DNA of 64,000 nucleotides, taken from Chthoniobacterales bacterium (GTDB lineage: Bacteria; Verrucomicrobiota; Verrucomicrobiia; Chthoniobacterales; UBA6821). The translations under genes were made by a program, and so were the position numbers. Numbering within the stretch: the stretch's first letter is position 1; each line of letters begins with the position of its first letter. The notes under the pieces are model-generated. The model saw nothing but the letters and a program-made list of their open reading frames with translations, did no database searches and was not told where the DNA came from. The DNA lies in contig JAIEQL010000040.1 of NCBI GenBank assembly GCA_019747735.1, positions 3,179 to 67,178 on the forward strand. Reading direction: 5' to 3'. Below, in pieces: positions 1 through 64,000 of this stretch.

Positions 1-1
1 T

Positions 2-664
2 CCGAGGGTTTTATCGATCCCTATTTGTGAGAACAAAGAACCGCTCGTCGACCTTAGAAAAGAAAAAATTATTCTCATTGGTCCTTCTCCAGAAATTCCA
101 AACAATACCGATTATACTTTTGTCAGAAAAAGCGTCGCCGAAAAATTACGTCAGGCTCAAAAAAAGTTACCTTCTGGTTTGAAATTTCAACTTTATGAAG
201 GGTATCGCAGCTTAGCGCTCCAAAAAAAACTCTTTGATACTTATTTTGCCAAGGTTAAAAAGCAACATCCTTCTTGGAGTGATAAGCAACAATTTGTAGA
301 AACGACGCGTCTTGTTTCTCCTGTAGTGAATCTCAATGGAACACACAACATCCCCCCTCATTCGACGGGAGCTACCATTGATATTTACTTGGTCGATGCG
401 CAAGGAAAGCCAGTGCCAATGGGTATTCATCCTAAAGATTGGATGCAAGATTTGGATGGGGTTCTCTCTTTGCCGAATTCGAAAAAGATTTCTGCAGAGG
501 CTCGCCATTACCGCAAGATCATGCATGATGCTTTGGAATCAGTGGGCTTTGTCAACGTTGACACAGAATATTGGCATTGGTCTTATGGCGATCGTTACTG
601 GGCTTTTAAGAAAAAGCAACCTTGTGCCATTTATGGAACTGTTGCCAGTAAACAAAATGGATAG
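2..664 (+). CDS. D-alanyl-D-alanine dipeptidase (peptidase M15D, VanX/DdpX-like); 5' end cut by window edge
   Basis: Frame 2 is open from nt 2. Motifs PPHSTGATIDIYL and EYWHWSYGD fit the Zn-binding SxHxxGxAxD and ExxH signatures. Track ORF 179..664 is only the part after an internal TTG. Confidence 0.75.
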   Translation, partial: PRVLSIPICENKEPLVDLRKEKIILIGPSPEIPNNTDYTFVRKSVAEKLRQAQKKLPSGLKFQLYEGYRSLALQKKLFDTYFAKVKKQHPSWSDKQQFVETTRLVSPVVNLNGTHNIPPHSTGATIDIYLVDAQGKPVPMGIHPKDWMQDLDGVLSLPNSKKISAEARHYRKIMHDALESVGFVNVDTEYWHWSYGDRYWAFKKKQPCAIYGTVASKQNG

Positions 665-675
665 AAATCTTTTCG

Positions 676-697
676 TATCCGTTCACGGGAACGGATA
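676..697 (+). terminator. Perfect 9-bp stem / 4-nt loop hairpin just after the dipeptidase stop (no U-tract)
   Basis: tatccgttc-acgg-gaacggata lies 12 nt after the TAG at 662..664. It is followed by agtaaag, not a T-run, so intrinsic-terminator status is doubtful. Confidence 0.3.
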
Positions 698-702
698 AGT
701 AA

Positions 703-836
703 AGAGTGAAGAGTAAAGGGTGAAGAGTATTTTGAGGTTGAAAATAAGATCAATGCTTTCAATTCATTCTTTTTTAAGAAAAAGGATCATAGAAAATTTT
801 GTTTTCACACTCTTCACCCTTCACCCTATACCCTTC
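703..836. repeat. Inverted pair of heptamer word arrays (agagtga/agggtga versus ctcttca/cccttca)
   Basis: The left arm has four 7-nt words (703..730). The right arm has four complementary 7-nt words (809..836). The perfect 12-bp core agggtgaagagt (717..728) pairs with actcttcaccct (809..820). Confidence 0.7.
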
Positions 837-904
837 ATAATCGTTCTGCTGAACGGTTACATCTTTTTGCTCCCCTTTTGCTTCCTTTTTGCTACCTTTA
901 AGGC

Positions 905-1210
905 ATGTCAACTTTAGTCATTAAATCAGTCCCCAAAGAGATTCATCAATTCTTAAAAGACTCAGCACGTGCTAATCGCCGTTCTTTGACGCAAGAAGTG
1001 ATTACACTCTTGGAGCAGCTTGTAACAAGCCTCAAAAAGGAAAAGAAGGTTCCTGTAAAAAGAAAATTGACTCCTGAAGAGATGAAGTTACTCACTTTTT
1101 CTGGGAGAAGAAAATTGGTGCCTGGTTATTTGGAATCTTATGCAGCAGGCGCTTTCGCTGGAGGGACAGATTCGTCGGTGATGATTTCTGAAGAGCGTGA
1201 TGCCCGATGA
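905..1210 (+). CDS. Ribbon-helix-helix (Arc/CopG/FitA-like) antitoxin
   Basis: N-terminus VIKSVPKEIHQFLKDSARANRRSLTQEVITLLEQ is typical of RHH antitoxins. A 4-nt ATGA overlap joins it to the downstream PIN gene. Confidence 0.6.
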   Translation: MSTLVIKSVPKEIHQFLKDSARANRRSLTQEVITLLEQLVTSLKKEKKVPVKRKLTPEEMKLLTFSGRRKLVPGYLESYAAGAFAGGTDSSVMISEERDAR

Positions 1211-1647
1211 AAACAGCTTATTATGATGCGGCATTTTTGTGTAAGCTGATTTTCCCTGAAGCAGGCTCAGAAAAAGTCGTTATTCATGCCAATCAAATGC
1301 ATCATCTCTTTTGTTCCATGCATGGGCGTGCAGAGTTTGTCGCGACCTGCCATCGAAAAATGAGAGAGGGATCTGCAACAAAACTTCAAGTTGAAGAAGC
1401 TATGCAGCAAATTCACCAAGATACTAAATTTGGATTTATGAAGTGGCTCCCCCTCACGGAAAAGCATCTTGCTCGTGTCGAGGTGGCCTTTCGTCATGCC
1501 CCTAAAGATCTTTTCTTAAGAGCCTCGGATGCCCTTCACTTGGCGGTTGCAGCAGAGCATGGTCTCAAAGAGATTTTTTCTAACGATCGACATCTGTTAA
1601 ATGCTGCATCGCTCTTTGGATTGAAGGGAAAAAATCTTTTGGCTTGA
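1207..1647 (+). CDS. vapC: PIN-domain ribonuclease toxin (VapC family)
   Basis: Acidic PIN residues sit in the expected contexts: YYDAAFL, RAEF, RASDALHLA, SNDRHL. It is translationally coupled to the upstream antitoxin. Confidence 0.7.
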   Translation: MKTAYYDAAFLCKLIFPEAGSEKVVIHANQMHHLFCSMHGRAEFVATCHRKMREGSATKLQVEEAMQQIHQDTKFGFMKWLPLTEKHLARVEVAFRHAPKDLFLRASDALHLAVAAEHGLKEIFSNDRHLLNAASLFGLKGKNLLA

Positions 1648-1650
1648 GTG

Positions 1651-1732
1651 ATGACTATCGGCATTTCCTTAACTTTTTTTAGCAGGCCTTACAGCCTATC
1701 GCCTACAGTCCATAGCCTATGACCATCGGCAT
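1651..1732 (+). repeat. Duplicated gene start (atgacYatcggcat x2) flanking a 54-nt insert ending in four AGCCTAT-like heptamers
   Basis: 1651..1664 atgactatcggcat and 1719..1732 atgaccatcggcat match 13/14. The insert ends agcctat cgcctac agtccat agcctat directly at ATG 1719. Confidence 0.8.
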
Positions 1733-2603
1733 CATGGGAGCCATCCCCCAAGAAGTAGAGTTATACCTTGCGCGCTCACTATTTGAGTTTTTCACTGGCT
1801 ATTTTTGTCTCTAGCTTCGTTGTCAGAGCTTACGTTATGTACGCATAGCGTCTCGCTCTTTCGCCTTGCTAGAAACAAAAATCTCAGCGTGAAAAAATCT
1901 CAAATATTAAACGCGCAAGGTATAATCAAGGAAGAGATGCTGATTAAGGAAACGATAGAGCTGGGGGGCGCTTTTTTTACGTTGGGGAGTTGTATGGTTC
2001 TGAGGTGGTGTTGGTCTTTTCACGTATTGGAAAAGTAGCTGCAGCAAGTGTGGCGACAACACTCTTCAATTTTTTTGAAATCGACTTTTTGCTTTTCACT
2101 GGTGTGGCTGGAGCCGTTCATCCTGAACTAAATATCGGTCACATTATGATTGGATCGAAACTCTATCAACATGACATTGATGCAGGTCCTCTCTTTCCAA
2201 AGTTTCACATACCTCTCACGGGACGTGATCACTTTGTAGCTCATGAAGAATTTTTAAAATGCGCAGAGAGCTGTATCAATGATTTTATCAAAGAGCTAGA
2301 ACATCACCTCGAGTCAGCAATAATAGCAGAGTTTTTTGCCGAGCCTCCCAAGCTCCTTCGCGGCACGATCGCCACAGGAGCCCCTTTTATCATGCTGTAG
2401 AAATGGAGGGAGCTGCTGTGGCTCAAGTTTGCCACGACTATGACAAACCATTTTTGATCATTAGAACCATCTCCTACAAAGCCGACCACACGGCCTCGGT
2501 CGATTTTCACAAGTTTATCAAAGTGATCTCCAATCCTTTTTCCAACGGCATTGTTCAAAAACTGTTGCCGGAGTTAATAAAAGTGATGAAGCTTTTGAAA
2601 TAA
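1719..2603 (+). pseudogene. mtnN: 5'-methylthioadenosine/S-adenosylhomocysteine nucleosidase (MtnN/Pfs), multiply disrupted
   Basis: MTIGIMGAIPQEVEL...IKEEMLIKETIELGG...SRIGKVAAAS...FTGVAGA...MEGAAVAQVCHDYDKPFLIIRTIS matches Pfs across three frames. It is broken by a 161-nt MITE insertion (1764..1924), a -1 frameshift in the G-run near 1984..1987, and a TAG at 2398 with about 17 aa missing. Confidence 0.8.
1762..1924 (+). mobile_element. MITE-like element, family B copy 1 (159 bp, perfect 11-bp TIR TACCTTGCGCG, TA target-site duplication)
   Basis: The element spans 1764..1922, with TA at 1762..1763 and 1923..1924. Removing the element plus one TA restores the in-frame Pfs sequence QEVEL-IKEEM. 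Confidence 0.85.
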
Positions 2604-2605
2604 TC

Positions 2606-2902
2606 ATGTTCCTTATTTTACTCACTTACAAAAAAACGATTGAAGAAATAGAAAAGCATTTAGTAGCTCATCGAGCCTTTTTAGACGAGGGCTATAAAAA
2701 TCGTCACTTTCTTTTTTCGGGACCATTCCATCCAAGAACAGGTGGAGTGATTACCTCTCCATTAAAAGATCGTGAGCAATTAGAGGCTGTTTTAAAGCAA
2801 GATCCTTTTTGGGCAAATGATCTTGCGGACTATCAGATCATGGAGTTTACCCCCACAAAATATCTGCCTCAACTTGCTCCAGTGATGGAAAGTCTTTTAT
2901 AG
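2606..2902 (+). CDS. YciI-family protein
   Basis: 98 aa. The pattern HRAFLDEGY...SGPF...GG...DPFW...EF.P is typical of YCII-related domains. Confidence 0.55.
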   Translation: MFLILLTYKKTIEEIEKHLVAHRAFLDEGYKNRHFLFSGPFHPRTGGVITSPLKDREQLEAVLKQDPFWANDLADYQIMEFTPTKYLPQLAPVMESLL

Positions 2903-2952
2903 TTTTGAAATTAAAGTTATTTCATGAATAACGAGGCCTTCGTCTTTTAAAA

Positions 2953-3414
2953 ATGGATTCACTGACCATCAACTCTATTAGCAATCTCCTTTTCAAATTT
3001 GCCAATAATTTTGACTTGAAAAAGTGGGATGAAATGGAGCGTTGCTTAGCCTCACAAGTCGATTGCGATTACACCAGCTTGCGTGGCAAAAAAGAGATCC
3101 TCACAGCCAAAGAGTATGTGCATCAGCGCAGATCAGCATTGGAGCCCCTTCAAATGCAGCATCTTTTTTCTAATTTAGAAATAGATCTTCTCGGCGAACA
3201 TCAGGCAGCCTGCCGCTGTTCCGCATTGATCTTACGGAAACGAGAAGAAAAATTTTTTAACACTCATGCGATTTACGAATTCACTTGCGTGCGCGAGCGA
3301 GGAGTGTGGCTGATTTCAGCGATCAAGCAAACGGTGCTTTGGAATGAGGGAGATACTGAGATTCATTCGGGAGTAGCAGCCTTACTTCTCCAGCCACTTC
3401 CTAACAGGAGTTAG
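2953..3414 (+). CDS. SnoaL-like / NTF2-family protein
   Basis: 153 aa. N-terminus FKFANNFDLKKWDEMERCLASQV.DYTSL resembles SnoaL_4/NTF2-like proteins. Confidence 0.4.
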   Translation: MDSLTINSISNLLFKFANNFDLKKWDEMERCLASQVDCDYTSLRGKKEILTAKEYVHQRRSALEPLQMQHLFSNLEIDLLGEHQAACRCSALILRKREEKFFNTHAIYEFTCVRERGVWLISAIKQTVLWNEGDTEIHSGVAALLLQPLPNRS

Positions 3415-4566
3415 CAAAAATTGTTCGATAGGAATACCTCCTTCGCCAACTAATAAATTTCTAAGTGGCTTGAAGCGTGTTCTAAAAATTTCCAGAGCTC
3501 TCGTTGTAGAGTGACTGCGTCCGCTTTTAACTTCGATGCCAACGATGGTCTTTCCTTTTTTTAATACAAAGTCGACCTCGTGATTCCCTTCGCGCCAATA
3601 TTGGACTTCTATGGTGGTCCCAAAAGTTTGATTGAGCAGATGAGCTCCAACAGCTGATTCTACAAGGCGCCCCCAATGTTCTCGGTTGCTGATAGCCTCT
3701 TCTATAGTGAGTTCAGTGCTTGCGGAGAGGAGTGCTGTGTTGAACACTTGAAGTTTAGGGCTAGAAGCTCGTTGGTGTATTTTCCCATGGGTATATTTTG
3801 CAAGGCCACCTACCATTCCTGCGCTTTGTAAAAGTTGTAAATAATGAGCAAGCGTTACGGTGTTCCCAGCGTCAGTAAGCTGGCCTAACATTTTTTGATA
3901 GGAAAGAATTTGTCCTGAATAATCACAGCTAAGCTGAAAAAGCCGACGCAGGAGACCTGGTTTATCAACACGAGTCATGAGCAAGATATCTCGTGAAATG
4001 CTTGTTTCTACCAGTGACTCCAGGATGTAATGACGCCAACGTTCTGGATTTTTGATGAGTGAAGCCGCACCTGGATAGGCCCCATAATAAATGAATTGCT
4101 TAAGATCCCAGTCAAAGGCTTTTTTTATTTCACTAAAAGACCAATGAGAAATGGGAATAAGTTCAAAACGACCAGCAAGGCTTTCGGTGAGACCTGATTG
4201 AATGAGTAGAGGAGACGAGCCAAGCAAAATAACATGGAGAGAACTTTTAGTATGAGTGTCCTGATCCCATAATTTTTTGACTAGTTCTGACCACTGATGG
4301 ATTTTTTGAATTTCATCTAAAACAAGGACCCCTTTTTTCTTTCCAGCTTTTAAATGTGCTTCTTCCCATTGCTGACGAAGCCATTCTTGTCCTTGTAGAG
4401 CCGGAGCATCCGCCGAAGCGTAATGAAAAGGGATATCTAATTTTTCAAGCAATTGTTGAATCAACGTTGTCTTGCCAACTTGCCGAGGTCCGGCCAGGAC
4501 TTGAATAAAACGACGAGGTTCTTCTAGTCGATCTATAAGAAAATCAAGGAGATACTGACGAATCAT
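3382..4566 (-). CDS. AAA+ ATPase with DUF4143-type C-terminal domain
   Basis: Walker A is GPRQVGKTT and Walker B is VLVLDEIQ. The C-terminal EVDFVL...GIEVKSG looks like a PD-(D/E)xK motif, typical of the AAA_14 + DUF4143 architecture. Confidence 0.75.
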   Translation of the reverse strand: MIRQYLLDFLIDRLEEPRRFIQVLAGPRQVGKTTLIQQLLEKLDIPFHYASADAPALQGQEWLRQQWEEAHLKAGKKKGVLVLDEIQKIHQWSELVKKLWDQDTHTKSSLHVILLGSSPLLIQSGLTESLAGRFELIPISHWSFSEIKKAFDWDLKQFIYYGAYPGAASLIKNPERWRHYILESLVETSISRDILLMTRVDKPGLLRRLFQLSCDYSGQILSYQKMLGQLTDAGNTVTLAHYLQLLQSAGMVGGLAKYTHGKIHQRASSPKLQVFNTALLSASTELTIEEAISNREHWGRLVESAVGAHLLNQTFGTTIEVQYWREGNHEVDFVLKKGKTIVGIEVKSGRSHSTTRALEIFRTRFKPLRNLLVGEGGIPIEQFLLTPVRKWLEK

Positions 4567-4618
4567 AAATTTACTCAGGATTGTGAGTAAATTTACTCAG
4601 GGCGTCGAGTTAAATTAC

Positions 4619-5701
4619 TCAATGTGTTGAGTGAGTTGATGAGGTGTCTTGCAGAAAGAAGGATGTGCTAGGAATAAATTTACTGCTTACTTCTTCGGCA
4701 TAAATCTCTCCCTGTTGGAGTGGTAATTTTTTGACAGGGGCTCCTTTTTTGAGATCACATTTTTTCAGATCAACCCAAAAGACGTTAGGACGCTCACTAT
4801 TTTCAAAAAAGTAGACATCGTTTTTTAAATCAGCAGCACTTCTCCAAATGGTCGCAGCAATGTTGGGATGGACTGGATCAGTCTCTTCCATCATTGGAAC
4901 AGAAACAGTGCGCATGATAGAAAAAACAACAGCAATAGCTTCTTCGGAATTGGCAGTTTTTTTTGCGTTATTTAAAAAGTAGCTCGCTCTTACAAAACGA
5001 TCCTCAGGATTAATTGTTCCTGGAAGAAATAGTCCTTTGAGGTTTTGCCAATAGGCATTCAGCGTCAATTGCTTTTCATAAGTTGGTTCATTGGTCATGA
5101 CATTGTAGGCCTTGTTATGGTGAACAATTAACTTTCCATCGACATATTCAAAGATGGCATTATCTCCCGTCTTATCAGCAATTGCTAAATGGACTGTTGG
5201 CTCAGCTTTATTGGGAAGTTTTTGGGCAACCATGTTGAAAGAATCTTTTCCAAAATCTTCAACGGCCTCTGCAACGGTTGCGTAATTGTCTAAGAAATAT
5301 TGAGCCCAGATTAAGATGGAGATATTTTTGCGATCAGCTTTTGGTTTTCCATAATCGGTAGTTGATAGATAGAGCAAGTTGGCGCAAAGCCCTTCCGAAT
5401 TGATACCATCAGTCGTTCCTATATTGTAGCCACTGGCGATGATGCTTCCATATTTTGAAGTCCAGATAAGGCTCTTGGGATCATTACTGTTGCCACTTCG
5501 TTTGATGCCTGCAGGAAAAGCCCAAAGATCTGTTTTAATATCCTCCATCCAATCCATCGTTCGTCCCATGGCCACCATTTGATCAAGCCCTGTATAGGTA
5601 ATTCTGCTACAAGCGTTACTCTGCCCAGAGATCAAGAGTAGGAGGCTCAAGCAGAAGAAGAAAATGAAGAGTTGTTTTTTGATGCAGGATGTTGGTTTCA
5701 T
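4619..5701 (-). CDS. Secreted Ntn hydrolase, choloylglycine hydrolase / linear amide C-N hydrolase family
   Basis: The signal peptide ends SNA|CSRITYTG, which would expose an N-terminal Cys nucleophile as in penicillin V acylase and bile salt hydrolase. Confidence 0.7.
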   Translation of the reverse strand: MKPTSCIKKQLFIFFFCLSLLLLISGQSNACSRITYTGLDQMVAMGRTMDWMEDIKTDLWAFPAGIKRSGNSNDPKSLIWTSKYGSIIASGYNIGTTDGINSEGLCANLLYLSTTDYGKPKADRKNISILIWAQYFLDNYATVAEAVEDFGKDSFNMVAQKLPNKAEPTVHLAIADKTGDNAIFEYVDGKLIVHHNKAYNVMTNEPTYEKQLTLNAYWQNLKGLFLPGTINPEDRFVRASYFLNNAKKTANSEEAIAVVFSIMRTVSVPMMEETDPVHPNIAATIWRSAADLKNDVYFFENSERPNVFWVDLKKCDLKKGAPVKKLPLQQGEIYAEEVSSKFIPSTSFFLQDTSSTHSTH

Positions 5702-5730
5702 AAGTGGTAGGTTTTTTGTAGGTTAAAAAA

Positions 5731-6786
5731 TTATTCTTTCCCAAGCGATGCCATATCGATGACAAAACGATAGTGTACATCGCCTTTGATCATCCGTTGG
5801 TAAGCAGTGTTGATTTCTTGAATAGGAATGAGTTCGATCTCTGCAGCAATGTTTTTTTCTCCACAAAAATCGAGCATCTCTTGAGTTTCCTTTATTCCAC
5901 CAATCATCGAGCCTGCAACGGTTTTACGACCATGAACGACATCGAATAAATCTAGTTCTAGAGCTTGGGAAGGAAGACCAACGGTGATTAGTTTTCCATC
6001 ACGTTTTAAAAGTGAGAGATAAGCTTCCAATTTATAAGAAGCAGAGATCGTACTCAAAATAAGATCAAAGCTATTGGCATGTTGGGCCATATCAGCTGGA
6101 TCTTTGGAAACAAGAATTCCTTCCGCTCCCAATTGAAGTGCATCTTGCTTTTTATGAGGGGAGGTGGTGATCACATAAGTCTTCGCTCCAAAAGCATGAG
6201 CAAATTTGACTCCCATATGACCTAGTCCTCCGAGGCCGACAATACCTACCTTCTGGCCTGGTCCCACATGCCAATGCCGCAAAGGAGAGTAAGTTGTGAT
6301 CCCTGCGCAGAGAAGGGGAGCTGTTGCTGCCAATGATAAATTTTCTGGAATGCGCAGCACAAAATCTTCTGTCGTTACAATGCTTTCGCAATAGCCCCCA
6401 TAGGTTGGAGTTTTTTTATCTTGTTCGGTGCTGTTATAGGTAAAGGAAGCTCCTTTCTCACAATATTGCTCTAGATTTTCTTGGCACGAGCTACAGCGAC
6501 GACAAGAATCTACGATCACTCCGACACCAACACGATCTCCTATTTTAAATTTACTCACACTAGAGCCGATCTCTTTTATATGCCCTACAATTTCATGACC
6601 TGGTACCAGCGGATAGACGGCCCCGCCCCATTCATTACGCGCTTGGTGAAGGTCGCTATGACAAACTCCGCAGTAGTCGATGGCAATGTCCACATCATAA
6701 GGTCCTAGAGCGCGACGGTCTAATACGTAAGGTTCCAGTGGTGTGGTGGCGTCGAGAGCAGCGTAGGCTTTGGTTTTGTTTTTCAT
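5731..6786 (-). CDS. Zn-dependent NAD(P) alcohol dehydrogenase (cinnamyl-ADH/YahK-like)
   Basis: Motifs GVCHSD, GHEIVG, CxxCxxCxxxxxxxC and GxGGLGH are all present. 351 aa. Confidence 0.9.
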   Translation of the reverse strand: MKNKTKAYAALDATTPLEPYVLDRRALGPYDVDIAIDYCGVCHSDLHQARNEWGGAVYPLVPGHEIVGHIKEIGSSVSKFKIGDRVGVGVIVDSCRRCSSCQENLEQYCEKGASFTYNSTEQDKKTPTYGGYCESIVTTEDFVLRIPENLSLAATAPLLCAGITTYSPLRHWHVGPGQKVGIVGLGGLGHMGVKFAHAFGAKTYVITTSPHKKQDALQLGAEGILVSKDPADMAQHANSFDLILSTISASYKLEAYLSLLKRDGKLITVGLPSQALELDLFDVVHGRKTVAGSMIGGIKETQEMLDFCGEKNIAAEIELIPIQEINTAYQRMIKGDVHYRFVIDMASLGKE

Positions 6787-6818
6787 AAAAATTTAATAGT
6801 GGATAATTGTTTCAAAAA

Positions 6819-7160
6819 TTATTCATTTTTCACATAAACCCAAGCAGAGTTTCCTGAACGGAGTGGAGCATAGACTCTTTTATAATCTTTCACCTCATAG
6901 CAATCTGCTTGGAGGATTTCTTGGCAAGTAACTTCCAACACGGTTCCTTCCACAGCGTCTTGCCCATTGCCAGTAAAAGTCACCATCGGATGAAACTCTT
7001 TTCCGCTCGTTGCTAGCACGTGAGGGTTTGTGATTTTGAGCATCGAGAGCTTGTACCCAACAAGGGCATCTTGAGTACCAGTCAGTTTACGTCCAAAGGT
7101 TGCTAGCTGGACTTCTTCTTGTTGCAACGTTCCATAGGAGAAAAGGTTTTCTGTGTTCAT
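6819..7160 (-). CDS. Gamma-glutamylcyclotransferase (AIG2/GGACT-like) family protein
   Basis: Start MNTENLFSYGTLQ (YGTL motif). The start is moved to Met28 of the track ORF, which removes the overlap with the upstream gene. Confidence 0.55.
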   Translation of the reverse strand: MNTENLFSYGTLQQEEVQLATFGRKLTGTQDALVGYKLSMLKITNPHVLATSGKEFHPMVTFTGNGQDAVEGTVLEVTCQEILQADCYEVKDYKRVYAPLRSGNSAWVYVKNE

Positions 7161-7173
7161 GAGGATGATTATT

Positions 7174-7491
7174 TTATTCGTGATGAGTATAGAAATAAAA
7201 CCTAAAAACTTCCTTAAGCTCCTCAAAGGCTTTAGCGCCATCTTCTCCTCCTTCAGAAATTTGAAAAGCTAGCTCGATGATTCTTTTGAGGTCTGGGTTT
7301 TTATTTAAGATTTTTTCTGTTTTTGAAGGACAGTATGCATTGCTATGAGCATCCATTGCGCTTAGGGCCTTAAAAAGACGGCGAGCAATCTTGTTAATTA
7401 TCTGTGACCGCAATCTAACGCGCTGTTGTTTTGATGGTTCTTTTATTAGATGAGCAAGTATCTTGCCAGCTGATGTAGGCTTAAGGTTCAT
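7174..7491 (-). CDS. Hypothetical protein (105 aa)
   Basis: Fits the gap between flanking genes. No recognisable motif. Confidence 0.3.
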   Translation of the reverse strand: MNLKPTSAGKILAHLIKEPSKQQRVRLRSQIINKIARRLFKALSAMDAHSNAYCPSKTEKILNKNPDLKRIIELAFQISEGGEDGAKAFEELKEVFRFYFYTHHE

Positions 7492-7563
7492 TCGTTAAAA
7501 ATCTTTGATTCCTATTTTTCATCAACAGATTCTTTTTCAACAATAAACTAAACCATTTTTTCT

Positions 7564-8166
7564 ATGCATGTTTTTGAAGCGATTCGTACACGTCGGGCTA
7601 TTAAAAAATTTGACCCCAACTATGTCATGTCGGAAGAGGAAATAAAGCAGCTCCTCTCCCTTGCTTTGGAGGCTCCCACGGCTTTTAATATTCAACATTG
7701 GCGCTTCTTACTTGTGCGCAATCCAGAGATTCGAAAACAAATCCGTGCAGCAGCCTGGGATCAAGAGCAAGTGACCGATGCGTCCCTGCTCATCCTTCTT
7801 TGTGCCAAGCTTTCTGCATGGGAAGACCGTCCTGAGCGTTATTGGGCCAATGCCACGCAAGAGGCTCGAGATTTCATCTTGCCTGCCATTCACAATTACT
7901 ATTATGGAAAGCAGCAGGTCATTCGCGATGAGGTGATGCGTTCTTGTGGACTAGCGGGACAAACCATCATGCTAGCGGCAAAAGCCATGGGGTTGGATTC
8001 GTGTCCTATGGATGGTTTTGATTACGATGCTGTGGGAAAAATCATTAATCTTCCTGAAGATCACACCATCAGCTTTATGATTGTCGTGGGCAAGAAAGCT
8101 CAAGAGCCGCATGCCAAGCCGGGGCAGCTCCCTTACCAAGAAGTGGTCAAAATCGACAGATTTTAA
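7564..8166 (+). CDS. Nitroreductase-family oxidoreductase
   Basis: N-terminus RTRRAIKKFD, then APTAFNIQHWRF and the C-terminal pattern typical of NfsB/FRase-like nitroreductases. Confidence 0.85.
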   Translation: MHVFEAIRTRRAIKKFDPNYVMSEEEIKQLLSLALEAPTAFNIQHWRFLLVRNPEIRKQIRAAAWDQEQVTDASLLILLCAKLSAWEDRPERYWANATQEARDFILPAIHNYYYGKQQVIRDEVMRSCGLAGQTIMLAAKAMGLDSCPMDGFDYDAVGKIINLPEDHTISFMIVVGKKAQEPHAKPGQLPYQEVVKIDRF

Positions 8167-9419
8167 TCTTTGTAATGAAACAATTGTTTTGAACTAATGG
8201 TCAACAAGGCGACAAGAGCCAGCAGCGCAAAGAAGCAGATATAAAGCGCAGGGACCCAGACTAAACCAGTGACTTTTACTAGCCATGTTAAGATCATTTG
8301 AGTCAATCCTGTGATAAGGCCAAGGCTGAGATTCCAGGCAATGGCGGCTCCTGTAAAGCGCACTCCCACGGGAAAAAAAGAGGCTACAAAGACGGGGAAA
8401 CGCCCGCAATTGATGCCAATGACAAATAAAATGAGACTGTGAAAAAAGAAAATTTGAGAGAGGCTTAACCTGCCGTAATTCCAGAAAAGAAGAAGGCTTG
8501 CGACGCTTAATCCTATGCAGAGAAAAAAGAAAAATTTCTTCCCAAACAGATAGTGCCATCTGCCTGCGATCAAAGAACCAGCTGAAAAAATGAGAATGCT
8601 ATAAGAATTGAAGGCCATGAGCCGCTCCAACGGCAGGTGATAAAAAAAGGAAAGATAGTTGGGAATGTAATAGGTAAAAAGCGCTATGGCACTTGCCAAG
8701 AAGGCTCCCAGCCCAATGAGTTGAAAAAGTGCTTTTCTGTGTTTTTTAAAAAGCAGTTGTAGAGGTACTGTTTCTTTCTGAAGCAAGAGTTTGTATTCTA
8801 GAAAAGCAGGAGTTTCGACCAAGGTGCGACGCAACGCATAACTGATGATTCCAAAAAGGCCTCCCAGCCCAAAAGCAATCCGCCAACTCTCTGCATATTG
8901 CCAGTGGAATTTTAAGAGCAGTGTGCAGATGAGCGAAGAGGAAAATAGGCCCAAATTAGTTCCCATAACAACAAGGGCGACGTTGAAAGCTCTACGTTTG
9001 GGACTTGATAATTCATATCCAAAAACAACCGATCCTGGCAACTCACCTCCTATAGCGAAGCTTTGAAGGATCCGTAGGGTAATCAATAGGATGGTGGCCC
9101 AAATACCAATGGATTGGGCGCTAGGAATCAGGGCGATCAAAAAAGTAGGAACGGCCATCAGTAAGATGGTGTAGACAAATGTATATTTTCTTCCACGAGT
9201 GTCTCCCAGATGAGCAAAGAGAATGCCTCCCAATGGACGACAGAAGGATCCTGCTGCAAAAATGGCATAGCTTAACAACAGGTTGAGCCATTCGTTTTTG
9301 GCAGGAATCAATGCTTTTCCCAACATTGGGGCTAAGTAGATAAAAATCCCAAAGTCGTAATACTCGAGAATCGAGCCAAGGCTGATGAGGAAGAGGAGGC
9401 GTTTGCTATCGAGTTTCAT
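8163..9419 (-). CDS. MFS transporter
   Basis: 418 aa, about 12 hydrophobic segments, and a GDTRGRK motif in the loop after TM2. Confidence 0.8.
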   Translation of the reverse strand: MKLDSKRLLFLISLGSILEYYDFGIFIYLAPMLGKALIPAKNEWLNLLLSYAIFAAGSFCRPLGGILFAHLGDTRGRKYTFVYTILLMAVPTFLIALIPSAQSIGIWATILLITLRILQSFAIGGELPGSVVFGYELSSPKRRAFNVALVVMGTNLGLFSSSLICTLLLKFHWQYAESWRIAFGLGGLFGIISYALRRTLVETPAFLEYKLLLQKETVPLQLLFKKHRKALFQLIGLGAFLASAIALFTYYIPNYLSFFYHLPLERLMAFNSYSILIFSAGSLIAGRWHYLFGKKFFFFLCIGLSVASLLLFWNYGRLSLSQIFFFHSLILFVIGINCGRFPVFVASFFPVGVRFTGAAIAWNLSLGLITGLTQMILTWLVKVTGLVWVPALYICFFALLALVALLTISSKQLFHYKD

Positions 9420-9440
9420 TTAGAGTGGATTAAAGCTAAA

Positions 9441-9592
9441 AACGTGAATGAAAATAAAAAATTTTACGCAATATAATCTGGTTTAAACTGTTCGTTCTCA
9501 TGCCTCACTAACCGTGCAGGTTAGCCACGGCCTTATAACAACCAGTTTTAAATCAGCCTTCTTACGCAAACTTTCTCATTTTCATTCACGTT
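9441..9592. mobile_element. MITE-like nested palindrome, family C copy 1 (TIR AACGTGAATGAAAAT)
   Basis: Left end aacgtgaatgaaaat matches right end attttcattcacgtt. Inner inverted repeats are ctggtttaaactg/ccagttttaaatcag. The TIR is shared with 36012..36203. Confidence 0.7.
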
Positions 9593-9602
9593 ATAACTTT
9601 AT

Positions 9603-10070
9603 TTAACGTGGTCTAGTTCTTGGGAGTATGTGGAAGCCTTCTTTTTTGGCGAGGGCTGCTTGCTTTTGATCAAAGCTAATGAAGGTCTTAATTTTTAGGT
9701 GAAGTGCCGTAGCAATGTGGAGCATATCCATCGTGCGATGTCCCTGAGTGAAGGTATGCTTAGCGCTGAGCCGTTCTGCAAGGCTGTGCACATCGACCCA
9801 ATTGACAATAGGAATGACAAAAGTGCCATTAGCGAAATTTTCATCGAATAATGCCAGCATGGTATCTGCCACCCTTTTTGAAAATACTTGCGAACGATCG
9901 CTCGCGAATCGGAATGCTTGGAGGCGCACTGATTGGCGAAATTCAAAGACTACAAGGGAAGAGAGGTGGATAGAATTGTTGGCAGAAGTAATGAAAGATT
10001 CTGCTAGTTTGTTATTGTCCTGTTCTCGATAAAGAGCACACAAGAAAGAGGTGTCGGCAAAAAAACTCAT
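9603..10070 (-). CDS. vapC: PIN-domain toxin (VapC family)
   Basis: Start MSFFADTSFLCALY. The other acidic PIN positions are FEFRQS, TMDMLHIATA and SFDQKQ. The ATG overlaps the antitoxin stop (TAATG). Confidence 0.7.
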   Translation of the reverse strand: MSFFADTSFLCALYREQDNNKLAESFITSANNSIHLSSLVVFEFRQSVRLQAFRFASDRSQVFSKRVADTMLALFDENFANGTFVIPIVNWVDVHSLAERLSAKHTFTQGHRTMDMLHIATALHLKIKTFISFDQKQAALAKKEGFHILPRTRPR

Positions 10071-10366
10071 TACTCTTCTCCTAATTCCCAAGCTCTCATT
10101 TCTTCCACTTCTTTCATCGTAAAAGGTCGGCGGTTACCCCATATTTTTTTGCGTTGCGCGGCAAAATCAGGCATCTTAAATGGCTTCTTTTTTGTAGCAG
10201 GGGGAGGGGTAAGCTGAGCAAAAATAACTCCATGGCGCGTGATGTTAACGGGTTGTCCATTCTCAATCCAAGCGGAGACACGGCGAAAATTATTTCTTAA
10301 ATCAGCTACTGTGGCAGTTTCAATCGGTGCTTCTTGTTCTTTTATCATGATAGGGAAATCTATCAT
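10070..10366 (-). CDS. Phd/YefM-type antitoxin
   Basis: ATVADLRNNFRRVSAWIENGQPVNITRHGVIFAQL fits the Phd/YefM N-terminal fold pattern. It sits immediately upstream of the PIN gene. Confidence 0.6.
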   Translation of the reverse strand: MIDFPIMIKEQEAPIETATVADLRNNFRRVSAWIENGQPVNITRHGVIFAQLTPPPATKKKPFKMPDFAAQRKKIWGNRRPFTMKEVEEMRAWELGEE

Positions 10367-10409
10367 AATGCCAATTCCTTAACAAGTTGAAAAAAGAGAA
10401 TGAGATTTT

Positions 10410-10854
10410 CTAATTAAAATGAGTTGGCAACTTTGGATGAAGATGCTGCTCATAAGCGCGTAAAAGGTCTTCTTTGTGAGTGCGATTAAAGTCAAGGGGT
10501 GGAAGGTCGTGGATAGGATGGAAGGCAATCTCACTTATTTCAATATTGGGTTTTGGAGTTCCATCAATAAGGTGGCAGAGAAGAAAGGCCTTATAGATGG
10601 TAAAAAGCTGTTTGGGATAATTCGCTTTTTCCATCTCTATAATTGAAACAAGTGATTGGGCTCGTACAGAGTAACCTGTCTCCTCAAGAAATTCTCGTTC
10701 TACATTTTCACGAGGAGTCATGTTGATATCAGCCCAGCCGCCAGGCAGCGTCCAGTTTTGAGAAGAGCGTTCTTTTACCAGGAGTACCCTATCTTTTTGA
10801 AAAAGAGCGCGGCGAACATCGATTTTTGGAGTTGTGTAACCCTGTTCTTCAGGC
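10410..10854 (-). pseudogene. Nudix hydrolase (ADP-ribose pyrophosphatase-like), N-terminally truncated with in-frame TAG
   Basis: Nudix box is GGWADINMTPRENVEREFLEETGY. The frame is open upstream only to a TAG at 10855..10857. There is no start codon before Met (10721), which lies inside the Nudix box. Confidence 0.55.
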
Positions 10855-10934
10855 TATTGGAAGTCAGCATGGCTTGGATCGTGGAGAAGCTCACTTTTTT
10901 TCGAAACCGGCACTGAATTGGTTTTATTAACACT

Positions 10935-12491
10935 TCACTGTTGATCCTGGCACAGGCTCTTCTTAATGATCTCGGCGAGTTTGAAGCCAATCCCTTTAGC
11001 CGCAGCAATTTCTTCTAAGCTGCTCTGGCGGAGGCGGCGGACGCTTCCAAATGTTTTTAATAAAAATTTTTTCTTGGCGCTACTGATGCCGGGAACATCA
11101 TCGAGAGCGCTTTCTGAGATGCGTCGACGCAAGAGGAGTTCGTGATAACCATTGGCAATGCGGTGGGCTTCATCGCGGATGCGTTGGAGTAGACGTAAGG
11201 CTCCTGTGTTCTTATGAAGCCTGATGGGAGCAGCTTCTCCTGGGCGGTAGATTTCTTCAAACTCCTTGGCTAGTCCAATAATGGGAATACCGCTCAAACT
11301 TAAAATCTGAAGCTCGCGGCATGCACAACTCAATTGGCCTTTTCCTCCATCGACAATGATCAAGTCGGGAAGGGGACTTCGTTTTCCTAAAGCCGAATAG
11401 CAACGATGTAGAAATTCAGGAATAGACTCTTGAGAGCCCTCATTGGTTTGGTCGATCTTTTCTTGTGCCTCAGTGAGGATACGCCGATAGCGACGACGCA
11501 CGACTTCAGCCATGCTTGTGAAGTCATCTTGAGTCTTTGTTGTCGTGATGCGATAGCGGCGATAATTTTTTTTCTCAGGGAGTCCATTGCGAAATTGCAC
11601 CATCGAAGCAACGATGTGCGTGTTGGAAATATTGGAAATATCAAAACATTCCATGACTCGTGGTTCTCTGGGGAGTTGCAAGAGCTGCTGCAACTCGATC
11701 AGATCCGCTTGGGGATCAATGCTGTTAGGGAGCGATTTGCGGGTAAAGCGGCGAGTGGGTTCTGTGGTGGCTTGCAAGCTTGTGAGAAGATTGCGTAGGG
11801 AGGCCGCTTTTTCAAAATCGAGACGCTCGGCAGCGCGTTGCATCTCTTGTTCGACTTCCTCAAGCATTGCTCGTGATTTTCCTTCAAGAAAATCACAAGC
11901 TGCCACAATGCGTTGACGATATTCTTCTCGGGTGACTCGATGTATGCAAGGAGCTGAGCAGTTTTGAATGATATGATCGAGGCAATGCTTAAAATCTTTT
12001 TCGGTTGGCTCAAGGGGAGTGCAAGAGCGAATACCAAATTTTTTGATCATTGCTCTGAGCGTTTGACGTAATGCTGGAGCATTAGGGAAGGGCCCAAAAT
12101 AACGAGCACCATCTTCTTTGCGTAAACGAGTCAGTTGAAACCGAGGATAAGGCTCGTTGAGTTGAGTGCGTACCAGCAAGAAGCGCTTGTCATCGCGAAA
12201 ACTGATATTGTATTTGGGGCGCCATTCTTTGATCAGTTTGCCTTCATACAAAATGGCTTCAGCATCACTTTTAACCAGGTGATATTCAAAATCGTGAATG
12301 CTTTCGATAAGCGCTTTGGTTTTGAGATCGGCTCGCGTAAGGCGGGAAGGTGTAAAATAGTTAGCCAATCGTTTGCGTAAATCGCCTGCCTTCCCCACAT
12401 AGATAATCCGATGAAAGCGATCGCGCATGATATAGACACCGGGCTGATGGGGGACGGTACGCAGCTTTGCTACTAGATTAATTTTAAGCAT
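10935..12491 (-). CDS. uvrC: Excinuclease ABC subunit C
   Basis: GIY-YIG N-terminus (GVYIMRD...IIYVGKA), UVR motif (EKAASLRN), C-terminal endonuclease and HhH regions. Confidence 0.9.
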   Translation of the reverse strand: MLKINLVAKLRTVPHQPGVYIMRDRFHRIIYVGKAGDLRKRLANYFTPSRLTRADLKTKALIESIHDFEYHLVKSDAEAILYEGKLIKEWRPKYNISFRDDKRFLLVRTQLNEPYPRFQLTRLRKEDGARYFGPFPNAPALRQTLRAMIKKFGIRSCTPLEPTEKDFKHCLDHIIQNCSAPCIHRVTREEYRQRIVAACDFLEGKSRAMLEEVEQEMQRAAERLDFEKAASLRNLLTSLQATTEPTRRFTRKSLPNSIDPQADLIELQQLLQLPREPRVMECFDISNISNTHIVASMVQFRNGLPEKKNYRRYRITTTKTQDDFTSMAEVVRRRYRRILTEAQEKIDQTNEGSQESIPEFLHRCYSALGKRSPLPDLIIVDGGKGQLSCACRELQILSLSGIPIIGLAKEFEEIYRPGEAAPIRLHKNTGALRLLQRIRDEAHRIANGYHELLLRRRISESALDDVPGISSAKKKFLLKTFGSVRRLRQSSLEEIAAAKGIGFKLAEIIKKSLCQDQQ

Positions 12492-12852
12492 GAGGAGAAA
12501 AGATTATAGGGATGGAAGCAGTAGAAAGAAAAAATAAAGTAATGGGTAATGAGTGCTTTTAGACTGAAAAAAATTAGGTTTCAGGAAATTTCATTTTTAC
12601 AGAACATATTTTCAAAACAAGCATCTCTAGAACAGCTTGAGCTGCGATTCATCACTGGCCAGCAGTTACTTTTTTTACTGCTTGGCAACATAACATTATA
12701 AAGCGCAAAGCGCCTTTTTGCACTTCAACTTCAACTTTCGTCGTTTCGCAAAGAAATTAACTTCCTTTTCAAAAAATCGCTCCAAAATCCCCTTAACTTA
12801 CTGCTTCGGGCTAGCCGTAACTTAAGGAAGGTGATAAAATCTTGGTCTTTTT

Positions 12853-14244
12853 ATGCCCAGTTTTTTTATTAAGACCTATGGTTGTCAGATGAACGAGCGT
12901 GACTCCGAGCAGGTCGCTCGTGATTTGATTGCTCGTGGTTATGAAATGGCTTCGCATGAAAAAGAGGCTGATGTCATTTTGCTCAATACTTGTAGTGTGC
13001 GTGAAATGGCCGAAAATAAGGCGATTGGCAAAATGGGGTTTTTGCGCAAGCTTCGTCGTAACAAACCGCAGCTTGTGCTCGGGCTTTTAGGGTGTATGGC
13101 CCAGCGCTTGGGAGAAACACTCACCAAAAAAACACCTTATGTTGACTTAATCGTAGGGACTCAAAAATTTCACCGTGTTGCCGACTATGTTGAGGAAGCG
13201 CTGCAGCGTAGGAAACAAGAGGAAGAAGAGTATGACGAATTTCATCAGCTGACAGCTTCTTTTCATGCGCCCATTGTCGATGTAGGAGCCGAAGAAGATT
13301 CGCAAAACACTATTCGTGAACATCTCACTACGCCCCAGCAAGCGACGGCGTTTATTTCCATCATGCAGGGATGCAACATGCACTGTACATTTTGCATTGT
13401 TCCCACGACACGAGGTCCTGAGCGAGGACGTCCGATTCAGGATATTGTCCAAGAAGCCAGAGCACTCGTTGCTCAAGGCATTAAGGAGGTGACCCTTCTT
13501 GGCCAAATTGTCAATCTCTATGGGCGTCATGAAATACCGCGCCGTGATGCAAAAAGTCCTTTTGTGCAGCTTCTCGAAGCATTGCATGAAGTCGAGGGAC
13601 TTGAACGTATTCGATTTACCTCTCCTCATCCTATGGGTTTTCGACGTGATCTCATTGATTGTATTGGACGACTTCCAAAAGTCATGGAGCATATTCATCT
13701 TCCGCTACAATCAGGTTCTGATCGCATCTTGCGCCAAATGCATCGTCCTTACACAACAGCTGCTTATCGCAAGCTGGTTGCAGAGCTGCGTGGGGCACGT
13801 CCTGGTATTGCGATCACTACTGACATTATCGTTGGTTTTCCTGGCGAAACCGAAGAGGACTATCTCGCCAGCCGTACTCTTGCTCAAGAACTCGAATTTG
13901 ATGGGGCCTTTATTTTTCGTTATTCTCAACGAGGTGACACTCCTGCTGCTACCATGGAAGGTCAGCTTCCTGAAGAGATAAAAGAATTTCGCAACAAAGA
14001 TCTTTTGGAAGTAGTTAATGCCTCTGCCTCCCAAAAATTAAACGCCTGTGTCGGAACCCTTCAGGAAGTTCTTTGTGAAGGCCCAAGCCGTCATGATGCT
14101 TCCCAGCTGGCAGGACGCACCCGCACCAATAAGATTGTTATTTTTGAAGGGGGATCTCGTTTTCACCGTGAAATTTTTCATCTTCGTATTACGAGAGCCT
14201 CTTCATCGACGCTTTATGGCACTCCTGCGTTGATTGAGGAATAA
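12853..14244 (+). CDS. miaB: tRNA-2-methylthio-N6-dimethylallyladenosine synthase
   Basis: UPF0004 N-terminus (FIKTYGCQMN), radical-SAM CNMHCTFC and a TRAM C-terminus. Confidence 0.9.
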   Translation: MPSFFIKTYGCQMNERDSEQVARDLIARGYEMASHEKEADVILLNTCSVREMAENKAIGKMGFLRKLRRNKPQLVLGLLGCMAQRLGETLTKKTPYVDLIVGTQKFHRVADYVEEALQRRKQEEEEYDEFHQLTASFHAPIVDVGAEEDSQNTIREHLTTPQQATAFISIMQGCNMHCTFCIVPTTRGPERGRPIQDIVQEARALVAQGIKEVTLLGQIVNLYGRHEIPRRDAKSPFVQLLEALHEVEGLERIRFTSPHPMGFRRDLIDCIGRLPKVMEHIHLPLQSGSDRILRQMHRPYTTAAYRKLVAELRGARPGIAITTDIIVGFPGETEEDYLASRTLAQELEFDGAFIFRYSQRGDTPAATMEGQLPEEIKEFRNKDLLEVVNASASQKLNACVGTLQEVLCEGPSRHDASQLAGRTRTNKIVIFEGGSRFHREIFHLRITRASSSTLYGTPALIEE

Positions 14245-14254
14245 ACAGCTTCTG

Positions 14255-15214
14255 ATGAGTGTTTTTTTTCATCATTTCTTTGCTGTGAGAAAAATAGACA
14301 AGCAAGCAAGAAGTAGAGTGTTCTCTTTCTTGTTGTCCTTATCTATCCATCTGCTTTTTGTTTTGCTCCTCTGTGTCGGTATCCTTCCTTTTGCTTCACG
14401 CTCTCTTGAGCCTGTGCCTAACAAAGAAAGTTCTCCTCCTCCTGAAGTTATTTTTGACCTTTCTCCCTCGACCACAATGGTGCCGACTACCGTCAGGACA
14501 GATTCTGAGCATCCATTAGAGAAGCCTCCAGAGCATCCTGCTTTTGAATCTCACGAAAACACCGAGGCCTCCAGTGAGCTTCCTGCTACCGGTTCGCTGC
14601 CTCTTCCCACACAAGAAGGAGTTGAGAGTGAGGGAGTCGAACTAAAAACATCAGAAACTCTTGGAAGAAAAACACCCGACTCCACAGTAACTGCCGAAGC
14701 AGCTCCCACTACCACACCAACTCCTTCCCCTACTGGATCAACGTCAGTAGATGCTCCCGCGGTAACGCCGATGGCTACCGCTTCCTCAGATCGCCCAGTG
14801 ATGGGTATACTTTCTTCTTCGGCCAAAACTCAGAGCGAATCCTCGGGGGCGCATCCCTCGATGATTCATGGAGCTATTTCTAATAAAGGAAAATCTTCTG
14901 TCACTGCTGAAGCGACACCGTTAGGGCGCTATAAAAAAAATTTGGCAGATGCCATCAGCTCGCATTGGTACTACGCAATTGATCAGCGAATGGAGCTGCT
15001 CAGCTTTGGAACGGCAACAGTTATTTTTTATGTCACTCAAAATGGAAAGGTAGAAGAACTCCGTATTATTTCTAATAGCTCCAATCAGACTTTTGCCGAC
15101 TGTTGTATTGAGTCCATTACAGGAGCCAAGCTTCCTAGCATTCCTCCAGAAATAGCCCAAACACTTGATCGTGGGCGGTTGGAGATAGAGTATCGATTTA
15201 CGATTTATCCGTAG
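14255..15214 (+). CDS. Membrane-anchored Pro/Thr/Ser-rich protein with possible TonB-like C-terminal domain
   Basis: N-terminal TM helix, a long low-complexity P/T/S/E linker and about 90 aa of C-terminal globular region. The start is moved to Met8 to clear the miaB stop. Confidence 0.4.
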   Translation: MSVFFHHFFAVRKIDKQARSRVFSFLLSLSIHLLFVLLLCVGILPFASRSLEPVPNKESSPPPEVIFDLSPSTTMVPTTVRTDSEHPLEKPPEHPAFESHENTEASSELPATGSLPLPTQEGVESEGVELKTSETLGRKTPDSTVTAEAAPTTTPTPSPTGSTSVDAPAVTPMATASSDRPVMGILSSSAKTQSESSGAHPSMIHGAISNKGKSSVTAEATPLGRYKKNLADAISSHWYYAIDQRMELLSFGTATVIFYVTQNGKVEELRIISNSSNQTFADCCIESITGAKLPSIPPEIAQTLDRGRLEIEYRFTIYP

Positions 15215-15289
15215 AGCATGTCCCAAAAGGCCTAAAATCTCGCACTGCAGCGTCGCCGTAATGCGCAATTTTAGTCTTTTCAAGACACC
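15212..15289 (+). repeat. MITE family A-related fragment (TA|GAGCAT end joined to the ...cgccgtaatgcgcaattttagtcttttcaagacacc module)
   Basis: It shares the GAGCATG terminus with family A. Its 3' 45 nt match 38590..38633. The TA of the upstream gene's TAG stop (15212..15214) is the junction. Confidence 0.65.
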
Positions 15290-15350
15290 TTCTTAAGAAC
15301 ACCTTGCTGAATAGTCGCTAGTTTCTTATCTTTGGCAGCAATCATTTTGT

Positions 15351-16202
15351 ATGCAAATTTACATCGACGGAAAATTTTTTTCTAAGGAAGAAGCAACCAT
15401 CTCCGTTTTTGATCATGGGCTTCTCTACGGAGATGGGATTTTTGAAGGAATTCGTTTTTATGGGAGAAAGATTTTTTGCTTAGAGGCGCACATTAAGCGC
15501 CTCTATCACTCAGCAAAGGCATTGCAGCTGGGCATGCCTTTAGAGCCACAACAACTTCAAGAAACGATTTGCGAGTGTGTGAAGCGCAATGATCTTACTG
15601 ATGGATATATTCGTGTGATCGTAACACGTGGCAAAGGCTCTCTGGGATTGAGCCCCAAGAGTTGCCCTCAGGCTTCGCTTATTATTATTGTCGCAGAAAT
15701 TGCGCTTTACTCTCCAGAGGCTTATCAAAAAGGGCTTTCCATTATTACCTGTGCTACACGGCGGATGACTCATGGGGCTTTGAGCCCGCAAATTAAATCG
15801 CTCAATTATCTCAACAATATTATGGCCAAGCAGGAAACACTACGTGCTGGTGTTGAAGAGGGATTAATGCTCAATGAGCAAGGATTTGTTTCGGAGTGTA
15901 CCAGCGATAATATTTTTATTGTTCGTGAAGGCAAGGTGATTACTCCTTCGCTTGGTGCTGGTGCATTAGCAGGCATTACGCGTGCTGTTGTGATCGAGCT
16001 CGCACGTTCTCTGGAGCTAGTAGTGGAAGAGGCCTTGTTGACTTGTTACGATATTTACACCGCCCAAGAATGCTTTCTTACCGGCACTGCTGCTGAAATT
16101 ATTCCTGTTGTTAAACTGGATGAAAGGCTTATTGGAACTGGAGCTCCTGGACCTATCACTCAACGCTTGATCGAAACATTTAGAACTCTTGTAGCGGCGT
16201 AG
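15351..16202 (+). CDS. ilvE: Branched-chain amino acid aminotransferase (class IV)
   Basis: FDHGLLYGDGIFEGIR, the YIR...TRG pattern and a size of 283 aa are typical of short IlvE. Confidence 0.85.
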   Translation: MQIYIDGKFFSKEEATISVFDHGLLYGDGIFEGIRFYGRKIFCLEAHIKRLYHSAKALQLGMPLEPQQLQETICECVKRNDLTDGYIRVIVTRGKGSLGLSPKSCPQASLIIIVAEIALYSPEAYQKGLSIITCATRRMTHGALSPQIKSLNYLNNIMAKQETLRAGVEEGLMLNEQGFVSECTSDNIFIVREGKVITPSLGAGALAGITRAVVIELARSLELVVEEALLTCYDIYTAQECFLTGTAAEIIPVVKLDERLIGTGAPGPITQRLIETFRTLVAA

Positions 16203-16229
16203 TTCTAAAAGTTGAAGGTGTTTTTTTAA

Positions 16230-18014
16230 ATGGATGGGAATACACATAATCTAATGATAATTCCTTCTAAATCTCAGGTGGTTGCCGTTTTTGAAAAGAT
16301 AGCGCAATTGCTAGAATTGGAGGGAGAAAACCCTTTTAAAATCCGCGCTTATCTACGTGCCGCGCAAGCCCTGGAGGCCCTTTCTGAGCCGCTAGAAGAG
16401 CTTGTGAAGGAAGAGCGATTGGGTGAAGTTGATGGTATTGGTAAAGCCATTAAAGAAAAAATTACGGAACTCATGACTACAGGGCATTTGCCCTACTACG
16501 AAGAATTACGGAACCATTTTCCAGCAACGCTTTTTGAACTCTTCGAGCTGCAAGGATTGGGCGCCAAAAAAATTCGCATGCTTTACAAGGAGCTAAAGGT
16601 TGCTTCGATTGATGATCTTGAAAAGGCCTGCCAATCAGGCTCTGTTGCTCAACTAGCTGGTTTTGGTCCAAAATCAGCAGCTAACATCGAAAAAGCTATT
16701 GCCTTTTATCGCTGTCACACAGGGCTCTTTCGGCGTGATCAGGTGACGCTCTTAGCGGGAACTTTGTTGGATGATTTACGTGCTCATCCTCATGTGAGCG
16801 AGTGTCAGAGTGCAGGGAGTTTTCGTCGTGGCAAAGAAGCAATGGGCGATCTTGATCTTTTAGTTTCCTCGACAAAGCCAGAGGAGATAACACAATTTTT
16901 TATTCATCACCCACTTGTTGCTGAGATCCTCATGCAAGGCCCAACCAAATCGAGTGTGCGTTTAAAAAATGTAGACCGTCCTGATCAACAAGGCGGAATT
17001 CAATGCGATCTCCGTATTGTGCGTCCTGAAGAATTTCCTTTTGCACTCGTTTATTTTACTGGCAGCAAAGAACACAACATTCGCTTGCGCAGTCGTGCTC
17101 TTGAATATGGATGGTCTCTCAATGAATATGGTTTTACGCCACAAAGAGGAGCAGCCGCTGCACCCCTTATTCATGAGGAACGCGAGCTCTATCATGCTGT
17201 AGGATTGCAAGAGATTCCCCCCGAATTAAGAGAAGACCGTGGGGAAATTGCCGCTGCAGAAAAGGGACTCATTCCTCGTTTGATCGAGCTCGGCGATCTC
17301 AAGGGAACCTTTCATTGTCATACAACCGAGAGTGATGGGCAACATACGCTCCTGGAAATGGCTGCAGCTGCTCAGGAGTTAGGTTTATCCTATTTGGGTA
17401 TTGCCGATCATAGTAAGAGCTCTGTACAAGCCCATGGAATGAGCGAAGAGAGGTTGAGCAAGCAACTTCATGAAATTAAAAAACTTAATGAAAGCTTTGA
17501 AGACTTTCATCTTTTTGCCGGAGTGGAATGCGACATTCTAAAAGAGGGAACACTCGATTTTTCCAATGAGGTGCTTGCCTCGCTCGATTATGTGGTAGCC
17601 TCAGTCCACTCGTCTTTTACATTAGGAGAGGCTGCGATGACTAAGCGTCTCATCCGCGCTATGGAAAATCCCTATGTTACGATACTGGGTCATGTTACAG
17701 GACGTATTCTATTTTCACGAGAATCGTATCCTGTCAATGTTCCTGCGGTTCTCGATGCAGCAGCAGCCACAGGAACTATTATTGAACTTAATGCCTCTCC
17801 TTATCGACTTGATATGGACTGGCGTTGGTGGCTATTGGCGAAAGAAAAAGGAGTGCGCTGTGTCATTAACCCTGATGCTCACTCAACAGCAGGACTTCAT
17901 AATCTGCTTTTTGGAGTAACTATTGCCCGTAAAGGATGGCTCACAAAAAACGAGGTGATTAATACGCTTTCGGCTAAGGCTGTCCAAGAGGTACTAAAAA
18001 TGAAGAAAAAATAA
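16230..18014 (+). CDS. polX: Family X DNA polymerase with C-terminal PHP domain
   Basis: HhH motifs (GIGKAI, GFGPKSA), pol-beta nucleotidyltransferase motif GSFRRGKEAMGDLDLLV and a PHP domain (FHCHTTESDG...ADH). Confidence 0.85.
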   Translation: MDGNTHNLMIIPSKSQVVAVFEKIAQLLELEGENPFKIRAYLRAAQALEALSEPLEELVKEERLGEVDGIGKAIKEKITELMTTGHLPYYEELRNHFPATLFELFELQGLGAKKIRMLYKELKVASIDDLEKACQSGSVAQLAGFGPKSAANIEKAIAFYRCHTGLFRRDQVTLLAGTLLDDLRAHPHVSECQSAGSFRRGKEAMGDLDLLVSSTKPEEITQFFIHHPLVAEILMQGPTKSSVRLKNVDRPDQQGGIQCDLRIVRPEEFPFALVYFTGSKEHNIRLRSRALEYGWSLNEYGFTPQRGAAAAPLIHEERELYHAVGLQEIPPELREDRGEIAAAEKGLIPRLIELGDLKGTFHCHTTESDGQHTLLEMAAAAQELGLSYLGIADHSKSSVQAHGMSEERLSKQLHEIKKLNESFEDFHLFAGVECDILKEGTLDFSNEVLASLDYVVASVHSSFTLGEAAMTKRLIRAMENPYVTILGHVTGRILFSRESYPVNVPAVLDAAAATGTIIELNASPYRLDMDWRWWLLAKEKGVRCVINPDAHSTAGLHNLLFGVTIARKGWLTKNEVINTLSAKAVQEVLKMKKK

Positions 18015-18135
18015 TTTGGCTAGTCAAGAGTATATGAATTAATGCGTTGACCTTGCTCACACAATCTCACATAGAGACTATGAAGATAAAAAAGAGAGAG
18101 CAAGAGTGGGACAATTTTCGTCTTCATCGGCGCCT

Positions 18136-18309
18136 TAGAGCATATTAAAAAATTCTGTAGCCGCTCATTGCGTCGTCGCTTCGGTGCTCGCTCCATCGAG
18201 TATTGGCTATACACTTCCTCGCTGTGTGGCTCAGCTCCTGGCACTGCATCGACTACAAAAATTTTTAATGATGCTCTAAAATGGCTATAGTTTTATTTAA
18301 AATGCTCTA
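18136..18309 (-). mobile_element. MITE-like element, family A copy 1 (GAGCAT...ATGCTC termini, TA flanks)
   Basis: About 170 bp with TA at both ends. It is near-identical, as reverse complement, to 32229..32402. The TA at 18308..18309 is part of the GH1 stop codon. Confidence 0.8.
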
Positions 18310-19635
18310 AGGTTCCGGATAAGCCTTAATAAACTTGCTGAACCAAATCCCTGCAGGAGTGATGTGGCGTTCGTGGGTTTTTTTGTCGTAGAAAAAAAGT
18401 CCAAACTGACCTTTCCATCCTTCCGTCCATTCGTAGTTATCCACCAGTGTCCATGGGAAGTAGCCTCGCACATCCACCCCATCATTTATAGCGCGTCGCA
18501 TCTGAGCAATATGATTACGGAAGAAAGCGATGGCTTTTTGGGCGCTTTGAGTGGCAATTCCATTTTCGGAAATCACAATGGGCTTGTGATAGCGGTCATT
18601 AACACTGCAAAGAACACGATAGAGTCCTTCAGGATTAATTTCCCACCCCATTTGGGTATAGAGAGAGCTCCGCTCTCCACCGCTACGAAGAAGAAGCTCA
18701 TGAATACTAGAGCTTTTGGAATAATAATAATTTACTCCAATGATGTCACAGGTATCAGCGACCATATCCAAGTGGTCATAGTTTTGGCGTTGATAGATGT
18801 TATAAATGAGCGCTGTGGGATCATGGGTAAAAGAACGCGTGCACTCTGGAAGAGAGTAGATTCCCATAACAATGGCATCAGGGCGCTCTTTGCGTAGGGT
18901 AGCAGCTGCATCGCGAAACATTGCTGCTGCGGTTTTCATAGCTTTTTTATAACTGAAAGGATGTAAGAGAAGTCCAGGCGGCCAATGTCCAGCGATCCAA
19001 CCAAGCTGCAAGGCACCATTGGGCTCGTTTTGGGGGACATAAATTTTTACATAAGGTGCCATGGCGTGGGCTACTCGTTGCACATGGGCATGCCAGGCAG
19101 CCTCAACGTCAGGATGGCAAAAATTGGAGTGCGCTTTATCGTGCGTTTTGTAAAGCCAATCGGGAAAAGTAAAATGCCAGAGGGTAACGATGGGTTCAAT
19201 TCCTGCGGCTTTGAGTTTGCGTGCCATCGTGACATATTGGGCAAGAGCTTGGTGGTTGATGATGCCCGGGCGTGGCTCAATCCGCGCCCACTCTACACCA
19301 AAACGGAAATGATTGACGCCAAGCTGCTGTAGGGCTTGGAGGTCTCGATCAAATTCACTCCACGAAAAGACAGCCTCATCGCCACGTAATGGAACAACTC
19401 CTTCTTCGGCATAGCGATCCCAGTCTGTTTTGAAATACCAAGGTGAATCTTTGGGATAGCCGCGATCTTCATTTTGAAAAGGAGCTGTGGAGACACCCCA
19501 CCAAAATGTTTGTTTGGGAACTGGCTTCAAAGCAGTTCCCTTAACAGAGCAATGATAAGCGGAAGGTGGAGTAACGCAGCTACTGAAACAAACTGTAATA
19601 AGAGCAAGAGATAGCCAAAATATTGTACGCTTCAT
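18307..19635 (-). CDS. Secreted glycoside hydrolase family 1 (beta-glucosidase-like), paralogue A
   Basis: Signal peptide present. Acid/base motif is QNEPN and nucleophile motif is ISENG. Also RFGVEWARIEP and DNYEW. Confidence 0.85.
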   Translation of the reverse strand: MKRTIFWLSLALITVCFSSCVTPPSAYHCSVKGTALKPVPKQTFWWGVSTAPFQNEDRGYPKDSPWYFKTDWDRYAEEGVVPLRGDEAVFSWSEFDRDLQALQQLGVNHFRFGVEWARIEPRPGIINHQALAQYVTMARKLKAAGIEPIVTLWHFTFPDWLYKTHDKAHSNFCHPDVEAAWHAHVQRVAHAMAPYVKIYVPQNEPNGALQLGWIAGHWPPGLLLHPFSYKKAMKTAAAMFRDAAATLRKERPDAIVMGIYSLPECTRSFTHDPTALIYNIYQRQNYDHLDMVADTCDIIGVNYYYSKSSSIHELLLRSGGERSSLYTQMGWEINPEGLYRVLCSVNDRYHKPIVISENGIATQSAQKAIAFFRNHIAQMRRAINDGVDVRGYFPWTLVDNYEWTEGWKGQFGLFFYDKKTHERHITPAGIWFSKFIKAYPEP

Positions 19636-19648
19636 TAAGAATTTTTTT

Positions 19649-19728
19649 AAGAGTTTAAGGGTTGAAGGGTTTAAGAGGCAACAATACGATTCTCCTAAAC
19701 TTCTAAACTCTTCAACTCTTAAACTTTT
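19649..19728 (+). repeat. 29-bp-stem hairpin built from 8-nt word arrays, filling the divergent intergenic region
   Basis: 19649..19677 pairs with 19700..19728: 24 Watson-Crick, 4 G-U and 1 A-C when read on the + strand. The right arm ends 2 nt before the GTG start at 19731. Confidence 0.7.
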
Positions 19729-19730
19729 TA

Positions 19731-20612
19731 GTGAAACTAACCATTCTATTATTTTTAAGTGGCCTTATCGCCTGCCATGCCATCAACCACCTCTCTCCTG
19801 ACGAGGTTATTATGAATGATGGAACACATTACAAGGGGCTTATTATCAAAAATGATGCTCGTGAAATTATTTTGCAGCAAGAGACGGGAGAGCATGTAAT
19901 TCCAAAAGCAGCTATTCAAAGAATTGATGATGCTTCCAAAAGCATGATTTATTTTTCTGACTTGGTATCCCCTAACAAAGCACCTTCCTGGCGGATGATA
20001 GCTCAAGATATGCGCTGCAATGATGCGGTCAAATCCTTCATTCAAATACCAGCAACAACGATCTCAGCAGGGTATTTAAAAAATGTTCCTTATCTTTCTT
20101 TTCACATTAATAAGCACGCTGAGATGAATATTTATGGGGACCCTAACAATCCAGCCTGTGTCGAATTTGGAACTTATAATCAAAACAAAGAGCATCTTAA
20201 AAAATTCCAAGAGATTTCTAGACAGCTTCTTGCCGGTTATCTCTCCTCACGAGACGCTATTAAGACGCTCTACAGCCTTAATCTCAAGGGGGATGAAAAA
20301 CCAGTAGGGCCATTTCTTTTTAGAATCATGCCCCCCAGTGATCCTTCCTCTAGTGGAGGATGGTGGATTTCCATTTATGATCCTGTTCTTCTCAAGAAAG
20401 CTCGCGTCAGTGATGCTCATTATCAAAGACTCACACTGCCAGAAGACCAAGTGAGAACGCACCATGGCACGTTACGTTACGATTTGGAGGCGCTTCATCT
20501 CTCCTTTCTTAATAGTTCGATGAAGCATTGGCTTGGTAAGCTTTCTGGGTTTCGTGGTTTTTATAGAAACCAAAATAATGAGCTGAAGATGATGAGTAGT
20601 TCCTCGATGTAG
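19731..20612 (+). CDS. Hypothetical secreted protein (293 aa)
   Basis: GTG start and a signal-like N-terminus, MKLTILLFLSGLIACHA. No recognised domain. Confidence 0.4.
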   Translation: MKLTILLFLSGLIACHAINHLSPDEVIMNDGTHYKGLIIKNDAREIILQQETGEHVIPKAAIQRIDDASKSMIYFSDLVSPNKAPSWRMIAQDMRCNDAVKSFIQIPATTISAGYLKNVPYLSFHINKHAEMNIYGDPNNPACVEFGTYNQNKEHLKKFQEISRQLLAGYLSSRDAIKTLYSLNLKGDEKPVGPFLFRIMPPSDPSSSGGWWISIYDPVLLKKARVSDAHYQRLTLPEDQVRTHHGTLRYDLEALHLSFLNSSMKHWLGKLSGFRGFYRNQNNELKMMSSSSM

Positions 20613-20619
20613 GAAGAAA

Positions 20620-20710
20620 TTCACCACAAAGATCACAAAGCCGCTTAACGCGGCATACAAAGAACACAAAATAAAAAAAATCTTTTGTGTTCTTTGTGTT
20701 CTTTGTGGTG
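20620..20710. repeat. Nested palindrome of CACAAAG-type words with a central gccgc-ttaa-cgcggc hairpin
   Basis: tcaccacaaagatcacaaag pairs with ctttgtgttctttgtggtga. The inner pair is acaaagaacacaaaa / ttttgtgttctttgt. The same words recur at 43806..43950. Confidence 0.7.
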
Positions 20711-20755
20711 AGTTCTTTTTTGAAATGAAATGACGTTGGTAGTTACAGAGCTTTT

Positions 20756-22126
20756 ATGAATTTCTTCAAATTTTTTTTTATTCTCTCAGCAGTATGCCTT
20801 CTCACAGGCTGTGTCCTGCTTGATCCCTTGGGGCCTCTTGATAGAGCTCCTAAGCATGAATTTAAGAAGCTTTCAAGCTATAGGCCTTTTGCATGGGGGA
20901 TTTCGACAAGCAGCCTGCAATATGAAGACCGTGCTGTGCGCCCCGGAGAAAAAGATTATTTTTTGCGCGATTGGGATCTTTTAGTAGCGCAAAAAAAAGC
21001 ACCTGTTGTCGGAGATGCTCTTTCCAGTTGGTCCTATTTTAATAAGGACTTGGAAGCGCTCCAAAAAATTGGCGTTAACTCTTACCGCTTCAGTATTGAG
21101 TGGGCCCGTGTAGAGCCGCATCCAGGAGAGTATAATGAAGAAGCCATTCATCGTTATGTAGAAATGGCTCGAAAGCTCAAGGAAGCAGGAATCGAGCCCT
21201 ATGTTTGCCTTTGGCATTTCACCTTTCCTGCATGGCTGGTTGATTCAACATCAAAAGGAGAAACAAATTGGCTTCATCCTCTAGCGCGTTCTCATTGGAA
21301 TGCTTATGTCACTAAAATGGTGAAAGCTTTGTCTCCTTATGTGACTTACTATGCTCCCGAGAATGAACCCAATGGCCAAATTCTCACGGCTTATATTGTA
21401 GGGTTATGGCCTCCTAATCACACTATGGATTTTGGCGGCTACAAAAAAGCGATGGCTGCTTCTGTGCTCTTCTTTCGTGATGCAGCTGCTCGCATTAAAG
21501 AGATTGAGCCCAATGCCAAAATCCTCAGTGTAGAGGCTATTCCTTATTGGTACCGTGGTCCTCTGGATCCTGCTGGTATTATTTATAACACGGTGGAGCA
21601 TGATACCTTCGACCATCTTGATAGAATCTATGATGTTTGTGACATCATCGGATTTAATTACTACTACAGTCAAATAGCAGGTCCTTTAAGCATGCTGACG
21701 CAGCCATCTCATCATGGAACTCATTTTACGATGATGGGTTGGCACATTGATCCAGCCGCACTGGGAAAACTGATTCGTAAAATTGGGAAACGCTATGACA
21801 AGCCAATGATGATTACAGAAAATGGGATTGCTAGTCTTGATGAAAAAAAACGAATTCAATATCTCCATGATCATATTGAACAACTCCGCATCACGATGGC
21901 AGAAGGGTATGATGTCAAAGGGTATTTTATTTGGTCTCTTGCCGATAACTACGAATGGCATTACGGTTATATTCCAAAATTTGGCCTCTCTACCATGAAT
22001 CCTAAAACTTTTGTGCGCGAACTGAAACCTTCAGCCTTTTATTATCACGACGTGATTAAGGCTTCCGAGAAAGAGGGGGTAGTCGATCCGGATCCGTATC
22101 ATTTCCATTTTTCTGAGAAAAATTGA
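20756..22126 (+). CDS. Glycoside hydrolase family 1 lipoprotein, paralogue B
   Basis: Lipobox is LLTGC. Motifs are ENEPN and ITENG. Roughly 45% identical by eye to paralogue A. Confidence 0.85.
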   Translation: MNFFKFFFILSAVCLLTGCVLLDPLGPLDRAPKHEFKKLSSYRPFAWGISTSSLQYEDRAVRPGEKDYFLRDWDLLVAQKKAPVVGDALSSWSYFNKDLEALQKIGVNSYRFSIEWARVEPHPGEYNEEAIHRYVEMARKLKEAGIEPYVCLWHFTFPAWLVDSTSKGETNWLHPLARSHWNAYVTKMVKALSPYVTYYAPENEPNGQILTAYIVGLWPPNHTMDFGGYKKAMAASVLFFRDAAARIKEIEPNAKILSVEAIPYWYRGPLDPAGIIYNTVEHDTFDHLDRIYDVCDIIGFNYYYSQIAGPLSMLTQPSHHGTHFTMMGWHIDPAALGKLIRKIGKRYDKPMMITENGIASLDEKKRIQYLHDHIEQLRITMAEGYDVKGYFIWSLADNYEWHYGYIPKFGLSTMNPKTFVRELKPSAFYYHDVIKASEKEGVVDPDPYHFHFSEKN

Positions 22127-22213
22127 AATGAGTTGAAGTTGGAAGTTGAAGTTGAAGTGAATTCTTTCAGCTGACATTTTTTTTATTCTAATTATCTTTG
22201 GCGGTTTTATTTC

Positions 22214-23788
22214 ATGGCGCGTCTTTTTTTTCTCCCGCTCATTCTTAGTGTATGTCTCTTCGTGGGCTGTTCTCCTAGCAACAAAAGAGCAGACCTCATT
22301 GCTATTAATGGAGTAGAGCCCGAGACATTGGATCCTGCTCTTTTTATTGGAGAGGCAGACCAAAGAGTGATCAGTGAGCTTTTTGAAGGGCTCACACGAT
22401 TTAATCGCGCTGGCTTGCCAGAACCTGGCATGGCTTCTTGGTGGGAGATCTCATCAGATCATCGAACCTATCTTTTTCACATGCGTCCTGGAGTTTGTTG
22501 GTCTGATGGAACCCCGTTGACAGCTCATGATTTTGTCAAGTCATGGCGACGCACCTTGCAGCCAGAGACAGCTTCAGCCTATAGTTATCAGCTTTTCTGC
22601 CTACAAGGAGCCGAAGATTTTGCAGCGGGAAACAATGCTGATTTTTCTAAAGTTGGTGTTGAGGCTCTCGATGCGGCGACATTAAAAGTAACACTGGCGC
22701 GGTCTGTGCCTTATTTTTTGCAGCTTTGTGCGTTCCCGACTTATTTTCCCGTTCCTGTTGACCTTATTGAGCGAGTCGGAGATGACTGGACAAAACCAGA
22801 GCATATGATCTGCAATGCTGGTTACACCTTGGCTGCTTGGCGGATTAATGACAAAATCACGCTCAAAAAAAACCCCTTTTATTGGGATGCTCAGCATGTT
22901 GCTTTAGAAAAAATCGATGTGCTTCCAATCAGCCAAGCTAATGTAGCTTACAATTTTTATGCCTCAGGAGAAGCTGATCTGCTCTTAGATAAAGCGCTGG
23001 CTCCTCCTTCCTTGCTTGATGAATTACGCAAGCGAGATGATTTTCATTCTTTTCCTTTCTTGGGAGATTATTTTTTGCGTTTCAATTGTAGCAAAGGGCC
23101 CTTTGCTGATGCGCGCGTTCGGAAAGCTTTTGCGCTCTGTTTAAATCGGAAAAATATCACCGAAAAAATAGCGCGTGCAGGAGAGCTTCCGGCAGAAAGC
23201 ATGGTTCCACCTGGCATTCCTGGCTACCAGCCAGCGCATGGTCTTGGTTGCGATCCAGAGTTGGCCCGTCGTCTGTTGGCAGAGGCAGGTTATCCCGGAG
23301 GAAAAGGTTTTCCCCTGACGACCTATCTTTACAATGAGGGAGAGCTCAATGAAGGAATTGCTGTCGAGCTCCAAGCCGTATGGCAGCGCGAGCTGGGCGT
23401 TTCGATTTTATTGGCACGGCAAGAATGGAAGGTTTACTTAAATTCCCTAACGACCATGGATTATGGTATTGCTCGTTCTAGTTGGGTAGGGGACTATGCG
23501 GATCCTAATACCTTTCTCGATATGTTTGTGAGTGATGGTGGCAACAACCGCACGGGATGGAGTTCCAAGCAATATGATCAGCTCATTGGAGAGGCTGCCA
23601 ATGCTTTTGATCCAAAGAAACGTTTTGAAATCTTTCGCCAAGCAGAAGAGTTACTATTATGCGAAGGGGTCCCTGTAGCGCCCCTCTATTTTTATGTTGG
23701 TGTGCAGATTTATGATCCGCGAAAGTGGGGAGGGATTGAGGGGAATGTCCTAGATAAGCATCCGCTGTGGCAGGTTTATCGAAGATAA
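22214..23788 (+). CDS. Peptide/oligopeptide ABC-type substrate-binding lipoprotein (family 5, OppA/DppA-like), copy 1
   Basis: Lipobox is FVGCS. The pattern EPETLDP...LFEGL...W(S)DG.P.TA.DF is typical of SBP_bac_5. Confidence 0.85.
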   Translation: MARLFFLPLILSVCLFVGCSPSNKRADLIAINGVEPETLDPALFIGEADQRVISELFEGLTRFNRAGLPEPGMASWWEISSDHRTYLFHMRPGVCWSDGTPLTAHDFVKSWRRTLQPETASAYSYQLFCLQGAEDFAAGNNADFSKVGVEALDAATLKVTLARSVPYFLQLCAFPTYFPVPVDLIERVGDDWTKPEHMICNAGYTLAAWRINDKITLKKNPFYWDAQHVALEKIDVLPISQANVAYNFYASGEADLLLDKALAPPSLLDELRKRDDFHSFPFLGDYFLRFNCSKGPFADARVRKAFALCLNRKNITEKIARAGELPAESMVPPGIPGYQPAHGLGCDPELARRLLAEAGYPGGKGFPLTTYLYNEGELNEGIAVELQAVWQRELGVSILLARQEWKVYLNSLTTMDYGIARSSWVGDYADPNTFLDMFVSDGGNNRTGWSSKQYDQLIGEAANAFDPKKRFEIFRQAEELLLCEGVPVAPLYFYVGVQIYDPRKWGGIEGNVLDKHPLWQVYRR

Positions 23789-23928
23789 CTTCTGTCCTAA
23801 ATTCTACTGATGAGGCGAAGAGCTGTGTCGCGCCAGTGCTCGCGTCGTCGAGTATGTTCATATACACTCCTCCGCTGTGCGCTGTCGCTCCTTGCTCTTT
23901 ATCTCCATCAGCGAATTTTGAACAGAAG
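23789..23928. repeat. 140-bp palindromic element related to MITE family A (TIR CTTCTGTYCWAAATTC..CTGATGRAG)
   Basis: It starts 1 nt after the oppA-like stop. The central gtgctcgc..tcgagtat..catatacac.tcctc.gctgtg resembles the family A centre. Confidence 0.65.
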
Positions 23929-23962
23929 TTAGACGGGTTCTCTTTCCATCTTTTTTAAAATC

Positions 23963-25576
23963 ATGAAAAACGTTGTTTATCTTCTGTTATTTCTTTTTGT
24001 GGGTGGAATGAGCGCTTTTCTTGTCGGTTGTCATGATCGACACCAAAAAGCGGATCTGGTTTTTATTAATGGCGTTGAGCCAGACAGTCTTGATCCAGCT
24101 TTGATTACAGGCCAAGCGGATGGGCGGATTGTTTCGGAACTTTTTGAGGGGTTGCTTCGGTTTAATCGAGCCGGTATGGCAGAGCCGGGTGTAGCTGCTT
24201 TGTGGGAAATTTCTCCCGATAAAAAAATTTATCTTTTTCATCTTCGTCCCTCAGCGCGTTGGTCTGATGGGCGTACTGTGACTGCTGCTGATTTTGTCAC
24301 TTCTTGGAAAAGGATGTTACAACCTACGACAGCTGCTCCTTATCGTGATCAATTTTTTATTATTGAAGGAGCTGAAGAGTTCGCTTCTGGAAAGGATCAT
24401 GATTTTTCTCACGTTGGCATTGAGGCGCTTGATGAGCAGACGCTCAAGGTGACGCTCAAAAATCCTACAGCTTATTTTTTACAGCTCTGTGCGCTTTGGC
24501 CTTTTTTCCCTGTGCGGAGCGACCTAATTGAACGTGTCGGCGATAATTGGATTAGGCCACAAAACCTTATTAACAATGGATCCTACTCTTTGTCAGCGTG
24601 GAATATTAACGACAAGATCACTCTCAAAAAAAATCCTTTCTATTGGGATGCCCTGCATGTGGCTTTAAACACAATCGACGTGCTTCCCATTGATCAAGCA
24701 AATGTGGCTTATAACTTTTACGCCACGGGTGTAGCTGACTTAATCATGAGCAAAGGGCTTGTGCCTCCCTCTTTGCTAGATGCCTTAAAAAAGAAACCTG
24801 ATTTTCATGCCTCTCCTTTTTTAGGGACTTCCTTTATCCGCTTTAATTGTACTAAACCTCCTTTTCAAGATCCTCGCATCCGTCAAGCCTTTGCCTTGGT
24901 GATTGACCGCCATCGCATCACAGAAAAAATTACACGTGGTGGAGAGTTGTGCGCAGAAAGCTTTGTGCCTCCTGGAATCCCTGGCTATAAGCCTCCTGGA
25001 CTACTTGGCTATGATCCAGTGCGTGCACGGCATCTTCTAGCAGAGGCAGGATATCCGAATGGAAAAAATTTTCCTTTGACTAACTTTATCTACGTTGATG
25101 GAGCCATCAGTGAAGGAATGGCCGTTGAGTTACAAGCGATGTGGCGCCAAGAGTTGGGGGTCTCTATTTTGTTAGCACGTCGTGAAGCCAAGACCTATCT
25201 CAGTTCGATGAACACCTTGGATTTTAATATGGCCAATTCTAATTGGATCGGAGATTACCTCGACCCCAATACTTTTTTAGAAATTTTTGTAACAGGAAGT
25301 GGCAACAACCGGACAGGATGGAGCTCCCCCACCTACGATCAACTGCTCATGGCAGCTAGTTTGGAGCCTGATGCTACCAAACGCTTTTCCTTGCTCAGAG
25401 AGGCAGAGGAATTGCTCATCGTTAAAGAGGCTCCGATAGTACCCCTCTTTTTTAATATGGAAATGCAACTCTACGATTCTAAAAAGTTCAAGGGCATTGA
25501 AGGGAACTTGCTGGATAAACATCCACTTTGGGAGCTTGTACCCGTTCAGAGAACAGGCAAGAAGAGAGGAGATTGA
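23963..25576 (+). CDS. Peptide/oligopeptide ABC-type substrate-binding lipoprotein, copy 2
   Basis: Lipobox is LVGCH. It is collinear with copy 1 and about 60% identical by eye. Confidence 0.85.
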   Translation: MKNVVYLLLFLFVGGMSAFLVGCHDRHQKADLVFINGVEPDSLDPALITGQADGRIVSELFEGLLRFNRAGMAEPGVAALWEISPDKKIYLFHLRPSARWSDGRTVTAADFVTSWKRMLQPTTAAPYRDQFFIIEGAEEFASGKDHDFSHVGIEALDEQTLKVTLKNPTAYFLQLCALWPFFPVRSDLIERVGDNWIRPQNLINNGSYSLSAWNINDKITLKKNPFYWDALHVALNTIDVLPIDQANVAYNFYATGVADLIMSKGLVPPSLLDALKKKPDFHASPFLGTSFIRFNCTKPPFQDPRIRQAFALVIDRHRITEKITRGGELCAESFVPPGIPGYKPPGLLGYDPVRARHLLAEAGYPNGKNFPLTNFIYVDGAISEGMAVELQAMWRQELGVSILLARREAKTYLSSMNTLDFNMANSNWIGDYLDPNTFLEIFVTGSGNNRTGWSSPTYDQLLMAASLEPDATKRFSLLREAEELLIVKEAPIVPLFFNMEMQLYDSKKFKGIEGNLLDKHPLWELVPVQRTGKKRGD

Positions 25577-25594
25577 AGATGGGAGATATAGGAG

Positions 25595-26677
25595 CTAATT
25601 TGCTTCTACTATGTGCAAATCCAAGCATGCATGATCATTACCAGAAGAGCTTTTTTGAAAATTAAAATATTTTAAGATATCATGAGTCTCTGTTGTTTGT
25701 TTGTCGTCAATGGTAGTGGTAGTAGTCTGCGTGGTAGTCCAATAAATTTCTTTCGGCCAGTTACCTCGCCAAAAATAAGCCACACCGCCGCCTCCGGCTT
25801 TGCAAGAGGTAATTTCATTAGGGTAAGGAACCGTAATATTTCCCTCGCTATCATATTGAAGCCATATTTTTACTTCGACTCCGTTTTGAGTCACCATGCG
25901 CCAGTAATAGTTAAAGTTTTTTTGTGGATGCCCTTTGAGAAAAGAAACTACTTGATCAGCTGTATCAAAAGGGTGATCAGACCAGCCTTTTAGATCTTCC
26001 CAGGCAGTGTTCTCGTCGTACCAGCTATTGAGATTCGTGTTAGCCATATTATCGTTTTCAAAATAGATGGTCGAAGGAGGTTGCAGATACGAGAGGTTTT
26101 TAAGAGCAGCTGCAGTCGCTTCATCTCCTGCAAGCTTAGCACGGAGGTAATCACACATTTGTCCTACCGAGGGAGAGTGTCTCCATCGTTTGAAATCGGT
26201 GCGAATAGAGAGAGAATTAACGGTATCAATGATATCGTTTTCATGGCCAGGCTTCACACTGTATTTAAAATAATAATCAAAGACGTCACTAAAATCGGTC
26301 TCTTTTTTTATTTGTTCACAAAAAATACAATAATCGTCTTTTTTTGTATCTCTATATCCAGGAATTGTATTGTACCAACGATCATCAGCGGTTCTCATAA
26401 AAGAAGGTTCATATACCTCTGAATAAAGCCAACCAGAAGGCCACCAACTAGGAGGACCCAATGAGCCGAGTCTATCAGTATTATTCCAGTATCGATTATA
26501 ACGATTGGCGCAGTAGCTAGCGTATTCCGAGGCGGTCACCTCTTCTCCTGGCTTATAATCAAGGGCGCTCTCATTATAAATTGAGTTCCAATGACGTACT
26601 GATGGCTGTGTCTCTTGTGCTCGAAGTCCTCTCGTAATAAGAAGAAAACAAATCAATAAGTAAAATTTTTTTTTCAT
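25595..26677 (-). CDS. Hypothetical secreted Trp/Tyr/Asn-rich protein (360 aa)
   Basis: Signal peptide present. No recognised motif. The C-terminal part has a poly-Thr run (TTTQTTTTTID). Confidence 0.45.
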   Translation of the reverse strand: MKKKFYLLICFLLITRGLRAQETQPSVRHWNSIYNESALDYKPGEEVTASEYASYCANRYNRYWNNTDRLGSLGPPSWWPSGWLYSEVYEPSFMRTADDRWYNTIPGYRDTKKDDYCIFCEQIKKETDFSDVFDYYFKYSVKPGHENDIIDTVNSLSIRTDFKRWRHSPSVGQMCDYLRAKLAGDEATAAALKNLSYLQPPSTIYFENDNMANTNLNSWYDENTAWEDLKGWSDHPFDTADQVVSFLKGHPQKNFNYYWRMVTQNGVEVKIWLQYDSEGNITVPYPNEITSCKAGGGGVAYFWRGNWPKEIYWTTTQTTTTTIDDKQTTETHDILKYFNFQKSSSGNDHACLDLHIVEAN

Positions 26678-26796
26678 TATAGCTAAGTTAAAGTAGAATC
26701 CTGTTTTGTCAAATTACCCTCTTTCACGCCCGATTACATTAATTGTCAGAGTCACTTTTTTGTAAGGAGAGGCCCAATGCAACGGTGTTGAAAAGG

Positions 26797-27056
26797 TTAA
26801 TCATAGACCTCTCGACGATGGGCCACTTTCAAAACTAATACTAGCAACTCATGATCCTTGATTTTGCAAATCAACCGATAGTTGCTCACGCGATATCTCC
26901 AACAACGGCTAAACTCCCCAATCAAAGGTTTTCCAAAACGACGTGGATCTTCAGCTGTATTGATCCTTGTTTTCAAATAAGCAGCGATCCTTGCTTTACT
27001 TGTGTGATCAAGCTTATGAAATTGTTTTTGTGCCGATTCAGAGAAATCAACTTTTC
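26797..27056 (-). pseudogene. RelE/ParE-family toxin with a start-proximal frameshift
   Basis: The 85-codon open frame KVDFSESAQKQFHKLD...RRFGKPL...WRYRVSNYRLICKI...LVLVLKVAHRREVYD is RelE-like. The only ATG (27054..27056) is out of frame by one A in the run atgAAAAg. Confidence 0.55.
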
Positions 27057-27230
27057 ATTTCACAAGCCGTGTTCCTTTATTAAATCATCAAGGCTTATGC
27101 ACTTTCCTGGATTCGCTAATACTTTTATCGCATCAGCAAGATCTTCAGCATCTTCTAGTGCTTCCCTCAACATACTAAGCTCTTGTTCAGAAAGCTTCGG
27201 TATTTCTTCTACTATTTCAAGTGCACTCAT
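27045..27230 (-). CDS. Putative antitoxin partner of the RelE-like gene (61 aa)
   Basis: ATG at 27230 is preceded by agggagagc. The product is acidic and helical (MSALEIVEEIPKLSEQELSMLREALEDAEDLADAIK...). It overlaps the toxin start. It is not listed in the supplied ORF track. Confidence 0.5.
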
Positions 27231-27309
27231 GCTCTCCCTCTTACTCTAAGTTATTTCGTTAGTCAAGAAATTTGCTACCTCAGTAGATACAACACAGAAA
27301 ACTCCACTC

Positions 27310-28110
27310 ATGCCTTCTTTTCAATTCCAAAACTCTTGCGCCCTCATTACAGGGGCTTCCTCGGGCCTCGGAGCTGAGTTTGCGCGGCAGTTGGCTCCTC
27401 ATGCGAAAAGGTTAATTTTAGTCGCTCGTCGGGCAGAGCGCTTGAAAGCCTTATCCCAAGAGCTCCGACAGGCTTATCCTCATTTGTGTATTGATCAAAA
27501 AGCAGCCGATCTTTCTTTGGCTCAAGAGCGGGAAAAATTGGCAGCTTGGATTGAGCAAGAAAAGTTACCGCTCAACTTTCTCATTAATAATGCCGGCTTA
27601 GGAGATCTCGGTGATTTTTTTCATGCGTCGTGGGAGCGACTTGAGGAGATCATTGAGCTCAATATCACAGCGTTGACGCATCTCACGCACCTCTTGCTAC
27701 CTGCGTTGCGCAAGCAAGCACCGAGTGCTTTACTTCAAGTTGGATCGATTGTCGGATTTTTCCCGCTGCTCAATTATGGAGTCTATGCAGCTTCCAAAGC
27801 CTATGTGAATAGTTTTAGTCAAGCGTTACACATCGAAGAAGCCTCTCATGGTGTCACCGTCACATTGCTTGCTCCTGGGCCTACTCCTACAGAATTTTTT
27901 GAACAAGCAGCTCGTCTAGGTAAAAAAATTTCGGTCACTTCTCGCGCTCCTGCTTGTTTCATCACCTCACAAAAAGAGGTTGTTGCTGTTGCCTTAAAAG
28001 CCATTTTGCGCAACCAAGCTATTATCATTCCTAATAAAAAGCTTTCCATCATGGTTTCTCTTTTACGACGAATTCCTTTTTGCTTGTTTCAGAAATTTAT
28101 CTCAAAGTGA
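27310..28110 (+). CDS. Short-chain dehydrogenase/reductase (SDR)
   Basis: Motifs TGASSGLG, NNAG and YxxxK (YAASKAY). Confidence 0.85.
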   Translation: MPSFQFQNSCALITGASSGLGAEFARQLAPHAKRLILVARRAERLKALSQELRQAYPHLCIDQKAADLSLAQEREKLAAWIEQEKLPLNFLINNAGLGDLGDFFHASWERLEEIIELNITALTHLTHLLLPALRKQAPSALLQVGSIVGFFPLLNYGVYAASKAYVNSFSQALHIEEASHGVTVTLLAPGPTPTEFFEQAARLGKKISVTSRAPACFITSQKEVVAVALKAILRNQAIIIPNKKLSIMVSLLRRIPFCLFQKFISK

Positions 28111-28814
28111 TCGCTCTTTTTTCCAAAGTAAGTAACGTTCTCCTAGAGCTTTTTTACCCTCTTCATTGTGACGGTTGTGATGTGGCTCTTTTTGAAAAAT
28201 CGCATCTCTGTCAAGAATGTTGGGGTAGCTTAAAACCGCTTGCAAAGCCATTTTGTGAGATCTGTTCTTGCAAAATAGTAGCAGACGCTCGTTGTCCTAA
28301 TTGTGCTGATCGTAAGCTTCATTTTGTGGCTGGAGTGAGTGCTTTTCAATATGACGGTTTGATGCGTACATTGTTATATCGTTTGAAATATGGACGGGAT
28401 CAACGTCTTAAAAAAGTGATGGGAGAGCTCTTAGTTCCTGCCTTGCAGGATGAGCGTTTGCAGGGGATTTTTTTTGAAGCAATTGTCCCGGTTCCATTGC
28501 ATCCTCGCTCAGAACGAGAGCGAGAATTCAACCAAGCACAGCTGCTTGCTTGCGAAGTTGCCCTTCACTACCAGCGGCCTTTGAAGTCTCTTCTGCAATG
28601 CCTTCGGCCAGCTTCTCCACAAGCTCGTTCTGATCGTAAAAAGAGAATGGAACATCGGAAAAATCTTTTTTCACTTCGTTTGCCTCAACAACTCTCAGGA
28701 AATTATCTCCTCGTCGATGATGTTCTCACTACAGGAGCCACGCTCGATGCCTGTGCTAAAGCCCTTCTTGAGGCAGGAGCTGAGGGAGTATGGGCGATTA
28801 CTGTTGCGCGTTAA
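28107..28814 (+). CDS. comF: ComF-family protein (phosphoribosyltransferase-like)
   Basis: N-terminal Cys pairs (CDGC...CQEC...CxxC) and C-terminal PRT motif [16 protein letters not shown] start overlapping the SDR stop (GTGA) is preferred over track start 28080. Confidence 0.7.
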
Positions 28815-28858
28815 AAAATCACCTTGCTGCCCAGGTCGATTTTTTTTACCTTCTGCTG

Positions 28859-29389
28859 ATGCAACCATCCACTACAAGTACTCCGATTGGTTACGATTCT
28901 AAAATTGAAGGAAACGTAATCATCACCAAGTTAGATGCTGCTATCAACTGGATGAGAAAAAATTCTCTCTGGCCTATGCCGATGGGACTCGCTTGTTGTG
29001 CTATTGAGCTGATGGCGGCTTCCTCCTCGCGGTACGATATATCACGCTTTGGAGCTGAAGTAATGCGTTTCTCTCCTCGTCAAAGCGATGTGATGATTGT
29101 GGCAGGAACAGTCACTTATAAAATGGCACTTGCTGTTAAACGAATTTACGAACAAATGGCAGAACCAAAATGGGTCATTGCGATGGGGGCCTGTGCTTCT
29201 AGTGGAGGGATGTATCGCAGTTACTCTGTCTTGCAAGGAGTAGATCAAGTGATTCCTGTTGATGTCTATATTTCCGGATGTCCACCACGACCAGAAGCCC
29301 TTCTGGACGGCCTCATGAAGCTGCAAGAAAAAGTCATGAAGGAACATTCCTTCTTGGATCAAAAACGAGCTTTGCTCAACTCCTTGTAA
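28859..29389 (+). CDS. nuoB: NADH-quinone oxidoreductase subunit B
   Basis: [16 protein letters not shown] and SGCPPRP supply the four Cys ligands of cluster N2. ATG at 28859 is preferred over the upstream extension. Confidence 0.9.
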
Positions 29390-29396
29390 TTATTTT

Positions 29397-30005
29397 ATGA
29401 ATTTGTCAGATGCACTTCGTCAACTCGAAGAAAAATACTCGTTCGCACTTCTGGAGAAAAAAGAATTTCGTGGGGAGACAACGCTTCTTTTAAAAAAAGA
29501 GTATCTTTATGAGGTTGCTCAATTTTGCCGCGATCTCCTTGGGTTTAATATGTTACTTGATATTTCGAGTGTGGATCAATGGGGACAGGATCCTCGCTTT
29601 GAAATGGTTTATGAACTTTATTCGCTAGAAGAAAAAAGTCACCTTCGTTTAAAGACACTCTTGTCGGAAGAAGATCCCGTTATTCCTACGGTGAGCACTC
29701 TTTGGGCCACGGCCAATTGGCACGAGCGAGAAGTTTATGACATGATGGGAATTCGCTTTGAAGGACATCCTAACTTACGGCGTATTCTCATGTGGGATGG
29801 ATATCCTTACCATCCTTTGCGTAAAGATTTTCCCCTTGAAGGAAAACCCAGCGAGATGCCTGAAGTGGCTTTTTCTCAAGAAGCACCACTTCAAGGTGGC
29901 CCTTTTGTAAGCAGCCCATCTTCGGGAAATACACAAGTCAGGGAGCCGCGCTATCGCTCTGCTGAAAACTTACCCCCTCAAGAAACTTTTATTGCTGAAC
30001 CTTGA
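29397..30005 (+). CDS. nuoC: NADH-quinone oxidoreductase subunit C
   Basis: The pattern ANWHEREVYDMMGIRFEGHPNLRRIL is diagnostic of the 30-kDa subunit. Confidence 0.85.
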   Translation: MNLSDALRQLEEKYSFALLEKKEFRGETTLLLKKEYLYEVAQFCRDLLGFNMLLDISSVDQWGQDPRFEMVYELYSLEEKSHLRLKTLLSEEDPVIPTVSTLWATANWHEREVYDMMGIRFEGHPNLRRILMWDGYPYHPLRKDFPLEGKPSEMPEVAFSQEAPLQGGPFVSSPSSGNTQVREPRYRSAENLPPQETFIAEP

Positions 30006-31054
30006 TTGCCGACCAAACTAGTTATGAAGAGTTTCTTTCCTTTTTAGAAACTCAAACAGAGATCGCTTTAGATACTGAGGCAGATAGTTTGCATTGCTAT
30101 TTTGAAAAACTTTGTCTCATTCAAGTGGGAGCTTCTGAGCAATTTTCCCTCATTGATCCATTAGTTCAACTTCCGCTAACGCAGTTTTTTTCAGCATTGG
30201 AAGGTAAGCGTCTGATTTTTCATGATGCTGATTATGATCTAAGGCTCTTACGGCGTTCAGGCTCTTTTCCTGATCAATCTATTTTTGATACGATGCTTGC
30301 TGCACGGCTCTGTGGAGAGCCGAGGCTTGGCTTAGCAGCTCTTGTCGAAAAATATTTTGACGTGTCCCTTTCCAAAGCCTCTCGTAAAGCCAATTGGGGG
30401 CAGCGACCACTTTCCTCTCAGATGCTTGAGTACGCTCTTAACGACGTTCGTTATCTTTCTGGATTGGTATCTATTTTTGAAGAAAAATTGCACGAGTTAG
30501 GGCGCCTTGAATGGTTTTATCAATCATGCAATCGAATGGTGCACGCTACTCGTGCGATTCGGGTTAAAGAGGAAGATCATCTTTGGCGTCTTTCAGGCTA
30601 TGTGGCATTGCCACCCCAAAGTTGGGCTGTCCTGAAGGCTCTCTGGTGGTGGCGTGATGGAGAAGCTCGTAAGTGCGACAAGCCTTCTTTTTACATTATG
30701 TCTCATGAAGAGATGCTTTCTATTGCTGAAAAAGCTCCTCAAGGAAAAAAATGGGAACTTCGCAAGCTACCCAAAGCGCGTGAGGAAGAAATAGAACAAA
30801 TCATCGTAGCAGCATTGCAATTAAAAGAAGAAGAATGGCCTCAAGCTCTTCCTCGAATCAAAAATCATATGAACAAAGATGAGCAACATCGCTTTCAGAA
30901 ATTGCAACAACAACGTGATCGTGTTGCCCAAAAAATTGCTTTGGATCCTTCTGTTATCGCTTCCAAAAATGCCATGGAAGCAGCAGCGCGTGATAAGAAC
31001 ACTCCTTTGCTCTTGCCGTGGCAGCGGGAGTTGTTAGGGATAGGGTTAAGTTAA
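30002..31054 (+). CDS. rnd: Ribonuclease D-like 3'-5' exonuclease with HRDC region
   Basis: DEDDy motifs are ALDTEAD, FHDADYDL and YALNDVRYL. The only available start is a TTG overlapping the nuoC stop. Confidence 0.75.
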   Translation: MIADQTSYEEFLSFLETQTEIALDTEADSLHCYFEKLCLIQVGASEQFSLIDPLVQLPLTQFFSALEGKRLIFHDADYDLRLLRRSGSFPDQSIFDTMLAARLCGEPRLGLAALVEKYFDVSLSKASRKANWGQRPLSSQMLEYALNDVRYLSGLVSIFEEKLHELGRLEWFYQSCNRMVHATRAIRVKEEDHLWRLSGYVALPPQSWAVLKALWWWRDGEARKCDKPSFYIMSHEEMLSIAEKAPQGKKWELRKLPKAREEEIEQIIVAALQLKEEEWPQALPRIKNHMNKDEQHRFQKLQQQRDRVAQKIALDPSVIASKNAMEAAARDKNTPLLLPWQRELLGIGLS

Positions 31055-31108
31055 AGAGGTCGAGTTTGAACGGTTTTTAAAAAGAATTAGTTTCACATGC
31101 TTTTTACA

Positions 31109-31210
31109 GTGAAAGTTGAAGTTGAAATTATTTGGACTTTGCCTTCGGCAAAAAAATCTATTGTTTAGCCCCGCTAGTGGCCTAATGGTGCTTCAACTTC
31201 AACTTTTCAC
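31109..31210. repeat. Inverted pair of GTTGAA hexamer word arrays around a ttgcc-ttcg-ggcaa mini-hairpin
   Basis: gtgaaagttgaagttgaa (31109..31126) pairs with ttcaacttcaacttttcac (31192..31210). The right arm continues to within 10 nt of the nadC start. Confidence 0.75.
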
Positions 31211-31228
31211 TTCAACTTAATTTCATTG

Positions 31229-32095
31229 ATGAACCCTTCCACCCTAGCACTCATTAAAACTGCCCTTGCCGAGGACATCGCTACAGGTGATATCACTTCT
31301 ATGGCCTTTATTCCCGAAGCGATGAGAAGTCACGGACGTATCATCACTCGTCATCCAGCGGTGATTGCAGGATTAGCAGTGGCAATAGAAGTTTTTCGCC
31401 AAGTTGATTCTAATAATGAGGTCACCCTTTGTGCTGCAGAGGGAGAGGGTTTGGAGGCAGGTGCACCTTTATTGGAAGTGAGTGGACCAACACGAAGCTT
31501 GCTCACAGCAGAAAGAGTTGTTTTGAATTTTTTGGGACGCCTTACTGGAATTGCTAGTCTCACGCGTCGTTACGTTGATGCCGTTGTAGGAACAGGAGTT
31601 CTTATTTTGGACACCCGTAAGATGACTCCCGGTTGGAGAATCCTGGAAAAAGAAGCTGTGAAAGCCGGAGGAGGGAAAAATCATCGTCAGGGGCTCTTCG
31701 ATGCCATCTTGGTGAAAGATAACCATCTTGTGGCACTCGGGCCTGAGGGATTATCGAGACTTCCTCAGGTGCTTCAAAAAATACGAGCAGATCATCCAAC
31801 GTTGAAAATTGAAATAGAAGCAGACACCCTCGAACAAGTCTCTTTTTTCTTAGAGCAGCGCGAGGTCAATACCATTCTCCTTGATAATATGAGCCTTGAG
31901 CAGCTGCGTACTGCAGTAGCGTTGCGCCAGCAAAAGAATCGTAATGTACGTCTTGAAGCCAGTGGTGGAATTACCTTGGAGAAAATTCGAGCCGTCGCAG
32001 AGACAGGCATTGATGAAATTTCTTTGGGAGCGTTGACTCATTCGGCAGTGTGGGCAGATTTGTCAATGGAGTTTGAATATACCTTTGTCGGATAA
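31229..32095 (+). CDS. nadC: Nicotinate-nucleotide pyrophosphorylase (carboxylating)
   Basis: Typical QPRTase pattern: EDI..GDITS, LTAERV.LNFL, KDNH, EASGGI. Confidence 0.9.
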   Translation: MNPSTLALIKTALAEDIATGDITSMAFIPEAMRSHGRIITRHPAVIAGLAVAIEVFRQVDSNNEVTLCAAEGEGLEAGAPLLEVSGPTRSLLTAERVVLNFLGRLTGIASLTRRYVDAVVGTGVLILDTRKMTPGWRILEKEAVKAGGGKNHRQGLFDAILVKDNHLVALGPEGLSRLPQVLQKIRADHPTLKIEIEADTLEQVSFFLEQREVNTILLDNMSLEQLRTAVALRQQKNRNVRLEASGGITLEKIRAVAETGIDEISLGALTHSAVWADLSMEFEYTFVG

Positions 32096-32228
32096 ATTTT
32101 AGGTTTTTTTTACGCAGGAATTAATTCCTAAAATTCATTCGAGAAAGGTATAAACTCTTTGTTATTCTGAGGAGCAATGAAAAAAGCGTTCATTTATCAA
32201 CAAGACTCTTTTGCTGGTACACTCGGGC

Positions 32229-32402
32229 TAGAGCATTTTAAATAAAACTACAGCCATTTTAGAGCATCATGAAAAATTTTTGTAGTCGATGCAGTGCCAG
32301 GAGCTGAGGCGCACATCGAGGGAGTGTATAGCCAATACTCGATGGAGCGAGCACCGAAGCGACGACGCAATGAGCGGCTACAGAATTTTTTAATATGCTC
32401 TA
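32229..32402 (+). mobile_element. MITE-like element, family A copy 2
   Basis: TA|GAGCATTTTAAAT...ATTTTTTAATATGCTC|TA. It differs from the reverse complement of 18136..18309 at only about 10 positions. Confidence 0.8.
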
Positions 32403-32579
32403 GAAGGGAATGCCTGCTCTACTAAAAGAAGCTATCTACTCTTCTTTTCATGAAGGAGTGTCGCGTTTATTTCTTTTGACTCACTTTTCAAAAAAACATT
32501 GTTTTGAGATGTTGAGTTAAGTTGATTTATAAGTATTGGTTCCAATTTTCTAGAAATTTCTAGCCAACTCTAAAAAATC

Positions 32580-35500
32580 ATGAAAAAACTTCCCCTTGTT
32601 TTTCTCCTGGGCACTCTCGCGCTCGCACCTGTGCGCGTGAGTGCGATGACGGAAGCGGACAAAAAAGAAGAGCATAAAAAGTCGGGTGATTCAAAAGGAA
32701 CCCTCCCAAAAAACACCGACGAGAAATGGCTCAAAGCTCATGAAAAAGCCATTGGGGAAGTTAATAGTCCTCCAGTTAACAACAACACGGAAACTGAGAT
32801 TGAGGTATTTGTTGAGAAGGGTGAAATCATCGAGGATAACACTCTGAAACCGACTTCCAATGCTGATGCTCAACCCAACTCGTCACTAGTTAACGCTGAT
32901 GAAGAAAGTGAAAAGGAAGATCTTTTCAATCTAGATGTTTTAGAACAAAGACTACAAGAGGCTCGAGAGGTCGTTGCTGATTTACGAGGAAAGGGGACTG
33001 CGCTTTCAGAACAAGAACTCAGCGGTCTTTATCAAAAGTGGACTAATCGATACGAACGTTACGAAAAAAAGTCAGATATTTTTGAGCGAACGAATAACAT
33101 TGGAACCATCGCAGGGCAGCAAATTGAAGAGCGACTAAAAAAGCTTTTAAAAACTTCTGCTGAGGCTATGCAAGCGCTTAAGCAAAGCTTAGAAAACATT
33201 ACTCAAGGTTGCGCAACACGCACTGATGATGTCGGCCACTTTCACTTTAAAAAAGAGGAACCTAACTTAGAAGCGCTTGTTAGTTCCTACGATTACAGCA
33301 CCACAGAGAATCATTCAGTCTTTTGGACAGGATGGCATCCCAATTCTTCTCAATGCAATTTTGAGCGAGCTAAAGAATATGCAACACGCACTAATAAAAA
33401 AGTTTTAGAGATAACTCCAGGAGGAGAGAGGCTGGGAGCACAGGGTTTTCATAATCCAGAGTCTTACCTTAATAAGCGTGATGCCGATTTTATTTGGGGA
33501 GTTGCTTCTAGGAGATTTGTTGAAGGAGCTTCGGGACATGTGGTCGCTTTTGTGTTAGAGAAAGTCGATCCCTTTACAACTTATCGCAAAATGGAAAAGC
33601 CAGTATTGAAGAGCAAGGAAACGGCTTTCTTGAGCGAAGTTATTGTTAAGCGAGATCAGAAGCTATTGCTCACAGAGGCTGAGCAAGAGTTATTTGAGCG
33701 CGAGCAAGCAGTAGAAAAAAAGCTTCATCCTCTTTTTCAAAACGTCAGAACTGCATGGGAGAAGATAGGGAATTATTCCGCCTTTCATCCCGATAACATT
33801 CGCGACTTTTTAGGGAGCATTGATGTTAAGAACCAATCGACCTCAGTCCAGCAGGAGCTCTCTCAGTTTGCTTCCCAGCTAAATCCCTTTACTAAAAAAG
33901 TGAAGGCTCTCTCCGAGGCTTGGGATGAGCTTCGTAAGGCCATTTACAGTTTTCAGCATGAGGGTTTAGAAAATGCACATATTCAGCAAGTGAGTAAGGT
34001 GCGAGAAAAATTTCGCGAGTTAGAGCAGCTTGAGACGGTTTCTAAAACATGGAGTGAAGAATATGACCGCTTTAGGGAGGCTATGCAGTTTTTTGATTAT
34101 CAAATTTTCAAAGCTTATCAAGAGAGGGGCGAAATGGACAAAGCAGCTCGATGGAAAGAAGAGACGAGGATTTATGAAGAAAAACAACAACAACAAATGC
34201 TACAGCAATCTGCTGCACAATTTATCAGAGGGAAGATTATCACAGGGCTTTCTCACTTTGATGACTCTCAAGATTCAAAAAAAGAGTGCTTCCAACAAGA
34301 AGTCTCCATTGATGATATGCCTCCTCTTTTTTCTCAAGAGAAACAATCAGGAACAGTTATTCCAGAAACACCTCCCTATTTGAAGAGCTTCAATAGATTA
34401 AAATTCATTAATCCAATGTTTGCTCTTATAAGGCTGCTTGGCGATTTGCAACAATACATAAAACCAATTGAAGAAAAGGAAGGGTTAGCCAAAAGTTTTT
34501 TTATAACGAGTCCATTGCTAGATAATTACAGGACTTTCTTTGGTAGGCCTACTTATAAAGAGACTATCAATTTTCTTGTCGAGAAATTAGAAGAGGTTCA
34601 AGAATCAAAAATTGAAGAAAGTCTCAATAGTATTACGAAAGACAATGCTATCCTCCAAAGTTACAGCACGACTGCTGAGCTAAAAAATCTCTTAGCTTGG
34701 ATAAAAGAGGAGCATGGTAAATACCGACAAGAAAAACAATGCCTTAAAGAACACGCTGAATCTATTCGAGATGATGAAAAGACAGACTATTCTGACTTTG
34801 ACTGTTGGATATATAAAAAGAAAAAAGAAGAACTCTCACGCCTAGAAAATGAGAAGGAACTTTTGCCTAGTCTATCGTCAAGAATTGACGCTGTCATTTT
34901 AGAAATAGAGAAAACAACAAAAATAGCAAACGACGACTATCATTATACAATAAAAAAACTTACTCCTGAAGCTAGACATGAAGCTGCCATTGCTGAAGGA
35001 GAGAACAGGATTGAACAAGCTGATGCAGCTATGGAACAAAGTGAAGGAAGCTCTTTTTCTAAAAAAGCTACTAAAGAAGATCCTTATGCACCTTATCAAA
35101 AGTTTTATAACTTACTGGACATCTTTGATAAAAAAACAAAACAGCATGCAGAGGCTACTAAAGAAACAATTCGTGCTTACAAAGATACGATTGATGTTTA
35201 CAAAACGCCCCCTAAGGAAAACGGGGAAGAAGTCTCTCCCGCCATTCCTTACGCAGAATGTTTTGAAAGTACTCAGTGTTTAAATGAGGAAAACTTATTA
35301 CTAATAGGAAATGGGGGAAAGAGAACTTTATCAAACAACAGACTGGAAGATATTGTAAAAAAAGATAGTGATAAGGCGAAGGAAAAGGAAAAGGAAGTAA
35401 TTAATAAAAGCTCTTTTTGGGAATATCGAGTTTGGGGTTCTCCTAGCCTTAATGAAGCACGTGAAAATGTTCAAGCTGCTGAAAAACAAATTGAAAGACG

Positions 35501-35966
35501 TGAGAATATTTCCAGGAAGATTACAGAACAAGCAACAGAAATTCAGAAGACTCAAAACACGTTAGCTCAAAAAAAAGAAGCTGAAACAGAGCTTGCTAAA
35601 GAAAAAGAAAAAGTTACAAAGCAAGCTGAAGAAGAGCGACAAAAGACCTTAAAAGAAAACCAAAAAGAGATAGAAAAATTTTCAAAAAAACATGAGAAAG
35701 ATTTGAAAGATTTGTCTTGCGAACTCTCTAATCAGGAAAGCTTAGAGCAACATAATAAGCACATAAAAAGCAGAATAGTCAATCTTAGTAAAGAGATAAA
35801 AGAAAAAAAAGATGAGATAAAAGAGATAAGAGAAAAAAATAATATAACTACTGATACACCCCTTCTTGATCTCTATAATGGAATCAAAAGTTTGTTTTCT
35901 TGTCCTTCGCATATAACATCTAATGAGGTGAAATGTGCACCACCTCCAGAAGATTTAAATAATTAG
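32580..35966 (+). CDS. Secreted 1128-aa coiled-coil protein with an ADP-ribosyl cyclase/CD38-like domain (about aa 215-358)
   Basis: Signal peptide is MKKLPLVFLLGTLALAPVRVSA. Motifs VFWTGW, EYATRTNKKVLEITPGG, FIWGVASRRFVEGASGHVVAFVL and TTYRKMEKPVL parallel the Aplysia cyclase / CD38 motifs. The rest is K/E-rich helical sequence. Confidence 0.7.
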   Translation: MKKLPLVFLLGTLALAPVRVSAMTEADKKEEHKKSGDSKGTLPKNTDEKWLKAHEKAIGEVNSPPVNNNTETEIEVFVEKGEIIEDNTLKPTSNADAQPNSSLVNADEESEKEDLFNLDVLEQRLQEAREVVADLRGKGTALSEQELSGLYQKWTNRYERYEKKSDIFERTNNIGTIAGQQIEERLKKLLKTSAEAMQALKQSLENITQGCATRTDDVGHFHFKKEEPNLEALVSSYDYSTTENHSVFWTGWHPNSSQCNFERAKEYATRTNKKVLEITPGGERLGAQGFHNPESYLNKRDADFIWGVASRRFVEGASGHVVAFVLEKVDPFTTYRKMEKPVLKSKETAFLSEVIVKRDQKLLLTEAEQELFEREQAVEKKLHPLFQNVRTAWEKIGNYSAFHPDNIRDFLGSIDVKNQSTSVQQELSQFASQLNPFTKKVKALSEAWDELRKAIYSFQHEGLENAHIQQVSKVREKFRELEQLETVSKTWSEEYDRFREAMQFFDYQIFKAYQERGEMDKAARWKEETRIYEEKQQQQMLQQSAAQFIRGKIITGLSHFDDSQDSKKECFQQEVSIDDMPPLFSQEKQSGTVIPETPPYLKSFNRLKFINPMFALIRLLGDLQQYIKPIEEKEGLAKSFFITSPLLDNYRTFFGRPTYKETINFLVEKLEEVQESKIEESLNSITKDNAILQSYSTTAELKNLLAWIKEEHGKYRQEKQCLKEHAESIRDDEKTDYSDFDCWIYKKKKEELSRLENEKELLPSLSSRIDAVILEIEKTTKIANDDYHYTIKKLTPEARHEAAIAEGENRIEQADAAMEQSEGSSFSKKATKEDPYAPYQKFYNLLDIFDKKTKQHAEATKETIRAYKDTIDVYKTPPKENGEEVSPAIPYAECFESTQCLNEENLLLIGNGGKRTLSNNRLEDIVKKDSDKAKEKEKEVINKSSFWEYRVWGSPSLNEARENVQAAEKQIERRENISRKITEQATEIQKTQNTLAQKKEAETELAKEKEKVTKQAEEERQKTLKENQKEIEKFSKKHEKDLKDLSCELSNQESLEQHNKHIKSRIVNLSKEIKEKKDEIKEIREKNNITTDTPLLDLYNGIKSLFSCPSHITSNEVKCAPPPEDLNN

Positions 35967-36011
35967 GGTATTAGTGAAAATGTTGTTCGAATAGGGACAA
36001 AAATGAATTAT

Positions 36012-36203
36012 CCTTAAAACGTGAATGGGCATGAATAATATTTTGTAAGGAGTTGGTTCCAATAGGTTTTTTCAACCGGTGCGGCGTACCTTAAGCCATA
36101 GCTTGCTGTGGCGCTCCTTTTTATACATAAGCTTGCGGTTGGAAAAAATTATTGGGGCCAAGTATATTGCAAAAGATTATCATGATCCGTTCACGTTTTT
36201 AGG
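36012..36203. mobile_element. MITE-like nested palindrome, family C copy 2
   Basis: CCTTAAAACGTGAATGGGCATGAATAAT pairs with ATTATCATGATCCGTTCACGTTTTTAGG. Inner repeats are gttggttccaatagg / ccaataatttt..ccaacc. It ends 2 nt from the stop of the convergent SUMF1 gene. Confidence 0.7.
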
Positions 36204-36204
36204 A

Positions 36205-38457
36205 TTATCGGAATCTCCAAAAAAGATTTAGAAGACCATCTATGGTAATACCAAAACCAGCCATAGCATTCTCAATATCTTTTCCGTAATAAGCACAAAC
36301 AAGGCCTCCTACAATTAATCCGCCAGGGATAAGAATATCAAGAGGAGGTGGCAATAGTAGAGCAGCTTCAGCAGTAGCTTCGATAGCAGCTTCGATAGCA
36401 GGGGTAGCAGCAGCTCCTTCCTCCACGACGGCTTCTTCTAGTAAGGAAGCTGTGGTTGGCGTTGCCCTCACACCAATCCACGTTTTTAGGTATCGTTGTA
36501 TAGCCTCCGGAATGATAAGACCAAAAGTCCAATTTAAGATATTCATACTGGCAGTACTTGCATTCTCAGCAAAATAGGATGGTGACAAATCGTTCCAAGT
36601 TTGCTTAAGGCCATCCCAAAAACGAGCACCTAGTCTTAGCACTCCATACTCTACCTTATGAGCAGGTGATTCTGGTGGTGGTGGAACATTGTAGACCAAA
36701 CGGAATCCAATGGTATTGGTTTTGGTACCTATAGGAATAATCCTTCGCATCGAAGTAATACCTATTTCTCCGGTAATAGGATTAATATTACCATCAAGAC
36801 TCTCGCCACTGTCACTACTCTTTATCTCTGATTTCCACGAACCACCTCGCAGAGCAAAGTCCCATCTCGGCTTAACACTACCTTCAATCTCAATGGTAGC
36901 ATTACGAAACAAAGTCCATTGATCCACGTTCCCAGACATATCATAGAGACCAAAAGGGCTTTTCGTTTTTTTAAAAAATCCTACAGGAGTTATGTAAGGT
37001 GCATTACTCTGAGTATAATGACCATCTAAACAAAAGTTAGCATCATTATTGTTTCTTGTTGCCAGTTCTATACTATTTGTTGGTAGCTCGTCAGTTCCTG
37101 TTCCATACTTATAATAACATTGATTAGTACCTGGAAAACCATCCCAATCTACTGTTGCTTTTTGATAGTATGCAGCCTTATACCACTGGCTTTCTGTGGG
37201 AAGAGACCATCGTGCACCAACATTGGCTATCACAGTGATAGAGATAGCTCTTCCTGTTTTAATTGTTGTTACAGTTCCTTCACTAAGAGTCCCATTAAAA
37301 CTCTTGATAGGAGGATTAGTAATAGTCTTATAAATATCATTAGTTGTATAAATAATATCAAAAGCTCCCGTTTGTGTTGTCCCAGGCCCCTCTTCTCCAA
37401 GTGGTTGTCCATTTTCTATCCAGTTACAAAAAGAAGCAGCTCGGACTCCTGAAATATAGGTAATTGGAAACTTTTCTCGTCCTGGTATCACTTCATAATC
37501 ATAAGGATTGGTCTCTCCAATGCGAGTGATACAGGCAATATTACTATCAGACCCCATGTTGGTATCATACAGTTCATAACGATCATTATTGGTAGCCACT
37601 GCTTTTAAAAAAGCACAGTACTGCTGGGCAGTAACATCAGTAACGCCGATCTGAAAAACATTAGATACAGAACCCAAACCACCCCACTGGAGCTGGTCAT
37701 GTTGATTGCCAGGATCATCAATAGTCGCTAATTCAATTTTAATTGGTTTTGTATTTTTTATTATGACTGGTAGAGCATCATTTCCAGATGTAGATGAGTT
37801 ATCAGGTGAATCCATCAGAAGTGGACTTCCTCCTAGTAAAGGAATGATAGCTCTATTGTTTTCTGGACTTTCTATTGTTGATAAAGAATTGCCTATCGAA
37901 AAAGGAATACCCTTATTTTCGATCATAGCATCACTGCTATCCACACAATCTATTACAAAGTTGGCTCCACTACTCCCTAAGCCAAGCATTGGATCAACAT
38001 TACTTAATGCATTATTACTACTTAGGCGATAGTGAGCATTGGGTGTTGGTAAGAATTGAAAAGCAAGAGCATCACCTCCATTAGTTATGGAAGTTAGGTC
38101 ATAAACACCAGTTTCTGTGTTAGCATCTCCTCCTCCATTTTCCTTCCAATTACAAAACCGAGCTTGCGATATTTTATTAACATAAGTAATAGCAGCAGTG
38201 GTACCTCCTAAAATAGAATAATGATAGGCCCCAGGATGTCCATATCGCTTGATCATTGGAAGGGCATATTGCATTTCAGGATCGTAAAGATGATAAAGAT
38301 CAGTAGTGGCTACCTTGTTAAGAAAATGACAATAGTCATCAAGGGTCACGAGACTTGTAACATATTTAATATCTTCTCGTGCAGAACCAACCTGGTGAAA
38401 GGCCATTAGGAAAAAACTGCAGCAAAAAAAGAATTTTTTTAAAAAAGAAGAAACCAT
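36205..38457 (-). CDS. SUMF1/FGE (formylglycine-generating-enzyme-like) repeat protein with signal peptide and C-terminal membrane anchor
   Basis: Two N-terminal FGE half-domains (FLNKVA...ARFCNW and FLKAVA...ASFCNW) plus the C-terminal signature LYDMSGNVDQW...LRGGSW. The hydrophobic tail is ILIPGGLIVGGLVCAYYG. Confidence 0.75.
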   Translation of the reverse strand: MVSSFLKKFFFCCSFFLMAFHQVGSAREDIKYVTSLVTLDDYCHFLNKVATTDLYHLYDPEMQYALPMIKRYGHPGAYHYSILGGTTAAITYVNKISQARFCNWKENGGGDANTETGVYDLTSITNGGDALAFQFLPTPNAHYRLSSNNALSNVDPMLGLGSSGANFVIDCVDSSDAMIENKGIPFSIGNSLSTIESPENNRAIIPLLGGSPLLMDSPDNSSTSGNDALPVIIKNTKPIKIELATIDDPGNQHDQLQWGGLGSVSNVFQIGVTDVTAQQYCAFLKAVATNNDRYELYDTNMGSDSNIACITRIGETNPYDYEVIPGREKFPITYISGVRAASFCNWIENGQPLGEEGPGTTQTGAFDIIYTTNDIYKTITNPPIKSFNGTLSEGTVTTIKTGRAISITVIANVGARWSLPTESQWYKAAYYQKATVDWDGFPGTNQCYYKYGTGTDELPTNSIELATRNNNDANFCLDGHYTQSNAPYITPVGFFKKTKSPFGLYDMSGNVDQWTLFRNATIEIEGSVKPRWDFALRGGSWKSEIKSSDSGESLDGNINPITGEIGITSMRRIIPIGTKTNTIGFRLVYNVPPPPESPAHKVEYGVLRLGARFWDGLKQTWNDLSPSYFAENASTASMNILNWTFGLIIPEAIQRYLKTWIGVRATPTTASLLEEAVVEEGAAATPAIEAAIEATAEAALLLPPPLDILIPGGLIVGGLVCAYYGKDIENAMAGFGITIDGLLNLFWRFR

Positions 38458-38463
38458 ATCTCT

Positions 38464-38633
38464 TAGAGCATGTTAAATAAAACCACAGCCATTTTAGGGC
38501 ATCATTAAAAATTTTTGTAGTCGATGCAGTGCCAGGAGCTGAGGCGTACAGCGAGGGAGTGTATAGCCAATACTCGATGGAGCGAGCACTGGAGCGACGC
38601 CGTAATGCGCAATTTTAGTCTTTTCAAGACACC
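38464..38633 (+). mobile_element. MITE-like element, family A copy 3 (chimeric 3' end)
   Basis: The first 125 nt or so are collinear with copy 2. The 3' end is replaced by the module also seen at 15245..15289. It begins 6 nt upstream of the SUMF1 gene ATG. Confidence 0.75.
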
Positions 38634-38714
38634 CTCTACAGTTCGATGAGGAGTGGAGGGAAAACGGTCATTAGCTTTATGCCTCTCAATCCGTATCTTC
38701 TCTGCCTACTCTAC

Positions 38715-39314
38715 TCAAAGAAGGGAATTCAGTGGTAGTGCAGTAATGACTTTTTCAATGCGGGTATCAGGTATAAGCCAAAACAATGCCACCAGCACAT
38801 AGACTCCTCCGGCAATTCGAGGATTAATAAACGAGAGACCGATTCCAACAAGGTAAAGAAACAGAGAGGCCTTTCCCTTCCAATCGTTGCCTAAGGCCTG
38901 GCCTAATGTTGATTCACGTCCCCCCTGGTCTCTCACGATGAGATTCTGAAGGATGAAGTAAGCTTGAGCCGCCAGAAAAAGAACACCCCCATAGATTGCA
39001 TAAGGAAGTTTAGTAAAATGATTCTGACCTACCCACCCTGTAACAAAAGGAAAGAGGGAGAGCCAGAAAAGGAGATGGAGGTTCGCCCAGAGAATACCAC
39101 CAGTGACTCGGCGGCAAGCCTTAATGAGATGATGATGATTGTTCCAATAGACACCGACATAAAGAAAACTCAAGATATAGCTTAGAAAAACAGGTAAGAG
39201 TGGTCTCAAATCTGAGCACTCAGTACCGTGTGGGACCTTCATTTCGAGCACCATGATAGTAATGATGATGGCGATTACACCATCACTGAAAGCTTCAAGC
39301 CGGTTCTTTTCCAT
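38715..39314 (-). CDS. TMEM175-family potassium channel (DUF1211)
   Basis: [24 protein letters not shown] matches the RxxxFSDGV signature in TM1. Six TM segments. The start is moved to Met46 of the track ORF. Confidence 0.7.
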
Positions 39315-39906
39315 GAATTTTAATAGCAATCTCGGCAACATGTCGGCCTTGAAAGCGAGCAATCGCCAACTCCTTCGCGCTTGGTTGTCGGGAACCGTCC
39401 GCTCCAGCAATGGTACCAGCTCCGTAGGGACTTCCCCCCTTGACCTCACTGAGATCGTTTAATTCAGGACAGGAATAAGGAACCCCAGTAAAGATCATCC
39501 CGTGATGAATCAACGTCGGCAGAAAGCTCAGGATAGTCGACTCATTGCCTCCACCGGTTCCGGTGCTGGTGAAGACACCAGCAACCTTGCCAACAAGTTC
39601 CCCTTTGACCCAGAGGCCCCCAGTCTGATCAAAAAAATTCCGCATCTGGGCGGCCATGTTGCCGAAGCGCGTAGGTGTTCCGAAGAGAAAGGCATCATAG
39701 TGGGCAAGTTCTGCTGGAGATGCGATCAATGCCTTTTGCTCGGTCTTAACTCCATGCCTCTTGGCAATCTCCTCTGACATCAGCTCGGGAACACGTTTTA
39801 TGGTTACCTCGACCCCGTCGACAGAACGGGCGCCTTCGGCCACAGCCTCGGACATAGTTTCGATGTGACCGTACATGGAGTAGTAGAGAACGAGTAGTTT
39901 TGTCAT
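39295..39906 (-). CDS. wrbA: NAD(P)H:quinone oxidoreductase, type IV (WrbA flavodoxin-like)
   Basis: [25 protein letters not shown] and the PTRFGNM...F.D motif. Confidence 0.9.
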
Positions 39907-40022
39907 GATGGTTTTAAGTTGAGTTTATAGTAGTAATTTTTAACAACATCGCTCTAAAAACTCGATAAAAAAGGATGTGCATGCTAGTTGGACGGGCTCT
40001 ATGTAAAGGAAGGCGCTCCCTT

Positions 40023-40913
40023 CTATCGCTTCTGCTCTTGTGAAGGTATTCTTTCTTCATTTCGCCTCTTACGCCTCGTTTTTGGAGGCTTTGCAGGTTT
40101 TTCTTGCCCAAAACAGTGAGGGCAACTTTCCTCGATTTTGAAATGAGGATGTTGTTGCTCTTCGAGTGTTAAAGGCATCTGGCACGCAAAGCACATGACA
40201 GAAGTTGTTTCTTCTAGCTGCGGATTAACACCAACGCGTTGATCAAAGACAAAGCATTCGCCTTGATAATGAGCTCCTCCACATTCTTTGAAATAATTGA
40301 GTATTCCTCCTTCGAGTTGAAACACCTGTTGAAATCCTTCTCGTTCTAAAAAAGGAGCCGCTTTTTCACAGCGAATTCCTCCTGTGCAAAAAGTCACCAT
40401 AGTTTGATTTTTCCATTCTGGAGGTAATTTTTTGATAGCCTCTGGAAAGTTTCTGAAATGACGAATTTTAGCTGGAACTGCATTTTTAAATGTTCCCATG
40501 CGTACCTCGTAATCATTGCGGGTATCCAAAAGAACGAGAGGCTTTCCTTCATCCAGCCAGGTTTTTAATGTCTGTGGCTTGAGATAGGGAGAAGTATGAC
40601 GTGCAGGGTTGATGCCCTCGACGCCAAAAGCAATGATCTCTTGTTTAACTTTTACAAGCATTCGGCGAAAGGGTTGCTTATCACTTTCACTTTCTTTGGC
40701 TGTTAAGTGAGGAAGTTCTAAGATCGTTCTCAACTCTGTCATCAACTGATCAGTGGCTTCTCTCCTGCCAGCCACAAAAAAGTTAATCCCTTCTGGAGCT
40801 AGTAAAATAGTTCCTTTGAGGTTTAATGCATGGCAGAGGTTACGAAGTTGCTCTCGAAGTTGAGGGAGATTTTCAAGAACTAGAAAATGATAACAAGAGA
40901 GGTTAATGAACAT
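40023..40913 (-). CDS. trhO: Rhodanese-domain tRNA uridine(34) hydroxylase (UPF0176/YceA family)
   Basis: LLAPEGIN, the rhodanese loop FCTGGIRCEKA and a C-terminal Cys cluster. The start is moved to Met14. Confidence 0.75.
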   Translation of the reverse strand: MFINLSCYHFLVLENLPQLREQLRNLCHALNLKGTILLAPEGINFFVAGRREATDQLMTELRTILELPHLTAKESESDKQPFRRMLVKVKQEIIAFGVEGINPARHTSPYLKPQTLKTWLDEGKPLVLLDTRNDYEVRMGTFKNAVPAKIRHFRNFPEAIKKLPPEWKNQTMVTFCTGGIRCEKAAPFLEREGFQQVFQLEGGILNYFKECGGAHYQGECFVFDQRVGVNPQLEETTSVMCFACQMPLTLEEQQHPHFKIEESCPHCFGQEKPAKPPKTRRKRRNEERIPSQEQKR

Positions 40914-40972
40914 GAAAGGGTGGAGAGTTAACTGACAACTGAGAACCGACAACAGGCAACTTCATTATTGAT

Positions 40973-42034
40973 TTATTCAACAATGCAGCTAAGTACATTC
41001 ACCGATTCAATTTCGGCTGTTTGAGGAAACATATCCAGTGGCACTGATTTTGTAAGATGATAAGAGCTTGAAAGGCGCTTGATATCTCGTGCTAACGTTG
41101 CTGGGTTGCAAGAAACATAAATAAGTTTTGTCGGTGGAGCTTGAAGGATGGCCTGCACAACAAGTTGAGAAACTCCTTCTGAAGGAGGGTCAAGGATTAG
41201 CGTGCATGGACCTTCAGAGACCGTAACAAGGGCTTGTGGCAGCATTTCTTCCACACTTCCTTCCAAAAATTCTTCGTGAGGAGAGGCTTCTTTTCGGGCC
41301 AGAGCAACAGAACCTTCTGAACGCTCAATGCCAATCACCTTTTGAAAGCGAGATGCTAGCGCATGGGCAAAAAAACCTGCCCCACAGTAAGCATCAATGA
41401 GTGATGCACCTTCACCTGCTTCTCGGCAGACTTCTTCTAGTAAAAGCCCAGCAACACTATTATTGACCTGGCGAAATCCTCCGTAGCGCTTTTTTTCTGC
41501 GAGAAGATAATCACCATCACGCACTCTTGCTGCGCGAAGCTTGCTGAGTGCTTGATTGACCTCCTGCGAAGCTAGTAAACAAGCGTCGATTGGGACTATT
41601 ACTTTTTCTTGTTCGCGAAAAAAACCAACTTCTCCATCACGAACATGAACCGTAATCCGGTTGCGATAATGGAATGGTTCTGGTGAAGGAATGATGGTGG
41701 CTACTGGAGGTTGAGGAATTCCAGCAATGCGTTGGAGGGCATCGCGCAGTTGCTTTTCTTTGATCTGCACTTGATGCGCATAATCAATATGTTGGTAAGC
41801 ACATCCTCCACATTTTAAAAAATAAGGGCAGGGTGATTCTTGCCTATGAGGAGAAGGTTTCAGGACCTCCAGAAGGTCTGCTTCTAGAAATTGCTTCCGT
41901 TTTTTGCGCACACGTACCCTAACCTTTTCGCCATCGATAACGCCTTTGGTGAAGCAAACCATTCCATCAATCCTCCCTACGCCTTTGCCACCAAAAGCCA
42001 CATCCAAAATAGAAACCTCTCCTTCCTCCATCAT
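40973..42034 (-). CDS. TRAM-domain RNA (uracil-C5)-methyltransferase, RlmD/TrmA family (short form)
   Basis: N-terminal TRAM-like region, Fe-S Cys cluster CPYFLKCGGCAYQH, SAM motif DAYCGAGFF and catalytic YVSCNPATLARD. Confidence 0.7.
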   Translation of the reverse strand: MMEEGEVSILDVAFGGKGVGRIDGMVCFTKGVIDGEKVRVRVRKKRKQFLEADLLEVLKPSPHRQESPCPYFLKCGGCAYQHIDYAHQVQIKEKQLRDALQRIAGIPQPPVATIIPSPEPFHYRNRITVHVRDGEVGFFREQEKVIVPIDACLLASQEVNQALSKLRAARVRDGDYLLAEKKRYGGFRQVNNSVAGLLLEEVCREAGEGASLIDAYCGAGFFAHALASRFQKVIGIERSEGSVALARKEASPHEEFLEGSVEEMLPQALVTVSEGPCTLILDPPSEGVSQLVVQAILQAPPTKLIYVSCNPATLARDIKRLSSSYHLTKSVPLDMFPQTAEIESVNVLSCIVE

Positions 42035-43089
42035 GGCTGTTTGTTAAACACTTCTTCTGCTAGTAAATCAGCTGCAGAAGCAGTTGCTATCTGATGTTTC
42101 TCTGCATAAGAAAAAACAAGAGCAAGTTTTTCTGCGATTTTTTCTGTATGTTTTAAAACATGATTTTCGGAAAAGGGGGTGCCATCACGTGTAGCATATT
42201 CGTAATAGACGCGAATAAGACCACCTGCATTGATCACATAGTCGGGAGCGTAAAGAATATTGGCATCACTTAATAAAACCCCATGATAAGCTTCTTTGAG
42301 CTGATTATTAGCGGCTCCAGCAATGATGGAAACTTTAAGGCGTTGAATGGTTTTGTCATTAATGACCGCTCCTAAGGCGCAAGGAGCAAAAACGTCCGTC
42401 TCGGCATCGTAGATGGCATCAGGGTCAACAGCGATGGCTCCAAAGTTTTCTACAGCTTGCTCAATTTTGTGATTATCTTTATCGGTGACATACAAGTGAA
42501 CTCCTTGGTCATGCAACAGCTTGCAAAGATGATATCCAACATGACCAAGCCCTTGCACAGAGACTTTGAGGCCACGTAGCTCTTCGCGGTGAAGGCGGTG
42601 TTTTACGGCTGCCTTAATACCAATGAAGACACCATAAGCAGTGGTTGGGGAGGGATCTCCTGAACCTTTGTTGTCATGAAAAAGGCCTGTGACGTAATCA
42701 CACGATTCACTCATGATGTTCATATCCTCCACGCTTGTTCCCACATCTTCTGCAACGATGTAATTTCCCTTAAAAGATTGGACGCACTTTGCCATGCTTC
42801 GCATCATGTCAGCGCGTTGCTGAGTTTTAGAATGACCAATGATGACCGATTTTCCTCCACCGAGAGGAACGTCTGCTAGAGCGGCTTTGTAGGTCATCCC
42901 TTTGGAAAGACGAAGGACATCATAGAGTGCCTCTTCATCATTTTTATAAGGCCACATACGGCATCCCCCTAAAGCAGGTCCCAAGTTGCTATTATGAATT
43001 GCAACGATGGCTCTTAACCCTGTTACTGGGCAGCTAAAAAAGGAAACTTGTTCATGATTGTCGAATTGGGAGTGAGTAAAAAACGGCAT
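42031..43089 (-). CDS. ldh: Leucine (Glu/Leu/Phe/Val family) dehydrogenase
   Basis: Active-site region KGMTYKAALADVPLGGGKSV, Rossmann motif GLGHVG, and 352 aa. Confidence 0.8.
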   Translation of the reverse strand: MPFFTHSQFDNHEQVSFFSCPVTGLRAIVAIHNSNLGPALGGCRMWPYKNDEEALYDVLRLSKGMTYKAALADVPLGGGKSVIIGHSKTQQRADMMRSMAKCVQSFKGNYIVAEDVGTSVEDMNIMSESCDYVTGLFHDNKGSGDPSPTTAYGVFIGIKAAVKHRLHREELRGLKVSVQGLGHVGYHLCKLLHDQGVHLYVTDKDNHKIEQAVENFGAIAVDPDAIYDAETDVFAPCALGAVINDKTIQRLKVSIIAGAANNQLKEAYHGVLLSDANILYAPDYVINAGGLIRVYYEYATRDGTPFSENHVLKHTEKIAEKLALVFSYAEKHQIATASAADLLAEEVFNKQP

Positions 43090-43170
43090 GCAGAAAAATT
43101 TAGAGCTTTAACGCTTACATTACCAGTCTCTAAATTTTGAAAGAACATCTAACTTTTTCCTTGCCGTTAC

Positions 43171-43722
43171 TTGCTCTTCACACCAGTTTTCTCAACCATG
43201 ATTCCTTCCGATAATTTTCATTATGCACTCGAAAACACACGAGTCATCGTTCCTCCTTCGAGTTTTATTGAAACTTTTGGTCAAACCTCTTTTCAATTTC
43301 ACCTTGTGACAGAGCCTATGGATGAAGTAGGAGCGGTTCGCATTCGCGCTGGAAGAATTTCTGCAGAGCGTCCCCGTATCATGAGCCCTCAGCATATTGA
43401 GCAATTTCTTTTGGAAGGATTTGGTGAAAAGGCCCATCAATTCTTGGAGTTTTTAGAATCGCATTCAGAGCATTTTAAGATCCTGCGTTACGGTTTTATT
43501 TTTAAGAAAACAGATGTTTCTGAAACTCTCCTTCAAGAGCCAAAAGAAAAAGTATTATATCGCCTCAAGGAGGAAATTGAGCAAGGCGAAGATCGTATGG
43601 TCACCTTAATCGAAGGGATTGACGATGCGTGGGAGGCGTGTCTGATTAAATTTACGATGGACTTGATTCAGCGCTCTACTCAGGGCAATCTAGCTGAATG
43701 GAAAAAGAGGGGCTTTATTTAG
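43171..43722 (+). CDS. Hypothetical protein (183 aa)
   Basis: Long ORF with neighbour-compatible spacing. No recognised motif, and the start is uncertain (TTG 43171 or ATG 43198). Confidence 0.4.
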   Translation: MLFTPVFSTMIPSDNFHYALENTRVIVPPSSFIETFGQTSFQFHLVTEPMDEVGAVRIRAGRISAERPRIMSPQHIEQFLLEGFGEKAHQFLEFLESHSEHFKILRYGFIFKKTDVSETLLQEPKEKVLYRLKEEIEQGEDRMVTLIEGIDDAWEACLIKFTMDLIQRSTQGNLAEWKKRGFI

Positions 43723-43762
43723 AGTTTTGTCCAAGAATGATAAAAAACAGAAGAACTATTCA

Positions 43763-44004
43763 CAGGGATGGAAGCGATAGAAGGGATGGCAGAAAAAAAT
43801 GAATAGCCACAAAAGAACACAAAGAAACGCAAAGATGCCAAACAAAAAAATGTCAGCGGTGTCAGCGGAATAATTAGCTAACTTTAAAAAAATAATGTGC
43901 CTTTTTCTTTGAGTTCCTTTGAGTTCTTTTGTGGCTATTTCTTACATTGATTTTGGACAGAAATGACTCAAACTTCTTTATCCCTTCTATCGCTTCCATC
44001 TCTG
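43763..44004. repeat. 242-bp doubly nested palindrome of GGATGGAAGC and CACAAAG word arrays
   Basis: Outer arms are cagggatggaagcgatagaagggat / atcccttctatcgcttccatctctg. Middle arms are aatagccacaaaagaacacaaagaaacgcaaag / ctttgagttcctttgagttcttttgtggctatt. Confidence 0.8.
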
Positions 44005-44026
44005 TTAGTTTCTTTTTTTTAAAAAT

Positions 44027-44926
44027 ATGCGCATTTTCAAAATTGCTCTTCTCTTCATCGTTGGTTTTTGCCTTTTTGGATCAGTAGGGTTTTTTGCTTA
44101 CCAGGTTTTTTGGAAGCCTTATGGCAAATCTCTTTCCTGTTCTTTTTTATGCAGGAAAAAAAGTAATGCTCCCACAACTTCCTTGCCAGTTGCTGATCCT
44201 TCCTTAAGAGATTTTGAAAGTGCGGTGGCCTTACAGCAGGAGGGAAAGTTGTTGGAGGCACAGCAGGCCTGGCAATCATGGCTACAGACTTATCCTAACT
44301 CAGCCAAAAAAAAGGAAGTGCTAGATGCTTTAGGAAAAATAAATATGGAGCAGCTCTCTTCTCCCTCTTCAGCAGCAGATAAGGAAGTTTATACTGTCAT
44401 CAAAGGAGATTCTCTAGACCGCATTGCGCGTAAGAAAAAATCGAATGCGGAGCTGATTCAAAAAATCAATGGGCTCTCTGGCATCAATCTTCAAATTGGA
44501 GAAACACTTCTTATTCCTCAGCTCCAAATAAGCATGGAGATCGATCGTCAAGAAGGTCTGCTCTTGCTACGTAACAAAGGAGCTTTTTTTAAAAGTTACT
44601 CATTGCTCTCTATCCCTCCTGGGGGAAGCTCTGAGAAGCCTCTAGAAACAGTCATTGTCGATAGGATCGCGATGAATGGAAACAAACGAACTGCTTTTGG
44701 AGATAAAAAATATCCAGAGAGCCAGCAGATGATTCTCCTTCGTTCTGCAGGTAACATTGTGACTGCTACTCCTAAACCACCGACAACCACTGCTGCTACT
44801 TCTCTCTCATCCACCACTGCTGCTGCCTCTAGTGAAGCCATGCCACCAGGATTTGTCCTCGCTCCCACGGACATGAGGGAAGTTTTTCTATTTGTTTCTC
44901 AAGGTACGCCTGTGATGATTCGCTGA
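44027..44926 (+). CDS. LysM-domain membrane-anchored protein
   Basis: N-terminal TM helix and a LysM domain, YTVIKGDSLDRIARKKKSNAELIQKINGLSGINLQIGETLLIP. Confidence 0.7.
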   Translation: MRIFKIALLFIVGFCLFGSVGFFAYQVFWKPYGKSLSCSFLCRKKSNAPTTSLPVADPSLRDFESAVALQQEGKLLEAQQAWQSWLQTYPNSAKKKEVLDALGKINMEQLSSPSSAADKEVYTVIKGDSLDRIARKKKSNAELIQKINGLSGINLQIGETLLIPQLQISMEIDRQEGLLLLRNKGAFFKSYSLLSIPPGGSSEKPLETVIVDRIAMNGNKRTAFGDKKYPESQQMILLRSAGNIVTATPKPPTTTAATSLSSTTAAASSEAMPPGFVLAPTDMREVFLFVSQGTPVMIR

Positions 44927-44970
44927 GCGTTATTGAATGAATCAACAACTTTTACCTTCAACTTATTTTC

Positions 44971-45918
44971 ATGACTCCACAACCTCTCGATTTTGAACAA
45001 CCGTTACTTGAGTTAGAGAAACGCCTCGCAGAGCTCATTTCACGGACTCCTGAAGATACAAAACGCATTGCCAGCATTCAGGAAAAAATCGTCCTTATGC
45101 GTGAAGATCTCTACAAAAATTTAACACCATGGCAGCGCGTCCTCATCGCGCGCCATCCTGCACGTCCTTATGCTCTCGATTATGTAGAGCGCTGCTTTAG
45201 CGATTTTGTCGAGCTCCATGGAGATCGCTACTATGGCGATGACAAGGCGATGCCTGCAGGCATTGCGCGTCTAGGAAAATACCACTGCGTCGTGATTGCT
45301 CAGCAAAAGGGACGTGATGTGAAAGAAAATGTATTGCGCAATTTTGGGTGTGCTCATCCAGAGGGATACCGCAAGGCACTTCGGTTAATGCGTCTGGCAG
45401 AAAAATTTTCGCTTCCTGTCATCACTCTGATTGATACTCCAGGTGCCTTCCCGGGGATTGGGGCGGAAGAACGCCACATTGCAGAAGCCATTGCTGTGAA
45501 TTTGCGAGAGATGATGATTTTAAAAACACCGATTGTTTCTATTGTGATTGGGGAAGGGGGCTCAGGTGGCGCTTTGGGAATAGGGGTTGCGGATCGCCTC
45601 TTGATGATGGAAAACGCCTACTACTCCGTGATTAGTCCGGAGGGATGTGCTGCCATTCTTTGGAAACATCGCAAACATGCTCCAGAAGCAGCGGCTGCGC
45701 TCAAGTTAACAGCTCATGATATGAAACAGCTTGAGCTCATTGATGGTATCATTGAAGAACCAATGGGAGGAGCTCATCACGATCTTAATAAAACAGCTGC
45801 TGCTCTCAAGAGTGCCATAGAATCAGCTCTCGAGGAACTTACAAACACGAAACTCCCAGCTCTATTAGAAGAGCGCTATGCTAAGTTTCGCAAGATGGGT
45901 GTTTTTTCGGAAGAATGA
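44971..45918 (+). CDS. accA: Acetyl-CoA carboxylase carboxyltransferase subunit alpha
   Basis: RHPARPY, DTPGAFPG, EERHIAEAIA and GEGGSGGALG. Confidence 0.9.
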   Translation: MTPQPLDFEQPLLELEKRLAELISRTPEDTKRIASIQEKIVLMREDLYKNLTPWQRVLIARHPARPYALDYVERCFSDFVELHGDRYYGDDKAMPAGIARLGKYHCVVIAQQKGRDVKENVLRNFGCAHPEGYRKALRLMRLAEKFSLPVITLIDTPGAFPGIGAEERHIAEAIAVNLREMMILKTPIVSIVIGEGGSGGALGIGVADRLLMMENAYYSVISPEGCAAILWKHRKHAPEAAAALKLTAHDMKQLELIDGIIEEPMGGAHHDLNKTAAALKSAIESALEELTNTKLPALLEERYAKFRKMGVFSEE

Positions 45919-46607
45919 GATTCCTGCTCTTCGGGATGAGGATGAAAGACTAAAGTGATTTCTCCTTTTACTCCTTTTTCAGAAAAATGAGCCAACACTT
46001 CAGTAGGCGTGCCATGAACGTATTCTTCAAATTTTTTGCTGAGCTCGCGAGCCACGCAGAGTCGTGCCATGGGCATGAGAAGCTCACAATCTTTAAGACA
46101 TGCTAAGAGCCGATGAGGCGATTCAAAATAGAGAGAAGTAATGCCGCGCTGGCAAGCAGCCTTGATTTCGGCACGTCGCTTCGATCCTGAGTTGGAAAGA
46201 AATCCCCCAAAATAAAAAGGAACGGGAGGTAAGCCACTGGCAACCAGGGCGGTTGTTACCGCAGAAGGGCCAGGAATGACGCTGTAGGGAATTTTGTTTT
46301 CTAAGCAAGCACGCACCAAGCGATATCCGGGGTCACTGATGGAAGGCATACCGGCATCAGTGATGAGAACAGTTTTTTTTCCTTGGTTTAGCCCGCTGAC
46401 AATTTGAGGGAGGCGCTGCTCTTCGTTATGCTCTTGAAAGCTGAGTGTTCTTTTTTGCAATCCTAAATGATTGAGTAACTGCTCCGCGCGGCGTGTATCT
46501 TCAGCAATGACAAGATCAGACTCCGCTAACGCTGATTCTACGCGGTGCGAAAGGTCACCGAGATTTCCGATAGGGGTAGGTAAGATGAGTAATAAGGGAT
46601 GGGGCAT
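45876..46607 (-). CDS. rsmI: 16S rRNA (cytidine1402-2'-O)-methyltransferase
   Basis: The N-terminus LILPTPIGNLGDLS and AEDTR match. The start is moved to Met28. The 3' end overlaps the accA 3' end by 43 nt. Confidence 0.85.
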   Translation of the reverse strand: MPHPLLLILPTPIGNLGDLSHRVESALAESDLVIAEDTRRAEQLLNHLGLQKRTLSFQEHNEEQRLPQIVSGLNQGKKTVLITDAGMPSISDPGYRLVRACLENKIPYSVIPGPSAVTTALVASGLPPVPFYFGGFLSNSGSKRRAEIKAACQRGITSLYFESPHRLLACLKDCELLMPMARLCVARELSKKFEEYVHGTPTEVLAHFSEKGVKGEITLVFHPHPEEQESHSSEKTPILRNLA

Positions 46608-46765
46608 GAATAAAGATAGGCTGGAGGCTAGAGGCTGGAGTGTTGTCTGATCGAAAATCAAGTATAATTTCACAACCAATTTTTGCACATAACTTCATAA
46701 GCTTAAAAACAGCAGTACTCAAAAAAAGAGTGATTTGAGAGTGTATGATGAATTAACATCTCATA

Positions 46766-47215
46766 ATGCTACTTGAAAAATGGATGGTTTATGCGCTCTT
46801 GGCAGCGATGCTCTGGGGAGCTAGTTATGCAGCCTGCGGGCCTATTCTTCGCATGGGAATGCCACCATTGGTATTTTATTTTTTTTATTCCTTGGTGGGG
46901 TTTCTGATGACACTGATTCTGCTGATTGTTCGTGGAAAAATAGGAACGCTCTGTTCCCAACTTCATGAGCTTGGCTCTAATACTGGTTGGTTCTTCTTTT
47001 CTATTGTAGGAGCCTCTCTTGGGGGAATCATGACTTACTTAGCCATTGGAGAAAAAAATGCCACGTTAGCTTCGCTAGTTGAGATTTCTTACCCTTTGTT
47101 TGTCATTTTATTTACTTGGATTTTTTTTCAAGAGGTAGAACTCAATGTGATAACGACCGTAGGTGCATTTTTAGTGATATTAGGAGTAAGTCTCATTTGT
47201 TTGAATGCTCATTAA
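46766..47215 (+). CDS. Small DMT/EamA-like membrane protein (149 aa, about 5 TM)
   Basis: Hydrophobic profile and a length equal to one EamA half. Confidence 0.5.
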   Translation: MLLEKWMVYALLAAMLWGASYAACGPILRMGMPPLVFYFFYSLVGFLMTLILLIVRGKIGTLCSQLHELGSNTGWFFFSIVGASLGGIMTYLAIGEKNATLASLVEISYPLFVILFTWIFFQEVELNVITTVGAFLVILGVSLICLNAH

Positions 47216-47383
47216 CTTATTTATAAGGTTGGGTTAGGCGCTTCATGATTAAGTTCATCAATGTGCTTTAGCAGCGAAGCTGACTCAAACTGCTAACACT
47301 CAAACTTTCTTCTCTTCAGCATTACTAAAATTTTTTTGAAAGTAAATCGGTTGAAATTCTCCTTAACTTAGTGCCACTCTACT

Positions 47384-49183
47384 ATGCCTCTCTTCCAACT
47401 TTATCAGGTAACACTGGCTTACGGATCCTTGCCCCTTCTCGATCACGCCGATCTTCAAATAGAGCCTGGTGAGCGAATCTGTCTTGTCGGTCGTAATGGA
47501 ACTGGGAAGACAAGCCTCATGCGTCTGATGACGGGCGAAGAGACTCCCGGAGAGGGAGAAGTTTTTCGTGCTCCCGGAACTGTTGTAACTTACCTGAGTC
47601 AAGAGATTCCAGAAAATATTACTGGTTCTGTCATGGAGGTGATGCACTCAGGATTGCCTTTGAACGGTCATGAAGAGCAGTGGGAGAGCGATGTTCGCCT
47701 CGAGGCTTTAGCAGAGACGATGAATCTACCTGCTGATACAGCTTTCACCTCGCTTTCCGGAGGATTAAAGCGTCGCGCGCTTTTAGCGCGTGCTCTTGCA
47801 GGAAAACCAGATCTTCTTCTTCTGGATGAACCGACCAATCATCTTGATCTCGAGACGATCATTTGGCTGGAAGAATTTTTATTAACAACCTCGATTACAC
47901 TTTTTTTTGTCACTCATGATCGCGCTTTTTTGAAAAAACTAGCAACACGCATTGTCGAATTAGATCGTGGGCGTCTTACGAGTTGGAATTGTGACTACCC
48001 AACTTATTTGGAACGCAAAGCTGCTTCTCTTCATGCGGAAGAAAAAGAGTGGGCTGCTTTTGACAAGAAGCTGGCTCAAGAAGAGCTCTGGATAAGACAA
48101 GGGGTGAGGGCACGCAGAACTCGGAACGAAGGACGGGTTCGAGCGCTCCAACAGTTGCGACGAGAGCGAGGAGAACGCCGTGAGCGCGAGGGAAAAGCGA
48201 AGATCGCATTGCAAACAGGAAATCTCTCCGGTCAAAAAGTCATCGAGGCGAAAGATGTCTGCTTTTATTATGATGACACGCCTATTATCCAACATTTGAC
48301 AACGACGATTTGGCGTGGTGATAAGATTGGAATCATCGGTGCCAATGGTAGCGGTAAGACGACCTTACTCAAACTGCTGCTTGGAGAAATAGCTCCCACT
48401 TCTGGCTCGGTGCATCTTGGAACAAAACTAGAAGTTGTTTATTTTGATCAACTGCGAGGGAAGATCGATGGAGAAAAGAGCGTGGCTGCCAATGTCGCCG
48501 GCGATGCTGATACAGTGCTCTTTCAAGGACGATCACGCCATATTCATAGCTATCTCGAAGATTTTTTGTTCCCTCGCGATCGGATTCGCATGCAAGCTAA
48601 AATGCTTTCAGGAGGAGAACGCAATCGACTGCTGCTTGCCAAACTTTTTCTTCAGCCAGCAAATGTCCTTGTCATGGATGAACCGACCAACGATCTCGAT
48701 GCGGAAACATTAGAGCTGCTGGAAGAGTTGTTGCTCGATTATCAAGGGACTCTTCTTCTTGTCTCTCACGACCGCGCCTTTCTCAATAGTGTGGTGACAA
48801 GCACGCTTGTTTTTGAGGGAGAGGGAAAAATCGGTGAATACTGTGGAGGATACGATGATTGGGTAGCACGGCGTCCCACTCCAAAAGTTGTTGTGACTCC
48901 ACCGATCACTCGCATTGAACAAAAGTCAGAACGCCCATCACGTCCCATTGCTTTTCTTAAGCGGGAACAACGTGAACTGGAAGAGTTGCCGCTGCTTATC
49001 GAGCAATGGGAGAGGGAGAAAGAATCGCTTTCAGAGATGCTTTGTGATCCTGAGCTCTATCGAGGAGACGCAAAAAAATTCTCAGAAATTCAAGCTCAAC
49101 TCCATGCTCTTGAAGACCGCATTGCAAAAAGCTATCTCCGATGGGAAGAATTAGAAGAGAAACGGAGTGCCCTGGTAATTTAA
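47384..49183 (+). CDS. uup: ABC-F family ATPase (Uup-like, two ABC domains plus C-terminal coiled coil)
   Basis: Two Walker A sites (GRNGTGKTS, GANGSGKTT), two LSGG signatures, a basic linker and a coiled-coil tail. Confidence 0.85.
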   Translation: MPLFQLYQVTLAYGSLPLLDHADLQIEPGERICLVGRNGTGKTSLMRLMTGEETPGEGEVFRAPGTVVTYLSQEIPENITGSVMEVMHSGLPLNGHEEQWESDVRLEALAETMNLPADTAFTSLSGGLKRRALLARALAGKPDLLLLDEPTNHLDLETIIWLEEFLLTTSITLFFVTHDRAFLKKLATRIVELDRGRLTSWNCDYPTYLERKAASLHAEEKEWAAFDKKLAQEELWIRQGVRARRTRNEGRVRALQQLRRERGERREREGKAKIALQTGNLSGQKVIEAKDVCFYYDDTPIIQHLTTTIWRGDKIGIIGANGSGKTTLLKLLLGEIAPTSGSVHLGTKLEVVYFDQLRGKIDGEKSVAANVAGDADTVLFQGRSRHIHSYLEDFLFPRDRIRMQAKMLSGGERNRLLLAKLFLQPANVLVMDEPTNDLDAETLELLEELLLDYQGTLLLVSHDRAFLNSVVTSTLVFEGEGKIGEYCGGYDDWVARRPTPKVVVTPPITRIEQKSERPSRPIAFLKREQRELEELPLLIEQWEREKESLSEMLCDPELYRGDAKKFSEIQAQLHALEDRIAKSYLRWEELEEKRSALVI

Positions 49184-49214
49184 ACATACCTTTCTCAATT
49201 GAAGATTTGACATT

Positions 49215-49252
49215 GGGGTTGAACACGTAGATAGTGTCACCCCTTTAATTTT
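49215..49252 (+). terminator. Possible intrinsic terminator between the uup-like gene and typA
   Basis: ggggttgaacac-gtagata-gtgtcacccc is followed by tttaatttt. The stem has one bulge. Confidence 0.35.
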
Positions 49253-51085
49253 ATGGCATCTACTCTGGAATCTATTCGCAACATCGCTATTATTGCTCAC
49301 GTTGATCATGGCAAAACAACACTCGTTGATCAGCTGCTTAAGCAGGCAGGTACTTTTCGAGCTAATGAAGCAAAGGCTTCGGAAGAGCGCATCATGGATT
49401 CCATGGATCTAGAGCGAGAAAAGGGGATTACGATTAAGGCTAAGAATGCTGCTTTTCACTGGAAAGATTATCACATCAATATCGTTGATACTCCCGGCCA
49501 CGCTGACTTTGGTGGCGAAGTAGAACGGATTATGAAAATGGTTGATGGCGTGCTCTTGGTCGTCGATGCTCATGATGGGCCACAGGCTCAGACAAAATTT
49601 GTCTTGAAAAAAGCACTTGAGAATGGGGCTAAGCCCATTGTGGTCATCAACAAAATCGATCGCGAAAATGCACGTCCGCATAAAGTGCTTGACATGATTT
49701 TTGAACTCTTTTTAGAACTCGGCGCTAACGATGAGCAGCTTGATTTTCCAGTTGTCTATGCCAGCGCCAAACAAGGGTATGCTAAGAATGAAATTGATCA
49801 GGAGAGCGGCACTATGGAGCCTCTCTATGAAGCGGTCGTTAAACATATTCCGTGCCCTAAAAAAGCAGATGTTTCCTACTTCCAAATGCTCGTCTCCAAC
49901 CTCGATTGGAGTGACTATCTAGGACGTATTGCCTATGGCCGCATTATTAGTGGACAAGTCAAAGTAGGTGATAACATTGTTTGTATTCATAAAGATGGCA
50001 AACGCGAAAAGAAAAACATCACGGCCCTTTTTGGTCACCAAGGATTGGCCAAGATTGAACTTAAGGAAGCCTCTGAAGGGGATATTATCGGTCTTGCAGG
50101 GTTTGAAGATGTTTTCATTGGAGAAACATTGACGGACAATGAAGAGCGTCCTGCATTAGCCTTTGTCGATATTGATCCTCCCACCATCACGATGAAAATT
50201 TGTATCAATGATGGACCTCTGGCAGGAAAAGAAGGAAAACTTCTCACTGCTCGCCAAATCAGTGAGCGTCTCATTCGCGAGACTCGCACCAATGTTTCTA
50301 TCGAAGTGAGCGATACTGATATTGCTGGCCATTTTCAAATCAAAGCCCGTGGTGAGATGCAAATTGCCGTCATTGTCGAGCAGATGCGCCGCGAAGGCTT
50401 TGAACTCTTGGTTTCACGACCTGAGGTTATTTTTAAACGGGATGAGCATGGTACCCTCATTGAGCCACTCGAGAGCGTTTACATCGATGTTCCCAAAGAT
50501 AATCTTGGCGATATTTTACAAAGCTTAGCTTCTCGTAAAGCAGACATTATCTCGATGGAGCACCAAGCACACAGTGTCACTGTTGAAGCTATTGTTCCGA
50601 CACGAGGATTGATCGGTTTTGAAACAGATCTCGTCAATGCCACGAAAGGACATGGCATCATGTCACATATTTTCAAAGAATATGCTCCTTACAAAGGAGA
50701 GATTCCCACGCGAAACAATGGTGTTCTCATCTCGATGGAAAATGGAATCAGTATGGCTTATGCCCTGGATACAATTCAAGAACGGGGCCGTCTTTTCATT
50801 GGGCCTCAAGAAGAAGTTTATATCGGTATGGTCATTGGTGAAAACGCACGCCCTGATGACATGCCTGTCAATCCTTGTAAGGCCAAAAAACTTTCTAACA
50901 TGCGTAGCACCGGCGATGGCAAAGGAATCTCACTGACGCCACCCCTTAAAATGAGCCTGGAGCGCTCCCTTGAGTATATCGCCAACGATGAGTATGTGGA
51001 AGTGACGCCACTTAGTTTGCGTCTTCGCAAAAAAATTCTTGATGCAACTGCGAGGAAGCGTTCGAGCACGACGCCAACAGCATAA
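49253..51085 (+). CDS. typA: Translational GTPase TypA/BipA
   Basis: IRNIAIIAHVDHGKTTLVD, DTPGHADF, NKID and full-length collinearity with BipA. Confidence 0.95.
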   Translation: MASTLESIRNIAIIAHVDHGKTTLVDQLLKQAGTFRANEAKASEERIMDSMDLEREKGITIKAKNAAFHWKDYHINIVDTPGHADFGGEVERIMKMVDGVLLVVDAHDGPQAQTKFVLKKALENGAKPIVVINKIDRENARPHKVLDMIFELFLELGANDEQLDFPVVYASAKQGYAKNEIDQESGTMEPLYEAVVKHIPCPKKADVSYFQMLVSNLDWSDYLGRIAYGRIISGQVKVGDNIVCIHKDGKREKKNITALFGHQGLAKIELKEASEGDIIGLAGFEDVFIGETLTDNEERPALAFVDIDPPTITMKICINDGPLAGKEGKLLTARQISERLIRETRTNVSIEVSDTDIAGHFQIKARGEMQIAVIVEQMRREGFELLVSRPEVIFKRDEHGTLIEPLESVYIDVPKDNLGDILQSLASRKADIISMEHQAHSVTVEAIVPTRGLIGFETDLVNATKGHGIMSHIFKEYAPYKGEIPTRNNGVLISMENGISMAYALDTIQERGRLFIGPQEEVYIGMVIGENARPDDMPVNPCKAKKLSNMRSTGDGKGISLTPPLKMSLERSLEYIANDEYVEVTPLSLRLRKKILDATARKRSSTTPTA

Positions 51086-51216
51086 TGGGCATTGTACAAC
51101 AATATCCATTAAACTGAGTTGAAAGTGTGCCACTGTGAAGTTAGCGGCATCCCTGCTGGTTCTCGCCTTCGCGAGAACGACATAGGAATCCAGCTATGGA
51201 ACTAAGCTTTGCTTAA

Positions 51217-51336
51217 AAAAGTTGAAGTTGAAGCAACAGATTTTCTGAGTAGCTTAATTTTGTTTTTCAATTTAGAGATCTTTATTTGCTGCGAAGCAGC
51301 CACTAATTAACTTAAACTTTCAACTTAAACTTTTTT
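51217..51336. repeat. Inverted pair of GTTGAA/GTTTAA word arrays abutting the yebC start
   Basis: aaaagttgaagttgaag (51217..51233) pairs imperfectly with cttaaactttcaacttaaactttttt (51311..51336). An internal gctgc-gaa-gcagc hairpin is present. The yebC ATG is at 51339. Confidence 0.65.
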
Positions 51337-51338
51337 CC

Positions 51339-52067
51339 ATGGGACGCCAATGGCTCTTAGCAAAACGTGAGGTTTCTTCACTTAGAAAATCAAAGACAAC
51401 GGGCAAATTTGTTCGTGAAATTACTATTGCTGCACGTCAAGGGGGAGCTGATCCTGCGGCCAATGCACGCCTAGCAGCTGCGATTGAAAAAGCAAAAAAA
51501 GAGAGTGTTTCACGTGATGTTATTGAACGTGCCATCAGCAAAGGAGCTGGTGTTGGCGGCGAGAAGGCAACGCTCGAGCATATTCTTTTTGAAGGATACG
51601 CACCTCACAAAGTTCCTGTGATCGTGGAAGTCTTCACCGATAACAACAATCGAACGGCTCCTGAGATTCGTGTTCTTTTCCGCGATGCTCAGCTCGGGAA
51701 TCCTGGAAGCAATAAATTTCTTTTTGACCACGTTGGTTTAGTGGAGGCTTATACGACTAATCTCAAAGCCGATCTTGAAGAAGCCGCCATCGAAGCGGGA
51801 GCAAATGAAGTGGAACGACTCACTCATGATCAAAATGATGATATCCCTTTAGAGGTCACCGGAGCCCGTTTCATCACAGATCGCACGACGACTCACGCCG
51901 TTTCCCAATGGCTTCTAGAACAGGGATGGAAAGTCGTTACGAGTGAAATTGGTTACTTGGCAAAAAACTTTCCAGTGCTCGACGAGAATCAACGTGGAGA
52001 GGTGGGGGCTTTTCTTCAAGCTCTGGAAGATCACGATGATGTGCATCGTGTTTGGGCGGCACTATAG
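51339..52067 (+). CDS. yebC: YebC/PmpR-family transcriptional regulator
   Basis: The pattern AKR......K....GK........AAR.GG.DP..N.RL is present. 242 aa. Confidence 0.9.
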   Translation: MGRQWLLAKREVSSLRKSKTTGKFVREITIAARQGGADPAANARLAAAIEKAKKESVSRDVIERAISKGAGVGGEKATLEHILFEGYAPHKVPVIVEVFTDNNNRTAPEIRVLFRDAQLGNPGSNKFLFDHVGLVEAYTTNLKADLEEAAIEAGANEVERLTHDQNDDIPLEVTGARFITDRTTTHAVSQWLLEQGWKVVTSEIGYLAKNFPVLDENQRGEVGAFLQALEDHDDVHRVWAAL

Positions 52068-52229
52068 TGTATTAAATTGAGAAGGGTACACTATAAGCTT
52101 GCGCTTTTTTCCTAGGACTGAGTTTTAAGCCCTTACGTTATCTTTAGATAGCGCTTCGATCTTAAAGCCTTGTCCTAAGAAAAAAATCTCAGCGCTTCTA
52201 ACGCGCCCTTTTCAATTCAATCCACTATA
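52063..52229 (+). mobile_element. MITE-like element, family B copy 2 (TIR TAGTGKATTRAATTGARAAGGG, TA flanks)
   Basis: The element spans 52065..52227, flanked by TA at 52063..52064 and 52228..52229. Its first three nt are the yebC stop TAG. It shares the conserved about 65-nt core with 1764..1922. Confidence 0.8.
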
Positions 52230-52281
52230 GTTGTGTGATTAGGAAATTATTTCTAAAAATTGTATCTGCGCGGAAACGCTC

Positions 52282-52444
52282 TATATTCAAATTACTTAGA
52301 AAGTACATGAAAGAACGCAGAGATTTTTAGAAAAGGCAAGGCCGAAGAGCGAGCGCTATATCTTATAACGGGAGTAATGAGAACGCGGTCTTTTCCTGAA
52401 AAGATCAAGTCAATTTTGTGTGATTTCTAAGTAATTTGACTATA
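52282..52444 (-). mobile_element. MITE-like element, family B copy 3 (reverse orientation, different TIR)
   Basis: Arms are tatattcaaattacttagaaa / tttctaagtaatttgactata. The reverse complement of the interior carries CCCGTTAT..ATAGCGCTCGCTCTTCGGCCTTGC..AAAAATCTCTGCG. Confidence 0.7.
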
Positions 52445-52451
52445 ATATGGC

Positions 52452-53135
52452 ATGAACTTCACTTACTACGGTCACTCTTGTTTTCAAATCGATGTTGCGG
52501 GAAAGAAGCTTCTTTTTGATCCTTTTATCACGCCCAATCCACTTGCTTCTGGTGTTGATATCACTCAACTAAAACCCGATTACATTTTTTTATCCCATGG
52601 GCATTATGATCATGTTGCCGATGTAGAGCGTATTGCCAGTCAAAGTGAAGCCGTTATTGTGGGATGTTATGAGGTTGTCGAATGGTTTCGTGCTAAGGGG
52701 TTCGAGAAAAATCACAGCATGAACATCGGTGGCTCTTGGGAGTTTGATTTTGGAAAGGTCACGCTTACCCCAGCAGTTCATTCTAGCAGTATGCCAGATG
52801 GTTCTTATGGAGGGGTTGCTGGCGGTTTTTTAATCAAAACAGAGGAAGGCTTTTTTTATTACAGCGGTGATACGGCTCTTTTTTCTGACATGAAATTGTT
52901 AGCAAGCAAGGGAGCATTAGCGTTTGCAGTCCTTTGCATCGGGGGTAATTTTACCATGAACGCCAAAGAGGCTCTGCAAGGTGCTCAGTGGCTAGGATGC
53001 AAAGAAATCATAGGCGTACATTATGATACTTTTCCTGCGATTAAAATAAATCACACTGCAGCACAGAATCGCTTTCAAAAGGAAGGGAGTCAGCTTCACT
53101 TGCTGCCTATAGGAGAAAGTTTATCTTTTTCATAA
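52452..53135 (+). CDS. Metallo-beta-lactamase-fold hydrolase (UPF0173 family)
   Basis: YYGHSCF, the LSHGHYDH motif, and 227 aa. Confidence 0.8.
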   Translation: MNFTYYGHSCFQIDVAGKKLLFDPFITPNPLASGVDITQLKPDYIFLSHGHYDHVADVERIASQSEAVIVGCYEVVEWFRAKGFEKNHSMNIGGSWEFDFGKVTLTPAVHSSSMPDGSYGGVAGGFLIKTEEGFFYYSGDTALFSDMKLLASKGALAFAVLCIGGNFTMNAKEALQGAQWLGCKEIIGVHYDTFPAIKINHTAAQNRFQKEGSQLHLLPIGESLSFS

Positions 53136-54916
53136 TGCCAAAAACTTCCTTTTTTCGTAAATCCCATCTGCCCAAAAAAATCTCGGCAGATAAAATTGGC
53201 AGGAGTTTCTATGACCTCAGCAGTAATCACAGCGCCATTGAGATGGTGGATGATGCGCGTGAGTACTGACTTCTCGATATCTAGTCCAAGGACACGGCAG
53301 CTCATGACAAACTGTAACAAATGATGATCCTGAATAAGAACCACACCTACTAAGCCATAGGTAGTGAATTTATCTGCTACTTGGAACACATAGAAAAACC
53401 CTTTTTTCTTAAAAAAATCAGTACATTCTTCCGGGGTCCATCGTTTGCCAGTGGTGTTAAATTGATTTGTTTTGTTCAACAATTCAAAAGCACGAGCAAA
53501 ATGAGGGTGTGCCGTATGATCAATTTTCATGATTTCAATACGGAGTTGAAGTGATTCTAAAAATTCCTCTCGCGTTGTGAAACTCGCTTTCTGTGCATGT
53601 TCACGTTGCGCTTGAATAGATTGAGTGCGTTGAGAGGATTCTTGGGAAATGTGGGGCGCTTGTAGCTCTGGGGCCCAAAGTAACACTCTTTTGATATGAT
53701 AAAGATCCGCTCCCAATGTTCTAATTTCTGGAAAAGCTCGTTGCACCTTCTCTCGTTCCACAGGATTATCATCAAGAAAAAGAGCGTTGCCAGGAAGAAG
53801 ATGTACTTCTTGTAAGATTTCTTGAATGTTGTCGCACTTATCTCTTCTGTTAATTTTTTTGACGACAAAATCTTCTGGCCTTAAATAATTTTGAAAAAGA
53901 GTTTGCCATTCTTTAAGAATCAGCTCCTCCTCATTGTTGCTAGCAATGGCAAGGAGAATCCCTCTTTTTTTTAGAAACAGAAGAGCCTCCATCACTCCTA
54001 AAGGCCATCCTTCTAGCCCTGGCCCTAGCATTCCCTCTTCGGCAAAAACTCCTCGCCAGAGCGTATCGTCAAGATCGCAAATGACTATTTTGATGGCATC
54101 TTGTTGACGGAGGGTCTTGTAGTGAGCGGCGATTTCATGCCAGAGGGCATCAATGAAGCTGTCGGCTCTTAAAGTGTACCCTTGGGAATATCTTTTAGGG
54201 GGATGTAATCTTTTTTGGTCGTGCCGAAAATCACTATCACTTACGAGGGCTCCATGACTGGCGACGTGAAAAATATCATCTTGAATATAGCGACGCCCTA
54301 GTGAAGCCGCTATTTCATTGGCATCGATAAAGTAGACATTTGATCTTGCATGAACTAACTCCGAAAGCCTTTTGTTGAGCTGATCTATGTAATAAGAGAT
54401 ATTTCTTAAATCGTAAGCAGGGAGAAAGCGGCCCATTAAGTTTTGTTGAGGAAGGAAAAAATTGGTAACAAAAGTCGTGAGGTGATGTTCTGTATTATAT
54501 TGAAGAAGATAATCAAAAAATAACTCTAGGAGTTTTACTGATTCTTCAAAAGCTTCCCTGTGTCCCTTGATGTCGTGATAATCTAGATGCAAATAAGAGC
54601 TCTCGTTCATAATAACCCTGAGCGGGATCTGCACTATCTGAAAAGAATATTCATCAATCGCTTTTGGAGGTGAACTGGGAAGGGGCGCAATGTGGTGGGT
54701 GACTATATGATCAACAGAGGCCTCTTTACTGGCTGTAAAAACTTTCCTTTTAAATTGTAATGCAAGCGCGTTTGAAAAACAGGCACCTATAAGAAGTATA
54801 TTTTTAATCGGCACTTCTTCTCTGCTAAGATCAATCGGAGCCCTGTGATAAAGCTCATCACGGAGTGAGGGTGAGGGCTTCTTGTTTTTATTGCTGACTA
54901 GCTGTAAGGGTATCAT
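53096..54916 (-). CDS. FkbH-like protein (HAD-IIIC phosphatase core with N- and C-terminal extension domains)
   Basis: The HAD motif I context is VICDLDDTLWRGV, with FLDDNP as motif IV. The 606-aa length and tripartite layout match FkbH-domain proteins. Confidence 0.7.
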   Translation of the reverse strand: MIPLQLVSNKNKKPSPSLRDELYHRAPIDLSREEVPIKNILLIGACFSNALALQFKRKVFTASKEASVDHIVTHHIAPLPSSPPKAIDEYSFQIVQIPLRVIMNESSYLHLDYHDIKGHREAFEESVKLLELFFDYLLQYNTEHHLTTFVTNFFLPQQNLMGRFLPAYDLRNISYYIDQLNKRLSELVHARSNVYFIDANEIAASLGRRYIQDDIFHVASHGALVSDSDFRHDQKRLHPPKRYSQGYTLRADSFIDALWHEIAAHYKTLRQQDAIKIVICDLDDTLWRGVFAEEGMLGPGLEGWPLGVMEALLFLKKRGILLAIASNNEEELILKEWQTLFQNYLRPEDFVVKKINRRDKCDNIQEILQEVHLLPGNALFLDDNPVEREKVQRAFPEIRTLGADLYHIKRVLLWAPELQAPHISQESSQRTQSIQAQREHAQKASFTTREEFLESLQLRIEIMKIDHTAHPHFARAFELLNKTNQFNTTGKRWTPEECTDFFKKKGFFYVFQVADKFTTYGLVGVVLIQDHHLLQFVMSCRVLGLDIEKSVLTRIIHHLNGAVITAEVIETPANFICRDFFGQMGFTKKGSFWHYEKDKLSPIGSK

Positions 54917-54961
54917 CTCAACTTTTCAGAAAAAAAGATGGCTTTAGAGCAAGCGAGTCAT

Positions 54962-55026
54962 GAGCAATGGATTCAGTCTCAGCTAATTCATGGCTGAGTC
55001 TATGAATTAGTTGGGACCCGTTGTTC
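54962..55026. repeat. Palindromic element, family D copy 2 (GAGCAATGG... arms)
   Basis: gagcaatggattcagtctcagctaattcat pairs with atgaattagttgggacccgttgttc. It shares the arm start with 62059..62126, and an extra half-arm gagcaagcgagtca lies just upstream. Confidence 0.6.
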
Positions 55027-55119
55027 AAAGCAATCCTTGGATATTTTCCAGGATTTTTGAGGTGATACCTGCAATGCTAACGACGTCTTTGAAATGCCTC
55101 CCATGGGAGCACGCCTTAG

Positions 55120-55443
55120 CTAAACTTTGTTAATTGCTTTACGCAGTGCTGAGGTGCTTGATTCTAAAAGATCCTCAAGATGCCGAGAGGCTTTTCCCAA
55201 TAGAGCATGAGCTTCTTTGTGAAAAGTATCGCGTGCTTTATCAGTAGTTCGATGAGATTGCTTAACGCTCTTACGTAAGAAATCCGAAGCAGTGTCAATC
55301 AACTTGATAGCTTCTTTTGCGAGGCGATCATTAACAGTGTGCTCTTTTTTTGTAAGAGGCTTGGAAAGAGTCTTTTTGCTCACAACATTTTTTTTGTGAG
55401 ATGTTGTTTTCTTTGTGTTTTTGGTAGTCGTTTTTTGAGGCAT
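55120..55443 (-). CDS. Small basic protein (107 aa) with a K/T-rich N-terminal tail and helical C-terminus
   Basis: MPQKTTTKNTKKTTSHKKNVVSKKTLSKPLTKK is followed by amphipathic helices. No family assigned. Confidence 0.4.
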   Translation of the reverse strand: MPQKTTTKNTKKTTSHKKNVVSKKTLSKPLTKKEHTVNDRLAKEAIKLIDTASDFLRKSVKQSHRTTDKARDTFHKEAHALLGKASRHLEDLLESSTSALRKAINKV

Positions 55444-55526
55444 TTCTAAAAAGTAGCAGTTTTTTTCCTCTTTGCCAAGCTAGGAAAATGTCTTTCAAAA
55501 AATGGATTTTTTGAGAAAGGTATATT

Positions 55527-55850
55527 ATGCCATCCTTACTAAAAATTATTATCACTACTTTTAGCGACCAAGAAGTGGCAACCTCTGTGCTTCAGACTCT
55601 TCTTAAAGAGAAGTTGGCAGTATGTGGTACCATCCTTCCTCAAGCTCATTCTATTTATCATTGGCAAGGTAAAATTGAAGAAGCAGAAGAGGTTGTTGTT
55701 TGGATTAAAACTTCTCAAGACTTATTAGTCTCTTGTCAAAATCGCCTCACTCTTCTTCATCCTTATAAAATTGCTGAGCTGATTGTGCTGGAGCCTCTTT
55801 TTGTTGGTGAGGCTTATCAGCGGTGGATTGAAGAGACTCTGGCTGGGTAA
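55527..55850 (+). CDS. cutA: Divalent-cation tolerance protein CutA
   Basis: AVCGTILPQAHSIYHWQGKIEE...KT...HPY fits the CutA1 signature. Confidence 0.85.
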   Translation: MPSLLKIIITTFSDQEVATSVLQTLLKEKLAVCGTILPQAHSIYHWQGKIEEAEEVVVWIKTSQDLLVSCQNRLTLLHPYKIAELIVLEPLFVGEAYQRWIEETLAG

Positions 55851-55994
55851 TGAGTGATGAATAATGGGTAATGGGTAGTACCATTTTCAAAAATCCTCCA
55901 CTTGCGAACAGTAATATAGATTGTGATATTAATGGTAAAATAGTTACGTTTTCTATTGAGAATTTTAGAAGGAACTATACAATCAGCCCTCCTT

Positions 55995-56951
55995 ATGAAG
56001 TTGCTCTTAGTAGATGGTCATTATTATCTCTATCGATCTTTCTTCGCTATTGGTGAATTGAGCAATTCTCGAGGAGAGCCAACCAATGCTATTTATGGAT
56101 TTATTAGGGCTCTGCGCAAGATGCTGGTTGATATCAAGCCTGATTTAGCTGTTGTTGTCTGGGATGAGGGATTACCAGAGCGGCGCACAACGCTCCAACC
56201 TGAATATAAGCAACATCGAGAAGAGATGCCTAATGAGTTGCAAGCACAACAAGCACCACTGCGTTTATTGGTCTCTCAATTTGGAATTACAAATGTTTCT
56301 GCTCCCAATACAGAAGCCGATGATCTCATTGCTTCCTATGTTACAGATGCTCTTACAAAGAAGATAAAATGCGTCATTGCTACCAATGATAAAGATATCA
56401 TGCAGCTTGTTAGTGATGATGTCGTGATTTACTCTGTAGCAAAGGCTGATTTAACAAAAGCTGATGCTACCATTGCAGATAAACCTCAACTTGCTCAGCA
56501 AGCCAAAGAAAATTATTCTTATGCATTGCTTGGAGTTGCGGAAGTCAAAGAAAAATGGGGCGTTTCTCCTCCACAGTTACTGGACTTATTGGCGCTTACA
56601 GGTGACGCTGCTGATAATATTCGAGGTCTTACTGGGGTTGGAAAAAAAACAGCAGCAACATGGCTTCAACGCTATGGCTCTTTGGAAGAGTTGCTCTCTG
56701 CTAGAGACCTTCCGTTAAAAATTAAGGAAAAGGTAGAGTCTTCTTGTCAACAATTGAGGCAAAACCGTCTCATGATTGAACTTGATCGTGACTTACCTCT
56801 TCCTGTGCCACTAGAGAATTGTGAAATTGTCCCGGACTATCCTTCCTTAATCTCAACTCTCCAACAATTAGAATTTCGCTCCTTAGCGACAGAGCTAGAA
56901 AAAGAAGCTCAACGCCTAGGGATCGATACAAAATCGATATTACCATTATGA
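55995..56951 (+). CDS. Stand-alone 5'-3' exonuclease (Pol I N-terminal/FEN-like)
   Basis: MKLLLVDGHYYLYRSFFA, EADDLIA, and an H3TH region (LTGDAADNIRGLTGVGKKTA). There is no polymerase domain. Confidence 0.85.
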   Translation: MKLLLVDGHYYLYRSFFAIGELSNSRGEPTNAIYGFIRALRKMLVDIKPDLAVVVWDEGLPERRTTLQPEYKQHREEMPNELQAQQAPLRLLVSQFGITNVSAPNTEADDLIASYVTDALTKKIKCVIATNDKDIMQLVSDDVVIYSVAKADLTKADATIADKPQLAQQAKENYSYALLGVAEVKEKWGVSPPQLLDLLALTGDAADNIRGLTGVGKKTAATWLQRYGSLEELLSARDLPLKIKEKVESSCQQLRQNRLMIELDRDLPLPVPLENCEIVPDYPSLISTLQQLEFRSLATELEKEAQRLGIDTKSILPL

Positions 56952-57583
56952 TGAAACGACGTATTGTTCATGAAATTGGAAAAAGTCAGCGCCTTTCCAT
57001 CTTAGAGCTTTTAAAACGATCAGCTAATGGAATGGCCGTAGCAGATATTGCCCTCTCTCTGTCGATGAGCTACATGGGCATTAAAGCGCATTGTATTGAA
57101 ATGCATCAACAAGGGTATCTAGAAACATGGCGCCAGCCAGGAATGCGTGGACGTCCTCTCATGTATTACCGTTTGACAGAAAAAGCGCATGAGCTTTTTG
57201 CAGAAGAAAATTATCAACTGGTTTCTTCCTTGCTCCAAGTCTCAAAAACGCTCTTTGGTCCAACAGCCCCCTTAAAGCTCTTAATGCTCCACTTTCGTTC
57301 TCTGGCCACAAATTATCAAGAGCGTATTAAAAAAGAGAGTGTCATGGAGCGCGCTCGTGCGCTTTCACTCCTGCGTGAAGCTGATGGATCAATGAGCCAA
57401 TTTGAAGAGGGAACTCCTTGGAAAATCATAGAAAGTCATGATCTTTATCAAAATCTTTTGACCGATTATCCTGAAGTTGAAGCTCTCGAGCGCCAAATGA
57501 TAAGCGATGTCATTGGTGTTCCTGTACGCCGTGATATTACTCGAGTCGCCGGTCTTTATCGGGCTGTTATTACTCCGGAATAA
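56948..57583 (+). CDS. Winged-helix (ArsR/SufR-like) transcriptional regulator
   Basis: The N-terminal wHTH is RLSILELLKRSANGMAVADIALSLSMSYMGIKAHCIEMHQQGYLE. An ATGA overlap joins it to the exonuclease gene. Confidence 0.5.
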   Translation: MMKRRIVHEIGKSQRLSILELLKRSANGMAVADIALSLSMSYMGIKAHCIEMHQQGYLETWRQPGMRGRPLMYYRLTEKAHELFAEENYQLVSSLLQVSKTLFGPTAPLKLLMLHFRSLATNYQERIKKESVMERARALSLLREADGSMSQFEEGTPWKIIESHDLYQNLLTDYPEVEALERQMISDVIGVPVRRDITRVAGLYRAVITPE

Positions 57584-57619
57584 CATTGTAGATTGTTTTG
57601 GACAGCTATGAGTCCGACT

Positions 57620-59617
57620 CTACTCCATCAAACATTCGCCATCTTCTGAAAAGTTCGGTGAGTAGTCTCCCTTCATCGAAAAGGGATTATAATTGTAGTG
57701 CAACATGACAGCCCAAGAGGTAGAAACCGTGCTTGGTAAAGGATTCGCATACCAATGAAACGGAAGTAAGTAGCGTTTGCTGGCGTAGAGATAAGCCAAT
57801 TTAGTAGTAGGAATAAAAACTAAGGAAGAATAATCCTGTGGTCTTACGGAATCAAATTGAGTTTCTCCAGGATACTGATCGGTGCGCAAGCTCTGGAGGT
57901 GTTGAGCCATGCTATCATGATCTTTTTGGAGGCTAGCAACAAATTCACGTGCCTTATTCTGATTCTCTTCTGAGGGGGTGTTAGAGGTAATGACATTCCC
58001 ATATTGAGTGATAAGTGCCCGCACCATATTGATAGCGCCTGCAGTCCACTCAGCAGATAAAATTCCGGTATGGTCCTCTGGATGGACGTTTCCATAACCA
58101 TCAAGATCCCGGTTCGAATAGCCAACACCCCAAAGCTCTCCATTCACTTGATAAGCACCCCAAATTTTTACATTTTCCCAAAGATAATAAGCAGCTCCAA
58201 ATCCATGAGCCTTATCAATGAGAGGCTGCCCTAGTACAGCCAATCCCCATGTGTTGACGTCAACAGCTCGTAATTCGCAAGTATCAGGATGAAGATCTCG
58301 AATTGATTTCCATGGCTTATTTGCTGTGGGATTATTGGCTTCTCCTGATAAGAAAAATTCACCATGTTCCAGCCCTAATGGATGAACATCCCATGCATCG
58401 TTTATTAAAAAAGACAACAATCCTTCTGTGTGATGTGTTTTGTGCTCTTTACAAAAACAATCTCCGCCGTGAATCATAATTTTAATGATAGCCAGCGCGT
58501 TCTCAATTTTTCTTTTTTTCTCAATGTCATTGACAACCGTAGTAAAAATATTCCCTACATTTCTCTTTTTCTCCAGATCATTTAGAAGCGTGCTGCTTAA
58601 TTGTTGTTGGGTTAGTAACGTTAGCACTTTTTTAAAAACAAGGAGTCCTGCTAGTGCCGAAATATTGTTTTCGATGGAAACAGTGTAAGGGGTAATCGAT
58701 GCTTTCTTAGGATCGTTGTTTTGAACAAGACTTGCTGGAGCATAATAAATGGCGCCTGTTTCTGACTGCATTTTTTGAAATGTTGGTAACATGCTTAGGG
58801 CGCTTTGAATCGCTGGAGAATCAAAAGAAACAGGTTTTTTTGTTGACTGACTTTCAAGTAATGCTGCGTGGAGAGGACCAAGTAAAAAAGCCCATGCATT
58901 TTCTCCTGTGATGGGATTCCAATCGCGCCAAGGAACAGGGGTAGGAGATTCATTTAGAGGATCAGAGTTTTCATAAGAACGGGGAACCTGTCTGAAATAA
59001 TAGGCCTGACTGACATCATTAATAATATGTTCATTGTAACAAAATTTTCCTTCTGTATTATAAGTGGCCCTGTTTTTTCCTAACGAAATTTCTGAAGAAT
59101 TACCATCATACCCAGCGGCCAATAATTTATTTTCATTTCTTGCAAGAGAAAATAAATTCTCTCCATTAGCGTCTACTACATAGTCATGGACAGCTGCTAG
59201 GCTCAGGGCGATTTGCCACGTTGCTGCATCATAAATATTACAGCCGCTATGAATGTTAACTCGCTCTAAAACTTGCTCTGAAACGCTATCTAATTTCATT
59301 TGATCGCGTGCTTGCGTTGGATCAAGCCCTCCTTTTGGAACATAGAGATTTTCTGCATACTGAGACCAATAATCTGCAGTGCAGTAGTAACTCAGCGGCA
59401 GCGGCAATCCACTAAGAGCTCCAGCTGTGCCCATGTAAGTGACTCCTGCTTGATCAACATCAGATGTTAAAAAACAAATGATTTTTTGAATATCCTCTTT
59501 GGAGTCACACGAATGGAAAGGAAGGGTCGGTTCTGTGCCCTCAAGTGCCGCGGCGAAGATTAGGCTATTTAAAAAGAATAAGAGCAGAAGCTGTTTAACC
59601 TTTTTTTCCAGTCGCAT
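57620..59617 (-). CDS. Secreted 665-aa protein, possibly an (alpha/alpha)6 six-hairpin glycosidase-like fold
   Basis: Signal peptide present. Recurrent helix-hairpin Trp motifs (DAATWQIAL, GENAWAFLL, VNTWGLAVL, SAEWTAGAI, STSWAVML). Internal duplication LNDLEKKR / VNDIEKKR. Confidence 0.4.
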   Translation of the reverse strand: MRLEKKVKQLLLLFFLNSLIFAAALEGTEPTLPFHSCDSKEDIQKIICFLTSDVDQAGVTYMGTAGALSGLPLPLSYYCTADYWSQYAENLYVPKGGLDPTQARDQMKLDSVSEQVLERVNIHSGCNIYDAATWQIALSLAAVHDYVVDANGENLFSLARNENKLLAAGYDGNSSEISLGKNRATYNTEGKFCYNEHIINDVSQAYYFRQVPRSYENSDPLNESPTPVPWRDWNPITGENAWAFLLGPLHAALLESQSTKKPVSFDSPAIQSALSMLPTFQKMQSETGAIYYAPASLVQNNDPKKASITPYTVSIENNISALAGLLVFKKVLTLLTQQQLSSTLLNDLEKKRNVGNIFTTVVNDIEKKRKIENALAIIKIMIHGGDCFCKEHKTHHTEGLLSFLINDAWDVHPLGLEHGEFFLSGEANNPTANKPWKSIRDLHPDTCELRAVDVNTWGLAVLGQPLIDKAHGFGAAYYLWENVKIWGAYQVNGELWGVGYSNRDLDGYGNVHPEDHTGILSAEWTAGAINMVRALITQYGNVITSNTPSEENQNKAREFVASLQKDHDSMAQHLQSLRTDQYPGETQFDSVRPQDYSSLVFIPTTKLAYLYASKRYLLPFHWYANPLPSTVSTSWAVMLHYNYNPFSMKGDYSPNFSEDGECLME

Positions 59618-60019
59618 AGTTACCCTTTCCTATTTTTGCTTATGAGAAAAAATAAAGTTGTAATGGATTAAACCGAATACTTCATCACTTGCTGGGAGGG
59701 TAATGAACATTCAGGTTAAGGTGTTAAAATGCGTTAACTTGAAAAAGTGGTCGTTGATCCTAGTGAGGTGCGTAAAGGAAAAAAAGCCAAATTTTAATTT
59801 TTTTTGCTAAAAAAAAGGAGCCTGCATCCCTTGATTTTATGCATCTCTTCGGTAGTTTTTTAAACTCCGATCAATAGTGTATCCTTTCTCTCCTTCGTAA
59901 TAGTGGCTTTCTTTTCTGTTGCTTCGCTGAGTGCAGAGCCAGTAAGAGGTTGATTTGACTCGCAGAGAAGGGCTTCTTGACCTGAATGATTTTGCAAGCT
60001 TAGAAAATTCCTCAGCACT

Positions 60020-60679
60020 TCAACTATTTTGATAAACTGTCGGATCTTCTACTCCGGCAAGTGAGAATGCCTCACGTCGCTCCACACATGTCCCACAGCG
60101 GCCGCAATGCACTTCTTCTCCTTTGTAACACGACCAGGTTTTTGAATAATCCATGCCTAACTCAATACCACGTTGCACAATTTCGCCCTTGTTCATCTTC
60201 ACAAAAGGACGCAACAGTTGGATAGCAGCATCAGTTCCTTCACGCAGGGCTTCAGCCATTGGTTTTAAAAATTCCTCACGGCAATCACGGTAGATAAAAT
60301 GATCTCCGGTATGAGGGCCATAGGCCACTCCCTCCGCCCCATGGCTCTCTGCAAAGCCTGCAGCAATAGAAAGCATGATGGCATTACGAGCTGGCACCAC
60401 CGTGGATTTCATATTCTCCGCTGCATAGTGTCCTTCAGGAATCGCTCCTCCTGATTTTAAAAGGTCAGAGGAAAAATAGTCATTGATGAATGCCATCGGA
60501 ATGGTGAGGTGCGAGATTCCGAGTTTGTTGCAATGATAAGCAGCCATAGGAAGCTCTCGGTGATTATGTTTAGCGCCATAATCAAAACTTAAGGCAGCAA
60601 CAACTTCATGGTCTCGCTCCATTTCATAGAGGAGGGTAGTCGAATCAAGCCCGCCGCTTAATAGAACAATGAGCTTCAT
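60020..60679 (-). CDS. queC: 7-cyano-7-deazaguanine synthase
   Basis: The PP-loop is LLSGGLDST and the C-terminal Zn site is CGRCGTCVER. Confidence 0.9.
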   Translation of the reverse strand: MKLIVLLSGGLDSTTLLYEMERDHEVVAALSFDYGAKHNHRELPMAAYHCNKLGISHLTIPMAFINDYFSSDLLKSGGAIPEGHYAAENMKSTVVPARNAIMLSIAAGFAESHGAEGVAYGPHTGDHFIYRDCREEFLKPMAEALREGTDAAIQLLRPFVKMNKGEIVQRGIELGMDYSKTWSCYKGEEVHCGRCGTCVERREAFSLAGVEDPTVYQNS

Positions 60680-61158
60680 TTATTTTTTTTATCGCTTCCA
60701 TCCTTGTGAATTTTTTCTGGATAACTGGCTTCTACACAAAGGCCAATGCCGCCTCGTGGAGTAAAGTCTCCGGTAACGGTGATGCTGCGTGGAGAAAGGA
60801 CCTCCACAAGATCATCAAGCATCCGATTGACAATGCTCTCGGCAAAAACTCCTTGATTGCGGAAAGAGCCAAGATAGAGCTTCAGCGCTTTGCTTTCAAC
60901 GCAACGTTCTTTGGGGACGTAACGAATAGTGATTGTGGCATAATCAGGTTGTCCTGTGATAGGACACATAGAAGTAAACTCGCTTGTGCGAAAGCAAATT
61001 TCAAAACGACGCTTTGGTGCTGGGCTGACAAAGGTTTCCAGCAATGCTGTTGAAGGAACGTCAACTTGAGGGAGTGACCCTGCTCCAAGTAAGGTAAGAC
61101 CTTTTGTATTAGAAGTGAGTGGCTTTGAGATTGATGGGGAAGGGGCTTTTTTAGGCAT
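60676..61158 (-). CDS. queF: NADPH-dependent 7-cyano-7-deazaguanine reductase (type I)
   Basis: EFTSMCPITGQPDYATI, the QueF motif ESKALKLYL, and TPRGGI. An ATGA overlap joins it to queC. Confidence 0.85.
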   Translation of the reverse strand: MPKKAPSPSISKPLTSNTKGLTLLGAGSLPQVDVPSTALLETFVSPAPKRRFEICFRTSEFTSMCPITGQPDYATITIRYVPKERCVESKALKLYLGSFRNQGVFAESIVNRMLDDLVEVLSPRSITVTGDFTPRGGIGLCVEASYPEKIHKDGSDKKNK

Positions 61159-61197
61159 AAAGGTGTGTGATTAATTAGAATTCATTAATGATGATCC

Positions 61198-62040
61198 TTA
61201 GTTATTTTTCTTGGGCCGCGCGACTAGATAAACACTGAGGCTAAAGGTGAACAAGCCAAAGAGCGCTGTGATAACAAGCGAAAGCAAATAGTGAGAAAAC
61301 GTAGTGGTCGTTCCTAGAGTCAGTGCATCGCGAATGGCAGAGACGGAGTAACTCACAGGATTGAGCAGCCCGACCCAATAGAGCCAACCGCTTCCTGCTG
61401 GCATAGGAAACAAGGCTCCCGACATCATCCAAAGCGGCATGAGAAAAGTCATCATGACAGCATGGAATCCTTGGGTGGAATCCATGGGCCAGGCCACCAG
61501 AAATCCAAGCCCAGTCATGCTAAAGCCAACTAAAATGAAAGCAGGAAAGAGGAGGACGATTTGCCACCATCCAATGGGAATACCGGCAAGAGGAGCTAAG
61601 AGGCAAAAGAAGAATGCTTGCAATACGGCTAAGGTCATTCCTCCTAAAAATTTCCCCAGGGGAATCGTTGCGGCAGAAATAGGAGCGACAAGAGCACCTT
61701 GAAGAAACCCTTCGCGTCGATCTTCAATGACCGAGACGGTAGAAAAAATAGCAGTAAAGAGCATGATGAGGGTAATCGTTCCTGGGAAAAAATAGGTGAG
61801 GTAAGTGCCACTGGCCCCCATTTCTGGATTGTGAAAGGAAGGATTAAATCCAAAACCAACGAGCAACCAAAAAATAAGAGGCGTTGCCAGAGCACTTACA
61901 ATGCGGTTGCGCTGCCGTAGGAATCGCACCACATCCCGCCACCATAACGCATGGACCGGAATCCAGAGGAGGCCACCGCTATGCGGCAGCAGGTCGCAGG
62001 TCACAGATTGCAGGTTGCGGGTATCAGATTGTTGGTTCAT
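61198..62040 (-). CDS. ABC-2 type transporter permease
   Basis: Six TM segments. The ABC-2 layout begins WWRDVVRFLRQRNRIV. It is paired with the upstream ATPase. Confidence 0.8.
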   Translation of the reverse strand: MNQQSDTRNLQSVTCDLLPHSGGLLWIPVHALWWRDVVRFLRQRNRIVSALATPLIFWLLVGFGFNPSFHNPEMGASGTYLTYFFPGTITLIMLFTAIFSTVSVIEDRREGFLQGALVAPISAATIPLGKFLGGMTLAVLQAFFFCLLAPLAGIPIGWWQIVLLFPAFILVGFSMTGLGFLVAWPMDSTQGFHAVMMTFLMPLWMMSGALFPMPAGSGWLYWVGLLNPVSYSVSAIRDALTLGTTTTFSHYLLSLVITALFGLFTFSLSVYLVARPKKNN

Positions 62041-62058
62041 TTACAAAAGTATAGTTAT

Positions 62059-62126
62059 GAGCAATGGGGTCAGTACCAGTCAATTTGCAGACGCAGTCGC
62101 AAATTGGGGGACTGACCCGCTTGCTC
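62059..62126. repeat. Palindromic element, family D copy 1, inside the ABC ATPase-permease spacer
   Basis: gagcaatggggtcagtaccagtcaatttgc (62059..62088) pairs with gcaaattgggggactgacccgcttgctc (62099..62126). Confidence 0.7.
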
Positions 62127-62135
62127 GAAATTTTT

Positions 62136-63116
62136 CTACGAGCTACTGTGTTTTATGGAAGTTGGTTCCACTTCCTCATTGCCAAACATACGCCCTGTGC
62201 GCGCAATAAAGACATCGGCTAAGGTTGGGCGAGCAATGCGCAATGCAGTGATGGCACCTGGAAATTCAGCTGACAAGCGGGCTGCGAGCTCATAGGCCTG
62301 GGGATGTTCCAGTCTGACTTCTCCCTCGACCACCACAGCGGCAAGATTGTAGCGCTCATTAATTTTTTGCGCTAATTGATCAGCTCCTTGATCGGTAGAG
62401 AGGCTTAAGACATCACCATGGAGAGCAGTTGTCAGTTCCTTGGGCGTTCCAAGAGCCACAAGCTTGCCAGAGCTAAGAATACCCACGCGATCGGCTCGTG
62501 CAGCCTCTTCCATAATGTGAGTGGTGCAAAGAATGGTGACCTTTTGCTCGGCACGGAGTTTTTCTAAAGCGGCCCACAAGTCAAGACGTGCTGCAGGATC
62601 AAGGCCAGTTGAAGGTTCATCTAAAAGCAGTACTTGAGGGCGGATGAGAAGGCATTTGGCAATCTCAACACGTCGTTGCAACCCACCAGAGAGATTTTCA
62701 ACGCGATCTTGGAGGCGCTCGATGATTTGGAGAGCGGCAGCAGCATATATCAGTCGATTTTCGAGTTCTTTTCCTTTCAATCCATAAAGAGCACCACCAC
62801 AGCGTAAATTTTCGCGCACAGTGAGCTTGGCATCGAGACTAGGTGATTGAAACACCACTCCCAGACTTGTTCTGACTTGAGAGGAAGCCGTAACAACATT
62901 GTATCCCATGATTTCAGCACTTCCCTCATCGGGTTGGAGCAAGGTGCTTAAGATGCGAAAGAGCGTGCTCTTGCCGCCACCATTGGGACCAAGCATGCAA
63001 AAAATCTCGCCACAAAAAATTTCTAGATTGAGATGATCAAGGGCACGTCGAGCGCCATAATTTTTGACTAAATCTCGGATGATGATTGCAGGAGAAGGAT
63101 GATGAGAATCGCTCAT
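62136..63116 (-). CDS. ABC transporter ATP-binding protein (DrrA/NodI-like)
   Basis: Walker A is GPNGGGKST, the signature is LSGGLQRR, and Walker B is LLLDEP. Confidence 0.9.
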   Translation of the reverse strand: MSDSHHPSPAIIIRDLVKNYGARRALDHLNLEIFCGEIFCMLGPNGGGKSTLFRILSTLLQPDEGSAEIMGYNVVTASSQVRTSLGVVFQSPSLDAKLTVRENLRCGGALYGLKGKELENRLIYAAAALQIIERLQDRVENLSGGLQRRVEIAKCLLIRPQVLLLDEPSTGLDPAARLDLWAALEKLRAEQKVTILCTTHIMEEAARADRVGILSSGKLVALGTPKELTTALHGDVLSLSTDQGADQLAQKINERYNLAAVVVEGEVRLEHPQAYELAARLSAEFPGAITALRIARPTLADVFIARTGRMFGNEEVEPTSIKHSSS

Positions 63117-63158
63117 AGAGGGGCAATGATAAAGGGAAAGGTGTTGTGTGGTACAGCT

Positions 63159-63956
63159 TCAATTTTTTTGGCGGAGTCCCAAAAAATTTCGCACATAGCC
63201 TCGCTCTTCTTGTGAAAAAGGAGTTGGCTCTAGACGTACCCAGAGAGCAGTCGAGGAGCCTCCATCAAGGTTAAGAGCCCGTTTCATTTTTGTGGTTTTG
63301 AAAAAAGAGGGAGCTACGGCGAGTAGGACTTGAGAGGCTTCAGCCAGCGTGACTGGAGAGATGGTGCCCATGAGACAATTTCCGTGCTCATCCGTTGCGA
63401 TAAAAGTACGCCATGCCGTGTGCGTGGTTTCTAAGCCATTGACAACGGCGGCATGGTCCACAAGAAAAGGACCTGCTTGCACTGCCTCTTTAATGTTCTT
63501 AGGGAATTTTTCCGTCGGACGGAGCAAGAAGATATTATCCCGAGTCTCCAGGAGCAAGCCGCTTAGTAGCTTGGCTCGTTCCTGAGGGTGGATAACTTTT
63601 CCATGGGTCATGACAAGCCCAAGCGGAGTGCCATTGGGGTGAAAATAACTCGCATTGATTCCTGCAACGCATCCGGCCGACTCCATGACTTGAGATAGTT
63701 TTTGATTGCGTGCAGGAACATCCAGGAGTTGCAGATGAAAAAAAGCTGCAGAAAAAAGAAGAGCTTTAACAGTTGCCTGCTGGCAAAGGCCCTTTTGATC
63801 ACATTGCTCAAGTGTTACTGAGCGTAAAGATGCATTGCCAGGAAGTGTCCCAAGAGTTGTTTCTTTGGTGACATGCCATTGTGAAGAAGGAGAAGCTGCT
63901 TGCAGTGCAGCAGCTAAAAAAATTCCGCAAAAAAGAAGAGAGCTAATTTTTTTCAT
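63159..63956 (-). CDS. Secreted phosphodiester glycosidase-family protein (DUF2233/NAGPA-like)
   Basis: Signal peptide present. GINASYF and the C-terminal LNLDGGSSTALW are typical of the family. Confidence 0.65.
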   Translation of the reverse strand: MKKISSLLFCGIFLAAALQAASPSSQWHVTKETTLGTLPGNASLRSVTLEQCDQKGLCQQATVKALLFSAAFFHLQLLDVPARNQKLSQVMESAGCVAGINASYFHPNGTPLGLVMTHGKVIHPQERAKLLSGLLLETRDNIFLLRPTEKFPKNIKEAVQAGPFLVDHAAVVNGLETTHTAWRTFIATDEHGNCLMGTISPVTLAEASQVLLAVAPSFFKTTKMKRALNLDGGSSTALWVRLEPTPFSQEERGYVRNFLGLRQKN

Positions 63957-64000
63957 AGAATTTTACAATCGCTTCCACTAACCCAGGAATGTCATGCTGA

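Follow-up and report, generated by a model that had tools for sequence, protein, structure and literature searches.

MTA/SAH nucleosidase (MtnN, also called Pfs) clears the inhibitory by-products S-adenosylhomocysteine (SAH), 5'-methylthioadenosine (MTA) and 5'-deoxyadenosine, and from the structural literature we take Glu12, Glu174 and Asp197 to be the catalytic triad of the E. coli enzyme (MTAN). Gene inactivation by MITEs has been reviewed for Correia elements in gonococcal coding sequences and for MITEs in avrA and hopX1 (PMC10969869). In addition, Ca. Thiomargarita nelsonii carries TATA-ended hairpin MITEs that are Correia-like in structure and have no identifiable parental insertion sequence (PMC4853749). 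Here we describe a 64,000-nt stretch of DNA (the window) from an uncultured Chthoniobacterales bacterium, positions 1719-2603 of which are a recently dead mtnN pseudogene. As in the cases reviewed in PMC10969869, a small non-autonomous element abolishes a coding sequence, although in this mtnN two other lesions also break the frame. Taken as a whole, the locus is very probably an mtnN orthologue recently pseudogenised by a MITE, the loss of a G and a 49-nt deletion, in which the catalytic general acid and two more near-invariant Asp residues have been replaced. The loss of mtnN through a small element and indels is an ordinary event that will not surprise specialists; the insert itself reveals a MITE family in Verrucomicrobiota, one subtype of which has Correia-like ends.

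The mtnN remnant and its lesions

The Pfs frame had been described as recognisable from end to end, and profile and structural alignments bear this out. Against the whole-protein HMM NF004079 (TIGR01704) of NCBIfam (cut-off 169), the repaired product of 240 aa reaches 207.6 bits; it also matches Pfam PF01048 (PNP_UDP_1) and can be aligned with structures of E. coli MTAN from end to end (residues 1-230); its identity is 36% to the E. coli protein and 53-79% to the aligned metagenomic homologues. Equivalents of Glu12 and Glu174 are retained, and the VEME motif (Glu172/Glu174) is kept. A continuous ORF of about 230-260 codons, as expected of MtnN, is absent from the locus; the coding sequence is instead present as four pieces over three frames, the longest ORF having 136 aa. 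The parts of the remnant, assigned by translation and by alignment to homologues and E. coli MTAN, are as follows.

1719..1763, + strand: mtnN codons 1-15 (MTIGIMGAIPQEVEL), containing the equivalent of E. coli Glu12
1762..1763, no strand: TA on the left of the element, half of the target-site duplication, by comparison with the orthologous empty site
1764..1922, + strand: MITE of subtype 'C', 159 bp, a hairpin over its full length with a core homologous to other family members
1923..1924, no strand: TA on the right of the element, the other half of the duplication, by the same comparison
1925..1968, + strand: mtnN codons 16-30 (IKEEMLIKETIELGG), in a second frame
1963..1968, + strand: G6 homopolymer in which the -1 frameshift lies (codon 30; ancestral reading CTG GGN GGN CGC)
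1969..2390, + strand: mtnN codons 31 to ~171 (RFFYVGELYG...TGAPFI), in a third frame, covering Pfam PNP_UDP_1 positions 39-153 only
2140..2142, + strand: CAC, Asp to His (GDIVIG to GHIMIG; D88H, E. coli D88), in a column conserved at least 95%
2380..2385, + strand: GCC CCT, Asp to Ala at codon 2380-2382 (TGD(Q/R)F to TGAPF; D168A, E. coli D149), a near-invariant Asp
2389..2393, + strand: junction of the 49-nt deletion (16 codons + 1 nt), cut 2390/2391, from nucleotide alignment and frame coordinates
2391..2603, + strand: C-terminal part of mtnN (HAVEMEGAAVAQV...KLLK), in the original ATG frame, Pfam profile positions 174-223
2398..2400, + strand: TAG ending the shifted frame, out of frame relative to the ancestral codons GTA GAA
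2475..2477, + strand: TAC, coding for Tyr where the aligned E. coli enzyme has its catalytic Asp (D197)
2601-2603, + strand: stop codon TAA, closing the C-terminal part

Three independent events disrupt the frame: the MITE insertion, a 1-base deletion and the 49-nt deletion. The MITE sits between codons 15 and 16, and removal of 161 nt restores the reading ...EVEL/IKEEM..., collinear with the orthologues designated L001, L076 and L075. The empty orthologous site reads GAC CTG ATT AAG in L001 and GAC TTG ATG in L076, and the window reads GAGT-TA-ATC after removal. An intact allele would read GAGTTAATC across the element-free junction (empty site ...GAAGTAGAGTTAATCAAGGAAG...) and carry a G7 run. 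The earlier placement of the element (159 bp, TA at 1762-63 and 1923-24) and the return of collinearity on its deletion are thereby confirmed. A -1 frameshift is likewise present, but it does not lie in the G4 run at 1984..1987, as the preliminary description had it; the true site is the G6 run at 1963-1968, some 20 nt upstream. The frame followed in that description yields GGAFFTLG, whereas translation of 1963-1998 in the alternative frame gives GGRFFYVGELYG and matches the homologue consensus GGRTFYxGxLHG, including an R conserved at least 95%.

Nucleotide alignment with L001, L076 and L075 gives 49 gap columns at the third lesion, through which the residues equivalent to E. coli 153-168, between the adenine-binding FI segment and the VEME catalytic motif, are gone. 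C2391 serves both joined frames, as part of an Ile codon in one and of a His codon in the other, and no convincing microhomology flanks the deletion in the relatives' sequences. The TAG at 2398 arises in the shifted frame because of the deletion at 2390/2391. It is no stop in the ancestral frame, and hence no nonsense mutation; the conserved HAVEMEG resumes from 2391 in the third frame. Of the original report of a TAG with about 17 missing residues, the loss of sequence therefore stands, and the stop is reinterpreted as a by-product of the deletion. The lost equivalent of E. coli D149 adjoins the deletion junction. Moreover, the ISD motif does read ISY, as first noticed, and the aligned Asp is E. 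coli D197, so that the third member of the catalytic triad is a Tyr in the remnant. The description of mtnN as a pseudogene with several independent lesions, one being a MITE that inserted cleanly and duplicated a TA, is thus upheld. The best match in the PDB, 1z5o, has Asn at the D197 position.

Tempo of decay and genomic context

The gene order fitA-PIN(vapC)-mtnN-x-SnoaL-AAA(DUF4143)-CBAH is common to the window, L076 and L001, and the syntenic mtnN of L076 is an intact ORF of 249 aa. In L001 (SRR12417981) and in L082 (SRR27012973), mtnN shows one apparent frameshift each, in a homopolymer; if these are real, the gene may be undergoing repeated loss in this clade. Relative to L001, its closest relative, the window mtnN has a dN/dS of 0.045 (neighbouring fitA, 0.09; vapC, 0.13), and unique amino-acid changes number 16 in the window lineage versus 5 in L001 (p = 0.027; about threefold). 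Long-term purifying selection has thus been followed by lineage-specific acceleration at this gene. Because dN/dS is only ~0.05 and yet roughly three times more unique amino-acid changes have accumulated in the window lineage, the decay is recent, and the suggestion that the gene had been caught in the act of decay finds support in these values and in the intact L076 orthologue. The case therefore provides a dated snapshot of gene loss, with strong purifying selection until recently and now three indels together with three Asp replacements in the active-site region. The MITE insertion may postdate, rather than have caused, the loss of function.

Nevertheless, the proposal of a genome under relaxed selection, as in a host-associated lifestyle, receives no support in these 64 kb: the window is about 88% coding (88.5% by crude ORF cover), the neighbouring genes are intact, and nearly all of them give full-length Pfam matches of a kind typical of a metabolically versatile organism. 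Among the genes of the window are SAM methyltransferases and a radical-SAM methylthiotransferase, and with MtnN dead another route (AhcY, MtnP or deaminases) would be needed; we infer that the cell disposes of SAH, MTA and 5'-deoxyadenosine by a route whose genes lie beyond the window. When some 50 ORFs of the window were scanned against Pfam, no ahcY, mtnP, luxS or second PNP_UDP_1 gene emerged, and tblastn of the window with the human AHCY and MTAP sequences and LuxS of E. coli as queries gave no ahcY, mtnP or luxS. A scan of the whole window against Rfam returned nothing above gathering scores, no tRNA genes were found in the whole window, and promoter and terminator signals between 1600 and 2700 did not exceed chance expectation.

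The inserted element, its family and other readings of the locus

The insert has several properties of a MITE, being short and non-coding, with terminal inverted repeats and a TA duplication checked against the empty site. Every frame is closed within the mtnN reading, with in-frame stops present. Its termini are TATACCTTGCGCG..., the inverted arms (1761-1792 and 1894-1925) extend over 32 nt and are 88% complementary, the whole element is 71% self-complementary, and its predicted RNA fold has an energy of -68.9 kcal/mol (z = -10.6). Such an element would have been mobilised in trans by a TA-duplicating transposase. Two further members of the family are present in the window, bringing the number of copies in the 64 kb to three.

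52063..52229, + strand: subtype 'B' copy, the second in the window, intergenic and 167 bp long when measured TATA to TATA
52282..52444, - strand: subtype 'A' copy of 163 bp, the third in the window, with 83% identity to a consensus built from 36 copies in another MAG

Among metagenome-assembled genomes (MAGs), the related SKS3.bin34 (JAJZSL01) has some 40 occurrences of the core pattern and a Chthoniobacter MAG has 5-6, with units of 165-167 bp; besides those in SKS3.bin34, copies are found in two Chthoniobacterales MAGs. Across the family, unit length is uniform (163-167 bp) with TATA...TATA ends, and the three subtypes have a common core and differing termini, with A/B hybrids also occurring. 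Relatedness was scored by local alignment versus shuffles, global pairwise identity having been dropped because shuffled sequences equal it; by this measure the core of the mtnN copy matches a copy in another MAG (L062) with a Smith-Waterman z of 26 (blastn E = 1.7e-13). On these alignments the mtnN insert is assigned to a multi-copy family of ~160-bp TATA-ended MITEs, the multi-copy character being established at the level of the family. Exact searches with the insert termini gave 0 matches in GTDB representative genomes and 3 in JGI metagenomes, all of them chance matches without element structure, so that neither collection yielded a second subtype-C copy; the element likewise has no match among PLSDB plasmids. 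In ~370 kb of related loci there is no autonomous partner or candidate transposase, and terminal-repeat pairs occur only at a spacing of ~166 bp. The only long multi-copy segment in these loci encodes a 540-aa ORF that does not look transposase-like in sequence. No description of this verrucomicrobial MITE family was found in the literature searched.

Certain of these features would also suit a REP/REPIN-like or other palindromic element that had spread via a RAYT-type HUH enzyme or recombination, rather than a transposase-mobilised MITE. The entire element forms one long hairpin, a shared core with different termini and A/B hybrids is odd for terminal-repeat recognition by a transposase, and the related loci lack an autonomous partner. 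HUH-type single-strand transposition creates no target duplication, however, whereas staggered-cut DDE transposition does, and the clean 2-bp TA duplication confirmed by the empty orthologous site is a signature of the latter; together with the uniform 163-167 bp units and their TATA...TATA ends, this makes a non-MITE origin improbable. That the locus is still functional, whether through the 136-aa fragment, reassembling fragments, or a product of recoding or slippage at the G-run, appears scarcely credible. It is true that NCBI lists 1990-2400 as MBX9743256.1, a normal 136-aa 5'-methylthioadenosine/S-adenosylhomocysteine nucleosidase, and that slippage at G-runs is possible in transcription or translation. 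The 136-aa piece, however, spans only profile positions 39-153 of 233 and is without the equivalents of Glu12, Glu174 and Asp197; three separate frame changes would have to be bypassed, in-frame stops lie within the element, and even the fully repaired reading is without 16 residues and carries D197Y, D88H and D149A. Because no frame exceeds 136 codons and no fragment has all the catalytic residues, no active enzyme is possible. As a result of the MBX9743256.1 record, automated metabolic reconstruction of the MAG will count MtnN as present although it is dead.

The pseudogene reading also has to be weighed against the state of the sequence itself. The source is a MAG, one lesion falls in a homopolymer, Logan contigs break within the element, and all reads probably stem from the MAG's own sample series (a read-level error at G6 being unlikely), all of which leaves some room for a gene that is intact in the cells and was broken in assembly by a collapsed repeat, a homopolymer error or a chimeric join. 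Nevertheless, an independent assembler working on several sequencing runs gave the same sequence, at 100% identity, at both ends of the element, at the G6 run and across the 49-nt deletion. Logan contigs (k=31) from five runs (SRR15085116, 120, 121, 126 and 128) extend 23 nt into the element from its left side, and a contig in four samples begins 28 nt before its right end and continues with 100% identity past the G6 run and the deletion; Logan contig L008 carries the G6 run at 100% identity, and L008 and L009 carry the deletion junction. Moreover, a 161-nt insertion with a perfect TA duplication and three Asp substitutions are atypical of assembly errors, and the lineage-specific amino-acid excess is independent of the indels, so that we give an artefact almost no weight. 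Heterogeneity in the population deserves somewhat more attention, though it too seems rather unlikely: the broken allele would coexist with one that differs within the element or is without it, the MAG representing one haplotype. All Logan contigs end at 1786 and resume at 1895, and the arrest of five assemblies at the identical base points to an assembly-graph branch inside the element; furthermore, an unrelated low-coverage ENA contig from the same species ends at the insertion site, 1762. Against this, the contig that carries both the G6 frameshift and the 49-nt deletion shows no branch between 1895 and 6902 in four samples, which suggests that these two lesions are dominant or fixed. The junction 22-mer that a same-species allele without the element would have, an exact empty-site sequence, has 0 matches in JGI metagenomes, which is weak evidence in the same direction.

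Comparison with Correia and other MITEs

The recently dead mtnN thus carries a member of a family that invites comparison with the Correia elements (CREE or nemis) of Neisseria. The two are alike in size (~155-166 bp), in their TATA...TATA ends and TA duplication, in forming whole-element hairpins with modular or hybrid end variants, and in inserting between genes and at times in coding sequences. When a Correia size of ~105-155 bp plus a TA duplication was taken as the standard, the 159-bp mtnN copy agreed with it, the real Correia copy that we retrieved being 155 bp. In subtype B (52063-52229), the only copy to match the outer 16 nt, both termini are 1 mismatch from the Correia 16-mer TATAGTGGATTAAATT, and a collinear inner CTTCG..GCCTTGTCCT is present as in Correia. 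The 26-28-nt Correia terminal repeat, in contrast, starts TATAGTGGATTAA..., whereas the mtnN copy starts with the TATACCTTGCGCG given above, and the full 29-nt Correia repeat has no match when 3 or fewer mismatches are allowed. Overall similarity to the real Correia copy is weak or absent: in Smith-Waterman alignments against it the mtnN copy has a z of 0.1, the consensus of subtype A reaches 2.0, and subtype B gives 2.9-3.2. The hosts differ as well, a verrucomicrobial MAG here and Neisseria for Correia. The MITEs described in Thiomargarita share TATA termini and large hairpins with the window family and differ from it in sequence family and phylum. Because of the shared outer 16-nt termini, the TA duplication, the size, the modular ends and the collinear inner GCCTTGTCCT, we suggest, tentatively and with more doubt than conviction, that the ~160-bp TATA-ended hairpin elements of these Chthoniobacterales genomes may share an evolutionary origin with the Correia elements of Neisseria. 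If so, the enzyme that moves Correia elements would have counterparts in a distant phylum, and a comparison of the hosts could identify that enzyme.

Identity and orthology of the broken mtnN frame

The locus at 1719-2603 (forward strand) is a real, recently formed mtnN pseudogene carrying a textbook MITE insertion and is ordinary in kind; its modest interest lies in a misleading public annotation and in a MITE family with partly Correia-like ends. When the pieces proposed in the preliminary description are joined, the repaired product has 240 amino acids, matches Pfam PF01048, reaches 207.6 bits with the NCBIfam model NF004079 (5'-methylthioadenosine/adenosylhomocysteine nucleosidase; cut-off 169) and aligns with E. 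coli MTAN structures across residues 1-230. The HMM alignment suggested there as a check thus bears out the claim that a Pfs/MtnN frame is recognizable from end to end. The 136-residue ORF at 1990-2400 is nevertheless present in GenBank as a normal protein, not as a pseudogene (MBX9743256.1, "5'-methylthioadenosine/S-adenosylhomocysteine nucleosidase"), even though its match is limited to positions 39-153 of the 233 in the profile. Several proteins of the window, those of the flanking genes included, are identical to GenBank proteins from one contig of a metagenome-assembled genome (MAG), for which the locus tag prefix is K2W99_:

1207-1647: VapC, identical to MBX9743255.1
2606-2902: YciI, identical to MBX9743257.1

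The nearest database proteins are 249-257 residues long and 58-63% identical to the repaired MtnN. One of them (P0002) is encoded on the JGI metagenome contig L076, which has the gene order of the window (fitA-like, PIN, mtnN, small ORF, SnoaL-like, AAA/DUF4143, choloylglycine-hydrolase-like), and we therefore regard the L076 gene as an intact orthologue. A closer relative is the Logan contig L001 (SRR12417981), in which the fitA-PIN-mtnN order is also seen; its DNA is about 75% identical to the window and its repaired MtnN 85% identical. The fitA-like/vapC pair adjoining mtnN on the upstream side is conserved in position in both relatives, and two PIN-domain toxin/antitoxin pairs are present inside 10 kb of the window (905-1647 and 9603-10366).

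Lesions in the mtnN frame

Two of the four lesions listed in the preliminary description need correction, and two substitutions can be added. The inserted element was described exactly, and its inverted arms are placed as follows:

1761-1792 and 1894-1925: inverted arms, 88% complementary

The insertion site reads GAGT-TA-[TACCTTGCGCG...CGCGCAAGGTA]-TA-ATC, and taking out the element with one TA, 161 nt in all for an element of 159 bp, gives GAG TTA ATC AAG GAA GAG ATG. Codon by codon, this restored site is collinear with L001 (GAC CTG ATT AAG GAG GAG ATG), L076 and the Chthoniobacterales MAG locus L075, and it is also collinear with E. coli MTAN without gaps. The element, which closes the mtnN frame after 31 codons, folds as a single long hairpin (-68.9 kcal/mol, z = -10.6 versus shuffles).

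The proposed -1 frameshift stands as an event, but its position does not. From the G6 run at 1963-1968 on, the alternative frame reads GG-RFFYVGELYGSEVV, the homologue consensus being GGRTFYxGxLHGxDVV with an Arg that at least 95% of the 58 aligned homologues share; the frame proposed earlier reads GGAFFTLG at the same place. Because the revised frame fits this consensus, adding no mismatch at conserved columns in the window, the lesion is one base lost in or at the G6 run (ancestral reading CTG GGN GGN CGC). The position given earlier, in the G4 run at 1984-1987, is about 20 nt too far downstream.

Nucleotide alignment with L001, L076, and L075 shows a gap of 49 consecutive columns in the window, flanked by TTTAT and CATGCTGT. 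Position 2391 is both the end of GAPFI in one frame and the start of HAVEMEG in the frame set by the original ATG, so that 16 codons and one base are gone; these encoded the equivalents of E. coli residues 153-168, and the conserved His-Ala-Val ahead of EMEG is kept. The segment of about 17 residues reported as missing is therefore substantiated, whereas the accompanying TAG (2398-2400) is not a lesion of its own: it is the first stop encountered in the deletion-shifted frame, the ancestral frame there being GTA GAA, and stop and deletion are one event rather than two.

Conservation reaches 95% or more at 47 columns of the alignment with 58 homologues, and the window deviates at three of these, all of them Asp:

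2140-2142 (CAC): GDIVIG to GHIMIG, E. coli D88
2380-2382 (GCC): TGD(Q/R)F to TGAPF, E. coli D149
2475-2477 (TAC): ISD to ISY, E. coli D197

The last of these had already been recognized, and the codon and its alignment with D197 agree with that reading. We take Asp197 of E. coli MTAN to be the general acid protonating adenine N7, a role consistent with the Asn found at this position in 1z5o, the best PDB match. Homologues too deviate at up to three conserved columns, but conservatively (T/V, V/L, A/V). Asp occupies only six of the 47 columns, and three Asp deviations would arise by chance in 20 of 16215 cases, although the pattern was noticed post hoc. Similarly post hoc, with the homologous protein P0008 as outgroup, the window lineage has 12 amino-acid changes of its own, and 5 of them remove Asp (D88H, D142H, D145E, D168A, and D200Y).

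Assembly error is countered by Logan assemblies, which were made with an assembler other than that of the MAG. Contigs of five runs (SRR15085116, 120, 121, 126, and 128) match the window up to exactly 1786, 23 nt into the element, and a contig recorded in four samples runs from 1895 (28 nt ahead of the element end) to 6902 at 100% identity, spanning the G6 run and the 49-nt deletion; one more begins at 2012. Since the contigs cover these sites, both element junctions and both small lesions are reproduced. A k=31 repeat bounded by the TA duplications predicts breaks at 1791 and 1895, and the left end falls 5 nt short of this, possibly reflecting heterogeneity inside the element such as a variant or inversion.

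Recency of the decay and state of the window

For the repaired mtnN, comparison of the window with L001 gives dN = 0.078, dS of about 1.7 (saturated), and dN/dS = 0.045, the adjacent genes having higher ratios (fitA-like, 0.088; vapC, 0.134). Through most of the divergence of the two lineages, mtnN was under strong purifying selection. Moreover, unique amino-acid changes number 16 in the window lineage versus 5 in L001 with the L076 protein as outgroup (p = 0.027), and 14 versus 4 with the database protein P0003 (p = 0.031); more distant outgroups give an excess in the same direction that is non-significant. The pattern agrees with constraint having been lifted recently in the window lineage. 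Single homopolymer frameshifts are also seen in the otherwise intact mtnN genes of L001 (1015-1022, a T7 run after LFNFF) and the related Logan contig L082 (about 2915-2925, an A-run, SRIGK*), reflecting either repeated mtnN loss in the clade or assembly errors.

The window (43% G+C) gives no impression of a genome that is decaying as a whole. Its coding share is 88.5% by crude non-overlapping ORF cover, and scans of about 50 ORFs gave full-length Pfam matches including UvrC, a MiaB/RimO-type radical-SAM enzyme, two GH1 glycosidases, two SBP_bac_5 binding proteins, NuoB/C, RNase D, NadC, Glu/Leu dehydrogenase, AccA, TypA, QueC/QueF, and ABC transporters. The suggestion of relaxed selection in a host-associated genome is therefore without support in the window, where one other gene may be decayed or truncated: a Nudix-family ORF (10410-10860, minus strand) whose Pfam NUDIX match reaches about 28 residues beyond the first usable start codon on the upstream side, with stops within the N-terminal extension. 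For three large ORFs (32580-35966, 53096-54916, and 57620-59617; 1128, 606, and 665 aa), Pfam gave nothing above the thresholds applied. The window encodes PF05958 and PF00590 methyltransferases, enzymes whose reactions generate SAH, and the radical-SAM methylthiotransferase, whose reaction generates SAH and 5'-deoxyadenosine. Pfam scans of the roughly 50 ORFs and tblastn with human AHCY, human MTAP, and E. coli LuxS sequences found no ahcY, mtnP, luxS, or second mtnN within the 64 kb; any alternative route would lie in the rest of the MAG.

The MITE family and Correia elements

A sensitive search with the mtnN element identified two related intergenic elements in the window (52063-52229 and 52282-52444). 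Measured between their TATA ends, the three elements span 163-167 bp, and they have a common core, …CGTTAT…TAGCG.CTCG.TCTT…CCTTG…AAAAATCTC…, with differing outer ends. The two additional elements are neighbours within a single intergenic region. A YebC-like ORF (51339-52067) takes its TAG stop (52065-52067) from the TATAG end of the first, and 8 nt separate the end of the second from the ATG (52452) of a metallo-beta-lactamase-fold gene.

A 20-base core pattern, run against the GTDB representative genomes, gave 64 loci (L011-L074), about 40 of them in MAG SKS3.bin34 (JAJZSL01) and 5-6 in an uncultured Chthoniobacter MAG (CAYOAN01), the rest having no element structure and being about as numerous as expected by chance. 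True matches are 165-167-bp units, of which 36 distinct full copies are on average 88% identical to the consensus built from them, with end types A (TATAGTCAAATTACTTAG…), B (TATAGTGTATTAAATTGAAAAGG…), and A/B hybrids (L019 and L074). Between the core of the mtnN copy and a subtype-B copy of the Chthoniobacter MAG, the Smith-Waterman score lies 26 sd above shuffles, and L075 has a family copy at 6917-7079, 140 nt downstream of its intact mtnN. Core homology and copies in related MAGs thus make the mtnN insert a member of a multi-copy, lineage-wide MITE family. No further copy with its own end type (TATACCTTGCGCG…) was found in GTDB representative genomes or JGI metagenomes, and no autonomous partner was seen in about 370 kb of related loci. 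A segment repeated in SKS3.bin34 (1.2-2 kb, 82-87% identity; L050 2502-4163, L052 1-1295, L065 1823-3960) codes for a protein of 540 aa that has Pro/Thr-rich and repetitive regions and no transposase-like look.

No description of this MITE family, with its partly Correia-like ends, was found in the literature searched. Hairpin MITEs with TATA ends that are "similar in structure" to Correia elements are on record from another source (PMC4853749). The terminal repeats published for Correia elements start with tatagtggattaaattt… (PMC5039591), and the termini of the subtype-B element (52063-52078 and 52214-52229) each match the Correia 16-mer TATAGTGGATTAAATT with one mismatch apiece, in inverted orientation and 167 bp apart. 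Local alignment to an authentic Correia copy of 155 bp, taken from a Neisseria gonorrhoeae record, gives no more than marginal similarity for subtypes A and B (z = 2-3; best segment CTTCG..GCCTTGTCCT, at the equivalent place) and none for the mtnN copy (z = 0.1). The Chthoniobacterales family resembles Correia elements in size, TA duplication, TATA ends, hairpin, and modular ends, but its membership among them is at most putative.

Follow-up and report, generated by a model that had tools for sequence, protein, structure and literature searches.

A lineage-specific 68-bp gain at the start of a decaying pfs gene in a Chthoniobacterales genome, and its bearing on start-adjacent word arrays

The cyanobacterial STRR are tandem heptamers, which the word arrays described here resemble, and small dispersed repeats are reportedly the subject of work by Elhai et al. 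from 2008. The DNA analyzed is a 64-kb stretch (hereafter the window) from a metagenome-assembled genome of an uncultured soil/freshwater member of the Chthoniobacterales (Verrucomicrobiota) with a GC content of 43%. Heptameric SSRs with the words GGGAATC and GGGGAYT are tandem and enriched in the intergenic DNA of Xanthomonas and Nostoc, with their largest fraction 0-50 bp upstream of ORFs, the G-rich strand in antisense and some of the arrays in inverted pairs (PMC4692102). Arrays in the window likewise exceed shuffled sequence 3-8 times and have a G-poor coding strand beside the ATGs, but they occur in Verrucomicrobiota, comprise many different words and lack G-quadruplex-type runs. One of these arrays lies within a 54-nt insert at the start of a pfs gene, flanked by two copies of a 14-nt sequence. 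As in target-site duplication by IS and MITE elements, a direct target repeat flanks the insert and relatives have an empty site, and the same gene holds a textbook case, a MITE flanked by TA. Unlike such elements, the 54 nt lack terminal inverted repeats and occur only once in the sequences searched, and none of the elements observed in the window makes a duplication of 14 bp. The casposase of A. boonei produces a 15-bp duplication and integrates short oligonucleotide duplexes in vitro (PMC5137440). The 14-bp duplication at pfs falls within 14-15 bp, whereas a casposon carries inverted ends and genes for Cas1 and PolB; the window was found to contain neither gene, no Cas1 being among its ORFs, the insert has no inverted ends, and no casposon came to light in this MAG or the relatives. 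The likeness to a casposase is offered only as a lead from the literature. Filler DNA at repaired double-strand breaks is a further parallel, the pfs insert being a short, unique piece that bears no mark of an element and sits in a gene free of selection; filler DNA or templated insertions are not generally known to leave clean 14-bp duplications. The window also contains a PolX polymerase gene (16230-18014), which is circumstantial for a break-repair reading.

The pfs locus follows a VapBC module, consisting of an RHH antitoxin gene (PF22513) and a PIN toxin gene (PF01850) that overlap by 4 nt (Table 1). A second PIN-domain toxin gene (9603-10366, minus strand) with a small upstream partner ORF was found elsewhere, and the window thus holds at least two VapBC-like modules. 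Reconstruction of pfs revealed full-length homology with PF01048 nucleosidases (E=1.6e-95), yet an intact ORF with the catalytic motif of Pfs/MtnN (PF01048) was not found. The lesions comprise a 159-nt palindromic MITE, a 1-nt deletion (frameshift) within 1964-1980 and the deletion of approximately 20 codons near 2392-2397, and the active site is altered from the conserved TGD to TGA and from ISD to ISY. These lesions were identical in an independent assembly (L102), which reproduced window positions 1895-5902 exactly. As reconstructed, pfs is a multiply broken pseudogene in the window lineage. In related contigs, a SnoaL gene directly follows vapC and pfs is missing (L092), DNA other than pfs lies downstream of vapC (L091 and L093), or the pfs copy is split into two ORFs (L007). 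Loss of pfs is under way across this clade, where the gene appears dispensable and, being in decay, tolerated the insertion scar. The first-pass annotation had suggested that the insertion regenerated an intact start codon; since pfs is a pseudogene, multiply broken here, this carries no functional weight.

Table 1. Features of the vapC-pfs locus, its orthologous junctions and the accA pair (window coordinates).
Feature	Coordinates	Strand	Remarks
vapB-type antitoxin, FitA-like RHH	905..1210	+	Pfam PF22513; overlaps vapC by 4 nt
vapC toxin, PIN domain	1207..1647	+	Pfam PF01850; NCBI MBX9743255, VapC family toxin; TGA 1645-1647
Upstream copy of pfs start, ATGACTATCGGCAT	1651..1664	+	3 nt (GTG) past vapC TGA 1645-1647
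23-codon ORF opened by upstream copy	1651..1722	+	TGA overlaps second ATG (ATGA); read from sequence
Lineage-specific spacer, 54 nt, G-poor, unique, no terminal inverted repeats	1665..1718	+	Absent from L094, L008 and L007
Heptamer array AGCCTAT CGCCTAC AGTCCAT AGCCT+AT	1693..1720	+	Last two bases are the AT of ATG
Downstream copy, ATGACCATCGGCAT, true pfs start	1719..1732	+	N-termini of orthologues align with it
pfs/mtnN (MTA/SAH nucleosidase) pseudogene	1719..2603	+	Reconstruction against homologues
Palindromic MITE in pfs, inverted ends TACCTTGCGCGC / GCGCAAGGTA	1764..1922	.	TA duplication 1762-1763 and 1923-1924
Pair upstream of accA, not a duplication	44937..44983	+	44937-44949 / 44971-44983
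L094 junction			TAG aat ATGAGAATCGGAATTATGGGAGCG; pfs ATG 3 nt after vapC stop
L008 junction			TAA aaa ATGAAAATTGGAATCATGGGAGCA; pfs ATG 3 nt after vapC stop
L007 junction			TAA gcaaagctt ATGAAAATTGGTATTATGGGTGCG; pfs ATG 9 nt after vapC stop

The two copies of the pfs start are identical at 13 of 14 positions, the sole mismatch being a T/C difference at a synonymous third-codon position, and both encode MTIGI. Translated from the second copy, the N-terminus MTIGIMGAIPQEV lines up with MKIGIMGAIPQEV in the orthologues, which identifies that copy as the true start. Similarity between the copies extends into neither flank, and thus the repeat is exactly 14 nt long. The duplicated start had been annotated at 1651-1664 and 1719-1732, with an interval of 54 nt ending in four heptamers, and both descriptions proved exact, the fourth unit taking its last two bases, AT, from the start codon. 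The window has 10 direct pairs of 14-mers that differ at one position at most and lie within 15-150 nt, compared with 2.3 +/- 1.6 for block shuffles, and the pfs pair was the only complex, start-associated one among them, the others being low-complexity or tandem. Scanning upstream of 58 window starts for a repeat of the 14 nt that open the gene, with 12 or more matching positions, gave one case against 0.02 expected. Chance does not account for the pfs start pair. The same structure was present in seven independent assemblies, including five Logan assemblies 100% identical to the window over positions 1-1786 and an ENA assembly from another project (L006) that differs by one SNP in 858 nt; this reproducibility indicates that the duplication is not an assembly artefact. 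The SNP (window 1700, L006 796, C>A) falls inside the heptamer array and turns the second heptamer into AGCCTAC, nearer to the consensus. The 23-codon ORF opened by the upstream copy has an estimated probability of approximately 0.1 of arising by chance, and the overlap of its stop codon with the pfs ATG could preserve translational coupling, to a gene that is dead anyway.

Relatives were found via contigs carrying VapC or Pfs homologues, and three of them (L094, L008, and L007) keep the vapC-pfs junction. A Pfs profile search of genome contigs gave L011 and L012 as the near relatives among the matches listed, while a metagenome scan with VapC recovered L094 and L008 again and nothing further. 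All three junctions lack the spacer, leaving an alignment gap of 62-68 nt. The VapC of L094 is 81% identical to that of the window and belongs to the same clade, whereas those of L007 and L008 (66-70%) belong to the other; empty sites in three relatives spanning both VapC clades indicate that the filled state is derived. The upstream copy lies at the ancestral 3-nt distance from the stop codon, as in L008 and L094, and the downstream copy is contiguous with the remaining, conserved pfs sequence. In addition, an ACY codon common to both copies is lineage-specific, the relatives having AAA or AGA at that position, and no orthologue matches either copy at more than 12 of 14 positions, against 13 between the copies themselves. 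Comparison of these junctions shows that the ancestral order was vapC stop, 3 nt and pfs ATG, and that the window lineage gained 68 bp, made up of the unique 54 nt and a repeat of the 14 nt with which pfs opens. The proposal that an insertion had duplicated about 14 nt of target at pfs, for which empty sites in relatives were the natural check, is borne out by these three orthologous sites with the ATG 3-9 nt after the vapC stop.

The insert itself matched nothing else in the sequences searched. By blastn-short, no second copy was present in the 64-kb window or the fetched loci; Smith-Waterman comparison with approximately 165 kb of window and relatives scored no better than shuffled inserts (P=0.65), and exact 19-mer scans found none in JGI metagenomes or viral contigs. 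A match of 22/25 to positions 38317-38341 (minus strand), which falls within coding sequence and ends at the junction, was taken as chance. The ends of the insert, TTCCTTAAC... and ...CATAGCCT, are not complementary, and neither terminal inverted repeats nor other element ends were recognized. RNA folding of 1630-1760 was unremarkable (z=0.45), Rfam covariance models gave no match at E<=1 over 1600-1760, including any SAM/SAH riboswitch upstream of pfs, and promoter and terminator scans found no such site within the insert. Simple tandem duplication or slippage was rejected, the spacer resembling neither of the 54-nt stretches that flank it. The heptamer array was detected by TRF with period 14, 2.1 copies and a score of 39, corresponding to approximately four units with 62% identity at period 7 and 71% at period 14; with at least three tandem units, an intergenic position and over-representation against shuffles, it ranks as a heptameric intergenic SSR. 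A 9-mer of the insert, CCTTAACTT, occurs three times in the window (1667, 12791, and 47361), always on the plus strand and in leaders, 24-62 nt upstream of plus-strand genes, which may be chance.

A single, lineage-specific insertion at the first codons of pfs, with duplication of its target, is on balance the probable origin of the 68 bp, if only narrowly. An integration-type enzyme or a staggered break would have produced two nicks 14 nt apart on opposite strands, and the gaps to the left and right of a short captured DNA fragment would have been filled in, which gives the 14-bp direct repeat. The heptamers would then probably in part have arisen in place by slippage, since the start codon supplies the AT of the last unit. 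A spacer interior consisting of a decayed tandem array of the 14-mer was tried and rejected, a 14-mer concatemer fitting no better than shuffles (P ~0.3-0.4), and this result was counted in favor of a single insertion. Against insertion stands that no donor, terminal inverted repeats or second copy came to light in the window, the approximately 165 kb searched with the relatives, or the metagenome and viral scans. Pfam analysis of 52 window ORFs revealed no transposase, integrase, Cas1 or reverse-transcriptase family, and none of six further window ORFs, judged by precomputed matches or NCBI names, was a transposase, integrase, Cas1 or reverse transcriptase. The AGCTT directly 5' of the ATG in L007 resembles the AGCCT before the second copy and, given this, the boundaries of the event may differ from those of a simple target duplication. 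From the alignments, the insertion footprint is genuine and one-off, and the mechanism proposed for it rests on the anatomy of one case.

The resemblance to L007 is also the starting point of a different account, rather unlikely in our judgement, in which a template switch during replication and growth of the array in place would have sufficed, no integration enzyme being needed. The AGCCT before the second ATG would be the ancestral pre-start spacer, AGCCT plus AT would have been amplified by slippage, and a copy-choice error would have re-copied the first 14 nt upstream and added approximately 26 nt of filler. The L007 junction AGCTTAT matches the array unit AGCCTAT at 6/7 positions, or at 4/5 outside the fixed AT (approximately P=0.016), and the final array unit spans the ATG. 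The sole between-sample SNP falls in the array, an array upstream of a rhodanese gene likewise matches a seed heptamer in an array-less relative (L101), and an indel in the accA spacer is bounded by CTTCAACTT words, a prediction of slippage. However, target duplication predicts the spacing of exactly 3 nt between the stop and the upstream copy, which equals that in L008 and L094, while under a template switch it would be a coincidence; for the 26-nt filler, neither the window nor the relatives offered a template, and more steps are required.

A broader suggestion of the first-pass annotation was that insertions of this kind, if general, would explain the word arrays beside start codons throughout the window, with a weaker second case upstream of accA. 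The accA pair matches at only 10/13 positions (11/14 in the start scan), and three start pairs at 11/14 or better were observed against approximately one expected, which is chance level. In L100, whose AccA is 94% identical, the spacer begins GCATTGTTGCAGGCAACAAC, and the window sequence ATGAATCAACAAC corresponds to the loop and 3' arm (CAGGCAACAAC in L100) of a small conserved hairpin after the stop codon. The supposed upstream copy is that 3' arm, and L100 refutes the duplication. The window sequence TTTTACCTTCAACTTAT occurs verbatim in the 160-nt, array-bearing spacer of L100, indicating that the window spacer is a shortened version, and one indel in it has the word-bounded ends that slippage predicts. 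The search for start duplications near other genes gave no further case at 12/14 or better, leaving pfs alone among 111 starts (58 in the window and 53 in relatives), and none of the other complex 12-mer repeats in a start-agnostic list linked a start to an intergenic copy. The generalization therefore fails: by these scans the pfs event is isolated and is not the general route of word arrays to start codons.

Arrays as such are abundant in the window. Those of period 5-16 numbered 39 against 12.3 in shuffles, and those scoring at least 39 numbered 19 against 2.4; 18 of the 39 fall in intergenic DNA, which makes up 10.8% of the window. The 5' leaders are G-poor, with 13% G at positions -20 to -1 of the window gene starts compared to 22% overall, and SD-like motifs were found at 5 of 59 starts; initiation of translation is probably largely independent of Shine-Dalgarno pairing. 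In the typA-yebC spacer, an array adjoins the yebC ATG in the window (51215-51336), L095 (11852-12002), and L100 (7780-7822), with differing words of CAACTT and CTACCAAC types, and in two of these genomes an arm further upstream complements the one nearest the start (94% in the window and 84% in L095). By this comparison, the position and pairing of the hairpin are kept while its words change, and the arrays predate the split between these genomes. Arrays of AGTRAAG were found at non-orthologous intergenic sites in the window (690-845), L100 (721-802 and 3592-3736), and L012 (11961-11988), usually as inverted pairs around unrelated loops, and are on this evidence a dispersed STRR-like family of Verrucomicrobiota present in at least three genomes. 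The UPF0176/rhodanese gene (minus strand) truly begins with ATG 40913-40911 rather than TTG 40952, and its 59-nt spacer (40914-40972, minus strand) carries GTTGCCT GTTGTCG GTTCTCA GTTGTCA GTTAACT, a GTTGTCA-like array. The array-less spacer aacgcgctGTTCTCTatg of L101 contains GTTCTCT (L101 4258-4272), which suggests amplification in place of a local seed word. Ahead of the LysM gene, the spacer measures 304 nt in the window (43723-44026), with three interleaved inverted array pairs, 180 nt in L100 (651-830), with AGTRAAG arrays, and 41 nt in L101 (8937-8977), with none, which indicates independent gains of arrays at one site. Duplications flanking other arrays were sought by orthologous comparison, and the spacers were too diverged to align.

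It is improbable, then, that arrays in general were carried in by small insertions duplicating about 14 nt, of which pfs would be the still-legible footprint. Such a model fits the pfs site, and it could appeal to the dispersal of AGTRAAG over non-orthologous sites in several genomes and to the LysM spacer, short and array-less in L101 and longer with different arrays in L100 and the window; as spacers evolve too fast for non-coding duplications to stay visible, the absence of evidence elsewhere is weak. Against it are the single duplication in 111 gene starts, the refuted accA case, the typA-yebC arrays that keep their place in three genomes with differing words, array words that match local seeds in relatives (GTTCTCT in L101 and AGCTTAT in L007), and a pfs insert that belongs to no dispersed family. 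New arrays lacking duplications at their flanks have in part been seen already. The annotated route by which words arrive at starts does not hold for the other arrays, which are older, dispersed, or match local seeds. The word arrays are, as far as the comparison of spacers goes, a separate clade-wide feature of G-poor, SD-less leaders and intergenic hairpins, and turn over as words are locally amplified and lost. A stronger version, in which a so far undescribed insertion process of Chthoniobacterales with a casposase-like stagger of approximately 14 bp installs G-poor array leaders and the duplications elsewhere have decayed, is very doubtful. The pfs locus offers a clean, polarized short insertion with a long (14-bp) target duplication and empty sites from relatives, and yet its chief value is negative, in that start-adjacent word arrays are left unexplained by such insertions; the more interesting subject is the fast-turnover, STRR-like arrays and array hairpins across this clade of Verrucomicrobiota, in leaders that are G-poor and SD-less.

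Direct repeats of approximately 14 nt are typical of att cores, and the 14-mer could be read as attL and attR of a site-specifically integrated element of which all but 54 nt was later deleted, the T/C difference between the copies reflecting an attP-derived copy. Such an origin is very improbable: no integrase or cargo lies nearby, the 5' end of protein genes is not a usual integration target, and the lineage-specific ACY in both copies argues for a local origin. Least credible of all is that the similarity is fortuitous, or that the filled state is ancestral and the spacer was lost in the relatives by recombination between the repeats, for although chance would give approximately two such 14-mer pairs in 64 kb and direct repeats promote deletion, a pair that hits the ancestral start position as well as the true start is expected at approximately 0.02 or less, three relatives in two clades without the spacer call for several independent losses, and the 13/14 identity of the copies implies a recent origin.

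Further repeats and hairpin elements were observed in the window. The MITE within pfs is inserted at GAG-TTA|ATC, and the orthologues have the empty sequence GAG-TTA-ATC; every short-read contig breaks at this MITE, indicating that it is multicopy. Weak relatives of it were found at 52315-52359 of the window and at 10951-11042 of L012. A second MITE family of approximately 175 nt, with the ends TAGAGCAT...ATGCTCTA, TA flanks and copies 91-97% identical, is present at 18136-18311 (minus strand), 32229-32402 (plus), and 38462-38610 (plus), with fragments at 15242-15293 and 23827-23898, and thus occupies at least five intergenic regions of the window. Both families duplicate TA, not 14 bp. A 22-nt direct repeat at 4567-4618 (CTGAGTAAATTTAC / ..AT, minus strand) adjoins the start codon of an ATPase gene; its reading as an insertion was rejected, as a hairpin of the same words lies at the orthologous place in L008 (5350-5420). 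In an ORF without Pfam match (26851-27249), the first 12 nt after the ATG recur twice inside, at +109 and +133 (26852-26997). Finally, intergenic palindromes at 9420-9602 and 35967-36204 have common ends of the AAAACGTGAATG ... TTCACGTT type and may represent a third family of hairpin elements.

Follow-up and report, generated by a model that had tools for sequence, protein, structure and literature searches.

Inverted arrays of degenerate short words at gene boundaries of a Chthoniobacterales bacterium: anatomy, distribution and possible origin as mobile palindromes

The hairpin between rnd and nadC

The gap between rnd (RNase D, stop at 31054) and nadC (ATG at 31229) contains two arrays of short words that face each other across a spacer (Table 1). 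The downstream array mirrors the upstream one, including its variant unit GTGAAA, and together they can form a stem of 19 bp with one bulge (MFE -34.6 kcal/mol, z = -3.4 with 200 shuffles). The nadC start codon, which is also the one called in Logan contigs, lies 8 nt past the end of the 3' arm, so that this arm makes up a leader lacking a Shine-Dalgarno (SD) motif. Within the spacer, a small stem-loop (TTTGCC-TTCG-GGCAAA, 31139-31153) precedes an A-run; the spacer is unlike those of other GTTGAA loci. An exact 12-mer of the 5' arm was seen at four further intergenic places.

A scan for promoter-like consensus sequences returned one weak match at the focal site (31103-31131) and none at the related hairpin at 51 kb; inspection of the other loops by eye revealed no common motif. 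No terminator-like sites were detected on the gene strand in the regions 30900-31300 and 51000-51400.

Table 1. Word arrays and array hairpins in the window, i.e. the whole 64-kb stretch of DNA that was analysed.
Position	Strand	Feature	Words and composition	Gene context
698..837	+	Inverted pair, 7-nt words; arms 698-729 and 808-837, spacer about 80 nt	AGTAAAG/AGTGAAG/GGTGAAG (C-free) opposite CTCTTCA/CCCTTCA/CCCTATA (G-free)	
865..899	+	11-nt words	CTTTTTGCTMC, three copies, G-poor	5 nt before start of antitoxin-like gene (905)
1690..1718	+	Degenerate 7-nt words	AGCCTAT CGCCTAC AGTCCAT AGCCT, G-poor	Runs directly to ATG (1719) of mtnN-like pseudogene
12505..12560	-	Array, G-poor leader on - strand	GGGATGGAAG type, then AATGGGT AATGAGT; purine-rich on + strand	uvrC (start 12491)
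12722..12745	+	Singleton, GTTGAA family	ACTTCA ACTTCA ACTT, G-free orientation	107 nt upstream of start at 12853
19646..19728	.	Inverted pair, 8-nt words	TTTAAGAG / CTCTTAAA types	Occupies 95-nt region between divergent genes; one arm as G-free leader for either gene (starts 19635 -, 19731 +)
20618..20714	+	CACAAAG-family hairpin	5' arm nearly T-free (CACCACAAAGATCACAAAG ... ACAAAGAACACAAAA), 3' arm nearly A-free (TTTTGTGTTCTTTGTGTTCTTTGTGGTG)	Begins 5 nt past stop at 20612
22131..22163	+	Singleton, no partner	AGTTGA, 4.5 copies, C-free	4 nt past stop of GH1 gene
31108..31126	+	Focal 5' arm	GTGAAAGTTGAAGTTGAA; (A)GTGAAA GTTGAA GTTGAA; purine-rich, C-free	Begins 54 nt past rnd stop
31127..31191	+	Focal spacer (loop), 65 nt		Between the two arms
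31192..31220	+	Focal 3' arm	TTCAACTTCAACTTTTCAC(TTCAACTTAA); TTCAAC TTCAAC TTTTCAC TTCAAC TTAA; pyrimidine-rich, G-free	Leader of nadC
40925..40960	-	7-nt words	AACTGAC type	Fills 59-nt gap before start 40913 (-)
43762..44005	+	Nested double hairpin; outer arms 43762-43787 / 43980-44005, inner arms 43802-43835 / 43906-43939	Outer arms GGGATGGAAG type, 96% complementary; inner arms AATAGCCACAAAAGAACACAAAGAA type, 91% complementary	
44951..44967	+	Weak GTTGAA-family remnant	CCTTCAACTTATT, G-free orientation	3 nt before accA start (44971)
46615..46640	-	Three 7-nt units, G-poor leader	AGGCTGG/AGGCTAG	10 nt before start 46607
51215..51336	+	GTTGAA/GTTTAA-family hairpin	AAAAAAGTTGAAGTTGAAG (51215-51233) opposite AACTTAAACTTTCAACTTAAACTTTTTT (51309-51336)	yebC start (51339) 2 nt past 3' arm
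55844..55882	+	Singleton, 7-nt words	AATGGGT AATGAGT GATGAAT ..., C-free	Overlaps cutA stop (55848-55850)
61975..62036	-	7-nt words	GCAGGTC/ACAGATT	5' end of longest ABC-2 permease ORF

Word arrays across the window

The focal site is one of many. An array detector that covers periods of 5-11 and excludes low-complexity runs assigned 295-483 of the 7,499 intergenic nt (4-6%) to arrays, and 0.3-0.8% of the coding DNA. Dinucleotide-shuffled intergenic regions contained 2-45 nt of arrays, 10-100 times less than observed, and whatever the threshold, 0 of 100 shuffles matched the observed coverage. This agrees with the enrichment of periodic words near gene ends that the initial annotation had proposed for this window. 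All the sites that it listed were found again, shifted by a few bases at most; the one at 44955-44967 exists as well, but is weak and barely exceeds one unit. The exact 12-mer GTTGAAGTTGAA has five copies over both strands, every one of them intergenic.

The short units are joined head to tail, with periods of 6-11 nt and 2-5 degenerate copies that match at 70-100% of positions. At least 10 word families are present in the window, and most lack GGG runs. Families with 7-nt units do occur, but the earlier description of the words as often heptameric is too narrow. An Rfam scan of the whole window at gathering thresholds gave no matches, and no tRNA or tmRNA genes were found. Half of the 20 intergenic arrays use a three-letter alphabet, with zero C or zero G, and the purine content of an array falls with its position in the intergenic region (Spearman -0.81, p = 1.4e-5, n = 20).

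Start codons were refined by codon log-odds, with eight shifts accepted by hand; this refinement is only partly reliable, because signal peptides get trimmed. Start 46607 is supported by a 243-aa gene call in a Logan contig. The array at 61975..62036 is either a leader or N-terminal coding sequence, the Pfam match of the permease beginning only at residue 30.

Inverted pairs and their polarity

Inverted pairs occur at six loci in the window: 698/808, 19646/19692, 20618/20692, 31108/31192, 43762/43980 (with 43802/43906 nested inside) and 51215/51319. In every pair, purines prevail in the 5' arm and pyrimidines in the 3' arm. Both arms come from the same word family in 6 of 6 two-armed intergenic regions, although about 10 families are present. 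The predicted stems are 18-35 bp long and very stable (-34 to -119 kcal/mol). The arms are conserved and show compensatory changes; the loops are free to vary. The pairing of arrays into long hairpins noted earlier is frequent, but partners are not confined to the proposed distance of 50-100 nt: spacers measure 14-192 nt in the window and up to about 370 nt overall, and about half of the arrays are singletons. Folding does not distinguish the two strands, the sense fold being the more stable in 11 of 22 hairpins and the antisense fold in the other 11.

The fixed polarity and the three-letter composition go beyond the initial annotation, as do palindromic mobile elements that are not arrays (see below). 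The polarity is not universal outside the window, since loci L019, L020 and L066 of the comparison set have reversed, pyrimidine-to-purine array pairs. SD usage was considered as the cause of the reversal in L019 and rejected, as L019 also appears SD-poor.

Leaders and Shine-Dalgarno use

Read in the direction of the gene in front of them, pyrimidine-rich arrays end at a median distance of 10 nt from its start codon, compared to 87 nt for random placement (P about 2e-5, n = 16). The concentration of arrays at gene boundaries and their G-poor sense strand upstream of starts, both remarked upon in the initial annotation, are borne out. An SD-like motif was present in 3 of 45 leaders. In a comparison with a Bacillales control locus, 10% of the window genes and 69% of those of the control had such a motif. 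At positions -20 to -1 of the window leaders G makes up 11%, compared to 19% in intergenic DNA overall. Global absence of SD motifs has been reported for Verrucomicrobiales (PMC10798248). The earlier idea of G-poor, SD-independent leaders fits these data.

A known leader with similar properties is TMV omega, which is G-poor and recognised by ribosomal protein S1 without an SD motif (PMC13577412). Array leaders likewise contain A, C and U only, consist of short direct repeats, lack an SD motif and self-folding, and lie directly upstream of a start codon. Unlike the array leaders, omega is the 5' UTR of a virus and has no complementary arm upstream of it; for the arrays the likeness is one of sequence.

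Distribution in relatives and the nadC-birA junction

Comparison loci are designated by L-numbers (L001, L026, etc.). The relatives of nadC come from Chthoniobacterales and other Verrucomicrobiota, and genome and metagenome scans gave no relative closer than about 71% NadC identity. Partnered arrays, which account for 7 of 26 in the window, are also found in the verrucomicrobial loci L001-L003, L026, L032, L035, L060, L094 and L106. Other Verrucomicrobiota have the same architecture, with words that are different and lineage-specific. Among about 200 arrays of non-verrucomicrobial loci none was partnered (e.g. 0 of 20 in L050). Loci L083, L087 and L089 gave isolated and much weaker partnered cases, of which at least that of L083 is probably due to chance. 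No account of arrays of this kind in Verrucomicrobia turned up in literature searches.

The element formed by AATAGCCRCAAAAGAACRCAAAGAA and its mirror, which occupies 43802-43939 of the window as the inner part of the nested hairpin, has 4-5 copies in 20 kb of L001 and is located at the hemB-nadC junction of L001, L002, L059, L060 and L061. Copies agree in their arms but have unrelated loops, and in some genomes all units of both arms have switched from CAC to CGC together. In 7 of 31 stem pairs changes have occurred on both sides. Turnover is fast: L001 and L002 share 85% identity in coding DNA, yet no alignment is possible for most of their intergenic arrays.

The junction of nadC and birA is informative. 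In most relatives, L083 included, the two genes overlap or abut. Array hairpins fill this junction in L035 and L026 (words of type CACRGATGAA), L094 (GGGTMCA), L106 (GTATGGGA) and L019. Different array hairpins have thus filled an ancestrally overlapping junction in several lineages, which lends support to the earlier suggestion of insertion footprints. The GGGTMCA word of L094 would qualify as a G-quadruplex-capable unit, unlike most window families. In the close relative L083, GTAG-headed, REPIN-like doublets are present at birA-coaX and at one further site.

Mobile palindromes and signs of turnover

The genome also contains palindromes that are not word arrays. A full-length palindrome of 159 bp (1764-1922) with a clear TA duplication interrupts the mtnN-like gene, and when it is removed the Pfam match of that gene is restored from profile position 1. 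A 174-nt repeat has three copies in the DNA of this genome. Logan contigs of the same clone break inside the nested hairpin 43762..44005, and assemblies of this clone break inside the mobile palindromes. A Pfam search of the ORFs of the 64-kb window found no transposase, RAYT, Y1 or other mobilising gene, and the array hairpins are not flanked by a consistent target-site duplication. No clean filled-versus-empty polymorphism of an array element was found among close strains; all contigs retrieved by exact-protein look-ups of nadC, yebC and accA came from one sample series and matched the window at 100% identity.

Two other sources of the words were considered and rejected. Derivation from the downstream coding start looked striking in L035, but with 2 of 21 cases at p < 0.05 the overall frequency is no higher than expected by chance. 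Cyanobacterial STRR repeats do not apply, as the window has only one HIP1 site and the nadC relatives are verrucomicrobial.

Comparison with known repeat classes

The arrays do not fit REP/BIME, ERIC or CRISPR elements, in line with the initial annotation. None of the window arms starts with GTAG or CGTC or ends with CTAC or GACG, and the arms are direct tandem words (e.g. GTGAAA GTTGAA GTTGAA) lacking the internal dyad symmetry of a REP unit. The contiguous units of 6-11 nt also have nothing of the regular 24-48-nt repeats with unique spacers of a CRISPR array. The organisation is, however, not unprecedented, since intergenic heptamer arrays, frequently in inverted pairs, of Xanthomonas and Nostoc and the REPIN layout have been described before (PMC4692102; PMC3116915).

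REPINs are REP doublets that form hairpins with conserved inverted ends and a free spacer (Bertels and Rainey, 2011; PMC3116915), the REP head being a conserved GTAG or CGTC tetranucleotide (PMC3733652). The array pairs are likewise inverted doublets with conserved ends, a poorly conserved spacer, a long predicted hairpin and compensatory changes; they are extragenic, have genome-specific variants and include remnant-like singletons. They also share a niche, as the GTAG-headed doublets of L083 are found at a junction that holds array hairpins in L035, L026 and L094. In contrast to REPINs, the arms are tandem words without the GTAG/CGTC head, the spacer varies from 14 to about 370 nt where that of REPINs is fixed, and the arrays have a purine/pyrimidine polarity, a three-letter composition and no known RAYT gene.

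Intergenic heptamer repeats are known from Xanthomonas (GGGAATC) and, as STRR, from Nostoc and Calothrix (GGGGAYT; Rehm et al., 2015; PMC4692102). Xanthomonas genomes each contain 70-75 convergent, i.e. inverted, pairs capable of forming stem-loops (PMC4692102). The window arrays resemble them in being tandem repeats of about 7 nt that are over-represented between genes and vary in length and sequence among close relatives. Whereas Xanthomonas and Nostoc have one dominant, near-perfect, G-rich and quadruplex-capable unit, the window has at least 10 degenerate families of 6-11 nt, and whereas the Xanthomonas repeats lie nearer to the upstream ORF, the pyrimidine-rich arms in the window abut start codons.

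With MITEs, ERIC, Correia elements and IS630-derived MITEs the array hairpins have in common that they are small, intergenic and present in many copies, with terminal inverted repeats and no coding capacity, except for a hairpin in L026 that encloses an 82-aa ORF. The 159-bp palindrome is a genuine MITE-type example. Unlike MITEs, copies of array hairpins share only their arms; their spacers are unrelated both among the GTTGAA loci and among the CACAAAG elements. No clear target-site duplication was seen, and the arms are internally repetitive. Finally, the hairpins do not have the short G+C-rich stem, loop of 3-8 nt and T-run of an intrinsic terminator.

Origin and possible role of the arrays

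The explanation that we favour, tentatively and at a little less than even odds, sees the arrays as arms of DNA palindromes that are dispersed and probably mobile, occur throughout the lineage, behave like REPINs or MITEs, and are filtered for polarity by the need for a G-poor leader. Each arm consists of 2-5 degenerate tandem copies of a word of 6-11 nt, mirrored by the other arm around a free spacer, and the elements form genome-specific word families. We infer that they are copied into or spread between intergenic sites, chiefly narrow stop-start gaps, and that they turn over fast, with slippage altering the number of units. A copying mechanism or arm-to-arm correction may maintain the complementarity of the arms. 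Observations that count for mobile palindromes are the non-random occurrence and lineage specificity of the arrays, the SD-poor and G-poor leaders, the dispersal of families over sites and genomes, the concordant arms, the filling of the nadC-birA junction and the fast turnover, and further the REPIN-like doublets of L083 in the same niche, the genuine mobile palindromes in the genome and the symmetry at the DNA level. On the other side stand the lack of a mobilising gene in the window, of a clear target-site duplication and of a clean filled-versus-empty polymorphism, the singletons (about half), and spacers that differ wholly between copies and range from 14 to about 370 nt. The compensatory changes and the persistence at the same junction could equally mean selection on RNA or DNA structure.

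The polarity could be explained if translation starts without SD motifs from G-poor, pyrimidine-rich leaders. Beside a start codon, a palindrome would then be tolerated only if purines prevail in its 5' arm and pyrimidines in its 3' arm, the latter serving as a leader that is free of G, of upstream start codons and of internal structure, similar to the S1-recognised repeat leader omega. In a transcript that reads through the junction, the upstream stop and the downstream start would stay side by side at the foot of the stem, which may be why coupled junctions tolerate hairpins. The reversed pairs of L019, L020 and L066 weaken the argument for such a selective filter.

The same hairpins could instead be dedicated inter-cistron RNA structures, either for translational coupling without SD motifs or as an RNase III site or mRNA stabiliser, which we consider improbable. 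For coupling, the stem would mask the G-poor leader until a ribosome halting at the upstream stop, at the foot of the stem, melts the 5' arm and thereby frees the final 10-15 nt ahead of the downstream start. In L026, L035, L094 and L106 the 5' arm begins 0-6 nt past the stop, and 0-15 nt separate the 3' arm from the start; hairpins persist at nadC-birA and birA-coaX with differing sequences, and very stable stems with compensatory changes in a clade without SD motifs point the same way. However, G:U-tolerant folding favours neither strand, the 5' arms in the window are often 33-133 nt from the stop, and one pair lies between divergent genes, where no single transcript need hold both arms. The ancestral junction was a simple overlap, which makes the structure a late addition rather than a conserved device, and the same word families recur beside unrelated genes. 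We assign a similarly low likelihood to an origin in place that involves neither mobility nor a dedicated function. Here, slippage in low-complexity G-poor leaders would create the words, template switching (quasi-palindrome correction or fold-back repair) the palindromes, and intergenic tolerance would preserve them. The degenerate units, their variable number, the fast turnover among close relatives and the DNA-level symmetry are in line with this, and polarity would need no further cause if the upstream arm is an inverted copy of an original leader next to the start. The L035 word ATGAACACGGA is nearly identical to the birA start ATGACCACGGA, and polymerase slippage has been invoked for heptamer over-representation (PMC4692102). 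Against this, identical non-repetitive termini (AATAGCC...GGCTATT) and words are found at non-orthologous sites and in different genomes, slippage alone cannot turn a 6-nt junction into a 150-nt palindrome, words resemble the neighbouring coding sequence no more often than expected by chance, and the arms of every pair share a family though many are available.

Two further explanations appear much less probable still. Judged by sequence, the arrays might be periodic binding sites for a protein such as Rho (loading on the C-rich, G-free 3' arm, with the 5' arm as a mask), S1, or a nucleoid or transcription factor; we would give this a slight chance. In the 3' arms, YC dinucleotides recur at intervals of 6-9 nt, G is absent and self-folding is not possible; within a lineage, all units of a family have changed in concert, as would be the case in co-evolution with a binding protein. 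At only 18-35 nt, however, the arms are shorter than a typical Rho loading site, and at least 10 unrelated families in 64 kb would need many proteins or a purely compositional reader. S1, for its part, binds G-poor repeat leaders (PMC13577412). That the hairpins, mainly those of the CACAAAG family with an A-rich tract before the stem and a T-rich one behind it, are unusual bidirectional intrinsic terminators seems very unlikely. CACAAAG elements are located past stops, with A-runs and T-rich or pyrimidine-rich tails (e.g. GTGGCTATTCTCTTCTTCTCTTTTTTT) on their flanks, but the terminator scan was empty at both focal intergenic regions, most families have no T-tract, stems of 20-35 bp with loops of 14-370 nt are unlike intrinsic terminators, and hairpins occur inside the conserved nadC-birA-coaX string and in a divergent region.

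A bolder version of the mobile-palindrome explanation is that the arrays represent an undescribed class of self-propagating tandem-word palindromes that home to stop-start junctions, have a pyrimidine-rich arm behind a purine-rich one in every case, and have been co-opted by the host as a standard intergenic module. The G-free arm would be an SD-independent landing pad for ribosomes, and the stem would tie the upstream stop to the downstream start and so keep translational coupling across the inserted spacer. We regard this version as rather unlikely.

Significance

Verrucomicrobia are abundant in soil, freshwater and gut, and the mechanism by which they initiate translation without SD motifs is not understood. 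If G-free arrays are natural leaders, they provide a concrete sequence element for reporter assays. Annotators need to be aware of these elements, as they break metagenome assemblies and confuse start-codon calling. With their tandem-word arms and fixed polarity, the elements would add a third design of small intergenic palindromes beside REPINs and MITEs, which raises the question of what agent copies them.

Word arrays at gene boundaries of the window

The inverted pair of GTTGAA-type arrays noted in the initial annotation lies between the rnd stop codon (31054) and the nadC ATG (31229). Its arms form a 19-bp stem (MFE -34.6 kcal/mol, z = -3.4 against shuffled sequences). A GTGAAA variant unit is mirrored in both arms, which indicates that they are true inverted copies. 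The other proposed word arrays were confirmed as well, the one at 44955 being borderline. Within the window, 4-6% of intergenic bases and 0.3-0.8% of coding bases fall in short-period arrays. The expected enrichment over dinucleotide-shuffled intergenic DNA was also found: no shuffle reached the observed coverage, which at one threshold was 295 nt versus 2.1 +/- 8.2 nt.

Half of the intergenic arrays (10/20) lack either C or G altogether. Left-side intergenic arrays are purine-rich on the + strand and right-side arrays pyrimidine-rich (Spearman -0.81, p = 1.4e-5), a rule that is identical on both strands. Read in the direction of its gene, the start-proximal arm is rich in pyrimidines and poor in G, whatever the gene orientation. 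The claim that such arms lie close to start codons holds, with a median distance of 10 nt versus 87 nt expected (P about 2e-5). Inverted partners, also noted there, occur in six intergenic regions; the paired arms share one word family in all six two-armed regions, with about 10 families in play. The divergent genes on either side of 19636-19730 each have one of the two arms there as a G-free leader. The longest ORF of an ABC-2 permease contains a 7-nt word array at 61975-62040; the array precedes the first Pfam-matched residue (residue 30), and the start codon of this ORF is putative.

The 64-kb window has a G+C content of about 43% and carries housekeeping genes (nuoB/C, rnd, nadC, bipA, yebC, uvrC, accA, queC/F, ABC transporters and others). 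Its NadC is at best about 71% identical to proteins from Chthoniobacterales and other Verrucomicrobiota MAGs, and the window is matched at 100% identity by Logan contigs of a single sample series. Rfam and tRNA scans of the window gave no families and no tRNA genes, and no candidate mobilising enzyme was identified among its ORFs.

Shine-Dalgarno (SD)-like motifs were present in 3/45 leaders (5/59 genes) of the window, and in 69% with the identical script in a Bacillales control locus. The G content at -20 to -1 is 11% versus 19% across intergenic DNA. Verrucomicrobiales, like Bacteroidia, are reported to be globally without SD sequences (PMC10798248), and some Verrucomicrobia have been described as SD-scarce (PMC10783764).

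Coordinates of arrays, palindromes and repeats in the window and in loci (L) from other genomes
Feature	Locus	Positions	Sequence or composition
Focal 5' arm	window	31108-31126	GTGAAAGTTGAAGTTGAA; C-free
Focal 3' arm	window	31192-31220	TTCAACTTCAACTTTTCACTTCAACTTAA; G-free
174-nt repeat	window	18136-18309; 32229-32402 (reverse); 38462-38610 (reverse)	
Further long intergenic palindromes	window	9441-9592; 36007-36208; 52061-52231; 52282-52444; 32078-32152	
Array pairs of reversed polarity	L019; L020; L066	10822-10890; 11899-12036; 1338-1428	
GTAG-headed inverted doublets	L083	11813-11883; 15013-15081; 14019-14072	TGTAGCGGCGGTCTGTGACCG... and GGTAGGG...CCCTACC (L083 and L032 taken together)
GTAG-headed inverted doublets	L032	1931-2036	see row above
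Conserved motif	L001; L002; L003; L004; L006	12278-12298; 12336-12365; 12718-12737; 12129-12150; 6747-6768	GAATTTGAATTTTAGTTTTAGT

Other palindromes and repeats in the window

An mtnN-like (PNP_UDP_1) gene at 1719-2950 is split by a 159-bp full-length palindrome (1764-1922) flanked by a TA duplication. When the palindrome and one TA are excised in silico, the frame is restored and Pfam matches the gene from profile position 1 onward. At least two frameshifts (one in a T7 run at about 1972, the second near 2400) also affect the gene, so that it is either a pseudogene or badly assembled. Three intergenic copies, 91-97% identical, exist of a repeat of about 174 nt whose ends are palindromic, and visual inspection gave partial similarity at about 23789-23935 and 15215-15300. 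This repeat resembles a MITE family and is distinct from the word arrays. Further long palindromes have arms of 20-40 nt and spacers of 90-120 nt, and two share the end AACGTGAATG. Same-clone assemblies break inside the mobile palindromes of the window, and Logan contigs end in several of the further long palindromes, which points to multiple genomic copies of the latter.

Between two - strand genes, 2-3 tandem 22-nt units (4566-4632), each holding the palindrome TGAGTAAATTTACTCA, could be an operator array, of another kind than the word arrays. A 1,128-aa ORF (32580-35966) with many short internal repeats has no Pfam match and lies in a stretch of low G+C (35%) and strong A skew.

Distribution and turnover in Verrucomicrobiota

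The verrucomicrobial loci L001-L003, L026, L032, L035, L060, L094 and L106 contain arrays that have an inverted partner (at least 75% complementary, at most 400 nt away). Isolated, far weaker cases were found in L083, L087 and L089, of which at least that in L083 is probably due to chance. Among about 200 arrays in non-verrucomicrobial loci none had a partner; Methanimicrococcus loci are array-rich, yet without inverted partners. The words are lineage-specific (CACAAAGAA, CACRGATGAA, GGGTMCA, GTATGGGA, GGAGTGAT, AGGCTGA, GTTTAA and others). In all of the about 22 independent pairs detected at first, the 5' arm is purine-rich, and an unbiased inverted-repeat scan of array-bearing loci gave 30 purine-to-pyrimidine versus 3 reversed pairs, the latter being non-array inverted repeats. 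Since other verrucomicrobial lineages (L019, L020 and L066) have array pairs in which the pyrimidine-rich arm leads and the purine-rich one lies beside the start, the polarity rule is valid within lineages and not phylum-wide. L019 likewise appears SD-poor. A conserved motif (GAATTTGAATTTTAGTTTTAGT) lies at matching places in five related genomes, some 2.2 kb beyond the start of nadC.

An element with AATAGCCRCAAAAGAACRCAAAGAA and its mirror lies at 43802-43939 of the window, where a GGGATGGAAG hairpin encloses it. A 20-kb stretch of L001 has 4-5 copies, and five genomes carry the element between hemB and nadC. Its copies have conserved arms and unrelated loops. In L059-L061, CAC has become CGC in every unit of both arms together. 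Of 31 stem pairs, 7 have changed on both sides. Between L001 and L002, coding DNA is 85% identical and most intergenic arrays cannot be aligned.

In most Verrucomicrobia, among them L083 (the nearest relative of L035), the genes nadC and birA overlap or abut. Differing array hairpins fill this junction in L035 and in L026, L094, L106 and L019, reaching from the stop codon to 0-15 nt before the start. In L026 (10863-11111), the two arms of the CACAGATGAA hairpin exactly enclose an 82-aa ORF that Pfam does not match; the L035 counterpart is only a G+C-rich stem-loop. In L035 (10902-11070), the array word ATGAACACGGA nearly equals the first bases of birA, ATGACCACGGA, so that base pairing of the last 3'-arm unit with the start of birA is possible as well. 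Such likeness was seen at L001 nadC, but weaker, and it is no general pattern (2/21 pairs). GTAG-headed doublets in L083 and L032 look like classical REPINs; in L083 they lie at birA-coaX, an array hairpin site in L035, L026 and L094, and at one further site.

Discussion

The initial annotation assigned the arrays to no described repeat class. This stands for the REPIN and MITE families: the arrays lie outside both, having no palindromic REP units, no GTAG head and no conserved interior, and no consistent target-site duplication flanks their hairpins. It does not stand for heptamer arrays as such, since intergenic ones including inverted pairs, of unknown function, have been described in Xanthomonas and Nostoc (PMC4692102). 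Our literature search found no description of such an array class in Verrucomicrobia, of many word families in a single genome, of three-letter arms, of a fixed purine-to-pyrimidine polarity, of stop-to-start placement, or of a link to SD-less leaders.

With slightly less than even confidence, we read the arrays as a class of dispersed palindromes whose arms are tandem words and which behave like REPINs or MITEs. The hairpins resemble REPINs, in which conserved ends surround a free spacer (PMC3116915). Slippage probably underlies the variation in unit number; slippage combined with template switching in place, without any mobility, seems an unlikely origin beside the recurrence of one element at non-orthologous sites. 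An RNA structure dedicated to coupling or processing is equally doubtful: neither the sense nor the antisense fold is favoured (11 against 11, no strand bias), so the complementarity belongs to the DNA and not to one transcript. That the arrays are periodic sites bound by Rho, S1 or another protein is improbable, and unusual bidirectional terminators are slightly more so.

For dispersed palindromes, host selection would best account for both their polarity and their proximity to start codons. With SD-less, G-avoiding initiation, only the G-free arm would be tolerated beside a start codon and could then serve as a leader, by analogy with omega of tobacco mosaic virus, a G-poor repeat leader recognized by S1 without SD (PMC13577412). 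The existence of reversed-polarity lineages weakens this selective-filter argument. In a hairpin between stop and start, both codons would stay adjacent at the stem base, which may be the reason that tightly coupled junctions tolerate insertions.
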